From contig CDRNVI010000075.1 in NCBI GenBank assembly GCA_977017575.1, forward strand, positions 54,201 through 118,200: a stretch of DNA of 64,000 bases, written 5' to 3'. The translations under genes and the position numbers were made by a program. Within the stretch, counting starts at the first letter, position 1. Each line of letters opens with the position of its first letter. Shown piece by piece: positions 1 through 64,000 of the stretch. The notes under the pieces are model-generated. The model was given only the letters and a program-made list of their open reading frames with translations, was not told where the DNA came from and did no database searches. Origin of the DNA: Paramoeba atlantica (Eukaryota; Protista; Discosea).

Positions 1-1347
1 CCGCATTTTGTACAGCCCATGATGTGTGTCAAGATTGAATCGGAGTCAAGAAGAATTCTGCAGCCGGGGCATGTGATGTGTGATGGCAGATCTGGGTGAG
101 CGATCCCCAATCGGGGCATGACGGCGAGACTGAACAGGTGTGATGGTATGAGTCGCGCGTCAGAGTGCGTCCATCCATTATTGCCTTTGTGTGTTACTTT
201 TTCGAGTACCTTCGCTATGTTTGATTGCTCGTGGGTCATCTTTTTCCAAATTTTGATGTGCTTTTGAGCCGCCGTCGTGGTTTCGTCTACCGGAGGTATG
301 TTGCTCTGAAGGTGGTCCGCTGATCCAACATTTCGCTCCCTGATTCCATCTGTCCGAGCTGAATTGTTTATGGGGCGCTCAAGAACAGAGTGGCATGAGG
401 AGCGGTACGCGGCCTCTCGCGTGGAAGAGCAGTCTGTCAAGCCAAGTCCTCCTTTTTTTGTGGGCATTCGCAGCAACGCGATTTGTTCATCCGAGAGATG
501 TCCGAACCATGATGTAAGAACGTTTTCTACCTCTTTGTCGAATCGGGTCGCTAGTTCAGCTGAAGCGGTGGGGTTGTGTGCACGGAGGTGGTAGGCCTGT
601 CTAACGTTTATACATCTGGAAAGCAGATTGCACGATACATTGTTAACCCCCATCAATTTGAGCCGTCGGAAGCTGTCGTTGTGCTTCGTCAGTGACTGTA
701 TTAGGCGTTCGCTGACCGATTTGTCGTCCCCGATGAAAGCCCCAAGGATTTTTGTTGCTTTTTTTTTGGTGATTACCCCGGCGCTCTCTAATTCTTGTGG
801 TAATGGTTCTTCTTCCAGTCCGCCAAACCAGACACATTTTTTGGGAGCAACTATTAGATTTTGTTCCTCTAGAAGCGTTTTTAGTCGGGAGAAGGCACTG
901 GCCAATCGCTCGGGGTTTTTTGACGCAATAGTTACATCATCGACATAAGCGTTGATTGTGATATCAGGGTGCTCTGCAGACAGAGTTTCAAGGATTGGTT
1001 GCAATAGGGCACAGAAATAAACCGATGAAAGTGTGGACCCTTGTCGGACACCATTTGTGCTTGGAATTGTTCCTACATGGTGACCTTGATTTCCGTAGTA
1101 TAGCAACTCAGATGCCGTTGCGTATTCAGCATGGAAAAACCTCTGGAAGGGTTTCAATGTAGCAAGACCATATACGGCTTTCGCCAGGGCTGGTCGCGAT
1201 GGGGAGTTGAAGGCGTTTTTTACATCTACGGATAGGATGCACGAGCCGTCGCGATATAGGGAGTTTAGCCGATGTACAATCTTCTCGCAGCCTGACTTAG
1301 ATAGAACTCCTTGTTGGAGCGGCGCAAATAGCGGTTGCAGGGTGGGT
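1..1347 (-). pseudogene. CRE/SLACS-like non-LTR retrotransposon RT fragment (subfamily B), runs off the window start
   Basis: Hand translation gives an open frame missed by the ORF track: ...VDVKNAFNSPSR...GVRQGSTLSSVYFC...NAYVDDV...CVWFGG...GGLGL...CPGC..HIMGCTKC, collinear with ORF 43560-46568. Confidence 0.9.
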
Positions 1348-2262
1348 TCAAATCGCTGAACAAGGACCAAGCCAGAAAGTTCCATTCGAACGATCCAAAA
1401 GTGCTTTCCCATCTTTCATATTCTGTTGGGCTGAGTCTCGCGCTGTTTCCTCCGGCGGGAATGGTCGCCGACGTCTGTTGCGATTGGATTGTTGTCGAAG
1501 TGTAGCTTGTTGTCGAAGTGCAATTGTCTCCAGTATTGGCTGAAGAAAGGAGCAGAAGTATAGTGTCGACAACGGCGACCCTTGGCGAACTCCAGCCGAA
1601 CTTTCAACTGTTGAAAACAGTTCCCCGTTCTTTCCGTAAAAGAGGAGTTCAGACGCTGCCCCATATTCGGCAACAAATAGTCGCTGAAAAGGACGAAGGG
1701 CGCTAAAAGCAAAAATTGCTTTTGCAATCTCGTCGCGTGAAGGGCTATTAAAAGCGTTCTTCATATCCAACGAGAGGATAGCACACCCTTCCATATATCG
1801 TCGATTGAGTTCGTGAACAATAGTCTCGCAGCCAGCGCGACTCATCACCCCATGCTGCATCGGCAGGAAAAGCTTTTCAAATTTATGTTCGTTACGCAGA
1901 AGAAGGATTAGTCCAGCCAACTTGAGAAAAATTTCTCCCATTGCCACCGGTCGAACGGCTTGAGCTGTTTTAGGGAGTGCAACTAAGCGTGCTCTCCGCA
2001 GTCTGCGCATTACATCCTTGGACAGCATTCCGTTAATTAAATCGCACATCATGTGGCTTAGACTCGTGCAACAGATCTCATCGTCCAAGAGCAGACGAAT
2101 GATGGCCTCTGTGGTACCGGATGGACCTGGGGCGGCGCCTTTTGCGAGTCTCTTTCCTGCTTCTCGGAGTTCATGGGGCGGGATACATGCTACCTTCGGG
2201 GCGTCGGTGGGAAGCTCAAAAGAAATCGGTAAAGATGGGTGTAGGTTTTGTAATTGAGACAA
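1348..2262 (-). pseudogene. CRE-like RT N-terminal half (subfamily B), truncated near 1520
   Basis: KGAAPGPSG, RLVALPK..AVRPVAMGE, DMKNAFN, GVRQGSPLS motifs. Homology stops after LQPILETIA at a 14-nt junction duplication. Confidence 0.9.
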
Positions 2263-2295
2263 TTTTTCTTCGTCCCCTAATGATGTTTCGGTGAT

Positions 2296-2337
2296 GTCTT
2301 AACAAAAAGATGGTCTTAACAAAAAGATGGTCTTAAC
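2296..2337. repeat. 17-nt minisatellite (GTCTTAACAAAAAGATG) x2.5
   Basis: Read directly; lies next to a CRE fragment boundary. Confidence 0.85.
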
Positions 2338-2564
2338 GACAACAAAGCATAATGCGCTTGTTAGGTATATATACGAGCTATGCTTGAAAGCTATATGAAC
2401 TATATGCTAGAACTACATTGTAAATGGAAATATTTGTGGTGCATTTGTAGGAATTTGGAGTATGCCAGACGCATACGTTTAAACTTTAATATAATAAAAT
2501 AAAACATCATTTCTTCTTTCAGTTAATGAAAATTCGTAACCAATTCGTAATCTTTACGGATTCT

Positions 2565-4668
2565 TTACGATTGCAGTGAACCCAGCCACGATGCTCGGGG
2601 TAGATAATCGCGCAGTTGCGCAACTATTGTATATGCATTAAGCTTTTCAATCTCAAGTTGAAAAGCTTCTAGTACTTCAGGGACTTTAAGTTCGGCTTTC
2701 TTTGCTAGACAGGAAAGGAGATTTTTCGTATGGCTGTGTAAGAAACCGCCTTCTGTCATGGAGATGCAGCGAAAAAAGTCTTCATCAATCCCCCCCTTCT
2801 CAACGTATTTCTTCTGCTTTCTCTCAATAGCATTTTGCAGGAGCTGAGCTTCTGTCATTTTTCGATAGCTTGGGCTACCGGTGTGGACAACTGTGAGGTC
2901 GTAAAGTACTTCACCCATATGTGGCCACATAATTCCGAGGTCGGGGCCTGACCTTATTCTTCGTGCGCGGCACGGATGGTTATCAATCGCATCAGCGGAG
3001 ACGTGTGCCTTGCACTTGGTACAATAGAAGGATGAATAAGTGCGAGGTTCTATGACGGACTGGAGGCCTGCTTTTGAGCAAAGTTCGGCTAGAAAGCGCA
3101 CTAGAGATGAGTGTTTTCGTGTAGCGTTCATTCCAGAACACTTTGTACAACCCACAATGTGGTGAAGGATTTCCTCTGATTTTATCTGAGCAGCGCATCC
3201 AGGGCAACTCACTTGATCCGGCAACGAAGGCGGTTTGATGTCTTGATCTAACACGCGCGTCGCTTTCTTAATCGCTCCTTCCAAAACCAGTCGTGTCGCT
3301 TTTTTGACTGCTCTCAGATCTTTAGACTTTTGCTCCACTTCACTGTTTCCTGCGTTCGTCTCCTGAGTTTGAATTGGGCGGCGACGACGCTTTTTTCCAA
3401 TGAGATGGCGCACTGTTTCATTGCCGACATGGTTCTGTGCCAGATTTGATTTCGGTGGTCGTAAGAAGAATCTGCGTAATCCCGCATTATGTCACGATAG
3501 ATAGAGACAACACAGGGCACAAACTCTGCACTGACAGTCCGCATGGTTGGCATTGGATCGAAATCCAAGTCTGCTTCCGTATTCCTTTAGCGTCCACATT
3601 GATTCTGCTTTTTGAATCCTTTCGATGTAGCCATTGTATTGAATAAACTCTCACATTAGAATTTGGAGGAATGAACCCACGAAATTGCTCGCCGCATTTG
3701 TACCCTTCTATACCTTCATACTGGAGAGACATCCGTCCGATTCCGGCACGCTTCTTAACCGACTTAACCACACCTTTCGATATATTCAGCTGCGAGGAAT
3801 CGCTGAAGCACCATGCCATCAAGCACGAGTCCCCTTGTTTCGCCATTTTTGATGAATCCCAGACGGTATCCGGTGCCAGTGGAAACTTCTCCGTTGGGTT
3901 TATCGACTTATTCAACTTCTCTATCATCTCGGCCTCCTTGGCAACTTCTATGACAGACTCTGTTTCAGCAGGAAGTTCAAAGTTCGGCATCGTGATATTG
4001 TTTTCGTCAACTACCTCGTGCAGTGTCGTAGACCCGTCAACCCTTCCCGTGCTCAATAGGGTGTCCTCAGGAGTTAAACAGTCGGCGTATGTCTGACATT
4101 CGACATCTGCGTCCTGCGTCGGCTGTTCGGCTGAAGTTTCGTCATTCGTCGCAGTGATCGACTCAGTCGTCGTAGTGACTGGCCAAACGACGCTTGCCTG
4201 AGACTCGGTATTGACGTCCTGCATCCCTAACGTTTGTTCCGCTGAAGATTCTGTATTTATCGTAGTGATCGGGAGGCAATCTAACTTTGATATCGTTCTT
4301 CTTTCTTTTCCTCGAGCGGTTTCTGCAATTTGGCGTTCCCTTGTCTCACGCTCCTCGGCTGTAGGAACACCGTGCAGTGTCAGCAGCCCATTCCACACAG
4401 TCTTTCCGACCACTCCAGCAACCTTACCGAGTGTTTGAAGACGCGAAGATGGTTCAGAGTGGGGAATTTCATTACTTGAGCTTATCGTTGTGTGATTTTC
4501 TTGTTGCTGTTTTCCAATGATCACTTTTATGCGAGGTTTGCGTGAGGGGATTGCCGTGGTCACTGAGTCTTCGCACTGCCTACGTGACGTTTCAGCTGCT
4601 TTCTCTTTTGTTTTCTTTTCTTCCTCTGCGCGTGCGTCCAATTGCTTTTTCAACTCACTGAATGACAT
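2565..4668 (-). mobile_element. RT-less CRE-like derivative: N-terminal region fused in frame to Zn finger + RLE
   Basis: ORFs 3487-4668, 3314-3568 and 2565-3413 are linked by two frameshifts. The N-terminal part matches 43560 (MPTMRT..EFVPCVV, RRRRP, KATRVLDQ), then jumps near 3230 to CPGC..HIVGCTKC, GPDLGI, YDLTVVH, FQLEIEK. Confidence 0.85.
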
Positions 4669-5200
4669 GCGAAAATTTCTTTCTGTATCATCGTTTCCGG
4701 TCGGCGGCGGGATTGGATTTTTTTTTTTTTTTTTTTTGAGAAACTATCCAATAATAATAAAAAGAAGCAATTTATGCCCAATTCATTCGCGCGTTCCAAA
4801 TCTTCATTTTTTTTTTTTTTTACTTTCCGCAGGTGTATGACTTAAAAAAAATCGCATTTTCTTATCTATTACCATAAAGTTACATAGTATGACCGGTCTT
4901 TTCAGATAATGAATAATATGATTTTCTCTCATGTGTTGAGCCGGAACCAAAATTACTTTCTCAAGTTTTCATAATTAAGGAACTAACATCTCCAGGAACT
5001 AAACGGAACAACAACGCATGCTCACATGCGTCCGTTTCTTTCTTCCAATATGCAGGAAAAGGAATATGGTTTTTAATATGAGAGAGAAGAAGAGAAGTCT
5101 GATTTAACCAATGCAGGCAATCCCAATGAATAAAAAAAAAAAGGAGAAGTGACACGTAAACTCCTGAAGAAGAGATTGATAATTAATAAAGAATGGTTGA

Positions 5201-5400
5201 TTAAATCGCCGTATCTTCTCGGCTCTGCGGCACTAGAAATTTGCCAAGTTGCGAGAGAACAACCGATCCGTTGAATTCTTGTAATCGAAGTGTAAAATCT
5301 TGGATCACGTAATCCCGCGCTAATCCACACGCGTCGGCTAAAGCGAGAAGTAGGTTCTTTGTGTTAGCGTGCATAGCTCCTCCTGCAAGCATCGGTATGC
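5201..5400 (-). pseudogene. CRE-like extreme 3' fragment (subfamily B)
   Basis: LAGGAMHANTK...LQEFNGSVVLSQL aligns with LSGGAMHDNLK...LQELNGAVTFSQL at the end of 43560-46568. Confidence 0.8.
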
Positions 5401-5440
5401 ACTGAAATTGGATTTGGGGGATCTATCCCGAAAATGAAAT

Positions 5441-5668
5441 CTATATAATTTTATAAGCTGACTCAGCTTTTTTTTTTTTGATGATTCTGATTCGTGGCGT
5501 TTTCTTCGGTTTTGTCGGGGTGGGGGTAGTAGTTGTTCCGATGATTCTTATTTGTGGTATTCTCGTCTTTGTCGGGGTGGGGGGAATGGTCTCGCCAAAT
5601 TTGTCGCCCGAAAAGTCATTGACTACGTGCTTTTTCTCCTTGTTCTTTTTTTTTTTTATAATGAACAC
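5441..5668 (-). pseudogene. Possible CRE N-terminal remnant with internal duplication
   Basis: KPKKTPRIRII resembles KPKKTPRVRVI at the start of ORF 35342-38572. Confidence 0.45.
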
Positions 5669-5944
5669 CTTTTTTATAAGAACACCTTTTTGATTATTTT
5701 ATTTATAACATTTATTTATAATATTTGGATAAAATGAGCTTACTTGTTTGCTACAAAATAATTTCTTCGTGTTCGCGCGTAGACAAAGAACAGTGACAAA
5801 GAACACTACATATATTTTTTTTGCAAACGCCTAGACGATGCCGTCCAGCGTACCACTGAACACTTCTTTCAACGTATGTAGTGAAGTGTAGCAAAAAATG
5901 TAAAAAAATTCATTCGACCAATTCTCTCCGTAAACTATAAAAAA

Positions 5945-6342
5945 TCATCTGGTATTTTATCTTATGTGCCGTCATCACTGTTTTTTGTGTGTTATCTTGC
6001 GTGCTTTTGGCACGATTTCCGGAGTAACTTCAAAGATTCAGCCTTGCAGACTTCCTACCCAATGTTCTTGGGCCATATATATAAACTTTTAGAACTTGAT
6101 AAAATTGATAACCATTGCAAATACTCAGTTGCACTTTTTTATCTATCTTTATCATCAAAGTCTGTCCTAAGATGTTGCAACGTCTTGAGATTAAAACCAA
6201 AACCTCATCTGGTATTTTATCTTATGTGCCGTCATCACTGTTTTTTTTGTGTGTTATCTTGTGTGCGTTTGGCACGATTTCCGGAGTAACTTCAAAGATT
6301 CAGCATTGCAGACTTCCTACCCAATGTTCTTGGGCCATATAT
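5945..6342. repeat. Direct duplication (~136 nt) of a CRE 3' end/UTR: 5945-6080 and 6205-6342
   Basis: Near-identical text in both copies; part recurs near 30650-30690. Confidence 0.85.
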
Positions 6343-7540
6343 TGCCGCAGTTGCGAGAAGATAGTGTATGCGGAGAATTTTTCAATTTCCAATTGGAATG
6401 CTTCTCGAGTGTTTTCTGCGTCTAGGCCTGCCCTATTTGCCAGTGTCTTGAGGAGTTCCTTAGTTTCCTTGTGAAGAAGACCACAATCTGTTACTGGTAT
6501 GCAGCGAAAGTATTCTTGGTCCAATCCTTTTTCCTGCACATATTTCCGTTGCTTACGGTCTACCGCATTTTGGAGGAGGGCAACGCTTGTCTGCCGCTTG
6601 TAGCTCCCACAACAAGTGTGCACCACTGTCACATCATAGAGTATCTCCCCAACATTTGGCCACATTATGGCCAGATCAGGGCCTGAACGAATTCTCCGAG
6701 CACGACAAGGGTGATGTTCTGCAGCTTCAGGTGAAATGGAACATTTGCACTTCGTGCAGAAGAAGGAAGAATGAAGGCGTGGTTCTATAGCGCAGGGTAC
6801 TCCAGCTTTGGCACAAAGATCGGAAAGGTAGCGCACGATGTGGGAGTGCTTTCTCGTACAGTTCATCCCTGCACATCTTGAACACCCAGCTACATGTGGA
6901 ATGATTCCATGTGGTGTTTCCGTGGCGCCGCATCCTGGACAAGTAATTTCATTCGGCGCACCTTGGAGTGCGATACCAAGCCGCATCATGAGTGTATATC
7001 GGAAGAGATACGGATTCACGTAATTATTTGTCGCTGCTAAGTGGAGATTTGCTTCTTTTGATCGCTTCATAATGCCCGCAAATCTGTCCTTTTGCATCAG
7101 TTCTGAAGCCAGTGTTTCATGTTCTAGCTTAATCTGCTTTTAGAAATCAGTACGTGCAGCGTGGCTGGAAATTTTCTTGTGGTTGGCACCTTTCCGCTCT
7201 CCCGTGATATCTACTGGAGCGTTAGTGGGTTTAAGTTGCTCATCAATAGAATTACGGGAAATCGCAAAAAGATAGCGTTGCTTCAATATCGTCGATGTTA
7301 TGCCTAAGCCGCCCATCTTACATGGTAGAGAAGCTAGTCGGAGGGCTTCATCATCTGCATTGCACCATCGTCTCAACACTTTGTGGATTTCTTTATCAAA
7401 TACCTCAGCGAGGGAAAACGTTGCCTCTGGAACGTGCACTCTAAGATGATAATCGTGACGTGGAAGAGTACACCGACGCAGGATTGCTAGCGACAGGTTA
7501 CTTGGCCCCATCACCCGTAGACGACGAAAAAGACATTCAT

Positions 7541-8309
7541 GAAATCAGCGTCTTCTTTCTCACACATAATGAACAAGAATAAATAAAATGAAACCAATTC
7601 CTAAATCATGTAATATCTTTCTTCATAAAGCAATTCAAAGAATTCAACTGCTTTAGTATCCTCACCACCTATCCATGAAAAGAAATTAAGGTACCTGGCC
7701 ATTTCAATCAAACTTACAGTATTTGAAACAAATCCACAACAAACTCCTTTACTTACGAACGGGCATCCCGTCCGCCAACTCCGCGAAGTGGTTGGGGGTT
7801 GGTGGGCGGGCGCAATAAAAAGGTTAGAGAAGGAGTGTCACTATACCAAACTAAATAAATGAAATCTCTAAACAAAACAAACAAATCATATCTCATAATA
7901 TAAATATTATGTGCCCCCAAGGGCCATTATATCAATCATCCTAAATTTCTAAACGTACACTTATATAAACAAAACAAACAAATCATATCTCATAATATAA
8001 ATATTATGTGCCCCGAAGGGCCATTATATCAATCATCCTAAATTTCTAAACGTATACTTATAGAAATCAGCGTCTTCTTTCTCACACATAATGAACAAGA
8101 ATAAATAAAATGAAACCAATTCCTAAATCATGTAATATCTTTCTTCATAAAGCAATTCAAAGAATTCAACTGCTTTAGTATCCTCACCACCTATCCATGA
8201 AAAGAAATTAAGGTACCTGGCCATTTCAATCAAACTTACAGTATTTGAAACAAATCCACAACAAACTCCTTTACTTACGAACGGGCATCCCGTCCGCCAA
8301 CTCCGCGAA
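7541..8309 (-). repeat. Split direct repeats of YR element 1: B2 7541-7787, linker 7788-7810, A2 7811-8062, B1 8063-8309 (A1 = 12350-12601)
   Basis: B copies are 247 nt and A copies 252 nt, apparently identical; A contains an internal ~96-nt duplication. Confidence 0.92.
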
Positions 8310-8468
8310 CCAGCCCGCTCGCACGTAATACTACCACCCGAGCGCATGTGTTTTCAGCAAATGGTGGCGGCCACCTACTGAAACACCTACATATATAGCC
8401 TACATATATAGTATATTATTTTTATTTTTATTTTTTTGAGTACTACATTATTTCTGATTTGAATACTT

Positions 8469-9380
8469 TCATAACCGGCTAATCGGGTCCGCGGGGTTAT
8501 CGGCAGATTTTGTGTAGCGAGCCATAATGCATACGCCAAGATTCTGATTCTTTTTGAGTATATGTTTGAGCTCCCCCGCAATGCTATCTGATTTTGCAAC
8601 TTTACGATTAAGGGCAGCTTTGCACGACGTATTATCTATAAAGAGGTCCACACAAGTCCCCTTTTGAAAGTGGTGGCCCAGTTTTTCAAATGCCAGTCGA
8701 ACTGCCATAGCCTCCGCATGATTAACTTCATATTTAAATTCCGGTTCCCACGAGTCCCCCACAATGATCACTTGACCATCGTCCCGGTACAGAACTGCCC
8801 CCCATCCTTTAGCGGACGCGTCCGTGTAAAGACTATGCCTATGAGGAACGACATCCGGGTGTGGTGGCGGTGCGATTGGTTCGTTCCGTAAAATGATATT
8901 CCTCCAGTCCGCCAGGATAGAACGAGTTGCTGTCGGAAGCGGAACAGGATACTCCGCCAGTTTGGGATTTCTATTGAGCTCATTGATCCGTCGTCGAACA
9001 ATCTTTAAAGGAAAATGATACTCAGGAATGATATGTCCCAAGACCGCTGCCGCGTAGAGGAGGCGCCCCACCGCCGTCTCCAGTTGAGAAAACGTTATGT
9101 TACGATAGCGATCGCGCGACATTTTTTGTAAAACCCTAGGTCCCAGGCTGACCTTGTGGGTTTCATGATTGTACAGGACTCCATTGAACACATATTCCTT
9201 GGAAGGGTCGGATCCGGTCTCCTTAAATAAGCCACCGACTTGAGCACACCGTCCGTCAACAAAGTTAACAAATTTGATGCATTCTTCACGGGTTCCGGCA
9301 AATCGAATACCGTCTATGTAAATATCCACGGAGCCAATACAGGAGCCCAGTGTGGGCTTGCATACAGCGGAGTCGCACGC
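8469..9380 (-). pseudogene. RT C-terminal part + DIRS-type RNase H of YR element 1
   Basis: DIYIDG, YVFNGV, YTDASAKGWG, EVNHAEAMA, FIDNT, SADNPADPISR. Confidence 0.9.
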
Positions 9381-9391
9381 GATAGCTGCTG

Positions 9392-10726
9392 TCAGATAGC
9401 TGCAAGTCGCGTGTCAAATAAGTGTCTCATCACGGTTTCCAGGCGGTGAAGCGCACCAGGGGACATCCAAGTCTTCACTTTCTGCACGTCCATTACGGGT
9501 ATTCCAGCCTTAACGTGTAGGGGGAGGTTCATGTCTTCGGGACGTGCAAGACGGGAAGTGCGCCGCGCGCAAATAACACTGTATCGCCTAACGTGCGGTA
9601 TTTGATCGAAACAAAGGTTGACATCCTCTTGAGTTATAGGGTTGGTAGGAGAACCGAAGCTCGCTGCGTACCGAGCGCCTTTGCCGTTGTTATCAGGTTC
9701 CCGTTGTATCGTAATAGGGAGTTGATGCATTGATGTTTGGCTATGTTTTGCACGTCTGAGAGAGCGACGCGTCCGAGCGCCACCTCGTTGAAGAGATACG
9801 TTATCGCGCCCCGCTTCAGGGAGTGTGTCCCGTAGCCGGGGCCCAGAATTTTCTTCATTTTCACGTCCATTTCCCGAACCGTTGTGCTTGTCACCTGCTG
9901 ACCCTTCCTCATAAACCGGACGTATTCCGCAATCTCTAGAGTTCCTTCCCCTTGTATGGCTGTGCACATCGATAAGCGGTACGGGTTGAGACGAGTCGAT
10001 TTGGTGTTCCGTCCCCAATAGACTATGACTTCGTTCGGTTGATTTCGCACGAATCTTTCGAGGGTTAGTTCTGCGACTTCTGTCCATCTGGCTGCGGCCT
10101 TCCAACAGATCAACGCGGCGATCCCTTCGCTTAACGATAATTTTGTCCTTAGCCGGCGTAGTTGCCACGGAGTGATTGGCTCCATCTGACGCGTTGGTTC
10201 GAGAGCGCCTCTTGCCTGTAGAGCTTTTGTAAACATTTTGAGAGGGGTAGGATCGGTTTGACTCAGCTGAAATACGGTTTGAAGATTGCGAGTGTAGCTC
10301 AACAGTGTCGCGGGTGCCAGATCCATTTGCTGAAGGAACAAAACGGCGTGTATTGGATCTGGTGGTACCCCTCTTTCCCGACAAAAAAGTTCGAGCCTTC
10401 CCCACAGTCGTGCCCTTGAGAGCCAAGTAGCATTCGTCCACATGGGATTTATCGCGGTTCTCATTTGGTGTGCTAGCGGGCTCGTACTTGGTAGATTCAA
10501 AATTGTTCATGTTAGCTTGTCCTGGGCAGACTGCACGTCCAGTTTCCTGATTTTGTTTCCGGCGGGATATACTGCTAGAGATCGTTTGGCCTGACCCGCC
10601 CTTGAGTACGTCCTTACTTCCGCCACCTGATGCTGTGGCTTCTGCAGTCCCGTTCCGTGACATGCCACAAAGGCATGCACCTTCCCTGCAGAGTGCAAAT
10701 ATGAGCTGAATGATAGACCTGGACAA
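9392..10726 (-). pseudogene. RT ORF N-terminal region of YR element 1 (overlaps YR in another frame); RT core deleted
   Basis: RRTSRLARPEDMNLPLHVK matches the equivalent region of 41434-43005 and 60378-60959; it stops at the 9381-9403 duplication. Confidence 0.75.
9634..10500 (-). CDS. Tyrosine recombinase of YR element 1
   Basis: AAARW, GTHSLKRGA, AKHQ, LLRY (R-H-R-H-Y catalytic set). Confidence 0.9.
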   Translation of the reverse strand: MNLPSTSPLAHQMRTAINPMWTNATWLSRARLWGRLELFCRERGVPPDPIHAVLFLQQMDLAPATLLSYTRNLQTVFQLSQTDPTPLKMFTKALQARGALEPTRQMEPITPWQLRRLRTKLSLSEGIAALICWKAAARWTEVAELTLERFVRNQPNEVIVYWGRNTKSTRLNPYRLSMCTAIQGEGTLEIAEYVRFMRKGQQVTSTTVREMDVKMKKILGPGYGTHSLKRGAITYLFNEVALGRVALSDVQNIAKHQCINSLLRYNGNLITTAKALGTQRASVLLPTL

Positions 10727-10785
10727 ATCACCCGCCGCTTTTTCAGCGGACAGGCACGAGCGATGTAAGGGGTGGGGAGCACTAC

Positions 10786-12348
10786 CTAGTGACTCCTCTT
10801 TGCACTCGAAGTGCCGCTCGTCACCCCTCCGCGAAAACCCGGGGTCAAGCGAGTAGACGATTGATTTAACGGGCAGTTCGCTCGGAAATGACCTGGTTTG
10901 TGGCAGCGGTAGCAGAGAAAGGCCGGGCGATTCGTCGATTGTTTAGATACCGTCATGTTCCGTAGCTTTTCTTCTGCAACTGCCTTGGAGTACGCGTCCT
11001 TCGTTTCGTCATCTTTGTGCAGTTTTAACTGAACGCGCTCTACCTGAATTCCAGATGAGGCCCAATAATTATTCCGAAGTTCTTCAATTGACGTACGTAC
11101 GATTTCCATGAAATGTTCTTCGCGCCAGAAAGGATAGATTCGGGCTGCCTGGATCCACTCCTGTACTATTTTAAACAGCCGTTCACGAATTGGAGGTGCA
11201 TTCAGCAAGAGGCCAAACTCGGGATGGGCCCGCAAATCACGTATGAGATCCCGGACGCGGAGCTCATCCTCCGACTCCAGCCATGGTCCCCACGTGAGGG
11301 GGTCGTTCGCGGTGAATCGGGCCGGGTCAGTAATGGGTGCATTAGGAGTCTTAGGTTCCTCGTCCGCCTTTCGGCCACCAGGCATCTTAGCACGTACTCG
11401 AACAATTTCTAAGGAGTAGTACTCGATGTCCGGAAAAGGGAAGTCGTACGCCATTCCGGGATCGTCAGTCCACACAGCTTCCATGGTACCTGACCCGTCC
11501 GATTTCAAGCGTACATTCCCAGTGACAGTATCGCGCACTGCATCGCCTTGATGGCCCCAAACCGCCTCTACCGACACGTCGTAACCTTTCGCAGAAATCA
11601 GCGTCTTCTTTCTCACACATAATGAACAAGAATAAATAAAATGAAACCAATTCCTAAATCATGTAATATCTTTCTTCATAAAGCAATTCAAAGAATTCAA
11701 CTGCTTTAGTATCCTCACCACCTATCCATGAAAAGAAATTAAGGTACCTGGCCATTTCAATCAAACTTACAGTATTTGAAACAAATCCACAACAAACTCC
11801 TTTACTTACGAACGGGCATCCCGTCCGCCAACTCCGCGAAGTGGTTGGGGGTTGGTGGGCGGGCGCAATAAAAAGGTTAGAGAAGGAGTGTCACTATACC
11901 AAACTAAATAAATGAAATCTCTAAACAAAACAAACAAATCATATCTCATAATATAAATATTATGTGCCCCCAAGGGCCATTATATCAATCATCCTAAATT
12001 TCTAAACGTACACTTATATAAACAAAACAAACAAATCATATCTCATAATATAAATATTATGTGCCCCGAAGGGCCATTATATCAATCATCCTAAATTTCT
12101 AAACGTATACTTATAATCAAAGTCTGAACCTTCTGTGCGAATTCCGCCTTAGCTTCCCCCGACATTGCCGCCGAACCTGTTCCCCCCCGAAGCAAAGCCG
12201 CCACTTGCTCCGGGTTAAGCGTGGTACGTTGCTCCCCATACTGCAAACTTGGGTCAACCGGATTAGGGGAAGAAGGATCTTCTCGAACAGGACTCTGTTG
12301 CCTCCCCATTGACAACGTACGGCGAACAGTATTCAAAATGCCGGACAT
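10786..12348 (-). pseudogene. gag-like ORF with CCHC knuckle, interrupted by a 522-nt solo repeat
   Basis: CYRCHKPGHFRANC. Removing 11594-12115 gives KVQTLIAKGY, aligning without gaps to KVKSLVARGY of the gag at 58522. Confidence 0.9.
11594..12115 (-). mobile_element. Solo A-linker-B unit of the YR element 1 family
   Basis: 522 nt matching 7541-8062, same termini, no TSD. Confidence 0.9.
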
Positions 12349-13883
12349 TCGCAATAAAAAGGTTAGAGAAGGAGTGTCACTATACCAAACTAAATAAATG
12401 AAATCTCTAAACAAAACAAACAAATCATATCTCATAATATAAATATTATGTGCCCCCAAGGGCCATTATATCAATCATCCTAAATTTCTAAACGTACACT
12501 TATATAAACAAAACAAACAAATCATATCTCATAATATAAATATTATGTGCCCCGAAGGGCCATTATATCAATCATCCTAAATTTCTAAACGTATACTTAT
12601 AGTTTACTCAGCTTTTCAATCAGTTTATGTTCCACAACTTTCGCACTTCCTATGTATCCACCTAACACTTTGATGGACTGTTCGCATGTTGTGACGCCAA
12701 GCTCCTTGAGGTTGGTGTTATTTAATACTTCGTTTGTGTTTCGGAACCACTCGCATTTTCCGTAGTTTATATGTAAATTCAAATCCTGGGTAAGTTCACG
12801 TAAATGATGAAAAGCTGCCTCCAGTGACTTTATATTCTTTGAGCTCATTGTAACGTCGTCTTGGTACGCTCGAATTTTTACTTCGGGATAATTTTTGGCT
12901 AGGGGGGACCTTCGATGAGTACTCATCGTAAGTTGTAGACTTTCGATGAGTCTCACGGAAAGTTGTAGACTTTCGATGAGTACTCATCGAAGGTGTTTTT
13001 GACTTTTTCAATTTTTCGTATTTTATCAATTTTTTGCGAAGGGCCAACTGTGAGCGTAGCCCTGGGACATAATAATATTTTTTGGCGACCCGTGCGCTCC
13101 ATGCGGAGGTGGTGGATATTGGCACGGCGGGCGGAGGAGGAGTTGGCATCACGGCCTTCTTTTTCCGGCGGGCACAAAAGTCCTTGACTTCCACCGTAAA
13201 TTTCCGTTCGTTGAGAACTCAACGAACGTACCCCCAACCCGTCTACCCCTTCCGCAGGATTGTCCAGAGGCAAGGCCCAACTGTGAGCGTAGCCCTGTTG
13301 TTTTTTGTAAGACGGATTCTTCAGCTATTTTGCCGGTTTTAACGTAGGTATCATGTTTCCGTTACGTTGATGGCCATCAGACTATGAGTAGATCATATGT
13401 TTTCTTTTTGTAAATTATGCAGTCTGATTTAGCTTCTATTATCGATTAGGAGTTCGGATTCTCTTTTGACCATGGGACATAATAATATCTTTTGGCGCCC
13501 CGCGCGCTCCAGCACGCGGGTAGCGCACTGGGAACCTGTGTCTACCCCTTCCGAAGGATTGTGAATTTGTTTTATACAAACGCTTCAGTTTGTTTGCCAC
13601 AAACGCTTCGGTGAGTAATAAAAAAACCTCGAAAATCTCTATTAGGGTCGCTCAAAAACGCTTCGATGAGTACTCATCGAAAGTTGTAGACTCTCGATGA
13701 GACTCACGGAAAGTTGTAGACTTTCGATGAGTACTCATCGAAGGTCCCCCCTACCCAAATAAACTTGCTCGATAATGATAGTTCTAAACATGCTTTCGGA
13801 TTTTTTGGATTTTGAATGACTATTGTATTTTGTTTTGAAATATTTTTTGACTGGCTTTTTCCACGGGGGCGGACTTCTCCGAG

Positions 13884-15089
13884 TCAACTTCTTAGGCCAG
13901 ACCCCCGCGCCTGAAAACCCCCTCTCGACACGCCTCTCCCAACTGGTACGCTAGGGTAAGTTCCCCGAGACACTCCACGGTAAAAACCGCCTCGATATCC
14001 ATCTCTGCTTCGCATTCGCCCTCGTGTTCCATATGAAATGCTTCGTCGTATGGTATTTCCGAGAGTGTCATCACTACGCTGATTTTCATAATGCGTTCGA
14101 ACGTATGAAGAATCCGCTCCACGATAAACGCCTTGGGTTATTCGAAGTTTATCTAACAGTTGTTGACCTATACTTACTTCATGGAGTTCTTCTTCAATTC
14201 CCCCACGACGGGCAGCCTCATGCATCCACTGCTTCAGAAGACCCCAGAGAAACGCGACCTCTTCTGTCATTACTGTTGGAAGCTCCAAATCGATTCGAAT
14301 CCTCTGTTCAAGCATGTCTATGCTGAGTGGGTCGCCAGAGCGTAAGTATACGTTCCATGTTCGGACGTTGTGGAATACAAACTTTGTTGAATCCTCTGTT
14401 CCGACAAGTTCTGGATCTTCGATCTTCCCCGGCATCACCGGAATCTTTGTTACTGTCTCAATCTTGATATACGAGACCCCGTCTTTTGGCAAAGGGTAAT
14501 CACCTTTCTCATACGTCACGACCAAAATCGGATTCCCTTGTTCATCACAACTTGCTCTGGGGGAGCCACGCCACGTTATTGATGTCTCAGGACCGTTTAG
14601 TGTTAAATACCAAGTGACCTCGATCTCAATTTCGTTCTCCTCCAGAAGTTCTGAGATAGCAATTATTTTTTCTTGAATCTCATCCTCGTTGAGAGCGCGG
14701 ATAGCCAGTGCATCTCGGCGATCTACCTGGTTTCTTGTGGACCGTTGAACCGAAGCCTGGGATGCAGCTTGTGAGGGAACTTGAGTTTGAGTCGGGGACA
14801 AAGATTGTGCTATGATAGTAGGCAAAATTTTCGTAAGCTCTTGGCGAATCATCAATCCAATGTTTTCTTGTGCTCTTTCCAATCTCGTCACCTGACTCGA
14901 TACTTCTTCCATCGTCAGCCGCATTTTGTTAAAGTCTGCTTCAATTTCAACAGCCTGTTCAGCATTTGCAACGAATTCCGGGATTGCACTATGTGTGGGT
15001 GCTGGACCCGGTGTATGAAAAACTTCATTAGTATTCGAACTTCGAACAATCTCTTCGTTCTCTTTTTCGGCCGTAGCTTTGCGGACCAT
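13884..15089 (-). CDS. 401-aa gag-like protein (YR family of 38605-39881), copy 1
   Basis: Complete ATG-to-stop ORF. W..VRTW, LWGLLKQWM and an RG-rich tail are shared with the gag at 38605-39881. The stop region GACTC..GTC.GCCCCCGTG matches the region just upstream of the YR ATG at 34610. Confidence 0.75.
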   Translation of the reverse strand: MVRKATAEKENEEIVRSSNTNEVFHTPGPAPTHSAIPEFVANAEQAVEIEADFNKMRLTMEEVSSQVTRLERAQENIGLMIRQELTKILPTIIAQSLSPTQTQVPSQAASQASVQRSTRNQVDRRDALAIRALNEDEIQEKIIAISELLEENEIEIEVTWYLTLNGPETSITWRGSPRASCDEQGNPILVVTYEKGDYPLPKDGVSYIKIETVTKIPVMPGKIEDPELVGTEDSTKFVFHNVRTWNVYLRSGDPLSIDMLEQRIRIDLELPTVMTEEVAFLWGLLKQWMHEAARRGGIEEELHEVSIGQQLLDKLRITQGVYRGADSSYVRTHYENQRSDDTLGNTIRRSISYGTRGRMRSRDGYRGGFYRGVSRGTYPSVPVGRGVSRGGFQARGSGLRS

Positions 15090-15179
15090 GAAAAAAAATC
15101 GTTTGAAAAGTTGTGTAAAGGAATGATCCTGAGAAATAAAAGTAAAAGCATAATGAAATGTTCAGTAGACGGAATCGAA

Positions 15180-15317
15180 ATTACTTTCTCAAGTTTACAG
15201 CATTATAATTCCTAGCACTGCCGATGCATAAACCAATCTGGCGCACAAGGACTCATATATGTGCAGAGGTGCATGCGATGCTATGCCTGGTGGAATTTTC
15301 CGAAGAAATCGGTCACA
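15180..15317 (-). pseudogene. Short YR-type RT/RH connection fragment (also +3761 and +7522)
   Basis: FLRKIP...YESLCARLVYASAVL matches FVNKIP...LESLCARLLYASGIL in 31903-34749. Confidence 0.7.
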
Positions 15318-15924
15318 GTGAAAAGTAGCCAAGCCCGCGCGATGTTCCCCGACTGTAGGGTCCTTGTCGACGTTTCTGCACGTTAATACTGTGGTGTATT
15401 CCATTTCCAATGACGTCTTCCGGATCGTTTTGAGCTTGATAAATCATTCGGAGGTAATTGGGGTCCGCACCACGATAAACTCCTTGTTGCATACGAAGGT
15501 CGTCGAGAGCACGTTGTCCAGTCCGGACTTGGGGCACGTTTTCCTGGTCGATTCCGCCTCTTCCTTTCATGTCGTTCATCCACTCTACAAGCACTTCCCA
15601 CATTGGACGCAAATTGTTTGGCAACGGTGAAGGCAGCGCTAGAGCAGTTTGTACGCGTATAATCAAGAAATCAACACCAAATTCGCTGTTTGTCATTAAA
15701 TATTTGTTCCAAGTCCGAACATCTCTAATCTTAAAGTCATCTTGATCATTTGGAGTTGATTCGGTGTTGTCAACAGCTTGCTCTAACCGATCAGGCATCG
15801 CTGGTTCACTTTGAACAATTTCAATACGTGTGTACTTGACTTTAGGATTCGGCAACTTGTAGTTTCCAGAAAGATAACTTACGGTAATACTTTTCCCTTC
15901 TTCCTCGCGAACAAAACTACCCAC
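15313..15924 (-). pseudogene. Truncated gag-like ORF (also 19074-19685 and 22835-23446)
   Basis: Identical to the first 202 aa of 51533-52261, then breaks; distant paralogue of the 401-aa gag (DVRTW, MWEVLVEWM). Confidence 0.75.
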
Positions 15925-16004
15925 CTAGAAGGAAAAAGAATAGAAAAATATTCTGTAAAAAAATAATATGCTATTTTGTAATTCGTCACTACGAAGGTAA
16001 TAAA

Positions 16005-16150
16005 GGCCAGGGGGGGCATTCGATGAAAATTCATCGAACGCACCGTGCGTTCGATGAATATTCATTGAACGGCGTCCCGTTCGATGACCAGGCGTCCCGT
16101 TCGATGAATATTCATCGAACGGGCAGTGCGTTCGATGAATCATTCATCCA
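16005..16150 (+). repeat. Variant left TIR of the Merlin-like family with TTCGATGA-N4-TCATCGAA palindromes
   Basis: GGCCAGGGGGGGCATTCGATGAAAATTCATCGAAC; present in each unit of both arrays. Confidence 0.7.
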
Positions 16151-16569
16151 ACGGGCACTGCTGCACGAATTTTTCGTCTCGATTTTTTTTGGGGGGAATT
16201 TGAACATTACCATCTCGTTTACATGTCTGGAGGCAAGGCCCAACTGTCAGCGAAGCCCAAGTGTGCAAGCAAGGCCCCCGTCTGCGAGCAAGGCCCAACT
16301 GTGAGCGTAGCCCGCTTCTGGAGGCAAAAGCCCCCCTTTGCGAGCAAGGCCCAACTGTGAGCGTAGCCCTGGGACATAATTATATTTTTTGGCGACCCGC
16401 GCGCTCCATGCGGAGGTGGTGTATATTAGCACGGCGGGCGGATGAGTTGGCATCACGGCCTTCTTTTTCCATCGGGCACGAGGGAGCGGCAAAATCTCAG
16501 GAGCTACTCCTGATTCTTTTGCTTTGGAGCGTGTGAACACTCCCATGAAAGGTAAAAAAAGTAAATAAT

Positions 16570-16605
16570 CAACAAGGTACAGAAACTGTATCTTTATCGT
16601 TAAAG
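16570..16605 (-). other. Spliced-leader-like 36-mer CTTTAACGATAAAGATACAGTTTCTGTACCTTGTTG
   Basis: Contains the ACAGTTTCTGTAC core and terminal TTG of kinetoplastid/diplonemid SL exons; followed by 23 nt and an ATG, no GT donor. Confidence 0.85.
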
Positions 16606-17644
16606 ATTATTGTACGTGTGCTTCTCTCTAGATTCGTGGGAAGCAATTTGCGAAGCCCAGCTACCTTGATAACAAATTTTAGTACCCATTTTGGCCGCGC
16701 GGGGGCCCCCGCGTGAGCGGGGGTGCGCGCGGCCGCGAAACGGCGAGGGCCCGCGTGAGCGGGCCTGAGCCGTACCCCGCGTAGGATTCCCCTGTGCGTC
16801 GTTAGTGGGAAGCAATTTGCGAAGCTCACTGAATTTCGTAGTTTTCGCTACGGAGGCGTTGTCAACGTATGTAGTGAAGTGTAGGATACTGAACGCACGG
16901 AAAAGGAAAATCAAAAAAAAATCTTGGGTGTTCCACAAAAGTCCTTGACTTCCACCGTAAATTTCCGTTCGTTGAGAACTCAACGAACGTACCCCCAACC
17001 CGTCTACCCCTTCCGCAGGATTGTCCAGAGGCAAGGCCCAACTGTGAGCGTAGCCCTGTTGTTTTTTGTAAGACGGATTCTTCAGCTATTTTGCCGGTTT
17101 TAACGTAGGTATCATGTTTCCGTTACGTTGATGGCCATCAGACTATGAGTAGATCATATGTTTTCTTTTTGTAAATTATGCAGTCTGATTTAGCTTCTAT
17201 TATCGATTAGGAGTTCGGATTCTCTTTTGACCATGGGACATAATAATATCTTTTGGCGCCCCGCGCGCTCCAGCACGCGGGTAGCGCACTGGGAACCTGT
17301 GTCTACCCCTTCCGAAGGATTGTGAATTTGTTTTATACAAACGCTTCAGTTTGTTTGCCACAAACGCTTCGGTGAGTAATAAAAAAACCTCGAAAATCTC
17401 TATTAGGGTCGCTCAAAAACGCTTCGATGAGTACTCATCGAAAGTTGTAGACTCTCGATGAGACTCACGGAAAGTTGTAGACTTTCGATGAGTACTCATC
17501 GAAGGTCCCCCCTACCCAAATAAACTTGCTCGATAATGATAGTTCTAAACATGCTTTCGGATTTTTTGGATTTTGAATGACTATTGTATTTTGTTTTGAA
17601 ATATTTTTTGACTGGCTTTTTCCACGGGGGCGGACTTCTCCGAG

Positions 17645-18850
17645 TCAACTTCTTAGGCCAGACCCCCGCGCCTGAAAACCCCCTCTCGACACGCCTCTCC
17701 CAACTGGTACGCTAGGGTAAGTTCCCCGAGACACTCCACGGTAAAAACCGCCTCGATATCCATCTCTGCTTCGCATTCGCCCTCGTGTTCCATATGAAAT
17801 GCTTCGTCGTATGGTATTTCCGAGAGTGTCATCACTACGCTGATTTTCATAATGCGTTCGAACGTATGAAGAATCCGCTCCACGATAAACGCCTTGGGTT
17901 ATTCGAAGTTTATCTAACAGTTGTTGACCTATACTTACTTCATGGAGTTCTTCTTCAATTCCCCCACGACGGGCAGCCTCATGCATCCACTGCTTCAGAA
18001 GACCCCAGAGAAACGCGACCTCTTCTGTCATTACTGTTGGAAGCTCCAAATCGATTCGAATCCTGTGTTCAAGCATGTCTATGCTGAGTGGGTCGCCAGA
18101 GCGTAAGTATACGTTCCATGTTCGGACGTTGTGGAATACAAACTTTGTTGAATCCTCTGTTCCGACAAGTTCTGGATCTTCGATCTTCCCCGGCATCACC
18201 GGAATCTTTGTTACTGTCTCAATCTTGATATACGAGACCCCGTCTTTTGGCAAAGGGTAATCACCTTTCTCATACGTCACGACCAAAATCGGATTCCCTT
18301 GTTCATCACAACTTGCTCTGGGGGAGCCACGCCACGTTATTGATGTCTCAGGACCGTTTAGTGTTAAATACCAAGTGACCTCGATCTCAATTTTGTTCTC
18401 CTCCAGAAGTTCTGAGATAGCAATTATTTTTTCTTGAATCTCATCCTCGTTGAGAGCGCGGATAGCCAGTGCATCTCGGCGATCTACCTGGTTTCTTGTG
18501 GACCGTTGAACCGAAGCCTGGGATGCAGCTTGTGAGGGAACTTGAGTTTGAGTCGGGGACAAAGATTGTGCTATGATAGTAGGCAAAATTTTCGTAAGCT
18601 CTTGGCGAATCATCAATCCAATGTTTTCTTGTGCTCTTTCCAATCTCGTCACCTGACTCGATACTTCTTCCATCGTCAGCCGCATTTTGTTAAAGTCTGC
18701 TTCAATTTCAACAGCCTGTTCAGCATTTGCAACGAATTCCGGGATTGCACTATGTGTGGGTGCTGGACCCGGTGTATGAAAAACTTCATTAGTATTCGAA
18801 CTTCGAACAATCTCTTCGTTCTCTTTTTCGGCCGTAGCTTTGCGGACCAT
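17645..18850 (-). CDS. 401-aa gag-like protein, copy 2
   Basis: Tandem copy of 13884-15089. Confidence 0.75.
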   Translation of the reverse strand: MVRKATAEKENEEIVRSSNTNEVFHTPGPAPTHSAIPEFVANAEQAVEIEADFNKMRLTMEEVSSQVTRLERAQENIGLMIRQELTKILPTIIAQSLSPTQTQVPSQAASQASVQRSTRNQVDRRDALAIRALNEDEIQEKIIAISELLEENKIEIEVTWYLTLNGPETSITWRGSPRASCDEQGNPILVVTYEKGDYPLPKDGVSYIKIETVTKIPVMPGKIEDPELVGTEDSTKFVFHNVRTWNVYLRSGDPLSIDMLEHRIRIDLELPTVMTEEVAFLWGLLKQWMHEAARRGGIEEELHEVSIGQQLLDKLRITQGVYRGADSSYVRTHYENQRSDDTLGNTIRRSISYGTRGRMRSRDGYRGGFYRGVSRGTYPSVPVGRGVSRGGFQARGSGLRS

Positions 18851-20330
18851 GAAAAAAAATCGTTTGAAAAGTTGTGTAAAGGAATGATCCTGAGAAATAA
18901 AAGTAAAAGCATAATGAAATGTTCAGTAGACGGAATCGAAATTACTTTCTCAAGTTTACAGCATTATAATTCCTAGCACTGCCGATGCATAAACCAATCT
19001 GGCGCACAAGGACTCATATATGTGCAGAGGTGCATGCGATGCTATGCCTGGTGGAATTTTCCGAAGAAATCGGTCACAGTGAAAAGTAGCCAAGCCCGCG
19101 CGATGTTCCCCGACTGTAGGGTCCTTGTCGACGTTTCTGCACGTTAATACTGTGGTGTATTCCATTTCCAATGACGTCTTCCGGATCGTTTTGAGCTTGA
19201 TAAATCATTCGGAGGTAATTGGGGTCCGCACCACGATAAACTCCTTGTTGCATACGAAGGTCGTCGAGAGCACGTTGTCCAGTCCGGACTTGGGGCACGT
19301 TTTCCTGGTCGATTCCGCCTCTTCCTTTCATGTCGTTCATCCACTCTACAAGCACTTCCCACATTGGACGCAAATTGTTTGGCAACGGTGAAGGCAGCGC
19401 TAGAGCAGTTTGTACGCGTATAATCAAGAAATCAACACCAAATTCGCTGTTTGTCATTAAATATTTGTTCCAAGTCCGAACATCTCTAATCTTAAAGTCA
19501 TCTTGATCATTTGGAGTTGATTCGGTGTTGTCAACAGCTTGCTCTAACCGATCAGGCATCGCTGGTTCACTTTGAACAATTTCAATACGTGTGTACTTGA
19601 CTTTAGGATTCGGCAACTTGTAGTTTCCAGAAAGATAACTTACGGTAATACTTTTCCCTTCTTCCTCGCGAACAAAACTACCCACCTAGAAGGAAAAAGA
19701 ATAGAAAAATATTCTGTAAAAAAATAATATGCTATTTTGTAATTCGTCACTACGAAGGTAATAAAGGCCAGGGGGGGCATTCGATGAAAATTCATCGAAC
19801 GCACCGTGCGTTCGATGAATATTCATTGAACGGCGTCCCGTTCGATGACCAGGCGTCCCGTTCGATGAATATTCATCGAACGGGCAGTGCGTTCGATGAA
19901 TCATTCATCCAACGGGCACTGCTGCACGAATTTTTCGTCTCGATTTTTTTTGGGGGGAATTTGAACATTACCATCTCGTTTACATGTCTGGAGGCAAGGC
20001 CCAACTGTCAGCGAAGCCCAAGTGTGCAAGCAAGGCCCCCGTCTGCGAGCAAGGCCCAACTGTGAGCGTAGCCCGCTTCTGGAGGCAAAAGCCCCCCTTT
20101 GCGAGCAAGGCCCAACTGTGAGCGTAGCCCTGGGACATAATTATATTTTTTGGCGACCCGCGCGCTCCATGCGGAGGTGGTGTATATTAGCACGGCGGGC
20201 GGATGAGTTGGCATCACGGCCTTCTTTTTCCATCGGGCACGAGGGAGCGGCAAAATCTCAGGAGCTACTCCTGATTCTTTTGCTTTGGAGCGTGTGAACA
20301 CTCCCATGAAAGGTAAAAAAAGTAAATAAT

Positions 20331-20366
20331 CAACAAGGTACAGAAACTGTATCTTTATCGTTAAAG
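20331..20366 (-). other. SL-like 36-mer (array copy)
   Basis: Same context as 16570-16605. Confidence 0.85.
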
Positions 20367-21405
20367 ATTATTGTACGTGTGCTTCTCTCTAGATTCGTGG
20401 GAAGCAATTTGCGAAGCCCAGCTACCTTGATAACAAATTTTAGTACCCATTTTGGCCGCGCGGGGGCCCCCGCGTGAGCGGGGGTGCGCGCGGCCGCGAA
20501 ACGGCGAGGGCCCGCGTGAGCGGGCCTGAGCCGTACCCCGCGTAGGATTCCCCTGTGCGTCGTTAGTGGGAAGCAATTTGCGAAGCTCACTGAATTTCGT
20601 AGTTTTCGCTACGGAGGCGTTGTCAACGTATGTAGTGAAGTGTAGGATACTGAACGCACGGAAAAGGAAAATCAAAAAAAAATCTTGGGTGTTCCACAAA
20701 AGTCCTTGACTTCCACCGTAAATTTCCGTTCGTTGAGAACTCAACGAACGTACCCCCAACCCGTCTACCCCTTCCGCAGGATTGTCCAGAGGCAAGGCCC
20801 AACTGTGAGCGTAGCCCTGTTGTTTTTTGTAAGACGGATTCTTCAGCTATTTTGCCGGTTTTAACGTAGGTATCATGTTTCCGTTACGTTGATGGCCATC
20901 AGACTATGAGTAGATCATATGTTTTCTTTTTGTAAATTATGCAGTCTGATTTAGCTTCTATTATCGATTAGGAGTTCGGATTCTCTTTTGACCATGGGAC
21001 ATAATAATATCTTTTGGCGCCCCGCGCGCTCCAGCACGCGGGTAGCGCACTGGGAACCTGTGTCTACCCCTTCCGAAGGATTGTGAATTTGTTTTATACA
21101 AACGCTTCAGTTTGTTTGCCACAAACGCTTCGGTGAGTAATAAAAAAACCTCGAAAATCTCTATTAGGGTCGCTCAAAAACGCTTCGATGAGTACTCATC
21201 GAAAGTTGTAGACTCTCGATGAGACTCACGGAAAGTTGTAGACTTTCGATGAGTACTCATCGAAGGTCCCCCCTACCCAAATAAACTTGCTCGATAATGA
21301 TAGTTCTAAACATGCTTTCGGATTTTTTGGATTTTGAATGACTATTGTATTTTGTTTTGAAATATTTTTTGACTGGCTTTTTCCACGGGGGCGGACTTCT
21401 CCGAG

Positions 21406-22611
21406 TCAACTTCTTAGGCCAGACCCCCGCGCCTGAAAACCCCCTCTCGACACGCCTCTCCCAACTGGTACGCTAGGGTAAGTTCCCCGAGACACTCCAC
21501 GGTAAAAACCGCCTCGATATCCATCTCTGCTTCGCATTCGCCCTCGTGTTCCATATGAAATGCTTCGTCGTATGGTATTTCCGAGAGTGTCATCACTACG
21601 CTGATTTTCATAATGCGTTCGAACGTATGAAGAATCCGCTCCACGATAAACGCCTTGGGTTATTCGAAGTTTATCTAACAGTTGTTGACCTATACTTACT
21701 TCATGGAGTTCTTCTTCAATTCCCCCACGACGGGCAGCCTCATGCATCCACTGCTTCAGAAGACCCCAGAGAAACGCGACCTCTTCTGTCATTACTGTTG
21801 GAAGCTCCAAATCGATTCGAATCCTGTGTTCAAGCATGTCTATGCTGAGTGGGTCGCCAGAGCGTAAGTATACGTTCCATGTTCGGACGTTGTGGAATAC
21901 AAACTTTGTTGAATCCTCTGTTCCGACAAGTTCTGGATCTTCGATCTTCCCCGGCATCACCGGAATCTTTGTTACTGTCTCAATCTTGATATACGAGACC
22001 CCGTCTTTTGGCAAAGGGTAATCACCTTTCTCATACGTCACGACCAAAATCGGATTCCCTTGTTCATCACAACTTGCTCTGGGGGAGCCACGCCACGTTA
22101 TTGATGTCTCAGGACCGTTTAGTGTTAAATACCAAGTGACCTCGATCTCAATTTCGTTCTCCTCCAGAAGTTCTGAGATAGCAATTATTTTTTCTTGAAT
22201 CTCATCCTCGTTGAGAGCGCGGATAGCCAGTGCATCTCGGCGATCTACCTGGTTTCTTGTGGACCGTTGAACCGAAGCCTGGGATGCAGCTTGTGAGGGA
22301 ACTTGAGTTTGAGTCGGGGACAAAGATTGTGCTATGATAGTAGGCAAAATTTTCGTAAGCTCTTGGCGAATCATCAATCCAATGTTTTCTTGTGCTCTTT
22401 CCAATCTCGTCACCTGACTCGATACTTCTTCCATCGTCAGCCGCATTTTGTTAAAGTCTGCTTCAATTTCAACAGCCTGTTCAGCATTTGCAACGAATTC
22501 CGGGATTGCACTATGTGTGGGTGCTGGACCCGGTGTATGAAAAACTTCATTAGTATTCGAACTTCGAACAATCTCTTCGTTCTCTTTTTCGGCCGTAGCT
22601 TTGCGGACCAT
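21406..22611 (-). CDS. 401-aa gag-like protein, copy 3
   Basis: Tandem copy of 13884-15089. Confidence 0.75.
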   Translation of the reverse strand: MVRKATAEKENEEIVRSSNTNEVFHTPGPAPTHSAIPEFVANAEQAVEIEADFNKMRLTMEEVSSQVTRLERAQENIGLMIRQELTKILPTIIAQSLSPTQTQVPSQAASQASVQRSTRNQVDRRDALAIRALNEDEIQEKIIAISELLEENEIEIEVTWYLTLNGPETSITWRGSPRASCDEQGNPILVVTYEKGDYPLPKDGVSYIKIETVTKIPVMPGKIEDPELVGTEDSTKFVFHNVRTWNVYLRSGDPLSIDMLEHRIRIDLELPTVMTEEVAFLWGLLKQWMHEAARRGGIEEELHEVSIGQQLLDKLRITQGVYRGADSSYVRTHYENQRSDDTLGNTIRRSISYGTRGRMRSRDGYRGGFYRGVSRGTYPSVPVGRGVSRGGFQARGSGLRS

Positions 22612-24091
22612 GAAAAAAAATCGTTTGAAAAGTTGTGTAAAGGAATGATCCTGAGAAATAAAAGTAAAAGCATAATGAAATGTTCAGTAGACGGAATCGA
22701 AATTACTTTCTCAAGTTTACAGCATTATAATTCCTAGCACTGCCGATGCATAAACCAATCTGGCGCACAAGGACTCATATATGTGCAGAGGTGCATGCGA
22801 TGCTATGCCTGGTGGAATTTTCCGAAGAAATCGGTCACAGTGAAAAGTAGCCAAGCCCGCGCGATGTTCCCCGACTGTAGGGTCCTTGTCGACGTTTCTG
22901 CACGTTAATACTGTGGTGTATTCCATTTCCAATGACGTCTTCCGGATCGTTTTGAGCTTGATAAATCATTCGGAGGTAATTGGGGTCCGCACCACGATAA
23001 ACTCCTTGTTGCATACGAAGGTCGTCGAGAGCACGTTGTCCAGTCCGGACTTGGGGCACGTTTTCCTGGTCGATTCCGCCTCTTCCTTTCATGTCGTTCA
23101 TCCACTCTACAAGCACTTCCCACATTGGACGCAAATTGTTTGGCAACGGTGAAGGCAGCGCTAGAGCAGTTTGTACGCGTATAATCAAGAAATCAACACC
23201 AAATTCGCTGTTTGTCATTAAATATTTGTTCCAAGTCCGAACATCTCTAATCTTAAAGTCATCTTGATCATTTGGAGTTGATTCGGTGTTGTCAACAGCT
23301 TGCTCTAACCGATCAGGCATCGCTGGTTCACTTTGAACAATTTCAATACGTGTGTACTTGACTTTAGGATTCGGCAACTTGTAGTTTCCAGAAAGATAAC
23401 TTACGGTAATACTTTTCCCTTCTTCCTCGCGAACAAAACTACCCACCTAGAAGGAAAAAGAATAGAAAAATATTCTGTAAAAAAATAATATGCTATTTTG
23501 TAATTCGTCACTACGAAGGTAATAAAGGCCAGGGGGGGCATTCGATGAAAATTCATCGAACGCACCGTGCGTTCGATGAATATTCATTGAACGGCGTCCC
23601 GTTCGATGACCAGGCGTCCCGTTCGATGAATATTCATCGAACGGGCAGTGCGTTCGATGAATCATTCATCCAACGGGCACTGCTGCACGAATTTTTCGTC
23701 TCGATTTTTTTTGGGGGGAATTTGAACATTACCATCTCGTTTACATGTCTGGAGGCAAGGCCCAACTGTCAGCGAAGCCCAAGTGTGCAAGCAAGGCCCC
23801 CGTCTGCGAGCAAGGCCCAACTGTGAGCGTAGCCCGCTTCTGGAGGCAAAAGCCCCCCTTTGCGAGCAAGGCCCAACTGTGAGCGTAGCCCTGGGACATA
23901 ATTATATTTTTTGGCGACCCGCGCGCTCCATGCGGAGGTGGTGTATATTAGCACGGCGGGCGGATGAGTTGGCATCACGGCCTTCTTTTTCCATCGGGCA
24001 CGAGGGAGCGGCAAAATCTCAGGAGCTACTCCTGATTCTTTTGCTTTGGAGCGTGTGAACACTCCCATGAAAGGTAAAAAAAGTAAATAAT

Positions 24092-24127
24092 CAACAAGGT
24101 ACAGAAACTGTATCTTTATCGTTAAAG
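24092..24127 (-). other. SL-like 36-mer (array copy)
   Basis: Same context as 16570-16605. Confidence 0.85.
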
Positions 24128-25978
24128 ATTATTGTACGTGTGCTTCTCTCTAGATTCGTGGGAAGCAATTTGCGAAGCCCAGCTACCTTGATAACAAATT
24201 TTAGTACCCATTTTGGCCGCGCGGGGGCCCCCGCGTGAGCGGGGGTGCGCGCGGCCGCGAAACGGCGAGGGCCCGCGTGAGCGGGCCTGAGCCGTACCCC
24301 GCGTAGGATTCCCCTGTGCGTCGTTAGTGGGAAGCAATTTGCGAAGCTCACTGAATTTCGTAGTTTTCGCTACGGAGGCGTTGTCAACGTATGTAGTGAA
24401 GTGTAGGATACTGAACGCACGGAAAAGGAAAATCAAAAAAAAATCTTGGGTGTTCCACAAAAGTCCTTGACTTCCACCGTAAATTTCCGTTCGTTGAGAA
24501 CTCAACGAACGTACCCCCAACCCGTCTACCCCTTCCGCAGGATTGTCCAGAGGCAAGGCCCAACTGTGAGCGTAGCCCTGTTGTTTTTTGTAAGACGGAT
24601 TCTTCAGCTATTTTGCCGGTTTTAACGTAGGTATCATGTTTCCGTTACGTTGATGGCCATCAGACTATGAGTAGATCATATGTTTTCTTTTTGTAAATTA
24701 TGCAGTCTGATTTAGCTTCTATTATCGATTAGGAGTTCGGATTCTCTTTTGACCATGGGACATAATAATATCTTTTGGCGCCCCGCGCGCTCCAGCACGC
24801 GGGTAGCGCACTGGGAACCTGTGTCTACCCCTTCCGAAGGATTGTGAATTTGTTTTATACAAACGCTTCAGTTTGTTTGCCACAAACGCTTCGGTGAGTA
24901 ATAAAAAAACCTCGAAAATCTCTATTAGGGTCGCTCAAAAACGCTTCGATGAGTACTCATCGAAAGTTGTAGACTCTCGATGAGACTCACGGAAAGTTGT
25001 AGACTTTCGATGAGTACTCATCGAAGGTCCCCCCTACCCTAATTTTTGGAGACCTCCTTCAACGGTTGTTGCAGGAGAGAGCAAAAATAGAGCGATGAAA
25101 GTGCTGATCCCTGTCTTACTCCTGAAGAACTTTCTATAATCGAGTGTAATGCATTATTGGCGAAGAAAAGGAGTTCGGAAGGCTGGCCGTATTCTAGATA
25201 GAAAAGCCGCATGAAGTGTTTAAAGATCGGCTCCTTAAGCAGTGATTTCGCTATTTCCGTACGATGTGGCGTATTATAAGCATTCTTGAAATCAACTGTG
25301 AGTATAGTGTATCCGTTTTTTCGTTCCTCTAACAACTCATGCACTATTGACTCACAGGCTCTTTCTTGTAGAATACCCCGTTGGATTGGCTTGAAAAGGG
25401 TTTTGAGGGAGCTTTCGTGTCTGTTTAAGAGAATCGAACCGCATATTTTTAGAATTGTGTCGCCCATTGCAACTGGTCGTATGCCGTTTTGCGGCTTTGC
25501 TAGAGCAATTATTCTGCAGCGTGTAAGTCGTTTACGTACGCTTTCTGCTACATCACCATTGATGACGTCACGAAACATGTGGCAAAGCGCTAGGCAGGAT
25601 TCCTCATCTTCCACTAAAAGTCGCATCATGCTTTCGCTGAAGCCTGTTGGTCCCGGCGCTGCTCCTCGAGATAGCTTTTCTGTTGCCACCCGAAGCTCTG
25701 ATTGCTCAACTACCCCAATCCGTGGAAAATCTTCTTCTAAACGTTTGGGGGTGGGTCCTGTAGGATGGAGCTCTTTCAACTTGAAAACTTTCTCATGCGG
25801 TTCTAGAGATGACTCTCGGTATACATTGTCCAAAATCCGTGTTGCTTTACTCAAATTTCCTGCTTTTGCTGCTGTCAGTGCGTTTCTTATTGACCGCTGA
25901 TCGATTGCAAGTTCTTGACGTTGTTCTTCACTCAGATTTTGGTCGTCTAAGAGCTCGCGGTGTCTACGGCGATGGGAT

Positions 25979-26531
25979 TTCGAAGAAACAATCATTGCAA
26001 AAGGCGGACGCCACATCCATCAGATCAGAGCTTCACGCATTTTTTCTTGCACTGCAAATCGGGGAGGGTAAGCAAGAATCCTTCGTTGTGCATGTCGATT
26101 CGGAGTACGTCTGGAACTTTTGGCACAAAGTACGTGTACCGTATCAGTTGGGTAAATACGCAGACTGAGAAAATGCAGATTTGCTTGAACGTATTTCCAG
26201 CTTGGCCCGTTCGATTTTGAAGAAATACAAGATTTTCGTAGTGAAAGTTCGAGCTCATAGCGGAAACTTTATGAATGAACTCGTGGACAAACTAGCGAAC
26301 GAGGCAGCAGTCGAACTCGTGCGTGAACCAGTGAATCCCTCAACCACAGCGTGTAGAGTTATAAATTCTACGGCCGAATGCGGCCATAAGTGCCGTGATA
26401 AGGCCTCATGTCTACATTCCTGTTGTAAGCGGCATTTAGGAGTAGCGAAGGATAATGTCAACATTTCTTTGTCATAATAGTCGAACACTTAGCCACTTAG
26501 TCAGAAAGTGGTATATTATTATTATTATTAT
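25979..26531 (+). mobile_element. 5'-truncated LINE insertion encoding RNase H1-type domain + Cys/His motif, (TAT)n tail, 14-bp TSD
   Basis: TSD TACGGCGATGGGAT at 25965-25978 and 26532-26545. One frame reads SELHAF..VHVDSEYV..(TGA)..NADL..KVRAHSGNFMNELVDKLA..CGHKCRDKASCLHSCC. Confidence 0.85.
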
Positions 26532-26772
26532 TACGGCGATGGGATGAACTCTGTTTTCTTTTCAAAGTGCGACGAACTGTGGCCAACGAATCCCTTGGAG
26601 CATCCAGTAATTTGTGCCATATGGCAGTTTTCTCTGATTCTAAAATGGTTTTAGGGTAGTCTCGTACAATGGATCGGAAGATGGCTACTACATGAACTGC
26701 AAATGATGGATCGATTTGAACGAATGTCGGTAGAGGTTCATAGTCTTGGTTATTCTCGGCGCTTTCTTCTTC

Positions 26773-27564
26773 TTTTTTTTTTGGTTCCGTCATAGTCAGA
26801 TGACGAAGTAAAAAACAATGTATTTTGCTCGTTCTAATACTTCCCGGAGATCACATAACCGTATATATGCATTTGGGGATTTAATCCTTTTGTTTATACC
26901 TATTCATTTCAAAAGTGGTCTTAAGCATAATTTTATCTTTGCAGAAATTTATCGCAGCATAATTTTATCTTTTCAGAATTTTTATCGCAGTAGAATTTCA
27001 TCGCAACGAAATTTATCTCAGCAAAACTAGAAAAAGTTAGCATAAATAATGATCGCAGGCACCGCAGACCTGAATATCAAGAACACCATATGCAGTGTTG
27101 TATTTTGATTTTTGAGGTGACATGCATCACGCAAGAGACGTGCACTCCTCAGCAGGAAGAAGGAAACTTCCTGTCTCTTCAGTTTGCCGGAGCGTAAATG
27201 GGTTATCCGTGCTCATCAACAAACCTCCGAGAAGTCTCACTTTCCTCTGCTTCAGAGTACACAATCTCATCACTTACCCATTGAAAGCATTCCGCAACAC
27301 TCTCCATCTTTCCAGTTTGCCGGAGCGTAAGTGGGTTTTCCGTGCTCATCAACAAACCTTCAAAATGAAGAGTGTCTCGTCCTGCTTTCAACGAGCACAT
27401 GATCTTTTTGCATGCGCATGCCACACTCAGTGCCTTTTTCACCTTTCCAGTGTCGTTTGCTTCGGAGCGCGGGCGAAAGCGAGGGTCCTCCGACGATGTG
27501 ACATTTGAAAGGATCATAAAAGGAATAAAAATCAACAAGGTACAGAAACTTCTTCTACAGAAAC
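26773..27564 (-). pseudogene. Processed retrocopy of a trans-spliced mRNA (SL relic, 104-aa ORF 27517-27203, poly(A), 9-bp TSD)
   Basis: SL 3' 18 nt at 27533-27550; A10 at 26773-26782; TSD GAAGAAGAA at 27565-27573 and 26764-26772. Removal restores QDEEESAENN. Product unknown. Confidence 0.85.
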
Positions 27565-28068
27565 TTCTTCTTCGTCTTGATCTTCATTCTTCTCGTCCAG
27601 GAAATTCCCAATCGCCTTTATCTTATTCAGCTTAACAGCACTAAGCGACCATATTTTAATTCTATCTGACGGCGGTAAGTGTAGGATACCTTGTGGACCC
27701 TCTCCTTTCCCCTCCTTATAAGAAATCTGAATCTTTACCATTCCTTTCCGTGAGGATCTTTTTACGACTTCGCCAACGGAGTGATACATCTCTTTATTCC
27801 TGCTAAATCGCACCTCGCAAGTCGTACCTTTGCCCCATTCTCTAATAATTTGTTGGACTTGGTCAGGGGCTTTTGCGAAACATGGGTTGCTCTTGTTTTC
27901 TTCACCGTCTGTCGACATAGAATCTGATTGTGTCGCTTTTTCGTCTTCGGACTTTGAGGCGTTCGATTCATCATTTTCCGAAGTTTCTATATCGATATTT
28001 CCTCGTTCAATTTTTTTAATCTTGAGTACGGGGACTCGTCTGATCTGCTCTTCTTTGCCAATAACTCG

Positions 28069-29715
28069 CTCCATTCGATCGTGAAGAGCACTTCTGGCGT
28101 TCGACAGGGCTCAGCGCTTTCGTCACTATACTTTTGTGCCCTGATACAGGATTCGCTCAAATAAATCGAAGAGTCCTTTCCAGATGTAACGGTTCGAGCG
28201 TACATGGACGACATAACCTTGTCATCAACAAATCCCCTATCCTTGCAGACCGCCTTTCTACACCTGCACGAATCTTCACGACTTCTGGGACTGGAAATGA
28301 ACTTCCAGAAATGCGAATGGTTCAAGAAAACAGACACTCCATGGACGCCCCAAACTCTGCAAGCGATGGGGGTAGCCTGCCCGCAAGAAACAGTGAAAAT
28401 TCTAGGTGCATATATCGGACAGGACGAGATGGTAAGTGAATGCCTAAAGAAAAAAATGGACAAACACAAGTGTCTCTTTCGCCGTCTTCGACTCATGGGA
28501 CCGAGCAACCTATCCCTCGCAATTCTGAATCGGTGCACCATCCCCCGTCAAGACTATCACCTCCGAGTACACAAGCCCGAAGCATCCCTTGAAATCGCCC
28601 AGCAGTTCGACGCGGAAGTAGGCAGTATTATTCAGCATTGGTTTAATGCAACGGGCCCTACTGCAAAACTCGCCACACTTCCGCAATATCTCGGCGGACT
28701 CGGACTTACTCCGTCATGTTTGAAGCAAAAGCACTTTTTCCAAGCGTCTCGCAAAGCCATTGAAGAGCAATCCAAAACCAATAACGCTCCGGTGGTCATA
28801 GCGGGATCCAAGCGAAACAGGGCTCTGAACGAACGTGACAGCCAGAAGAATGATACTTCCAAGCGAGTAGTCATGAAAGCAATACGATCTGAACAAAAAC
28901 GATTGGCAACCGAGCTGAGAAAGGACATGCGCCTCAAAGAACTAATGGAGCGAGGATCCGCATCATTTCACCACCTACAATCAACCAGCAACTACATCAA
29001 TCCGTACCTCTTCCGTTTCTGTATAATGATGCGCCTGGGAATAGTGCCAGAAAATATGCCTAAGAGTGTGGTATGCCCGGGATGCCTGACAGAATATTCT
29101 TCTGATACCATCTTCCAGCACATTCCTAGATGTACACAATGCTGTGGGATAAATGCAACGAAGAAGCACACACGATTAGTCCGTTTCCTAGGTGAATTGT
29201 GTGCCAAAGCAGGGGTGCCCCATGTTATAGAACCTCGAGTACATTCATCATTCTTCTGCACCAAATGTAAGGCCACCATATCCGAAGAGCTCTCTGAACA
29301 TCACCCATGCAGTGCAAGACGTATGCGATCAGGCCCTGATCTCGGTATCATGTGGTCCCATCTCGGAGAAATTCTCTACGATGTCACCGTAGTTCACAGT
29401 TGTGCCCCGAGCTATGCCAAAACCTCCGTCGAGCAGTTAATCCAAAATGCCCTTGAGCGCAAGCACAAAAAATACGTTGTACAAGGGGGCATACCGAAAG
29501 AAAGTTTCAGCTGCTTGGCAATGACCGAATTAGGACAGTTGCACAACAACACGAAAACTCTCATTGTCTCGCTCGCACAACGGTCACAACAAAACGTGAA
29601 GGATGTCAAAGAAGCGTTCCAACTTGAAATAGAGAAGATGAACGCGTACACAATTGCCACGCAACTCCGACAATACTTTCCACCAATTCAGTGGCTCGGA
29701 GGACTTGAACACTAA
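28069..29715 (+). pseudogene. CRE-like 3' half (subfamily A): RT C-terminal part, Zn finger, RLE
   Basis: SGVRQGSALSSLYFC, one in-frame TAA, AYMDD, CPGC..HIPRCTQC, GPDLGI, LYDVTVVH. Confidence 0.9.
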
Positions 29716-30368
29716 TCAGAATTTCCTTTCACTTACAACCTCTATTTGATTTGATAAAATTCCCCGTCATCTACGTTGATATCATCTCATGATCTAAGTT
29801 GATATTAACTTATTTCAGATAAAGAGCTCATGGAGAGTATTGCTGCTGTTAATGTCTGTACTTTTCTCAATATGCTTTACAATAGGAGGAACCAAGGAGT
29901 GAATTTTGTTTGTTTGGAGTGAATTTTGCTTGTTTTAATAGTTTACTCGGATATTGCCACGACAAATGGGTATAGCGGGATAAATCTTCTAGATAAAATA
30001 GCAGAGAGCATACCCGGAGAGACCTTTCCTTATTATGGAAAAAGATATTTTATGTACTGTATTAAACACAAAAAAGCATAAAAATAAAGATTCTATCCCC
30101 GAGCCTTCACGGACAGTCAGCCCAAATACAATTATATTAGAAAAAGCGCGTTCGAATCATTCGCAAAAGAAGCGATTCAATTCTGTTTCGCATCGTGTAT
30201 CTCTTCAACTTGATGAGATTCGAATTCTTCGCTTCCGCTTGATCATGAATTTCGTGGTCAGCCCAAATTGGAGAGATGTCTTTTTCCTACATAAGAAAAA
30301 GGTCTGCTTCAAAGTAAACTTCGTAGCCTGACATCTTCGTCTTCTTTTCTTCGTCTGACGCAATCGTC

Positions 30369-30470
30369 TCAAAAGGTGAGTTCACTTTCTTTTCTGTCCC
30401 GTGATATGTATTTCCTAAGTTGTGAGTACGCCACTGCACCATTCAGCTCCTGTAACAATACCTGGAACTC
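30369..30470 (-). pseudogene. CRE-like extreme 3' fragment (subfamily B)
   Basis: Hand translation EFQVLLQELNGAVAYSQLRKYI...LTF*. Confidence 0.75.
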
Positions 30471-30933
30471 TGATTTGATTTGTTGTCTCTGACGATGGTC
30501 TTACAAGGTAACTTGTGAACGGGAAGACCCATCCCCTCAGCTCGCAGCCAACCAACCCGATCCTTCAGACCATCCTGGGGTATCCCGCGCCAACATAATC
30601 CATTTCCCTAGCAAATTGTCGAAGTTTCGCTCTTGCTGTTTCTTATAACCGTCATCACTGTTTTTTTTGTGTGTTATCTTGTGTGCTTTTGGCTTAATGT
30701 GGTCACGACTGTATAGGAAAAGCGAGCGACCAACGGAATGAATTCAACGGAATGAATTCAATGAATGAGGAAGAGGGGGAATATAGGGTGTCAAAGGAGG
30801 GGATAGGAAAGAAGGAGCATCGAATTATGATTTAAGCATTCTAGAAATGCTTTTCGCTTGTGTCATGGGTTCGCTTCTCATAAATAAATAAATGAATAAA
30901 TAAATATTCCAGATAGACGTGCCCGCTGACTTC

Positions 30934-31290
30934 TTACAACCGAAGTCCTCCCATCCATTTCTCTGCCGGGATGTAGTCTCTGAGTTGAGATACTATCGTG
31001 TAAGCTGACATCTTCTCAATCTCGAGTTGGAACGCATTGCGCACGTTATCATAGTTCAGCTTCGCTCTTTGTGAGAGAGCCTTTAATAGGGCCTTTGTAT
31101 CAACATGTAGCAGGCCGCAATCTGTTGCGGCCAGACATTTGAATGAATGTCGACGCCTTTCTCAACCACATATTTCTTGTACTTTCTGTCGGCGACCTCT
31201 CTGACTTCCGCTAGCGTCCGCAAGTGCTGAGAGCAGGGATTGCGTGTTCGTGTGCATCGCGCCTCCTGACAGGATGGGGATACATTGACC
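30934..31290 (-). pseudogene. Two abutting CRE 3' fragments (B-type ILSGGAMH, then A-type FQLEIEKMSAY...GGLRL*)
   Basis: Hand translation of the minus strand. Confidence 0.75.
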
Positions 31291-31902
31291 TCTTTAATAA
31301 TTTTTTTTTTTCTTTCGGAGGAGGAGTGGTCTCCAACAAAGCGGATATATCTCTTTTTTTTTTTGTAATTTTTTCGCCATAGGAAAAAGGTAGTAAACTG
31401 TATTGAAATAAACTGTATCTCAATCATTTAATGTTTGGTTGTAATCTGATAGTGATCTTTGTTGCTATTACAATAGATTTCAAAATATCTGCATAATCAT
31501 CGAGTATGATGCGCGCTGTCTAAACTAAAAACACCATGAACTAACGACTGGGAAGTCTGCACACGGTGTGGGGAGGCGGGTGGGGAAAATTTTTAAACTA
31601 TGAGTAGTGAAAAAAGGCCAATCTCAATCAATTGAATTTTTAAATTATGACTGTCTCCAAAATAACCTTCTATGTACATTTTCTCATTCGATACAATGGT
31701 CTTCAAAATTACTTTCGCATGCTTTCATAATTTTTTCGCCATAGGAAAAAGGTAGTAAACTGTATTGAAATAAACTGTATCTCAATCATTTAATGTTTGG
31801 TTGTAATCTGATAGTGATCTTTGTTGCTATTACAATAGATTTCAAAATATCTGCATAATCATCGAGTATGATGCGCGCTGTCTAAACTAAAAACACCATG
31901 AA

Positions 31903-34749
31903 CTAACGACTGGGAAGTCTGCACCCTCCCCGTCGCCAGTCTCCCTTGGACACATTAACCATACCGTCCTTTCGCCAAGTTCCGTAGCGGTTCCTGCTCC
32001 AAGGGTCAGCTAAGTTCGCATTCGTTTCAACATAGTGTGCCGCTATTTTTATTCCTCGGATGTTGATGAAATTTAAAATTCGAATAAGAACTGTGGATAT
32101 ATTATATGAATCCGACCACTGCTTTGCAATCGCGTATTTGACACTCGTATTGTCCACACATAATCGAATGTTTTTCCAACGTGCCCAATGATCTTTAAAA
32201 GTAATCAAAGCCTTTTCAATGGCTGTAGCCTCTGCATAATTGATTTCCATATCCGATTCCCAAGGTGCACCACCACCATAAACGGCTCCATCCGGACAAA
32301 TGAGAACAGCACCCCATCCGTCTAGCGATGCATCAGTGAACAGCACTGCCTCAGGTATATCAATTCTCCTAGGCTGATGTTGCCATTTGTTCAACCGAAT
32401 TTCTTGTATCCATTTCTTAAGAAGATGGCAAACAGTTGGGGGCATGTTAATGTGATCCGTATCTCGAATTTTGCCCTTGTTCAGCTTGCTAACTTGTCGG
32501 CGGACAAATTTTATTGTCCAATAATACTTGGGTATCAAGACTTGTAGAATTCCAGATGCGTACAATAGGCGTGCACATAGAGATTCCAATTGGTGCATTG
32601 GCATTACATCAGGAATGTCATGTGGAATTTTGTTCACGAACAGTTCAGCGAGTCTGAAGCACTGAGTATCATGATCATAGCTTACACCCAAAAAGTCATA
32701 CTTTGGGCCACAATATGACTCTTCTTCCTTGAAGGTAGCGTTTAATTTTTTTGCCCGAGTTTCCAACCAATTTTCATATAATTTGCATTGATGTTGAGCT
32801 CCAGTGTAACGTATTCCGTCGATATAGATATCTATATTGCCATTCTTCAGTGAACTTTCTGTCATGATAGAGTCTTTCGTATATTTCGGATCACCTGCTA
32901 CCACTCCTGTTAAAATTTGCTGTATTTCAGGGGCGCAACAATGGCCCATCGGCATGCGAGTTAGTTGATATGTAGCGTCTCCATATCGAAAACGATAGAA
33001 ACACTTAGAATGTTGTGGTAACGCAACCTGATAAAAACTTGATTTTAAATCTCTCTTTACTGCACATGATGAACGAACACTTTCAGCGTATGATCCCGGT
33101 TGATCTATTGGAACGTGGGCTACGTGAGTATTTTGCAAAATAGCGTTTTGATGCTTGGGCCAACATATAAAACGGCGTCTTTTTACTCCGTTCCTCTCTT
33201 CGACCACGGTAGATGGTAATACCTTGCCTTTCGTAGGATTGCTTCGTAACTCTTCATAACTGACACGCTCGATGATGCCATTTTCAGATAGCTGCTTAAT
33301 ATCTGTATGCGATAAGGATCCGTTGGAGCGAGGTAGAATTCCAATATTATTCAAAATAGGGAAATGTGGCATCGTTATGTTTTTCCATACGTCTGTAAAC
33401 CTTGTTCCCACTTCAGGCTTCATATGTTGTATTGCCGTTGAAAGGTCAATTGGTTGCACTTTGGGGGCGTGTAACGGGATGTTGAATTGTTCTGGAGTAG
33501 CCATACTAGATTTCCGAATTGTGCGTGTCCAGATAACTTTTTTCCTAGGCGCAACGTCTTTCTGCTGTGTATCCCAATACGACATTAAGTTCTTCTTGCT
33601 GTTTAAAGGAAACGTGTCACCCATTGTGTTCCTAAGGCGCGTGCCGTCGTTTCCGATCTTCCGGAGTATCGGAGTAGAGTGGTTACGTTCTTGTGGTTTG
33701 CGAGGTTCATTACTTCTTCCAATGTTAGTTTCTTCAGTGCCACTTGTTTCATCAGGGAGTGCACGGCTCCGTGCTTCATCGAATGTGAGGAATACCCCGG
33801 ACCCAGATGCTTTCTGAGAAAACTCGCTACCTTTTGAGTGCTTGCCTGAGAGATTTTTTGATTGGGTTTCAATTTGCGAAGATGGGTGTATATCAGATGG
33901 GTATACGCACCTTCGATTACCACAAAACAATCTGGGCGAAAAGGTTGCATCTTTGTAGTTTTTGTTTTGTTTCCCATATGTAGAACAATGCTTGTAGGGT
34001 TCAGGTGAATTACATCCTTTCTTTGTAACTTGCAAATATCGCCTATTCGGGAGGCTGTCTTGTACGCCAACAGAACAGCTATGAACATGTCTGTGGGCAT
34101 CAGTCGGCTCAACTCGTTTATGTGATATTTGTTTACAGGTTTCGCTTGGTGAGTCGGAATAGTGGCTCCCGTGCGTAAAAGAGTGTTGCAATACATCCTT
34201 ATAAGTTCGAAATTTTGTCCGGAGGCTTTCAGAAGGGCTTGCAAGTGCTTCCCGTATGTTAGCTTTGTCTGGTTTGTTACTGTCATTTGATTGAGAAATT
34301 CGATTGCTCCATCGCTGCAAAACTGAAATCTTTTCTCTTCCATTCGTCTTAAAAGGCGGGCTCTTGTTTTCCATGTGTTGACACTCCACATTTTCCGAAG
34401 GCAATTTCTGGTTATTGGCTGGATTATTCCTAAGAAATTCATTACATAATCTTCCTCCCTGATGTCGGAATTCTTCTTTTGTTGGCAGTTTATCTTGTTC
34501 TGACTTGTCACACTCTTTGTTTGGGGCAGATTTACTGATTTTGAATTTTGTTTTGTAATTTTTAGTTCCATCAAATTTTTCGTTCTGTATTCCCTTTTTG
34601 AAAGTATCATGTTCGACTGACTTTTTGCACGGGGGCAGACTCCTGTGAGTCAATTGCTCCGGCCAGTGGACAAGGGATGCCACCAAGCAAAGCGAGCCCG
34701 CTTGCACGGTTAGAATTAAAAACGCAATTCTTTCCTCCAGCTTTTTCAA
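31903..34749 (-). CDS. RT/RNase H polyprotein, uninterrupted (948 codons; true start uncertain)
   Basis: KRDLKSSFYQ, RMPMGH, IYIDG, LFTDASLDGWG, INYAEA, CVDNT, NLADPWSR. Confidence 0.9.
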   Translation of the reverse strand: MKKLEERIAFLILTVQAGSLCLVASLVHWPEQLTHRSLPPCKKSVEHDTFKKGIQNEKFDGTKNYKTKFKISKSAPNKECDKSEQDKLPTKEEFRHQGGRLCNEFLRNNPANNQKLPSENVECQHMENKSPPFKTNGREKISVLQRWSNRISQSNDSNKPDKANIREALASPSESLRTKFRTYKDVLQHSFTHGSHYSDSPSETCKQISHKRVEPTDAHRHVHSCSVGVQDSLPNRRYLQVTKKGCNSPEPYKHCSTYGKQNKNYKDATFSPRLFCGNRRCVYPSDIHPSSQIETQSKNLSGKHSKGSEFSQKASGSGVFLTFDEARSRALPDETSGTEETNIGRSNEPRKPQERNHSTPILRKIGNDGTRLRNTMGDTFPLNSKKNLMSYWDTQQKDVAPRKKVIWTRTIRKSSMATPEQFNIPLHAPKVQPIDLSTAIQHMKPEVGTRFTDVWKNITMPHFPILNNIGILPRSNGSLSHTDIKQLSENGIIERVSYEELRSNPTKGKVLPSTVVEERNGVKRRRFICWPKHQNAILQNTHVAHVPIDQPGSYAESVRSSCAVKRDLKSSFYQVALPQHSKCFYRFRYGDATYQLTRMPMGHCCAPEIQQILTGVVAGDPKYTKDSIMTESSLKNGNIDIYIDGIRYTGAQHQCKLYENWLETRAKKLNATFKEEESYCGPKYDFLGVSYDHDTQCFRLAELFVNKIPHDIPDVMPMHQLESLCARLLYASGILQVLIPKYYWTIKFVRRQVSKLNKGKIRDTDHINMPPTVCHLLKKWIQEIRLNKWQHQPRRIDIPEAVLFTDASLDGWGAVLICPDGAVYGGGAPWESDMEINYAEATAIEKALITFKDHWARWKNIRLCVDNTSVKYAIAKQWSDSYNISTVLIRILNFINIRGIKIAAHYVETNANLADPWSRNRYGTWRKDGMVNVSKGDWRRGGCRLPSR
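33603..34610 (-). CDS. Tyrosine recombinase of YR element 2
   Basis: TASRI, SHSMKHGA (second catalytic R replaced by H), ANHK, LLRY. Confidence 0.88.
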   Translation of the reverse strand: MILSKREYRTKNLMELKITKQNSKSVNLPQTKSVTSQNKINCQQKKNSDIREEDYVMNFLGIIQPITRNCLRKMWSVNTWKTRARLLRRMEEKRFQFCSDGAIEFLNQMTVTNQTKLTYGKHLQALLKASGQNFELIRMYCNTLLRTGATIPTHQAKPVNKYHINELSRLMPTDMFIAVLLAYKTASRIGDICKLQRKDVIHLNPTSIVLHMGNKTKTTKMQPFRPDCFVVIEGAYTHLIYTHLRKLKPNQKISQASTQKVASFLRKHLGPGYSSHSMKHGAVHSLMKQVALKKLTLEEVMNLANHKNVTTLLRYSGRSETTARALGTQWVTRFL

Positions 34750-34919
34750 CCGACTAGCGAAACATTCTTTTTTTTAGTCGATCAATGATTTAGTCTTTTT
34801 TTTACGACTTTAACGTCTTGTTGTAGTATACAATGGCAGTATACAATGTTGCTGTATACTCAAAATAATAGTTTCACGTGTTTTCCGTTCCTTTATTTAT
34901 TCACATGTTACTCAAAAAA

Positions 34920-35200
34920 GCAAAACAGTAATAGCCGAATGCTGAAAGTAGCGAAAAAGTGACGACTCAAAGCAGCGAAACGGTGATAACCCAAAGCAGC
35001 GAAACAGTAACAACCAAGAGCTGAAAGCTGCGGAACAATAATCACCAAGCAGCAAAACAAAAATAACCAAAGGCTGAAACCTAACCAAGCAGCGAAACAG
35101 TAATCACCAAAGGCTGAAAGCAACGAAACATTATTAATCACCAAAGGCTGAAAGCAACGAAACATTATTAACGAAATGTTAAAAGCAGCGAAAATGTAAT
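34920..35200. repeat. Degenerate minisatellite in the CRE 3' UTR (AAAGCAGCGAAACAGTAA..CC-like units)
   Basis: About ten imperfect units read directly. Confidence 0.7.
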
Positions 35201-35214
35201 ATTCAGAGGAGTGT

Positions 35215-38200
35215 TTAAAGACGGAGTCCTCCTACCCATTTCTCGGTTTCTATATATTGGCGCAATTGAGAGACGACTGCATAGGCTGAATATTTTTCCA
35301 GTTCAAGTTGAAAAGCTTCTCGTACAATCTTGTAATCAACATCACTTCTTTTCGCCAATGTTTTCAGCAAAACCTTTCTCTTCATGTAGTACTCCACAAT
35401 CTGTCACAGCTATGCAGCGAAAGCATTCTGGATCAAGACCTTTTTCTTTGACATATTTTGCTATCTTCCGCTCTTCCGCACTCTGCAGCAGGGCATTGCT
35501 GCTCTGCTTTGCATAGCTGCTGCAGCACGTATGTACCACGGTAACGTCGTATAAAATTTCTCCAACATCTGGCCACATAATCGCTAGGTCTGGGCCAGAT
35601 CTAATTCGACGCGCTCGGCAAGGATGGTATTCCGCCGCTTCTGGGGAAATTGAGCACTTGCATTTGGTGCAAAAAAAGGACGCATGAATACGAGGTTCGA
35701 TCGCACATGGAAGACCAGCTTTGGAACACATTTCGGCAATATAGCGTACCAAATGAGAATGTTTTCTCGTGCAATTCATGCCAGCACATCGTGAACATCC
35801 CGCTACGTGTGGAATGATTTTGCTTGATGTTTCGATTGTTCCACATCCAGGGCATGTAATCTCGCCTGACACATTACTTAGAGCAATTCCTAGGCGCATC
35901 ATTAGAGTGTAACGAAAAAGATATGGATTTACGTAGTTGCACGTTGAATCTAAGTGATTGTTCGCCTCCTTCGTTCGCTTTATGATATTTTGGAATCTCG
36001 GTATTGCATTCAATTCTGCTGCTGTCTTCTCGTGTTCATTCTTCATGCTCTTTCTTAGCTGGGTGCGTGCAGCTTGTGAATTCGTTCGTGTGCTGTCGGC
36101 TTGTTTCTTGCCTCCCTTATCTACCGGAGCATTAATGGGTTTCGATCGCTCATCAATAGATTTTAGGGACGCTTCGAAAAAGTAGCGTTGCTTTAGAACG
36201 GTTGAGGTGATTCCTAGACCTCCCATTTTACATGGGAGGGCAGAGAGTTTAAGTGCTTCACTATCTGCACCACACCATTTCTTTAAGATCTCATGGATTT
36301 CCTCGTCGAACACCTGGGCAAGAAGAAACGAAGCTCCAGGTTTGTGGACTCGAAGGTGGTAATCATGACGGGGTATGGTACATCGCTTGAGAATCGCTAG
36401 TGACAAGTTGCTGGGACCCATAGCGCGAAGTCTTCGAAATAAACATTTATGTTTCCCTAACTTCTCCAAGAGCTTTCGTTCAACGGCTTTATTATGCCCG
36501 ATGTATGCTCCTAGGACCTTGATGGAATCCACACAGTCTTCCACCCCAAGTTCCTTGAGATCCATCCCTCGATTATTCGTTGAACTGTTGCCTTGGAATA
36601 CTTCGCATTTACGGGAATTAATTTCAAGATTCAGACCACTTGCTAGTTCTTTGAGGTGAAGGAACGCAACTTCCAAAGACGACTCATTTTTGGAGCTCAT
36701 CGTCACATCGTCCTGGTAGGCTCTGATAGTAACCTCTGGATAGAGCTTCGCAATTTCTTTCAAAGGACCTTGTAGCAGTGCGCAAAAATAAACCGAAGAG
36801 AGTGCTGATCCTTGACGGACCCCAGACGAGCTTTCGATCACGGAATGTAATGAGTCGTTGGCGAAAAATAAAAGTTCCGATGGTTGACCATATTCAAAAT
36901 AGAACATTCGCATAAAGTGTTTGAATACCGGGTATTGAAGGAGCGCTTCTTCTATTGCCGTACGTTGTGGCGTATTGTATGCATTCTTGAAGTCAATCGT
37001 CAAAATTGTGGCTCCAGCTTCATGCTCTTCCAAAAGTTCATGTACAATGGACTCACATGCATTCTTTTGTAATATGCCTCTTTGGATCGGTTGGAATATG
37101 TCTGACAAGGAGTTCGCATGGCGCTCAAGGAGGATACAACCGCAAATTTTTAGCAGCGTTTCCCCCATTGCAACCGGTCGTATTCCATTGTTCGGTTTTG
37201 CAAGGGCTATCATTCTGCATCGTGTTAATCTTACTCGGACACTTTTCGCAACTTCCCCATTTATGACGTCTCTCAGCATGTGGCAGAGTGAAAGGCAGGA
37301 TTCTTCGTCCTCCACTAAAATTCGCATCATGCTTTCACTCAGACCTGTCGGGCCAGGAGCTGCACCTTTTGACAATTTTTCAGTCGCTAGACGAAGTTCA
37401 GAAGGTTCCAATATCGCAATTCGCGGGAAGTCTCGATCAGAAGTTTGAGGTGTAGGGCCTTTGGGGTGTAGATCTCGAAGTTTGTCAACCTTTTCCCAGA
37501 GTGGAAGAGCAGAGTCCTTGTAAACATTGTCGAGTATGCGGGTAGCTTTTCCAAGATTTCCTGCCTTTGCTGCTTGCAATGCATTTCGAATTGATCGTTT
37601 GTCTACTTCTTGTACAAGTCGTTCTTCCTCGGTAATGTTCGTATCGATAGTTTCCCACTCACGTCTCCCTCGACGCTGTACGGAGCTCTGGCGCCGTAGG
37701 TAGTTTAGACGGATTGTGGCCAAAGAGTCCCGTGGTGTATCGAGGAGTTTGTGCCAGATAACAGTTCTTTCTGCTTCTGTCTGAGCCTTCGGGTACGCTT
37801 TAATAATGGAACGAAAAATCGCGATTACATGGACGGCAAACGTTGGATCAATTTGTGCCATCTTTGGCAGCGGTTCCAAATCAGATGTTCCGTCAATGCC
37901 TCGCTCCTCCTTGTTCTCTGAATTTCCAGTGTTTTCCATTGACACATCGACGCTTTTTACTTTATTTAGACACAGTGCCTTAATGGACCAAATTTTCACT
38001 TTTGCAGATGGAGGAAGGTAGATAAAACCAGAGGGTCCATTGTCTCCGTCGCTTGGCTTGTATTCCACCTTCAGCTTTACAATACCTTTTCGGACAGTCC
38101 TCTTCACCACTACTCCTTTTGAGGCATATTTCTGCTCTTTTTTGAATCCCCATCTCAGTTCGCACGTCGTTCCTTTGCCCCATTCATGGATAATGGTGTT

Positions 38201-38604
38201 GATGTGATCTGGAGCCTTCGGAAATTCTTCGTTTTTGCGTTGCCCCACTTCCCCATCCATCGACGTCACTTCCTCATCCACCGACATCACATCAGATTCT
38301 TCGCCTGTGGTATCATCGGAGGCGCCTTCGCAATCTTCAGGATGTTTGGATGAATCTCTCTCCTCATCGGAATCATTCTCGGACTCTTGTGAGGTCGGCC
38401 TTGCATCAGAAAATTTTATCCTTGGCCGTCGGTAGTCGCTATGTACCTCGTGGTCGGCCCAGTTCGGCGATAATTCCTTTGCACTCATAATAACTCTCAC
38501 ACGGGGGGTTTTCTTTGGCTTATCGAGCGTTGATCCCCTCTTCATAATTTGTTCGGCGTTTTGCGTGTTCATACGAGTAAAAATAAAACAACAAGGTACA
38601 GAAA
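35215..38604 (-). mobile_element. Near full-length CRE-like element (subfamily A) starting with an SL fragment
   Basis: 1076-aa ORF 38572-35342 with AYQDD, CPGC..HVAGCSRC, GPDLAI, YDVTVVH; a single frameshift near 35380 separates the last ~55 codons. Confidence 0.92.
38589..38604 (-). other. SL 3' fragment TTTCTGTACCTTGTTG, 16 nt upstream of the CRE ATG
   Basis: Exact match to the last 16 nt of the 36-mer. Confidence 0.75.
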
Positions 38605-39881
38605 GTGGACCCCCGTCCGTAGAAAACCGGGTTTAAGCCCCCCCGATTTACTGCCCTGAAATTCCGTGAATAAGGCCGTTGAATGTCCCTACCATAGTGA
38701 TTTTTTTGATTAGTTTCGGTTTGTGAATATGTTGCGGAAACATTCTGTTGTCCTGATCGGTATCCCCGCATTGGCGTGAAACCTCGTCCTCTGCCCCGGT
38801 TATAATTTACGCTTGTATTGATCAAATTCCCCAAGACGTCATCTGAATTTCGGTGGGCATTATAATGAGATTGCACATAACTAGTATCGGAGCCCTTTAA
38901 TGACCCCAGTTTAATGCGTAAACGATCAAGTGTCAACTGTCCAACTTCAAAATGTTTTTCTGAATCTTCAGCTTCATTCTGGCGATCTGCTGTTGCTCGC
39001 ATCCATTGTTTTAATAATTCCCACAGAAATTTCAATTCTTCATTCAGATAAATTGGCATTTGCAATGCTTCTTTCAGCCGATTTTCCAAAATATCTAGAG
39101 AGAACGGTTCACCAGAGTTTAGTATTCCAGACCAGGTTCGTACTTTCTGCCATTTAAATGAACTCTCTTCGAATTGACCACGAAGTTCGGATCCTGAGAT
39201 ATCTGAAGTTTCCTCATCTTTCGGAACCTTAGATACGATCTTAATATTGTTGTACATGACACCTTCCTCAGGTAAAGCGTACAGGCCCTGGCCATAGTCG
39301 ACTTGTAAAAAGGGTTTTCCATTTTCATCAATTCCGGGATAGGCTATTCCTTTCCACACTTGCAAAGCACTTGGACCTAATTCTTCATAGTACCACGAAA
39401 CATCCAGCTCGACGGTGTACTTGTCTAGAAGAGAAGTAACTTTGCAAAAAACTTTTTTCAACTCGTCGGGGCTCATACAATGATTCGGGTTCACTTGTTC
39501 GTGGTGGCGCACTTCACTAGTACCCGCATCAGAGGTTCCTATGCTTGACCCTTTTTGATTCTGACGGTCGTTCAACCTTTGGGTCACTTCCATCGTCATG
39601 GAGCGCAATATCTTCATTTCATTCCGTACTTCCGCATCACGTTTTCCAAACTCTTTTTGGAGATTTTCTTGCGCAGTTGAAACTTTCTTTACGTCCGTAC
39701 GAAATTCGGAAATCTGCTGTAATATTATCTGTAAAGTTTGATTAATGTTCGAATCTTCCCCCGTACCCACAGTAACGCTATCTCCACCACAAGGCTGAAC
39801 CATAACAGGTTCTTCAGAGAGCGGGCCCGACTCAGGTGCAGCTTGAGACGAATCCGCCAGTTGAGAACGTGTTGAAACCAT
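38605..39881 (-). pseudogene. gag-like ORF of YR element 2, cut at the C-terminus by the CRE insertion
   Basis: ATG at 39881 just inside A1; homologous to the 401-aa gag (KVRTW, LWELLKQWM, RGRGRG). Confidence 0.75.
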
Positions 39882-40164
39882 AAATTCGATCAATTGAATT
39901 TTTAAATTATGACTGTCTCCAAAATAACCTTCTATGTACATTTTCTCATTCGATACAATGGTCTTCAAAATTACTTTCGCATGCTTTCAATAATGCCGGA
40001 AAATCACCTTCAGCTTTAGAAGGGCATACAACCTTTTAGCTGCAACTTGCAGCCTTTAACTATTCTCAACATTCCCCAAACAACTTCAACTTTCCGCTCC
40101 TGCATGTCTCTCGTGTAAACCCCGAGGCTATGCACACGCCAGTTTTAGGTTTCGTGCGGTGAAG

Positions 40165-40445
40165 TCGAACTTCGTGGAATAAGGGCTCGAGCTGAATGGG
40201 GTTTTTGGGCGCTCGAGAGCCATTGCTCCGTTTCATTCTACTTTTCATGCATACGAAACTGGTGCGAAAAAGGCGAACTTCGTGGAATAAAGACCCGAGC
40301 TGAAAGGGGTTTTTGGGCGCTCGAGGGCCGTTGCTCCGTTTCATTCCACTTTTCACACATTCGAAACTGGTCCGAAAAATGCAAACTACGTGGAAGAGGG
40401 GCCCGAGCTGAATGGGGTTTTTGGGCGCTCGAGGGCCATTGGTCC
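40165..40445. repeat. 108-nt tandem repeat x~2.6
   Basis: AACT(T/A)CGTGGAA recurs at 40168, 40276 and 40384. Confidence 0.85.
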
Positions 40446-40609
40446 ATGTAGTCATCTTTTTCACCGATGCCAAGCCGGAGGGGTATAACCGAAGAAAGCA
40501 GCGATCAATCCATGCTCCTAAGCTACCTCCTGCACCTACGCTACCTCGGATGGGGCGCCAGCCCCCTTGTGACATTGAGATGTAAAACTTAGTAGAAATA
40601 CAACAAGGA

Positions 40610-40645
40610 CAACAAGGTACAGAAACTGTATCTTTATCGTTAAAG
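40610..40645 (-). other. SL-like 36-mer, independent context
   Basis: Identical 36-mer with flanks unrelated to the array copies; followed by a CCTTGTTG stutter, a short UTR and an ATG. Confidence 0.85.
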
Positions 40646-40690
40646 AAGTACATTGAAAGGAGCTTTCCGATATTTTTCCAGATTTCACGT

Positions 40691-41518
40691 ATGTGTCGTG
40701 TTTGGCCTCTCGAAACAGCTGGGCGCATTTCGTCGCAAGATTGGAGGGAGCGAGATCCGACTGCGGTATTACCGCGAACACAGACTATGACATCTCGAGT
40801 TCCACGTCCGGTGACTACTACTGACCATGGAGAACAGGGATTGCCAGGAGACCTTTCTGCTAGTGAAACGACGCCCCCCATTCTTGATCCCAATGCACTG
40901 GACCCGTACGAACCAATCACTTACGAACCATGGCTTCTAACATTGGATGAGGGTGGCTTTCGTACCCGAGACTTAATGCGCGAGTTGCGTGACGCTCCCG
41001 AGTTTGGATTAAGGGTCAATCAGTTCTTCCAGGATCGTTCTTTTGTGAAACAACAGGAGCGGAATTTTACGGGGATCTTTTGCAAGTGGATCGTATTGGC
41101 CCGTCAGACGCCCGGATGGAATCAGGGGGCTTTTATAGAAATGGGAAGAGCCATTGTTCAGATGCTTCGGGATGCATACTGGCGTGCACGTCGTGTTGAT
41201 GTAGAGTTGGTCCACGAAAAATTACAGAAGGAGGTTCGGCCGAACGATAAATTTTACCATCACGTAAGCGATCAGCTTGCTGAACGACAGAAGCACTATG
41301 CTCGCGCGTACACGACCTACACGGCGCAATCTACGGCAGCTCGTTCGTATCCTCAAGATTTGGGGTTTACCCGACCACCTACAACATTTCGCAGAGGAGG
41401 GCTTTGCTTCGGATGTCGCTCGCCTGACCACATGTGGCGGAACTGCCCAAAACGCTTCCAACAACCGGATTTTCGTTCAAGGGTGGCTGGCCCTGCGCAC
41501 AGCGGCAAGAACTTCTGA
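40691..41518 (+). CDS. gag-like ORF with CCHC knuckle, YR element 3 (partial element)
   Basis: CFGCRSPDHMWRNC; PW..DE.R.RDL.R.LR.APEFGL shared with the gags at 10786 and 58522. Confidence 0.85.
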   Translation: MCRVWPLETAGRISSQDWRERDPTAVLPRTQTMTSRVPRPVTTTDHGEQGLPGDLSASETTPPILDPNALDPYEPITYEPWLLTLDEGGFRTRDLMRELRDAPEFGLRVNQFFQDRSFVKQQERNFTGIFCKWIVLARQTPGWNQGAFIEMGRAIVQMLRDAYWRARRVDVELVHEKLQKEVRPNDKFYHHVSDQLAERQKHYARAYTTYTAQSTAARSYPQDLGFTRPPTTFRRGGLCFGCRSPDHMWRNCPKRFQQPDFRSRVAGPAHSGKNF

Positions 41519-43005
41519 CAAAGTCCCACCCAAACGGCCAGTACAATCAGTTTCAAAAGAGGCAGTATAACAATAATGCCAGTATCAAAGAGGAGGAAAC
41601 TACAAACCGAAGATTCAAACAGCCAAGCTGGGAAGGTCCACAGTGTTGTAAACTTGAAAGGGAGAATATTACGCTCCGGGCGCGTTTACGGGAGAACGCT
41701 AAGCGTTCAAACAACACCGGAAAGAATGGAATTATTGCGACTATTGATGGGGGTCACACATATGACCGACGAAATACGGACTGCTATGGATGCCATGTCC
41801 GAAATGTGGAGCAATGCGACATGGCAGAGCCGCGCGAGGCTGTGGGAGCGACTGAACGCATTTTGCAAGGGGAAGGGAATAACGCTCAACGCGATACACG
41901 CAGTAACGTTTCTGGCGAGTATGAACATCAGAGTGCAGGGAAAGATTACATACGCGCGAAGTCTCGCTACGTTGTTAAACCTCGCGGGCACGGAAACGAA
42001 TCCGCTGAAATTCTATATAAAGTCGCTCCTAGCGGAGGGGGCGACCGAGCCAGTGCGGCAAATGAAACCGTTGACCCCCGAGTTACTCCATCGACTTTGG
42101 CGACATCTCCCAAGGAGCGAAAAACATACCTTACTGCTCTCCTGGAAAGCAGCAAGTCGGTGGACCGAAACAGCAAGTTTGACAAAAACGCAATTTCACG
42201 AGGTAACACCCCACCGAATAGTTATCTGGTGGGGCAGGAACACGAAAACGTCTCGATTAAATCCTTTCCGCCCTTCCATGTACACGGTGATAGAGGGACA
42301 GGGAACCAGGCAACTATACGAGTATATCAACCGATTGGGGCAGTGGGAACCCATGTCTCGGACCCCAGTATCCCAGGTCGACAGCAGAATTCGGGATATT
42401 CTAGGAAAGGGGTACGGAACGCACTCGGCGAAAAGGGGGGCAATAACACAACTGTTCGCCGAAGTGGTAAAAGGGACTCTCCGTCTAGACGAGGTACAAC
42501 ACCTAGCCAAACACCAGGCCCTGGAATCCCTGCTACGCTACAACGCAGATCCCGTGACGACGGCATTAGCATTGGGGACACAAAATGCGACAAAGAAATT
42601 AAGAATTATTTAGACCCCGAAGTGCTATTTTGCAAGTTTTTGGAAGACGTGCCACATGAAAAGGTAAGACACACGATTACGAGATCGAGAAGAACTTCGA
42701 GAGTCGCACAAGGGGAGGAGCTAAAGCTTCCGTTACACGTGAAGAAAGGTATTCCTAACATAGAGTTCGGAGATGTTAAGGAGATGATGAATAATCAGAC
42801 TCGTCAGCGCTTCGAGGACACGTGGTCAAAATTGACAGCATTGCCGGAAAGTCCGAGTCCGGCACCAAAAAGCAAATCGTTTTTGAATACAAGAGATATT
42901 ACAGAGCTGGTGGACGCAAGTTTTATTTCGAAGGTATCACGCGAACAAGAAGCGAAAAGTCCCACGATGGAATATGTAGTACCGAAACTACCGAAACGAA
43001 AATGA
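41434..43005 (+). pseudogene. RT ORF N-terminal region of YR element 3, truncated before the RT core
   Basis: RRTSRVAQGEELKLPLHVK; ends at a 9-nt duplication followed by a CRE 3' end. Confidence 0.75.
41576..42613 (+). CDS. Tyrosine recombinase of YR element 3
   Basis: AASRW, GTHSAKRGA, AKHQ, LLRY. Confidence 0.9.
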   Translation: MPVSKRRKLQTEDSNSQAGKVHSVVNLKGRILRSGRVYGRTLSVQTTPERMELLRLLMGVTHMTDEIRTAMDAMSEMWSNATWQSRARLWERLNAFCKGKGITLNAIHAVTFLASMNIRVQGKITYARSLATLLNLAGTETNPLKFYIKSLLAEGATEPVRQMKPLTPELLHRLWRHLPRSEKHTLLLSWKAASRWTETASLTKTQFHEVTPHRIVIWWGRNTKTSRLNPFRPSMYTVIEGQGTRQLYEYINRLGQWEPMSRTPVSQVDSRIRDILGKGYGTHSAKRGAITQLFAEVVKGTLRLDEVQHLAKHQALESLLRYNADPVTTALALGTQNATKKLRII

Positions 43006-43127
43006 ACTACGACAATGTACGACAGGGATTTCAACTTGAGATTGAAAAGATGTCCGCATACACGGTGGTATCTCAACTACGTGAGTACATTCCGAAGGAT
43101 AACTGGATAGGTGGACTTCGCTTCTAG
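43006..43127 (+). pseudogene. CRE-like extreme 3' fragment (subfamily A)
   Basis: NYDNVRQGFQLEIEKMSAYTVVSQLREY...GGLRF*. Confidence 0.8.
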
Positions 43128-43571
43128 AAGGTCACTAAGTGTGTTCGAATACTCTCCCTCCCCCAGTCTTCTCTCACTTTGCTTCTTCTTTCACTTTGCT
43201 TCTTCCACCTAGTTGCTTGCTCTTTCCTAGCCAAAGACGATGCGCTAGCCGAGCTACTCCCATCCTCCTCTTCCTCCTAATACTCAGATCAGAATATTAG
43301 GTTCCTTTATAATATGTAAACTTGTGTAAAATAGTGATACCCACCGTTCGGAATATCAGTCCTGACCTTATTCCATGCGTGCTTTCGGACGAAGTTTGGT
43401 AGCAACTCGCTCCATCGATCGTTTTGGCGATGGTAGAAACAAGTTACTCCGACCCAACCTGGCGTAATCAAGCTTCTCCACAATTGCTTCAAAACTGATT
43501 AAACCGGAGGCCTTCGTTCTTTTTAAGGCACTTACCAGAGGGGTTTTTTCATTCATCACGTGGTAATTGCT

Positions 43572-43640
43572 TTAACAAAAAGAAGGGTCTTAACAAAAAG
43601 AAGGGTCTTAACAAAAAGAAGGGTCTTAACAAAAAGAAGG
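43572..43640. repeat. 18-nt minisatellite (TTAACAAAAAGAAGGGTC) x3.8
   Basis: Read directly; replaces the N-terminus of the CRE ORF. Confidence 0.9.
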
Positions 43641-46568
43641 AGTTTCAATGACCAACAATTGCTCAATATTTCGTGCGGGGATGTAAAGTCTACGAGGAAG
43701 CGCGGCGGTATTGGTAGCCTATCAATTAAATATGACGGAATAACGGGTCACAAGGCCGACACCACTTTTGATGGTTTTATACCTCCACCCCCGAACGTTC
43801 GTGTACATCAACTGCATTGGATAAACCGCGAGAATTACACACACACTGAGGCCCCGCAAGAACTACACAACAACGCTTACACAGATTGCGATCTTGATTT
43901 CGAACCCATGCCCACAATGAGGACAATCCCGTCAGAGTTCGTTCCGTGCGTCGTAGCAATTTATCGCGACATCGTACGCGAGTATGCTGACTCTACGTAC
44001 GAGGAACGCAATAGAATCTGGCATCGCACTCTGTCCGCAATGAAATATTCATTAGCCACAATTCGCAATCTAGGTGGGAGGAGGCGACGGCGGCGCCCGA
44101 TACAAGAAGCGAACTCTACACAAGCGCACTCGTCCGCGCAAGAACACAACGAGGCTAAAGAACATGACTTAAGAGCTATTAAAAAGGCCGCAAGACTTGC
44201 TCTGGAAAGCTGCGTTTCGAAAGCGACACATGTGCTAGATCAAGAATTCAAGGAAACTAACCTCAGCGACGCCGAAAAACTTCAGAAGCTCGAAATACTA
44301 CATCCTGAGAACCCCGTCACGTTCGAGCTTCCCCAAGATCCGCCCAAAATAGCTTGCATTTCTCCGGAAGAGCTTCGGGAGTCTGGGAAAAGACTTGCCA
44401 AAGGCTCTGCACCAGGACCGACTGGCACAACCGACACAATTCTTCGCTTACTCCTCGACGACGAAGTTAGTTGCATGAGTCTTTGCCACATGTATTGTGA
44501 TCTTCTTAACGGCCTGCTTTCACCAGACGTTATGAAGCGATTGCGCAGGGCGAGACTGGTTGCGCTTCCCAAAAATAATAACGCAGTTCGACCAGTTGCA
44601 GTCGGCGAGGTTTTCCTTAAGCTTGCAGGGCTCATACTCCTTTTACGACACGAACATGCTTTCGAAAAGTTTTTCCTGCCTATGCAACATGGGGTGATGA
44701 GCAAGGCTGGATGTGAGACAATAATTCACGAAATAATCCGCAGATACCTGGAAGGAAATGCGATACTCACCGTGGATCTAAAAAACGCTTTCAACTGTCC
44801 ACCTCGAGACGAAATTGCTAAGTCACTCTTCGCCTTTCACACCCTTCGTCCATTTCAACGTTTCTTTGCAGCTGAATACGGAACACCGTCTGAACTACTT
44901 TTCTTTGGGCAGAACGGAGAACTATTTGGAACTGTCAAGAGCTCATCTGGAGTACGCCAAGGGTCATCTTTATCAACTCTGTACTTTTGCACAATGTTGC
45001 AACCCATCCTTGAATCTCTGGCACAGGAATTCCCCACTCTTCGCATCTACGCCTATGTCGACGATATCAGCCTTGCGTCTTCTGATACAAATCTCTTGCA
45101 ACAGGCATATCTCAGACTGAATGATCTACTCACACAAAAGAAAATTTCGATGGCCCCGGAAAAGTGCATCTGGTTTGGCGGTCTTCATAAGTTGGTAATG
45201 CCTGAACGTCTGACAACGGAAGGGTTACGGACAGAAAATGAGGCGATAAAACTCCTAGGTGCTTTCGTCGGGGAAACCAACAAAGTGAGCAGTTTACTCC
45301 TTGAAAAGTTAAAGAAACATGAAGCCATCTTTCGACGTCTCAAAGCAATGGGCGCCAATAATATTTCACTCTTGTTGCTTGCGAGATGCGTGAATGTTCG
45401 TCATAGATATCACATCCGGGTACATCGGCCGCAAGAATGTTTTGAACTTACTAAGCAGTTCGATCAACAGGTAGATGACGTTTTAAATACTTGGTTCGGA
45501 CCGCTGGACATACACCAAAAAGCGTTGGCTCGGTTACCGGTGAAGGAAGGTGGTCTTGGTCTGACTCCCTCTGTTATCCTCCGCAAATCGGCTTACGAGG
45601 CATCTCAGCACGCTGCCCTTGAACGTTTAAACAAATTTTCAGTTCGAGCAGTAGCCCCCATGCCTCCCCAGCCGATCGGGGATATGGAAGGAAAGTCACG
45701 CCCCCCAACCGATGAATTTTCAACAGAGGCTATGTTGAGCAAAGGAATCCGCGACGAACTCCTAAAAAATAACAGGATTGCTCCAACCATTCGTGCAACA
45801 AGCGAAAAAGGGAACTCGAGATGGCTACACTCGACCGTCAAATTGCTCCCGTCAAAACTATTCACATTAGCACTGCTACCACGCTTGGGGGTCGCACATA
45901 AGGGTCTTCCAGAAAATTTACAATGCCCTGGTTGCCACATTCTTCTTTCAGCCGAAGCTGCAATGGCCCATGTATCCGGATGCGCGCAATGTTCAGGGAG
46001 TAACGTGACAACAAAGCACGATGCTTTAGTCAGACGGATTTATAATTTATGTATGAAAGCTGGAATCCCCTGTGAGCGCGAGCCCCGACAGTTCACTTCC
46101 TACAAATGCACCTCTTGTGGAGCCTCGTTTGACTGCGGAAGGAAACGTGAACATATCCAAACGTGTAGAAATGCTGTCCTACATCGATCTGGGCCTGACA
46201 TTGCTATCTACTGGGCATCTGGTGAGGTGTATTACGATTTTACCGTAATCCATGAACTGGCGACCTCCAATTTAGGGAAACGGAGTGCTGCGCTCATGAA
46301 GGATGCGATTCGACGCAAGCAAATTACTTATGTGCAATCTGGAATGATCCCCGACAAAAAGTTTAAATGCCTTCCGATTTTGTCCGGAGGTGCGATGCAC
46401 GACAATCTCAAGATGCTTCTTTTCACACTCGCGGACAGCGCCGGCCAGAATAGAGAGAACACTCTCCAAGAATTTACTCTCTACTTACAGGAACTCAACG
46501 GAGCTGTGACCTTTTCGCAGTTGAAGAAGTTTATTTCTGATGAGAGTGAGATGGCTCTCGCTTTCTAA
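43641..46568 (+). mobile_element. 5'-truncated CRE-like element (subfamily B), uninterrupted RT-ZnF-RLE ORF
   Basis: DLKNAFN, GVRQGS, AYVDD, CPGC..HVSGCAQC, GPDIAI, YYDFTVIH; A-rich 3' region. Confidence 0.92.
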
Positions 46569-46760
46569 GTGGTTTTTCCTTTGTTAGTAATGAATAAAAA
46601 AAAAATTGCTTAAAGGGAGGAATTCCATGTGAACTATGTAGCGAGATTTTCCTATTGTAAGACCTTTCAGTTCGATTCTGTGGATGGAGATGGCTGTGGA
46701 TGTACTGAGCTTTAGACGGCAAAAAAAAACAAAATAAGAGCAAATTCAGATAAAAAAAAA

Positions 46761-47125
46761 GACTGGTTATCTATTGCTATCGTTATCCTTGTACGAGTTC
46801 TCTAAGTGAGGTTTGATTATGATTTCTTTTCTATATATGATTTACTATGTGTCCGGGCAATTTTATACAGGTTTTATTTTGTGTGACGTGTGTGCGGGCA
46901 GGTTGGTCGAGGGTTCCGGTGGGGGGAACCCCGTTAACAGAGTGACAGTGACATATATGTTTGCAGGCCTAAAATTGTCGTGAGAACATATTATTTACAG
47001 TTTAATGTTGATGTTATGTTTTGAGATTCGGAAATAGGGCTTGTGAGCAATCAGATACATTTTAGTTGTTTCTTTGTTTACTATTCGATACATGTTATTT
47101 TTTTATGCCCCGCGGCGTGGATTTC
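46761..47125 (+). mobile_element. Diverged 3' remnant (pre-B + B repeat) of a YR element related to element 4, opposite strand
   Basis: Imperfect inverted copy of 47258-47490 and 47880-48053; ends CGGCGTGGATTTC. Confidence 0.75.
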
Positions 47126-47257
47126 AATACAAAAAGTGATCTTAATACAAAAAGTGATCTTAATACAAAAAGTGATCTTAATACAAAAAGTGATCTTAAT
47201 ACAAAAAGTGATCTTAATACAAAAAGTGATCTTAATACAAAAAGTGATCTTAATACA
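47126..47257. repeat. 18-nt minisatellite (AATACAAAAAGTGATCTT) x7.3
   Basis: Identical units, no spacers, between two inverted B ends. Confidence 0.95.
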
Positions 47258-47927
47258 GAAATCCACGCCGAGGGGGCTCCATGAAACTTATAAGTAACAA
47301 ACAAATATAAGTAAATACCTATGACTAATATAATCACACTTCCAAATCGTCCCAAAATCAAAGAACACATAATACGATATATAGATAGAATCCACATGCA
47401 CAAACATAGTTCAAAAGAAAGCCTGCATAAAATCAATAATCATGTGTCACGTTGTTAACGGGATTCCCCCCCACCGGAACCCTCGGCCAAATGGCTGGGG
47501 GCTTGGTGGGTGGGCACAAAAACTTAAAGCGAAGTAAAATAACAACCTAACAAGGATATATAAGATAATAGTAAATACCCATCCCATGTAAAATTCTGAA
47601 TACAAATCATAATTCGAAGAAACTATGTGCCCCGAAGGGCCAGCAGGCAAATACATAGCAGCCCCTCGGCTAAATTTCAAAACGTGGACTATTAGAAATC
47701 CACGCCGAGGGGGCTCCATGAAACTTATAAGTAACAAACAAATATAAGTAAATACCTATGACTAATATAATCACACTTCCAAATCGTCCCAAAATCAAAG
47801 AACACATAATACGATATATAGATAGAATTCACAGGCACAAACATAGTTCAAAAGAAAGCCTGCATAAAACCAATAATCATGTGTCACGTTGTTAACGGGA
47901 TTCCCCCCCACCGGAACCCTCGGCCAA
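47258..47927 (-). repeat. Split direct repeats of YR element 4: B2 47258-47490, linker 47491-47515, A2 47516-47694, B1 47695-47927
   Basis: B copies 233 nt, offset 437; junction GGATTTC|TAATAG and C-rich linker as in elements 1 and 5. Confidence 0.88.
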
Positions 47928-48880
47928 CCTGCCCACACACACGTCACACAATCAATATAAATAACCAAAGAAATGCCCAATCACATAGTAAAATAATTTT
48001 TCATATACCATCCCAGAACTCACAAAAGGATAACGATAGCAATAGATGACCAGTCCACTGCCACGCCCTTTACAAGCTCACACGAGCTACGCAGGTTACG
48101 CTTTTAACCTCTGCCCTAGACCAACTTGTGTACCTAGAAGTGTGGAGCAACTAGGCGTGATGCGTAGGGCCGTGTCAACAGTGACGCGGCTAAAAAACAT
48201 TAAGGCGCTAACCGCAGAGCAAAGGAAACCTTTACTCATCTCTACCTCACATTGGGGAACCTTGCTTCCGAAAAAACAAGGCGTGAGAATAAAGAGCTGT
48301 TAACCGATTAACATCCATAACCTTCCAAAATTATAGGGACAACCTCCAAACCCCAGGACCCCGTCCGTTTTTTTTTTTTTGCAAATAATTGGGGGGAAGA
48401 GTACGAATTCTAACTTTTCTTTTATACTACTACGACTTTCCTACTTCATTTCTTAACATTCCCGTATCTTACCCACTTTTTCCCGTTAACGCGTTTCCAC
48501 CTACCCGCTTTCCCGTTAACGACTTTCCCTTTACCCACTTTCCCTTTACCCGTTTTCCGCTTAACTTTTTCCCCTACCCCCTCTCCTTTTCCACTTCCCC
48601 ACGACCTCCAAGTCATTCGCGCAAGAAGATCACTAAGCAAGGTGCAGATCGCCGGGTCCGGAAACAACTTCGAAACCCACTTACCTCGCACTGGGAACCT
48701 CACTCGTAAAAGCGAGGCGCGAGAATTAGCCCCGTCAGCACGATCAACCCCCGAGGACTTTCCCAGGTGCCTCTACCGGCCCGTCCTTCGACTTTTTTTT
48801 TTTTGTCTTTGTTTTTTTTGTCTTTGTTTTTTTTCTTTTTTTTTCTTGTCTTTTTTTTTTGTATTTGGTGATCCTGTCCC

Positions 48881-49647
48881 TTAGGGTTTTCTCTGAATAT
48901 GACTGTCTACATCACTAATGTCTCTCTCGATCTTACCTTCATATCTCTTGACCTTCTCCATCTCAATCTCCTTCCCGCGACTGACAGCATCCGCCGGGTT
49001 CTCATCCGTGGATATATACGCTGCCTTGACACAAATACCTTTGTCCTCTGTCAGTCGCAGGACTTCGCGCAATTCCATTGAAACCCCCTTTGACTTGGAG
49101 ATCCTCCTGTTCAGTGCAGCCTGACAGGAGGTGTTGTCAACAAAAACATCCAAGCAGGTTCCACGGGGGCAATGCGCGGAAAACTTCTCGAGGGCTAAGC
49201 GGACTGCTGCAGCTTCCGCACGATTCACCTCATACGAGGATGACCCAGGCCACGCCTCTCCCGTAATCAAAACCTCTCCGCTGTCTAAATACATAATCGC
49301 TCCCCACCCTTTCACCGAGGCATCGGTGTAGAGACGATGCTTGTGTGGAACAACATCGGGATGGGGAGGTGGAGACCGTGGAACATTCTCCAACAACTCG
49401 TTTCTCCACTCTGCTAGCATGGAGCGAGTGACGACAGGGAGTGCGACCGGACGGTCACATAACTTCGGGCGACGGTTCAACAAGTTGATACGCCGTTGCG
49501 CCACCTTCAAAGCGAAATAAAATCGCGGCATATTGAGTCGGAGAACTGCGGAGCCATAAATGAGGCGCCCCACCACCGCCTCTAGGTCAACAAAAGAAAT
49601 GTTGAAGAAAGAGTCAGCTCGCAGTTTCCTAATCACTCGCGGTCCCA
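48881..49647 (-). pseudogene. RNase H region of YR element 4
   Basis: YTDASVKGWG, EVNRAEA, FVDNT, STDENPADAVSR. Confidence 0.9.
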
Positions 49648-49656
49648 GGCAGACCG

Positions 49657-50321
49657 GGCTAGGGGGGACCTTCGATGAATCTTCATCGAAAGTTGTACAC
49701 TTTCGCGAAACGGCGAGGGCCCGCGTGAGCGGGCCTGAGCCGTACCCCGCGTAGGGTTCCCCTGTGCGTCGTTAGTGGGAAGCAATTTGCGAAGCTCACT
49801 GAATTTCGTAGTTTTCGCTACGCAGGCGTTGTCAACGTATATAGCGAAGTGTAGGATACTGAACGCACGGAAAATGGAAATCAAAAAGAATTCTTGGATG
49901 TTCCACAAAAGTCCTTGACTTATGCAAAAGTCTTTGATTTCCACCGTAAATTTCCGGTCGTTGAGTACTCAACGAATATCCGGCACTTCGTTGAGTACTC
50001 AACGAAAATCCTGTGTTTACCCCTTCCGCAGGATTGTCGCTCAAAATATGTATATGGATCAGTCAAAAACTCTTCGATGAAGATAAACTGAAGAAACGGT
50101 GAAATTCCTCTACGAGCCTTCACAAAACACTTCGATGAAGCACCAAAAAAGTCAAAATGTCTATATAGATCCGCGAAAAACATTTGCGTGAAGATTTGAA
50201 AAAATAAAAAAAAAGTCAAAAACACCTTCGATGAAGATTCATCGAAAGTGTACAACTTTCAATGTGCTTCATCGAAAGTTGTACACTTTCGATGAAGCTT
50301 CATCGAAGGTCCCCCCTACCC
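49657..50321. mobile_element. 665-bp Merlin-like MITE with 9-bp TSD GGCAGACCG, inserted in the RT of YR element 4
   Basis: Same GGCTAGGGGGGACCTTCGATG / CATCGAAGGTCCCCCCTACCC ends. TSD at 49648-49656 and 50322-50330; removal restores AHTVCLGPRVIRK. Confidence 0.88.
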
Positions 50322-50733
50322 GGCAGACCGTATGCGCGTTATGGTCGAACGCCACCCCATTGAACACGTACTGTGCTACAGGGGGCTGACCCCGATCTTT
50401 GAAAAGACCGTTCGCTTTGTCGCAACGCTCGTCAATGAACTGAGCGTACGTGATGGCCTCGGAGTCGGTTCCTGCAAACCGAACTCCGTCAACATAAACG
50501 TCGATAGCGCCTCGGTGAAACGAGTAGCGCTGAGAATAAATCGACGCCTCGCCAGCAATCGCGGCGGTAACCGTGTGCATAACCTCCGGTGCACACCTAT
50601 GGCCCATCGGGAGGACGTTCATCTCATACACGTCTCCACTGTTCGTTCTAAGGCGGAATTTGGGCCTCGCCCTCTTTGGGATACCAATCTGGTAAAACCC
50701 ACACGTGAAGTCCCGCTTCACAGCCATCGGCTC
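50322..50733 (-). pseudogene. RT core fragment of YR element 4 (also 53689-54100 and 57037-57466)
   Basis: AVKRDFTCGFYQ, LPMGH, VYVDG, YVFNGV. Confidence 0.88.
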
Positions 50734-51536
50734 GAATATGGACTATAGCAGCCTTTTCCTCGGACATCTGTCGTGTTACCTTCTCCAAAGCAGCCCGTGT
50801 AAGAGGGGATGCTTGTCGACCCGGGATGGTAGCCCCCCTGCGGATCAAAGTTTTGGAATACATTTCTGTCTGCGTAGTTGATCGTCTCATACGGCGCAAA
50901 ATGGCGATTAGGTGACGCAAATAGATCAGTTTTGTCTGGATGGTAGTATGAATACGTACTATATATAGGACTACGCCCTGGTCGGTTAACGGCAACTTCC
51001 GACGTACCATATCCGAGACCAATCGTGCCCTCGTGTCCCAAGTGCATTTTTCCCACATACCCTGTAGGTTGGTGATAATTTCCGGATGAGTAATCCGAAA
51101 TATTTTTTGTAATATGTATTTTGCCGATGTTTCGGGTAGCTTCATCATACCACGTTTGGAAACTCTTCCTGATGTCGAAGATGGGCACTGTTGTCTCTGA
51201 TGCGATGGGATGCTCGTGTTTGAAAATTTTTGCTGTATCGATTGGTTCTGGCGATTCGTACTTGATTTTGTTGTCATTGTTCGATTGAGTTTTACTGATC
51301 TGGCCCTTTCGTAATTTGCTTTTACTGAGGGACTTTGTTTGAGGACGACTTTTTTTGTCTGCGTCTTCTGCACTTTGCCCACTTGATTTGTTTTCAATGA
51401 ATGCACTACTACTAACTTGCTTTGTTGTTTTTCTATTTTTTTCTGTATTGCTATTTTTATTGGAAACGGAATACGTACTTTTGGATTTACGCTTTTTTGT
51501 AACTGGCTGATATGGGGGTGGACTCTTTTGAGTCAC
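50734..51536 (-). pseudogene. Truncated YR with overlapping RT N-terminal frame (also 54101-54904, frameshifted)
   Basis: TWDTRARL, GATIP..QASP match the YR at 33603; fused to the RT core before any catalytic residue. Confidence 0.8.
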
Positions 51537-52261
51537 ATTCGATGGCCAGCGCCCCCTCGTGGAAAATCCGAGGACGCTGACGCACTACTGGCGTTGGGAA
51601 CTGCGCCTGAACTTGGTGTACCATAGCTTCGCCCTTGACTCCGACCTCGAGAACGTGAAAAGTAGCCAAGCCCGCGCGATGTTCCCCGACTGTAGGGTCC
51701 TTGTCGACGTTTCTGCACATTAATACTGTGGTGTATTCCATTTCCAATGACGTCTTCCGGATCGTTTTGAGCTTGATAAATCATTCGGAGGTAATTGGGG
51801 TCCGCACCACGATAAACTCCTTGTTGCATACGAAGGTCGTCGAGAGCACGTTGTCCAGTCCGGACTTGGGGCACGTTTTCCTGGTCGATTCCGCCTCTTC
51901 CTTTCATGTCGTTCATCCACTCTACAAGCACTTCCCACATTGGACGCAAATTGTTTGGCAACGGTGAAGGCAGCGCTAGAGCAGTTTGTACGCGTATAAT
52001 CAAGAAATCAACACCAAATTCGCTGTTTGTCATTAAATATTTGTTCCAAGTCCGAACATCTCTAATCTTAAAGTCATCTTGATCATTTGGAGTTGATTCG
52101 GTGTTGTCAACAGCTTGCTCTAACCGATCAGGCATCGCTGGTTCACTTTGAACAATTTCAATACGTGTGTACTTGACTTTAGGATTCGGCAACTTGTAGT
52201 TTCCAGAAAGATAACTTACGGTAATACTTTTCCCTTCTTCCTCGCGAACAAAACTACCCAC
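51533..52261 (-). pseudogene. 242-aa gag-like ORF lacking its N-terminus (also 54901-55629)
   Basis: Begins at GTG after an in-frame TAG; directly precedes the YR/RT frames. Confidence 0.75.
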
Positions 52262-52906
52262 CTAGAAGGAAAAAGAATAGAAAAATATTCTGTAAAAAAA
52301 TAATATGCTATTTTGTAATTCGTCACTACGAAGGTAATAAAGGCCAGGGGGGGCATTCGATGAAAATTCATCGAACGCACCGTGCGTTCGATGAATATTC
52401 ATTGAACGGCGTCCCGTTCGATGACCAGGCGTCCCGTTCGATGAATATTCATCGAACGGGCAGTGCGTTCGATGAATCATTCATCCAACGGGCACTGCTG
52501 CACGAATTTTTCGTCTCGATTTTTTTTGGGGGGAATTTGAACATTACCATCTCGTTTACATGTCTGGAGGCAAGGCCCAACTGTCAGCGAAGCCCAAGTG
52601 TGCAAGCAAGGCCCCCGTCTGCGAGCAAGGCCCAACTGTGAGCGTAGCCCGCTTCTGGAGGCAAAAGCCCCCCTTTGCGAGCAAGGCCCAACTGTGAGCG
52701 TAGCCCTGGGACATAATTATATTTTTTGGCGACCCGCGCGCTCCATGCGGAGGTGGTGTATATTAGCACGGCGGGCGGATGAGTTGGCATCACGGCCTTC
52801 TTTTTCCATCGGGCACGAGGGAGCGGCAAAATCTCAGGAGCTACTCCTGATTCTTTTGCTTTGGAGCGTGTGAACACTCCCATGAAAGGTAAAAAAAGTA
52901 AATAAT

Positions 52907-52942
52907 CAACAAGGTACAGAAACTGTATCTTTATCGTTAAAG
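52907..52942 (-). other. SL-like 36-mer (array 2 copy)
   Basis: Same context as 16570-16605. Confidence 0.85.
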
Positions 52943-55900
52943 ATTATTGTACGTGTGCTTCTCTCTAGATTCGTGGGAAGCAATTTGCGAAGCCCAGCTA
53001 CCTTGATAACAAATTTTAGTACCCATTTTGGCCGCGCGGGGGCCCCCGCGTGAGCGGGGGTGCGCGCGGCCGCGAAACGGCGAGGGCCCGCGTGAGCGGG
53101 CCTGAGCCGTACCCCGCGTAGGGTTCCCCTGTGCGTCGTTAGTGGGAAGCAATTTGCGAAGCTCACTGAATTTCGTAGTTTTCGCTACGCAGGCGTTGTC
53201 AACGTATATAGCGAAGTGTAGGATACTGAACGCACGGAAAATGGAAATCAAAAAGAATTCTTGGATGTTCCACAAAAGTCCTTGACTTATGCAAAAGTCT
53301 TTGATTTCCACCGTAAATTTCCGGTCGTTGAGTACTCAACGAATATCCGGCACTTCGTTGAGTACTCAACGAAAATCCTGTGTTTACCCCTTCCGCAGGA
53401 TTGTCGCTCAAAATATGTATATGGATCAGTCAAAAACTCTTCGATGAAGATAAACTGAAGAAACGGTGAAATTCCTCTACGAGCCTTCACAAAACACTTC
53501 GATGAAGCACCAAAAAAGTCAAAATGTCTATATAGATCCGCGAAAAACATTTGCGTGAAGATTTGAAAAAATAAAAAAAAAGTCAAAAACACCTTCGATG
53601 AAGATTCATCGAAAGTGTACAACTTTCAATGTGCTTCATCGAAAGTTGTACACTTTCGATGAAGCTTCATCGAAGGTCCCCCCTACCCGGCAGACCGTAT
53701 GCGCGTTATGGTCGAACGCCACCCCATTGAACACGTACTGTGCTACAGGGGGCTGACCCCGATCTTTGAAAAGACCGTTCGCTTTGTCGCAACGCTCGTC
53801 AATGAACTGAGCGTACGTGATGGCCTCGGAGTCGGTTCCTGCAAACCGAACTCCGTCAACATAAACGTCGATAGCGCCTCGGTGAAACGAGTAGCGCTGA
53901 GAATAAATCGACGCCTCGCCAGCAATCGCGGCGGTAACCGTGTGCATAACCTCCGGTGCACACCTATGGCCCATCGGGAGGACGTTCATCTCATACACGT
54001 CTCCACTGTTCGTTCTAAGGCGGAATTTGGGCCTCGCCCTCTTTGGGATACCAATCTGGTAAAACCCACACGTGAAGTCCCGCTTCACAGCCATCGGCTC
54101 GAATATGGACTATAGCAGCCTTTTCCTCGGACATCTGTCGTGTTACCTTCTCCAAAGCAGCCCGTGTAAGAGGGGATGCTTGTCGACCCGGGATGGTAGC
54201 CCCCCTGCGGATCAAAGTTTTGGAATACATTTCTGTCTGCGTAGTTGATCGTCTCATACGGCGCAAAATGGCGATTAGGTGACGCAAATAGATCAGTTTT
54301 GTCTGGATGGTAGTATGAATACGTACTATATATAGGACTACGCCCTGGTCGGTTAACGGCAACTTCCGACGTACCATATCCGAGACCAATCGTGCCCTCG
54401 TGTCCCAAGTGCATTTTTCCCACATACCCTGTAGGTTGGTGATAATTTCCGGATGAGTAATCCGAAATATTTTTTGTAATATGATTTTTTGCCGATGTTT
54501 CGGGTAGCTTCATCATACCACGTTTGGAAACTCTTCCTGATGTCGAAGATGGGCACTGTTGTCTCTGATGCGATGGGATGCTCGTGTTTGAAAATTTTTG
54601 CTGTATCGATTGGTTCTGGCGATTCGTACTTGATTTTGTTGTCATTGTTCGATTGAGTTTTACTGATCTGGCCCTTTCGTAATTTGCTTTTACTGAGGGA
54701 CTTTGTTTGAGGACGACTTTTTTTGTCTGCGTCTTCTGCACTTTGCCCACTTGATTTGTTTTCAATGAATGCACTACTACTAACTTGCTTTGTTGTTTTT
54801 CTATTTTTTTCTGTATTGCTATTTTTATTGGAAACGGAATACGTACTTTTGGATTTACGCTTTTTTGTAACTGGCTGATATGGGGGTGGACTCTTTTGAG
54901 TCACATTCGATGGCCAGCGCCCCCTCGTGGAAAATCCGAGGACGCTGACGCACTACTGGCGTTGGGAACTGCGCCTGAACTTGGTGTACCATAGCTTCGC
55001 CCTTGACTCCGACCTCGAGAACGTGAAAAGTAGCCAAGCCCGCGCGATGTTCCCCGACTGTAGGGTCCTTGTCGACGTTTCTGCACGTTAATACTGTGGT
55101 GTATTCCATTTCCAATGACGTCTTCCGGATCGTTTTGAGCTTGATAAATCATTCGGAGGTAATTGGGGTCCGCACCACGATAAACTCCTTGTTGCATACG
55201 AAGGTCGTCGAGAGCACGTTGTCCAGTCCGGACTTGGGGCACGTTTTCCTGGTCGATTCCGCCTCTTCCTTTCATGTCGTTCATCCACTCTACAAGCACT
55301 TCCCACATTGGACGCAAATTGTTTGGCAACGGTGAAGGCAGCGCTAGAGCAGTTTGTACGCGTATAATCAAGAAATCAACACCAAATTCGCTGTTTGTCA
55401 TTAAATATTTGTTCCAAGTCCGAACATCTCTAATCTTAAAGTCATCTTGATCATTTGGAGTTGATTCGGTGTTGTCAACAGCTTGCTCTAACCGATCAGG
55501 CATCGCTGGTTCACTTTGAACAATTTCAATACGTGTGTACTTGACTTTAGGATTCGGCAACTTGTAGTTTCCAGAAAGATAACTTACGGTAATACTTTTC
55601 CCTTCTTCCTCGCGAACAAAACTACCCACCTAGAAGGAAAAAGAATAGAAAAATATTCTGTAAAAAAATAATATGCTATTTTGTAATTCGTCACTACGAA
55701 GGTAATAAAGGCCAGGGGGGGCATTCGATGAAAATTCATCGAACGCACCGTGCGTTCGATGAATATTCATTGAACGGCGTCCCGTTCGATGACCAGGCGT
55801 CCCGTTCGATGAATATTCATCGAACGGGCAGTGCGTTCGATGAATCATTCATCCAACGGGCACTGCTGCACGAATTTTTCGTCTCGATTTTTTTTGGGGG

Positions 55901-56274
55901 GAATTTGAACATTACCATCTCGTTTACATGTCTGGAGGCAAGGCCCAACTGTCAGCGAAGCCCAAGTGTGCAAGCAAGGCCCCCGTCTGCGAGCAAGGCC
56001 CAACTGTGAGCGTAGCCCGCTTCTGGAGGCAAAAGCCCCCCTTTGCGAGCAAGGCCCAACTGTGAGCGTAGCCCTGGGACATAATTATATTTTTTGGCGA
56101 CCCGCGCGCTCCATGCGGAGGTGGTGTATATTAGCACGGCGGGCGGATGAGTTGGCATCACGGCCTTCTTTTTCCATCGGGCACGAGGGAGCGGCAAAAT
56201 CTCAGGAGCTACTCCTGATTCTTTTGCTTTGGAGCGTGTGAACACTCCCATGAAAGGTAAAAAAAGTAAATAAT

Positions 56275-56310
56275 CAACAAGGTACAGAAACTGTATCTTT
56301 ATCGTTAAAG
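56275..56310 (-). other. SL-like 36-mer (array 2 copy)
   Basis: Same context as 16570-16605. Confidence 0.85.
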
Positions 56311-57466
56311 ATTATTGTACGTGTGCTTCTCTCTAGATTCGTGGGAAGCAATTTGCGAAGCCCAGCTACCTTGATAACAAATTTTAGTACCCATTTTGGC
56401 CGCGCGGGGGCCCCCGCGTGAGCGGGGGTGCGCGCGGCCGCGAAACGGCGAGGGCCCGCGTGAGCGGGCCTGAGCCGTACCCCGCGTAGGATTCCCCTGT
56501 GCGTCGTTAGTGGGAAGCAATTTGCGAAGCTCACTGAATTTCGTAGTTTTCGCTACGGAGGCGTTGTCAACGTATGTAGTGAAGTGTAGGATACTGAACG
56601 CACGGAAAAGGAAAATCAAAAAAAAATCTTGGGTGTTCCACAAAAGTCCTTGACTTCCACCGTAAATTTCCGTTCGTTGAGAACTCAACGAATATCCGGC
56701 ACTTCGTTGAGTACTCAACGAAAATCCTGTGTTTACCCCTTCCGCAGGATTGTCGCTCAAAATATGTATATGGATCAGTCAAAAACTCTTCGATGAAGAT
56801 AAACTGAAGAAACGGTGAAATTCCTCTACGAGCCTTCACAAAACACTTCGATGAAGCACCAAAAAAGTCAAAATGTCTATATAGATCCGCGAAAAACATT
56901 TGCGTGAAGATTTGAAAAAATAAAAAAAAGTCAAAAACACCTTCGATGAAGATTCATCGAAAGTGTACAACTTTCAATGTGCTTCATCGAAAGTTGTACA
57001 CTTTCGATGAAGCTTCATCGAAGGTCCCCCCTACCCGGCAGACCGTATGCGCGTTATGGTCGAACGCCACCCCATTGAACACGTACTGTGCTACAGGGGG
57101 CTGACCCCGATCTTTGAAAAGACCGTTCGCTTTGTCGCAACGCTCGTCAATGAACTGAGCGTACGTGATGGCCTCGGAGTCGGTTCCTGCAAACCGAACT
57201 CCGTCAACATAAACGTCGATAGCGCCTCGGTGAAACGAGTAGCGCTGAGAATAAATCGACGCCTCGCCAGCAATCGCGGCGGTAACCGTGTGCATAACCT
57301 CCGGTGCACACCTATGGCCCATCGGGAGGACGTTCATCTCATACACGTCTCCACTGTTCGTTCTAAGGCGGAATTTGGGCCTCGCCCTCTTTGGGATACC
57401 AATCTGGTAAAACCCACACGTGAAGTCCCGCTTCACAGCCATCGGCTCGTGCGCCTTATGAAGGTA

Positions 57467-57776
57467 CTGTATACCCCCCCAGTAATAGACCCCCCCAGTA
57501 ACAAAGAGTTGACCATTTTTTGGGCTGACCCCCAGTAACATAGATTTGGTTCGAGGGTGGGTGGAGGGGGGAGGGGGTGTTTGAGCGGGTGGGGGTCGCT
57601 GGGCTGGGTGAGGGTGGCTGCGCGGGAGCGAATGGCGTAGTTGCGGGGTTGTCTGGACAGCAAATCAATGCACCCATGTGCAAAAAAGGTCTTTTCTCAC
57701 CAAAAAAGCGTACCCCCCAGTAACAGAGATTTGGCCATTTGGGTCCAAAATCGATTCTATTACTGGGGGGTATACG
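57467..57776. mobile_element. 310-bp MITE, TIR C(T)GTATACCCCCCCAGTAATAGA, 3-bp TSD GTA
   Basis: Internal CCCCAGTAA repeats. Removal restores PLYHPSKYLHKAHEPMAVKRD, the same length as PIDQPGSYAESVRSSCAVKRD in 31903-34749. Confidence 0.8.
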
Positions 57777-57985
57777 GTATTTGGAGGGATGATATAAAGG
57801 GACCTTTGGTTTATATCCTTTAAGTCTGTCATCGTCGTCCCGTGTCCACGAAATAAACCTGCGCTGATTGCCCTCATCATCGGTCTCCACAACCGTGAAG
57901 TGATTCGCGGTGGTTCCCTTCGCCTGGCAATACTCGCTCAGACCGAGCCACAATCGCGCCCTTGTGGCCCACGTGGCCGTCGCCC
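57777..57985 (-). pseudogene. RT N-terminal piece fused to a YR N-terminal piece
   Basis: ATWATRARLW (YR-like) joined to FTVVETDDEGNQRRFISW (RT-like). Confidence 0.7.
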
Positions 57986-57987
57986 AA

Positions 57988-58245
57988 TTTTTCGGCGAAA
58001 ATTGCGAAATTGTAACCTGAATTTGGGCCGTTTTTGATGCCTTACCAATAGGGGTAGGAGGCGAATCTGACAAGAAACACGTTGTAGAATGGTAACTGAG
58101 GTCCGAAACTCTTAAACTACGTTTTAGTACTCGATTTTGGAAAAATAATACTTTTACTTTTCTTAGGTCAAGATTATTATTTTTTTGGTCACCACAAGAA
58201 TTTCGGAAATTTTGACCTTGTCGGACCCCTCGTGCGCATACCAGG
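57988..58245. repeat. Diverged ~260-nt repeat, second copy 63638-63895
   Basis: Clear alignment by eye (TTTTTGATGCCTTACCA.TAGGGGTAGGAGGC...TTGTCGGACCCCTC); probably units of an older ~0.7-kb repeat that YR element 5 inserted into. Confidence 0.75.
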
Positions 58246-58521
58246 GGGGGGGTACCCCTAGGGGGGGGGGAATTATCGCCGCGGCCTACTCTACCACTTC
58301 CCTGCGCTCGATTTTGAATATAAGTTTACGATAAGAAATTTAGGAGACTTTATATTGTTGATATGCAGATGGTGCCCCGAAAGGGGTCTAAACTGTTTTC
58401 AAATTCTACCCCGAAATGGGTCTAAACTATTTATCTATGTACCAGGGATAGATTGAGGTAATTATAAATATACTGTATATTAGTGACATTTCCTCCTATA
58501 AACAACAAAAACGTTTTTTCC

Positions 58522-59559
58522 ATGGCAGGTATTTTGAATACCGTGCGCCGAACACTCTCTATGGGCAGACAGGACAGTCCTCCACCAGTTGATGCTAAAG
58601 ACCCTGTGAGCCCATCTCTCCGACAAGGACGGGACCAGAGAAACACCCTGAACCCCGAGCAAGTGGCGGCTTTGCTTCGAGGTGGGGATGGCGCGGAGGC
58701 CATGTCAGAGGAATCGAAGATGGAGTTTGCTGCTAAAGTTAAATCTTTAGTAGCTCGAGGGTACCAGGTATCTGTTGAGGCCGTGTGGGGCCATGTAGGG
58801 GAAACTCATCGTCAAACGGTAGAGGGTAACATTTCTCTTAAGGGCGATGGATCGGGGTCCCTGGAGGCGAAGTGGTCTGACGAGCCAGGTATGACATACG
58901 ATTTCCCTTTCCCGGATATTAATTACTATTCCCTAGAGATCTCTAGTGTCCGAGCAGTCATGCCAGGGGGGCGGAAGACTGAAGATGGGCAAGCAACACC
59001 GCAGCTTGTGACTGACCCCGCCAAGTTCACGACTTATGAACCGTTGACCTGGGGGCCCTGGCTTAAATCCGAAGATGAGCTGCGCGTGAGGGATCTCATC
59101 CGAGATCTTAGGGCGGCACCGGAGTTTGGCTTGTTATTTCACCCCCCGCCCATCCGCGAGCGTCTCTTTAAGATTATTCAGGATTGGGTGTATGCCGCTC
59201 GTATGTACCCAATGTGGCGTGAGGAGTATTTTCTGAGCATTGTCCAAACAGCAATCGAAGAACTACGGAACCATTACTGGGCATCTCAAGGCATTCCGAT
59301 TGAAAATCTCCAGTTAAAGCTGCATAAGGACGACGACGCTAAGGACGCGTATACGAAGGCTGTCGCAGACGAGAAACTTCGACAGCTGCGTACTCCCAAG
59401 GGGCCGGCCAAGCCTGCATTACTCTGCTACAAATGCCACAAGCCGGGTCACATCCGTGCGTACTGTCCGACCTTAAATCAAGCCCAGCAACGCAGCTTCG
59501 CCACGGGTTTTCGCTCGGGGGTGACGAGCGGCACCGCTGGTGCAAAGAGGGGCCAATAG
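58522..59559 (+). CDS. gag-like ORF with CCHC knuckle
   Basis: MAGILNTVRR...CYKCHKPGHIRAYC; ATG 7 nt after A1. Confidence 0.9.
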   Translation: MAGILNTVRRTLSMGRQDSPPPVDAKDPVSPSLRQGRDQRNTLNPEQVAALLRGGDGAEAMSEESKMEFAAKVKSLVARGYQVSVEAVWGHVGETHRQTVEGNISLKGDGSGSLEAKWSDEPGMTYDFPFPDINYYSLEISSVRAVMPGGRKTEDGQATPQLVTDPAKFTTYEPLTWGPWLKSEDELRVRDLIRDLRAAPEFGLLFHPPPIRERLFKIIQDWVYAARMYPMWREEYFLSIVQTAIEELRNHYWASQGIPIENLQLKLHKDDDAKDAYTKAVADEKLRQLRTPKGPAKPALLCYKCHKPGHIRAYCPTLNQAQQRSFATGFRSGVTSGTAGAKRGQ

Positions 59560-59613
59560 GGAAGGCCCCCCACCCCTTATCTCGCTCGTGCCCGACCGTT
59601 TGTCAAACGGAGG

Positions 59614-60711
59614 GTGAAAAAACCAGGCTTTTTTGCACGTGCCCAGCTGCCGAAAACGCGGCGGGTGAACTTTTCAAACAGTTCTTGGCCTTCATCCGGG
59701 AATACGGATGTAAGTGTTCCGACCATTATACGGTCTGTAGTCCACGCGCCGAAGCGGGAGCGTCCAAATCCCGATCCTCGCGACGTCGTCGGAAGCGAAA
59801 ACATGAACGAACTGCAAGCAAAACGCAGACTGACATGCACTTTGTTGGGACTGGAACCGAGAATGCCGGTAGTCGAACCGATATGCCGCGCGATAGACCC
59901 CATGTGGACGACAGCCACCTGGATGACACGAAGTCGGTTGTGGGATCGACTGGCCCGCTTTTGCAACGCGGGAAACGCCCCCCTCGAACCCCTACACGCT
60001 GTAGTGTTCCTCGATCAGCTGAATCTTGCACCCGCAACACTTCTCGCATATGCACGAAGCCTCCAATCGATATTTAACCTCGCCCACAAACCCACAGGAC
60101 CTCTACAGCTATACGCGAAAGCATTGCAAGCAAAGGGAGCGCTAGAACCAACCCGCCAAATGGAGCCCGCAACCCCATGGCATATCAGAAAGTTGCGCGC
60201 CAAACTCATACCAAGGGATTCGATAGCGGTGTTGATCTGTTGGAAAGCCGGGGGCCGATGGACCGAAGTAGCCGAATTGACCAAAGACCGGTTTGTCAAG
60301 GTGGACGACAACGAAGTAATTGTGTATAGGGGGCGGCAAACGAAAACCACACGACTCAACCCGTATCGGTTATCCATGTGCACAACGATAGTGGGTCCAG
60401 GGACTCCAGAGATAGCTCAACACGTCAGGCATATGATTGCAGGGCAGCGCATAAGCGCCACGACAGTACGGGAGATGGATCTCCGAATACGCAAGATTCT
60501 CGGCCCGAAATTCGGAACACATTCCATCAAGCGCGGAGCGGTAACGTACCTGTTTCAGCAGGTTGCTCTAGGAAGACTAACAATATCAGACGTTCAAAAT
60601 CTCGCAAAGCATCAGAACATTACCTCCCTATTACGGTACAACGCAAACCTAGTGACCACCGCGAGAGCGCTCGGTACACAGCGAGCTTCGGCTCTCCTGC
60701 AACTCCAATAA
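59614..60711 (+). CDS. Tyrosine recombinase of YR element 5 (ATG possibly 59803)
   Basis: AGGRW, GTHSIKRGA, AKHQ, LLRY. Confidence 0.9.
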   Translation: MKKPGFFARAQLPKTRRVNFSNSSWPSSGNTDVSVPTIIRSVVHAPKRERPNPDPRDVVGSENMNELQAKRRLTCTLLGLEPRMPVVEPICRAIDPMWTTATWMTRSRLWDRLARFCNAGNAPLEPLHAVVFLDQLNLAPATLLAYARSLQSIFNLAHKPTGPLQLYAKALQAKGALEPTRQMEPATPWHIRKLRAKLIPRDSIAVLICWKAGGRWTEVAELTKDRFVKVDDNEVIVYRGRQTKTTRLNPYRLSMCTTIVGPGTPEIAQHVRHMIAGQRISATTVREMDLRIRKILGPKFGTHSIKRGAVTYLFQQVALGRLTISDVQNLAKHQNITSLLRYNANLVTTARALGTQRASALLQLQ

Positions 60712-61781
60712 CACAAGCTGATGTAGATAAGTGCCTCGAGCAGGTCCCACATGTTAAGCGGTATAGCATTATTTGTGCAAGGAGAACTTCGCGCTTAGCT
60801 AAGGCGCAGGACATGCATCACCCCTTACATCTTAAGACGGGAATTCCTACTATAGAACTGGATAAAGTTAAGTCTTGGATGAGGAATGACACGCGAAGCC
60901 GACTAGAGCGCATTATGAATAAAATGTTTTGCACCAAAGTGCGGAAATTCCCGCTGTAGAATTTCTCCCGCTGTAGAGAAGCTAATGGAGCCTTTAAGGA
61001 GCATGGCTCACCCCCGGAACTGGAGTATGTGTTTAATGGCGTAAACTACGATCATATAGTGCACAAGGTCAGCCTGGGACCTCGAGTACTACTGAAGTTA
61101 CGTCGTGATCGATTTAACACTATTACGTACGCCCAATTGGAGACGGCGGTGGGGCGTCTCCTCTACGCCTCAGTAGTCCTTGGGTATGTTATTCCGCGTT
61201 TTCATTTTACGCTCAAAATTGCGAGGCGCCGTATTAATATGTTAAACCGAAATCTTCACCTAGCGGATAAGCCGGTACCTCTTCCTAAACCCACGAGATG
61301 CATCCTAGCCGATTGGCGGGACGAAGTGCTAAAGAATATACCCATTGAACCACCTCCGCACCCAGACGTCGTGCCCCATACGCACCGCCTATATACCGAC
61401 GCATCGAGCAAAGGGTGGGGAGCAGTGCTATATCTCGATGACGGGGGGGTACAGATTACAGGTGACTCTTGGCCCAAAGAATTTAAATATGAGGTAAATC
61501 ATGCCGAGGCCATGGCCGTAACCAATGCTTTGAAGGACTTCAAACATCACTTTGAGAAGGGGACGTGTATTGACTTATACATAGATAACACGTCTTGTCA
61601 GGGCGCCATTAATAAACGTATGGCGAATTCCGATAATATCGCTAGCGAACTGAAGAAAGTTTTACTGATGAATCAGAATCAAGGGATTTGCATCAAAGCG
61701 CGATACATACGGTCCGAAGACAACCCAGCAGATCCCGTGAGTCGTTTAGATAGCCATACAAAATTTCATAATCTACAATAA
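60378..61781 (+). pseudogene. RT N-terminal region and RNase H of YR element 5, joined across a deletion of the RT core
   Basis: RRTSRLAKAQDMHHPLHLK..., then the 60949-60977 duplication, then ANGAFKE..YVFNGV..YTDASSKGWG..YIDNT..DNPADPVSR. Confidence 0.85.
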
Positions 61782-61849
61782 TTGGTCAGCCGCCACTGAC
61801 TGATTGTTGCCGAAAATAGTTTTTACCAAAAAAAAAAAAAGAAACCTCA

Positions 61850-62260
61850 GGTGGAACACTTTCGCAAGGGGGGGCGTTACAGCAAATACTAACAAGTCTG
61901 AACGTCACCCTCATGCGCTCCCAGGCGCGTATGCTCGTTCTTCGCCTCCCCTCGGCGAACACAGGCCCTGCACTTGTGGGGTATGGCAAAGAAGAGTAAG
62001 GAAAACTTCTGGCCTGGATGTTGGTCGAGTCGACAGAGTCTATGCTCACGCCTAGCCCGCGAGGGCTAGGTACCCCAAGTGAGGTAGCACACGGGAAGTG
62101 AATCTCCTCCCCGTCGACCAGCATCCTGTTTCGCGACCGTGTCGCTGTCGACACAGGCCCGCGCCTGCGCCCTCCCGTATAACAAGGGAAGGGTTCACAA
62201 GTCAGGCCGTGGAGAGGTCGAAAGACCCGGTCCGGAACGCGCGAATGGATTGGGCGTGGA
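61850..62260 (+). ncRNA. Candidate structured RNA in the 3' UTR of YR element 5
   Basis: Helix 62016-62028/62114-62126, hairpins CCTAGCCC-GCGA-GGGCTAGG, GTGTCG-CTGT-CGACAC and GGTC-GAAA-GACC. No family recognised. Confidence 0.45.
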
Positions 62261-63484
62261 TTGCTTGTTTTTATTATTATTATTATTATTGTTATTATAC
62301 TTACGGGAGATCGAATTGCTAGTTTTGGGCTCCAAAATATGAAATTGCTAAAAAAAAAACTACTATATATACGTTCTTTAGTTATTCATGCACACGTGTA
62401 CGACGAGGACACGTGTTTGACGAGTGAAAGGGTGCTGTACTGTGGTTAGTTGCGTTGGGTTGTCGTGAGGGGATGGGAGGGAGAGTGAGGGAGTGAAGGG
62501 TGCGAGGAGAGTGGAGGTGTGTAACGAGACTTGGTGTGCGTGGTGACATGCGAACGGGTTGGTTCGCGACGTGGTGGGCATAACGCCCGTTCGTAAGTTA
62601 CAGGGAATGTTTGCTAGGTTAAAGAGCTCTATTTTGTGATACTTGTGATACTTAGTATATTTTATTGATTACAAAGGAAATGGGTATAGCGGGATAAATC
62701 TTCTATTTATACATGGGAAATATTGATTTCTTTGTTTACCTTATTTTACGAAGTTTATGGCAGAAGAAAGGGTCCGTTGATTTCTATAAGTTTACGATAA
62801 GAAATTTAGGAGACTTTATATTGTTGATATGCAGATGGTGCCCCGAAAGGGGTCTAAACTGTTTTCAAATTCTACCCCGAAATGGGTCTAAACTATTTAT
62901 CTATGTACCAGGGATAGATTGAGGTAATTATAAATATACTGTATATTAGTGACATTTCCTCCTATAAACAACAAAAACGTGCCCACCCACCCAACCCCCA
63001 ACCATTTCGCGACGTGGTGGGCATAACGCCCGTTCGTAAGTTACAGGGAATGTTTGCTAGGTTAAAGAGCTCTATTTTGTGATACTTGTGATACTTAGTA
63101 TATTTTATTGATTACAAAGGAAATGGGTATAGCGGGATAAATCTTCTATTTATACATGGGAAATATTGATTTCTTTGTTTACCTTATTTTACGAAGTTTA
63201 TGGCAGAAGAAAGGGTCCGTTGATTTCAAGCAAAAAATTCAAAAAAAAATCTTGACGTATGCCCACCCCCAAGGACCCCCCCCCCTGTACCCCCCCATGG
63301 ACTCCCCCCTAGACCCGCCATTTTTTTCAATTCTTTTTTTTCATTTTTGGACCACCGGGGCCCCCTTTTATATTTTTTTCTCCTATTATATTACTGTGTT
63401 TCTCTTTATATTTTCACTGTTTTTGTTCACTTTTTTTGCAATAATCGAGGGTAGAGCGGTTGTTATACAACCATCGCAATTTTA

Positions 63485-63576
63485 GGCTCTTCGTTAAACG
63501 CGGTGGTTGTTTTCAACTTAGTCACTCATGCTGCGCGCTTCGCGTTGAAAACTACTATCGCGTTTAACGAAGAGCC
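63485..63576. mobile_element. 92-bp hairpin MITE flanked by TA
   Basis: GGCTCTTCGTTAAACGCG...CGCGTTTAACGAAGAGCC perfect inverted repeat, inner GTTTTCAAC/GTTGAAAAC. Confidence 0.7.
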
Positions 63577-64000
63577 TAAAAAAGAAAAATCGCCAAAAGA
63601 TCATGAATAATCTATTTTTTTAGGTGAAAAAGCGCGATTTTTCGGCAAAAATTGCGAAATTTCAACCCAAATTTGGACCGTTTTTGATGCCTTACCAGTA
63701 GGGGTAGGAGGCTTATCTGTCGAAACAAACGCCGTAGAATGGTAGCTGAGGTCCAAAACTCTTTAAATACGTTTTAGGACACGATTTTGGAAAAATAATT
63801 TTCTTACTTTTTTTTGGGTTAAAAAAAAATTTTTTGCTCACCCAAAAATTTCGGAATTTTTCACTTTGTCGGACCCCTCCCGCGCGTACCAGGGGCTACC
63901 GCGCGTCCAGGGGCTCGGTTTCGAAAATCAAGATTTTGAAAATTTCAAACAACGACGTATGCCCCCCCCGGGATCCCCCCCTGGACCCGCCCTCTGGACC

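What the first reader, a model, noticed from the sequence alone, without database searches (positions are those of the whole stretch)
16570..16605. Genomic spliced-leader relics: trans-spliced RNAs reverse-transcribed back into the genome
Seen: CTTTAACGATAAAGATACAGTTTCTGTACCTTGTTG, or its 3' part, occurs eight times in four independent contexts (16570 and four array copies; 27533; 38589; 40610). Identity always stops after TTG and is followed by an unrelated short UTR and an ATG, never by GT. Established: euglenozoan SL exons carry CAGTTTCTGTAC and end in TTG; SL genes continue with a GT intron; SL-tagged retrocopies are well known in dinoflagellates. Inference: active mRNA recycling in a euglenozoan with a divergent SL, involving both TE and unknown transcripts.
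Basis: partly seen in the sequence, partly recalled or inferred. Interest (0 to 1): 0.85.

Follow-up and report, generated by a model that had tools for sequence, protein, structure and literature searches.

The report
Spliced-leader fossils heading retroelement copies
The host's spliced-leader mini-exon, normally added to mRNAs only at the RNA level, is written into this kinetoplastid-type genome at the 5' ends of several retrotransposon and retrocopy families, which shows they were copied back from trans-spliced RNA.

Summary

- **Where it occurs.** The 36-mer, or its 3' part, occurs 8 times on the minus strand; none is expected by chance. These fall into four independent contexts, A to D.
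- **What follows it.** Identity always stops at the exon end (TTG). A 15-35 nt pyrimidine-rich UTR with almost no AG follows, then an ATG. GT never follows.
- **It is the real leader.** A metagenome contig (L004) and DNA contigs of the window's own organism carry the same exon joined to a GTATGAGAAGC intron. That intron has a terminal hairpin and a T run, and the gene is linked to 5S rRNA.
- **Context B** is a processed insertion with a poly(A) tail and a 9-nt target-site duplication (TSD) inside an open reading frame (ORF). A sister copy (L010) has an 8-nt TSD, and its empty site lies in this window.
- **Context C** heads an R2/CRE-type LINE (reverse transcriptase (RT) plus a restriction-like endonuclease motif).
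- **Other contigs.** Nearly identical copies there carry leaders of different length (16 versus 32 nt), and a 5'-truncated copy has none. The leader is therefore acquired per insertion.
- **Caveats.**
  - The five context-A copies are one capture amplified as DNA, and there the leader lies inside the repeated unit.
  - No progenitor copy without the leader was found.
  - RNA evidence is thin.
  - Everything tagged is a repeat family, not a shown host gene.

First-stage notes of this scan report the same pattern on other DNA of this genome.

The parts
16570..16605 (-). Context A, copy 1: complete SL exon relic. The match may extend to 16608 if the leader starts AAT. It is followed by a 23-nt UTR and an ATG at 16546 (99-aa ORF 16247-16546).
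20331..20366 (-). Context A, copy 2 (array 1)
24092..24127 (-). Context A, copy 3 (array 1)
52907..52942 (-). Context A, copy 4 (array 2)
56275..56310 (-). Context A, copy 5 (array 2)
13173..25043 (-). Tandem array 1, period 3761, 3.2 units. Each unit holds the leader, a 99-aa ORF, a 203-aa gag-like fragment, a 401-aa gag-like ORF and a GC-rich block flanked by 21-nt direct repeats.
49704..57449 (-). Tandem array 2, period 3368. It shares 1670 nt at 100% identity with array 1 (15318-16987 = 55023-56692), with the leader inside the shared part.
26773..27563 (-). Context B: processed retro-insertion. Parts: an 8-nt leader fragment (27556-27563), a repeated target heptamer (27549-27555), a 16-nt leader relic (27533-27548), a 15-nt UTR, a 104-aa ORF (27203-27517), a 3' UTR and an A10 tail (26773-26782).
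27565..27573 (-). Upstream copy of the 9-nt TSD GAAGAAGAA of insertion B. The downstream copy is at 26764-26772. Removing the insert restores the reading frame of a CRE-like N-terminal ORF.
34797..38604 (-). Context C: full-length R2/CRE-type non-LTR retrotransposon. Parts: a 16-nt leader relic (38589-38604), a 16-nt UTR, a 1076-aa ORF (35342-38572), a repeat-rich 3' UTR and an A8 tail ending at 34797. It is nested in a gag-bearing element.
40601..40645 (-). Context D: 36-nt leader relic (40610-40645) followed by a 9-nt partial repeat of the leader's 3' end (40601-40609). A 25-nt UTR follows, then an ATG at 40575 (169-aa repeat-containing ORF) and a gag-like ORF from about 39880.
224..231 (-). 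Empty target site. The same TE sequence in L010 carries a B-family insertion here, flanked by an 8-nt TSD.

Best explanation
These are DNA fossils of the organism's spliced leader. Shown: the organism has a canonical kinetoplastid-type SL RNA gene, and its exon is this sequence. Inferred: retroelement RNAs are transcribed as parts of longer precursors and receive the leader by trans-splicing at a fixed point 15-40 nt upstream of their first ATG. The capped mRNA is then used as the template for reverse transcription. For the R2/CRE-type LINEs and the short B family this is probably target-primed. For the gag-bearing (probably tyrosine-recombinase) elements it probably goes through a circular or multimeric cDNA. 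The new DNA copy therefore begins with whatever part of the leader the RT reached: either nearly all of it (32-39 nt) or only the last 13-17 nt. It ends with a short poly(A), and TSDs were seen where both flanks could be read. Context A is one such capture, later multiplied as DNA in two tandem arrays. Partial tandem repeats of the leader's 3' end between a longer relic and the UTR suggest repeated rounds or RT slippage.
For: SL gene: L004 carries the exon followed by a GT intron whose first 12 nt equal those of T. brucei, then a hairpin (-33.6 kcal/mol, z -5.4), a T run and 5S rRNA (98 bits). The same exon-intron junction appears in contigs of three DNA runs that hold 38-89% of the window's sampled words, at depths of 432, 1545 and 56. 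These are comparable with the 5S rRNA contigs of the same runs (runs).
RNA: a 579-nt contig at depth 1448 in the probable RNA run has the leader at its end.
Sharp exon boundary: in 127 kb held (window plus seven loci), about 17 independent relics were found. None is followed by GT, and all have an ATG within 15-49 nt.
Insertion hallmarks: B has an A10 tail and a 9-nt TSD, and the host frame is restored. The L010 copy has an 8-nt TSD, with its empty site at window 224-231. A 5'-truncated B copy with a poly(A) tail and a 6-nt TSD lies inside a C-type element.
Per-insertion acquisition: C-type copies that are 99% identical carry a 16-nt relic, a 32-nt relic plus a partial repeat, or no leader when 5'-truncated. 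The three B copies have three different 5' junctions but the same leader/UTR join. LINE paralogs only 57-59% identical in protein all have a perfect relic at the same relative place, while their UTRs have diverged.
Against: No progenitor copy without the leader and with an AG acceptor at the UTR start was found. Every copy of every UTR in the held sequence is already leader-headed, so how such copies are spliced again at the same point is open. RNA evidence is two Logan contigs from one small run whose kind is only guessed. Trans-splicing onto ordinary genes was not observed. In context A the leader is internal to the repeated unit and no poly(A) precedes it, so its origin is inferred by analogy. 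The clustering of short relics at exactly 16 nt (at least six independent cases) is not predicted by simple random 5' truncation.
Confidence: 0.85

Rival explanations
1. SLACS/CZAR/CRE-style site-specific insertion. The elements cut SL exons in SL genes or in older relics, and the leader pieces are split target halves rather than part of the inserted DNA.
For: The context C element has the RT plus CCHC plus PD..D..K architecture of the SL-gene-specific clade. Short relics break at one preferred point, next to a palindrome. Other first-stage notes claim YR elements inserted inside SL exons elsewhere in this genome.
Against: There is no orphan 5' half of the leader in the window or the loci and no SL intron in the window. 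Empty-site and TSD data place the relic inside the inserted DNA for B and for the L010 copy. The flanks are other TEs, not SL genes.
Confidence: 0.03
2. The leader is now a fixed, inherited part of each element's consensus. It was captured once per family, perhaps kept for translation or stability, and is copied as ordinary element sequence rather than re-acquired by trans-splicing at each cycle.
For: All full-length copies seen are leader-headed and no version without the leader exists in the held sequence. The five context-A copies are plainly DNA duplicates. The acceptor AG is missing in leader-headed copies.
Against: Relic length and junction structure differ between 99%-identical copies: 16 versus 32 nt in the C family, and three different junctions in the B family. 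Relics are 100% identical to the SL while adjacent UTRs diverge between subfamilies. Inheritance from a read-through transcript would carry flank sequence upstream of the relic, which the empty-site case excludes.
Confidence: 0.08
3. RT template switching. At the 5' end of an uncapped element RNA, the RT jumps onto another SL-bearing RNA and makes chimeras, so the element's own RNA was never trans-spliced.
For: Messy 5' junctions with repeated leader fragments and repeated target bases look like template jumps. An earlier follow-up on another piece of this genome reported a LINE chimera.
Against: A jump onto SL RNA would copy intron sequence, and a jump onto another mRNA would copy its UTR. 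Instead the leader ends exactly at the exon end and joins the same UTR nucleotide in independent copies of a family.
Confidence: 0.03
4. Assembly artefact or cDNA contamination.
For: None specific.
Against: The same locus is present in a second assembly. The window's sampled words are held by three to four DNA runs. TSDs and an empty site are present.
Confidence: 0.01

Closest known systems
Relict spliced leaders of dinoflagellate retrogenes (DinoSL-tagged retrocopies; PMC5585692, PMC6050394, PMC12014239)
   Same: The SL exon is encoded in DNA at the 5' end of retroposed copies. The relics are 5'-truncated. Tandem partial relics are read as repeated rounds of retroposition and re-splicing.
   Different: This is a kinetoplastid-type euglenozoan. 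The tagged units seen are retrotransposons and a short multi-copy retroposon, not shown host genes. Only the 16-nt relic starts after an internal AG; the 10-nt and 8-nt partial repeats do not.
SLACS / CZAR / CRE1-2 site-specific non-LTR retrotransposons of trypanosomatid SL RNA genes (from my own knowledge; SLACS is named in PMC10161547)
   Same: A LINE with RT and a C-terminal CCHC plus restriction-like endonuclease motif, in a kinetoplastid-type host and associated with SL sequence.
   Different: Those elements interrupt the SL exon of SL genes, near nt 11/12 as I recall it, and are flanked by both halves. Here the exon's 3' part ends at the splice point and is joined to the element's own UTR, and the copies lie in other TEs.
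SL RNA gene fragments littering the Perkinsela sp. genome (PMC5601477, Supplementary Note 1.3)
   Same: A kinetoplastid genome with hundreds of dispersed SL-derived pieces, some next to retrotransposons, attributed to reverse transcription.
   Different: The Perkinsela pieces include SL intron sequence: stand-alone introns, or the mini-exon plus the first 20 nt of the intron. They derive from SL RNA or its gene. Here no intron sequence is present, and the exon is fused to a UTR and an ORF.
Pr77-headed L1Tc/ingi/NARTc/RIME elements of trypanosomatids (PMC1874656, PMC8190864)
   Same: Another answer to the same problem: how a retroelement gets a translatable 5' end in a genome without gene promoters.
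   Different: Pr77 is an internal promoter that gives unspliced transcripts. Here the 5' end is the host leader itself.

Membership tests
SL-tagged retrocopy (reverse-transcribed trans-spliced RNA) | The genomic sequence is identical to the organism's SL exon and ends exactly at the exon's 3' end | tested here: met
SL-tagged retrocopy (reverse-transcribed trans-spliced RNA) | The organism has a separate bona fide SL RNA gene (exon, GT intron, terminal hairpin) | tested here: met
   One search shows the exon-intron junction in three DNA runs of the same organism; L004 is described
SL-tagged retrocopy (reverse-transcribed trans-spliced RNA) | mRNA 5' ends carry this leader | tested here: inconclusive
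   one abundant contig with the leader at its end, in a run only guessed to be RNA. No ordinary gene was examined.
SL-tagged retrocopy (reverse-transcribed trans-spliced RNA) | Insertion hallmarks: poly(A), target-site duplication, empty site | tested here: met
   B. L010 against window 224-231. Nested 5'-truncated B copy. C has an A8 tail but no clear TSD. Not shown for A or D.
SL-tagged retrocopy (reverse-transcribed trans-spliced RNA) | A progenitor locus with a splice acceptor where the leader now sits | tested here: not met
   none in 127 kb. This is a small sample, so absence from the genome is not shown.
SL RNA gene | The exon is followed by a GT intron with an Sm site and hairpin | tested here: not met
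SLACS/CZAR/CRE site-specific insertion in an SL gene | The element is flanked by the two halves of an interrupted SL exon inside an SL gene array | tested here: not met
SLACS/CZAR/CRE clade (sequence membership of the context C ORF) | RT plus C-terminal CCHC and a PD-(D/E)xK restriction-like endonuclease; phylogenetic placement within the clade | tested here: inconclusive
   Pfam RVT_1. The best solved-structure match is an R2 protein at E = 1e-8. The CCHC and PD..D motifs were read by eye. No tree with CRE or SLACS sequences was made.

The most novel reading that the evidence does not exclude
Leader-headed copies may be self-renewing. Because no copy lacks the leader, the relic itself may supply the next trans-splice acceptor. 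Candidates are its internal CAG (which would leave the 16-nt relic), its CTG (which would leave the 10-nt partial repeat) or even its terminal TTG (same junction, fresh leader). That would imply non-AG acceptors, as reported for Perkinsela. If so, whole retroelement families live on a loop of trans-splicing and reverse transcription, and the tandem partial leaders count the rounds. A leader-bearing 5' end could also be the evolutionary route by which CRE/SLACS-type elements came to home to SL genes.
Probability: 0.25. Interest if true: 0.8.

Novelty: new variant of a known kind. Interest (0 to 1): 0.66.

Why it matters
In kinetoplastid-type genomes, genes have no promoters of their own and every mRNA is capped by trans-splicing. 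How mobile elements obtain a translatable, copyable RNA there is known only for two special cases: Pr77 internal promoters, and SLACS-type hijacking of SL genes. These fossils point to a third and more general route. Several unrelated retroelement families appear to propagate from ordinary trans-spliced mRNAs. The leader then works as a built-in tag. It marks full-length retro-insertions, dates them, records where RT stopped, and perhaps counts rounds of recycling, as DinoSL relics do in dinoflagellates. I found no report of this in Euglenozoa in the searched literature. The nearest report is of Perkinsela's intron-containing SL fragments.

Tried and rejected
- **Rfam.** The gathering scan of the window found nothing. 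A permissive scan around context A gave only sub-threshold noise, so the GC-rich block upstream of the context-A leader is not a known ribozyme.
- **Literature.** The leader's 3' 16-mer is in no held paper. The acoel genome paper turned out to be irrelevant.
- **Metagenome hits L003 and L005.** These are chance matches inside a coding sequence, not SL genes.
- **Split-target hypothesis for the 16-nt relics.** No orphan 5' halves were found, and the empty-site data contradict it.
- **Hairpin stall as the cause of the 16-nt breakpoint.** The exon's predicted hairpin is weak (-6 kcal/mol, z -1.6), so this is unsupported.
- **Progenitor search.** No copy without the leader was found.
- **Not done.**
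  - The organism was not identified, because run and organism names are coded.
  - The bacterial/archaeal genome collection was not scanned, since it cannot hold this eukaryote.

Full report
**Observation**

The 36-mer lies on the minus strand, exact at 16570, 20331, 24092, 40610, 52907 and 56275. Its 3' 16-19 nt lie at 27533 and 38589. Shuffled sequence gives no matches. Read on the minus strand, every copy stops matching at TTG. A pyrimidine-rich stretch of 15-35 nt follows, then an ATG. The next two bases are AT, TT or TC, never GT. The SL intron start is absent from the window.

A self-comparison shows that the five 'array' copies belong to two tandem arrays: 13173-25043 (period 3761) and 49704-57449 (period 3368). 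The arrays share a 1670-nt segment at 100% identity, and the leader lies inside that segment.

**Is it really the spliced leader?**

All published kinetoplastid and diplonemid leaders listed in PMC3795323 share the CAGTTTCTGTAC core and end in ATTG. This one differs mainly in its last 8 nt, and it is in no held paper.

A metagenome scan for the leader's 3' end plus GT returned L004. On its minus strand, a 38-nt exon starting AAC contains the 36-mer. The exon is followed by GTATGAGAAGCT, the same 12 bases that open the T. brucei SL intron. A very stable terminal hairpin (-33.6 kcal/mol, z -5.4) and a T run follow, and a 5S rRNA gene sits in the same 1.8-kb unit (98 bits).

Contigs of runs of the window's own organism were laid on L004. 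Three of these runs (X1, X3, X4) hold 38-89% of the window's sampled words.
- In each of the three DNA runs, one contig joins the last 26 nt of the exon to 18 nt of identical intron. Thirteen differing nt follow, then the same hairpin.
- The depths of these contigs (432, 1545, 56) are comparable with those of the 5S contigs in the same runs.
- The organism therefore has a multi-copy canonical SL RNA gene. This corrects earlier first-stage notes that saw 'no SL RNA gene'.
- Many other contigs carry the exon and then run into T-rich sequence that is not intron.
- In the probable RNA run, a 579-nt contig at depth 1448 has the leader at its end. This is thin support, but it is consistent with use on RNA.

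**Are the copies retro-insertions?**

*Context B*:
- A 16-nt leader relic, a 15-nt UTR, a 104-aa ORF, a 3' UTR and an A10 tail, flanked by a 9-nt duplication (GAAGAAGAA).
- Removing the insert rejoins the two halves of an ORF in frame. That ORF resembles the N-terminal region of the context C protein.

*Other B-family copies.* The B ORF has three more copies at 96-99% identity on other contigs of the same ENA assembly.
- The L010 copy sits in a TE whose uninterrupted version is in this window. The alignments overlap by 8 nt at window 224-231. This is an empty site with a TSD, and the inserted DNA begins exactly at the 16-nt relic.
- In L011, a further 5'-truncated B copy with a poly(A) tail and a 6-nt TSD lies inside a C-type element.

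*Context C*:
- It heads a 3.8-kb element whose 1076-aa ORF has Pfam RVT_1.
- Its best solved-structure match is an R2 protein.
- It has a C-terminal CCHC and a PD..D restriction-like endonuclease motif.
- Its 3' end (an A8 tail at 34797) is fixed by two 99%-identical copies.

**Acquired once, or at each insertion?**

Paralogs of the context C ORF were fetched from other contigs.
- Elements only 57-59% identical in protein all carry a perfect relic at the same relative place. The relic is 16, 16-17 or 36-38 nt long, while their UTRs have diverged.
- Within the C family itself (99% identity), the window copy has 16 nt, the L011 copy has 32 nt plus a partial repeat, and the L012 copy is 5'-truncated with no leader.
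- The three B copies have three different 5' junctions but the same leader/UTR join.
- In 127 kb held, I count about 17 independent relics, including seven or eight in 23.5 kb of L009, on both strands.

This pattern fits leaders that come from the RNA template at each event. It does not fit a sequence inherited as DNA. The 99% identity of copies and the intact TSDs point to recent activity.

**Context A needs a separate reading**

At least 382 nt upstream of the leader are conserved in both arrays and in a dispersed copy in L009. No poly(A) precedes the leader. The leader is therefore internal to the repeated unit.

A related element in L009 has a first ORF starting MGMFTRS, against MGVFTRS here. 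It carries a 33-nt relic with a different upstream flank, so this family's leader/UTR join is also a splice product.

The head-to-tail arrays, with the leader at the unit junction, fit a gag-bearing element that passes through a circular or multimeric cDNA. They equally fit a retrocopy that was later amplified together with its surroundings. I could not decide between these.

**Unexplained features**

1. **Two classes of relic start.** Relics begin either within the first 8 nt of the leader (seven cases) or 13-17 nt from its 3' end (nine cases). At least six independent cases are exactly 16 nt, right after the leader's internal CAG. None begins in between. Random 5' truncation does not predict this. 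A split-target origin is excluded for B and L010. The predicted exon hairpin is weak.
2. **Partial tandem repeats.** Five junctions have partial repeats of the leader's 3' end (8-16 nt) between a longer relic and the UTR. They resemble the stacked relics of dinoflagellates, but only the 16-nt form starts after an AG.
3. **No copy without the leader.** No such full-length copy was found, and the UTRs are almost free of AG. How leader-headed copies are re-expressed is therefore open.
4. **An extra T.** Four independent near-complete relics read T before CTTTAACG, where L004 (and apparently the RNA contig) read AA-C. This is either a strain difference or an RT signature at cap-proximal modified bases.

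**Comparison with what is known**

- Retrogenes tagged with the spliced leader are well known in dinoflagellates (PMC5585692, PMC6050394).
- In kinetoplastids, the known links between retroelements and the SL are insertion into SL genes (SLACS, CZAR, CRE) and the intron-containing SL RNA fragments of Perkinsela (PMC5601477).
- Neither of those matches what is seen here.
- I found no report of exon-only leaders fused to retroelement UTRs in Euglenozoa. The library does not cover subscription journals.

**Verdict**

- The tagged RNAs seen are all from repeat families.
- Context A is one event amplified as DNA.
- Progenitors are unknown.
- RNA evidence is minimal.

First-stage notes of this scan report the same pattern on several other pieces of this genome.

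Noticed in passing
L004:1-1785: JGI metagenome contig Ga0316204_10168667 is a circularly permuted SL RNA-5S rRNA repeat unit from the same or a closely related organism. Its SL intron differs from the window organism's in a 13-14-nt stretch, and in both versions that stretch can still form a short hairpin (GAAC/GTTC versus CGAAC/GTTCG).
   Followed up: partly
window 16640-16830 (minus strand): A GC-rich, highly self-complementary block of about 150 nt, flanked by 21-nt direct repeats (GCTTCGCAAATTGCTTCCCAC), lies just upstream of the context-A leader. The L009 copy has one more repeat. No Rfam family matches it.
   Followed up: partly
window 25039-28074 (minus strand): Insertion B interrupts the N-terminal region of a second R2/CRE-type element, whose RT ORF is at 25039-26016. 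This N-terminal domain (motif EWGKGTTCE...) is shared with the context C ORF and has no Pfam match.
   Followed up: no
L011:5000-9400: Nested retro-insertions: a B copy is interrupted by a C-type LINE carrying a 32-nt leader relic. That LINE is in turn interrupted by a 5'-truncated B copy, polyadenylated at an alternative upstream site with a 6-nt TSD.
   Followed up: yes
L006:2458-7842: Two identical R2/CRE-type elements, each headed by the 16-nt relic, lie head to tail 5369 nt apart on a contig whose name marks it as circular (ctg3698c). This may be a tandem array or an extrachromosomal or collapsed repeat.
   Followed up: no
window 40162-40445 (minus strand): The 169-aa ORF behind the context-D leader is built of about three 108-nt tandem repeats (87% identity). 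It has no family match.
   Followed up: no
window, all eight relics: All eight leader relics (four independent contexts) are on the minus strand. The plus-strand retroelements in the window (41434-46568, 58483-61781) have none. With four events this is not significant (p about 0.125), but it may reflect the direction of transcription.
   Followed up: no
L009:2400-2450: A 34-nt leader relic heading an RT-encoding element starts 5 nt after the A16 tail of the preceding LINE. This suggests retroelements pile up head to tail.
   Followed up: no
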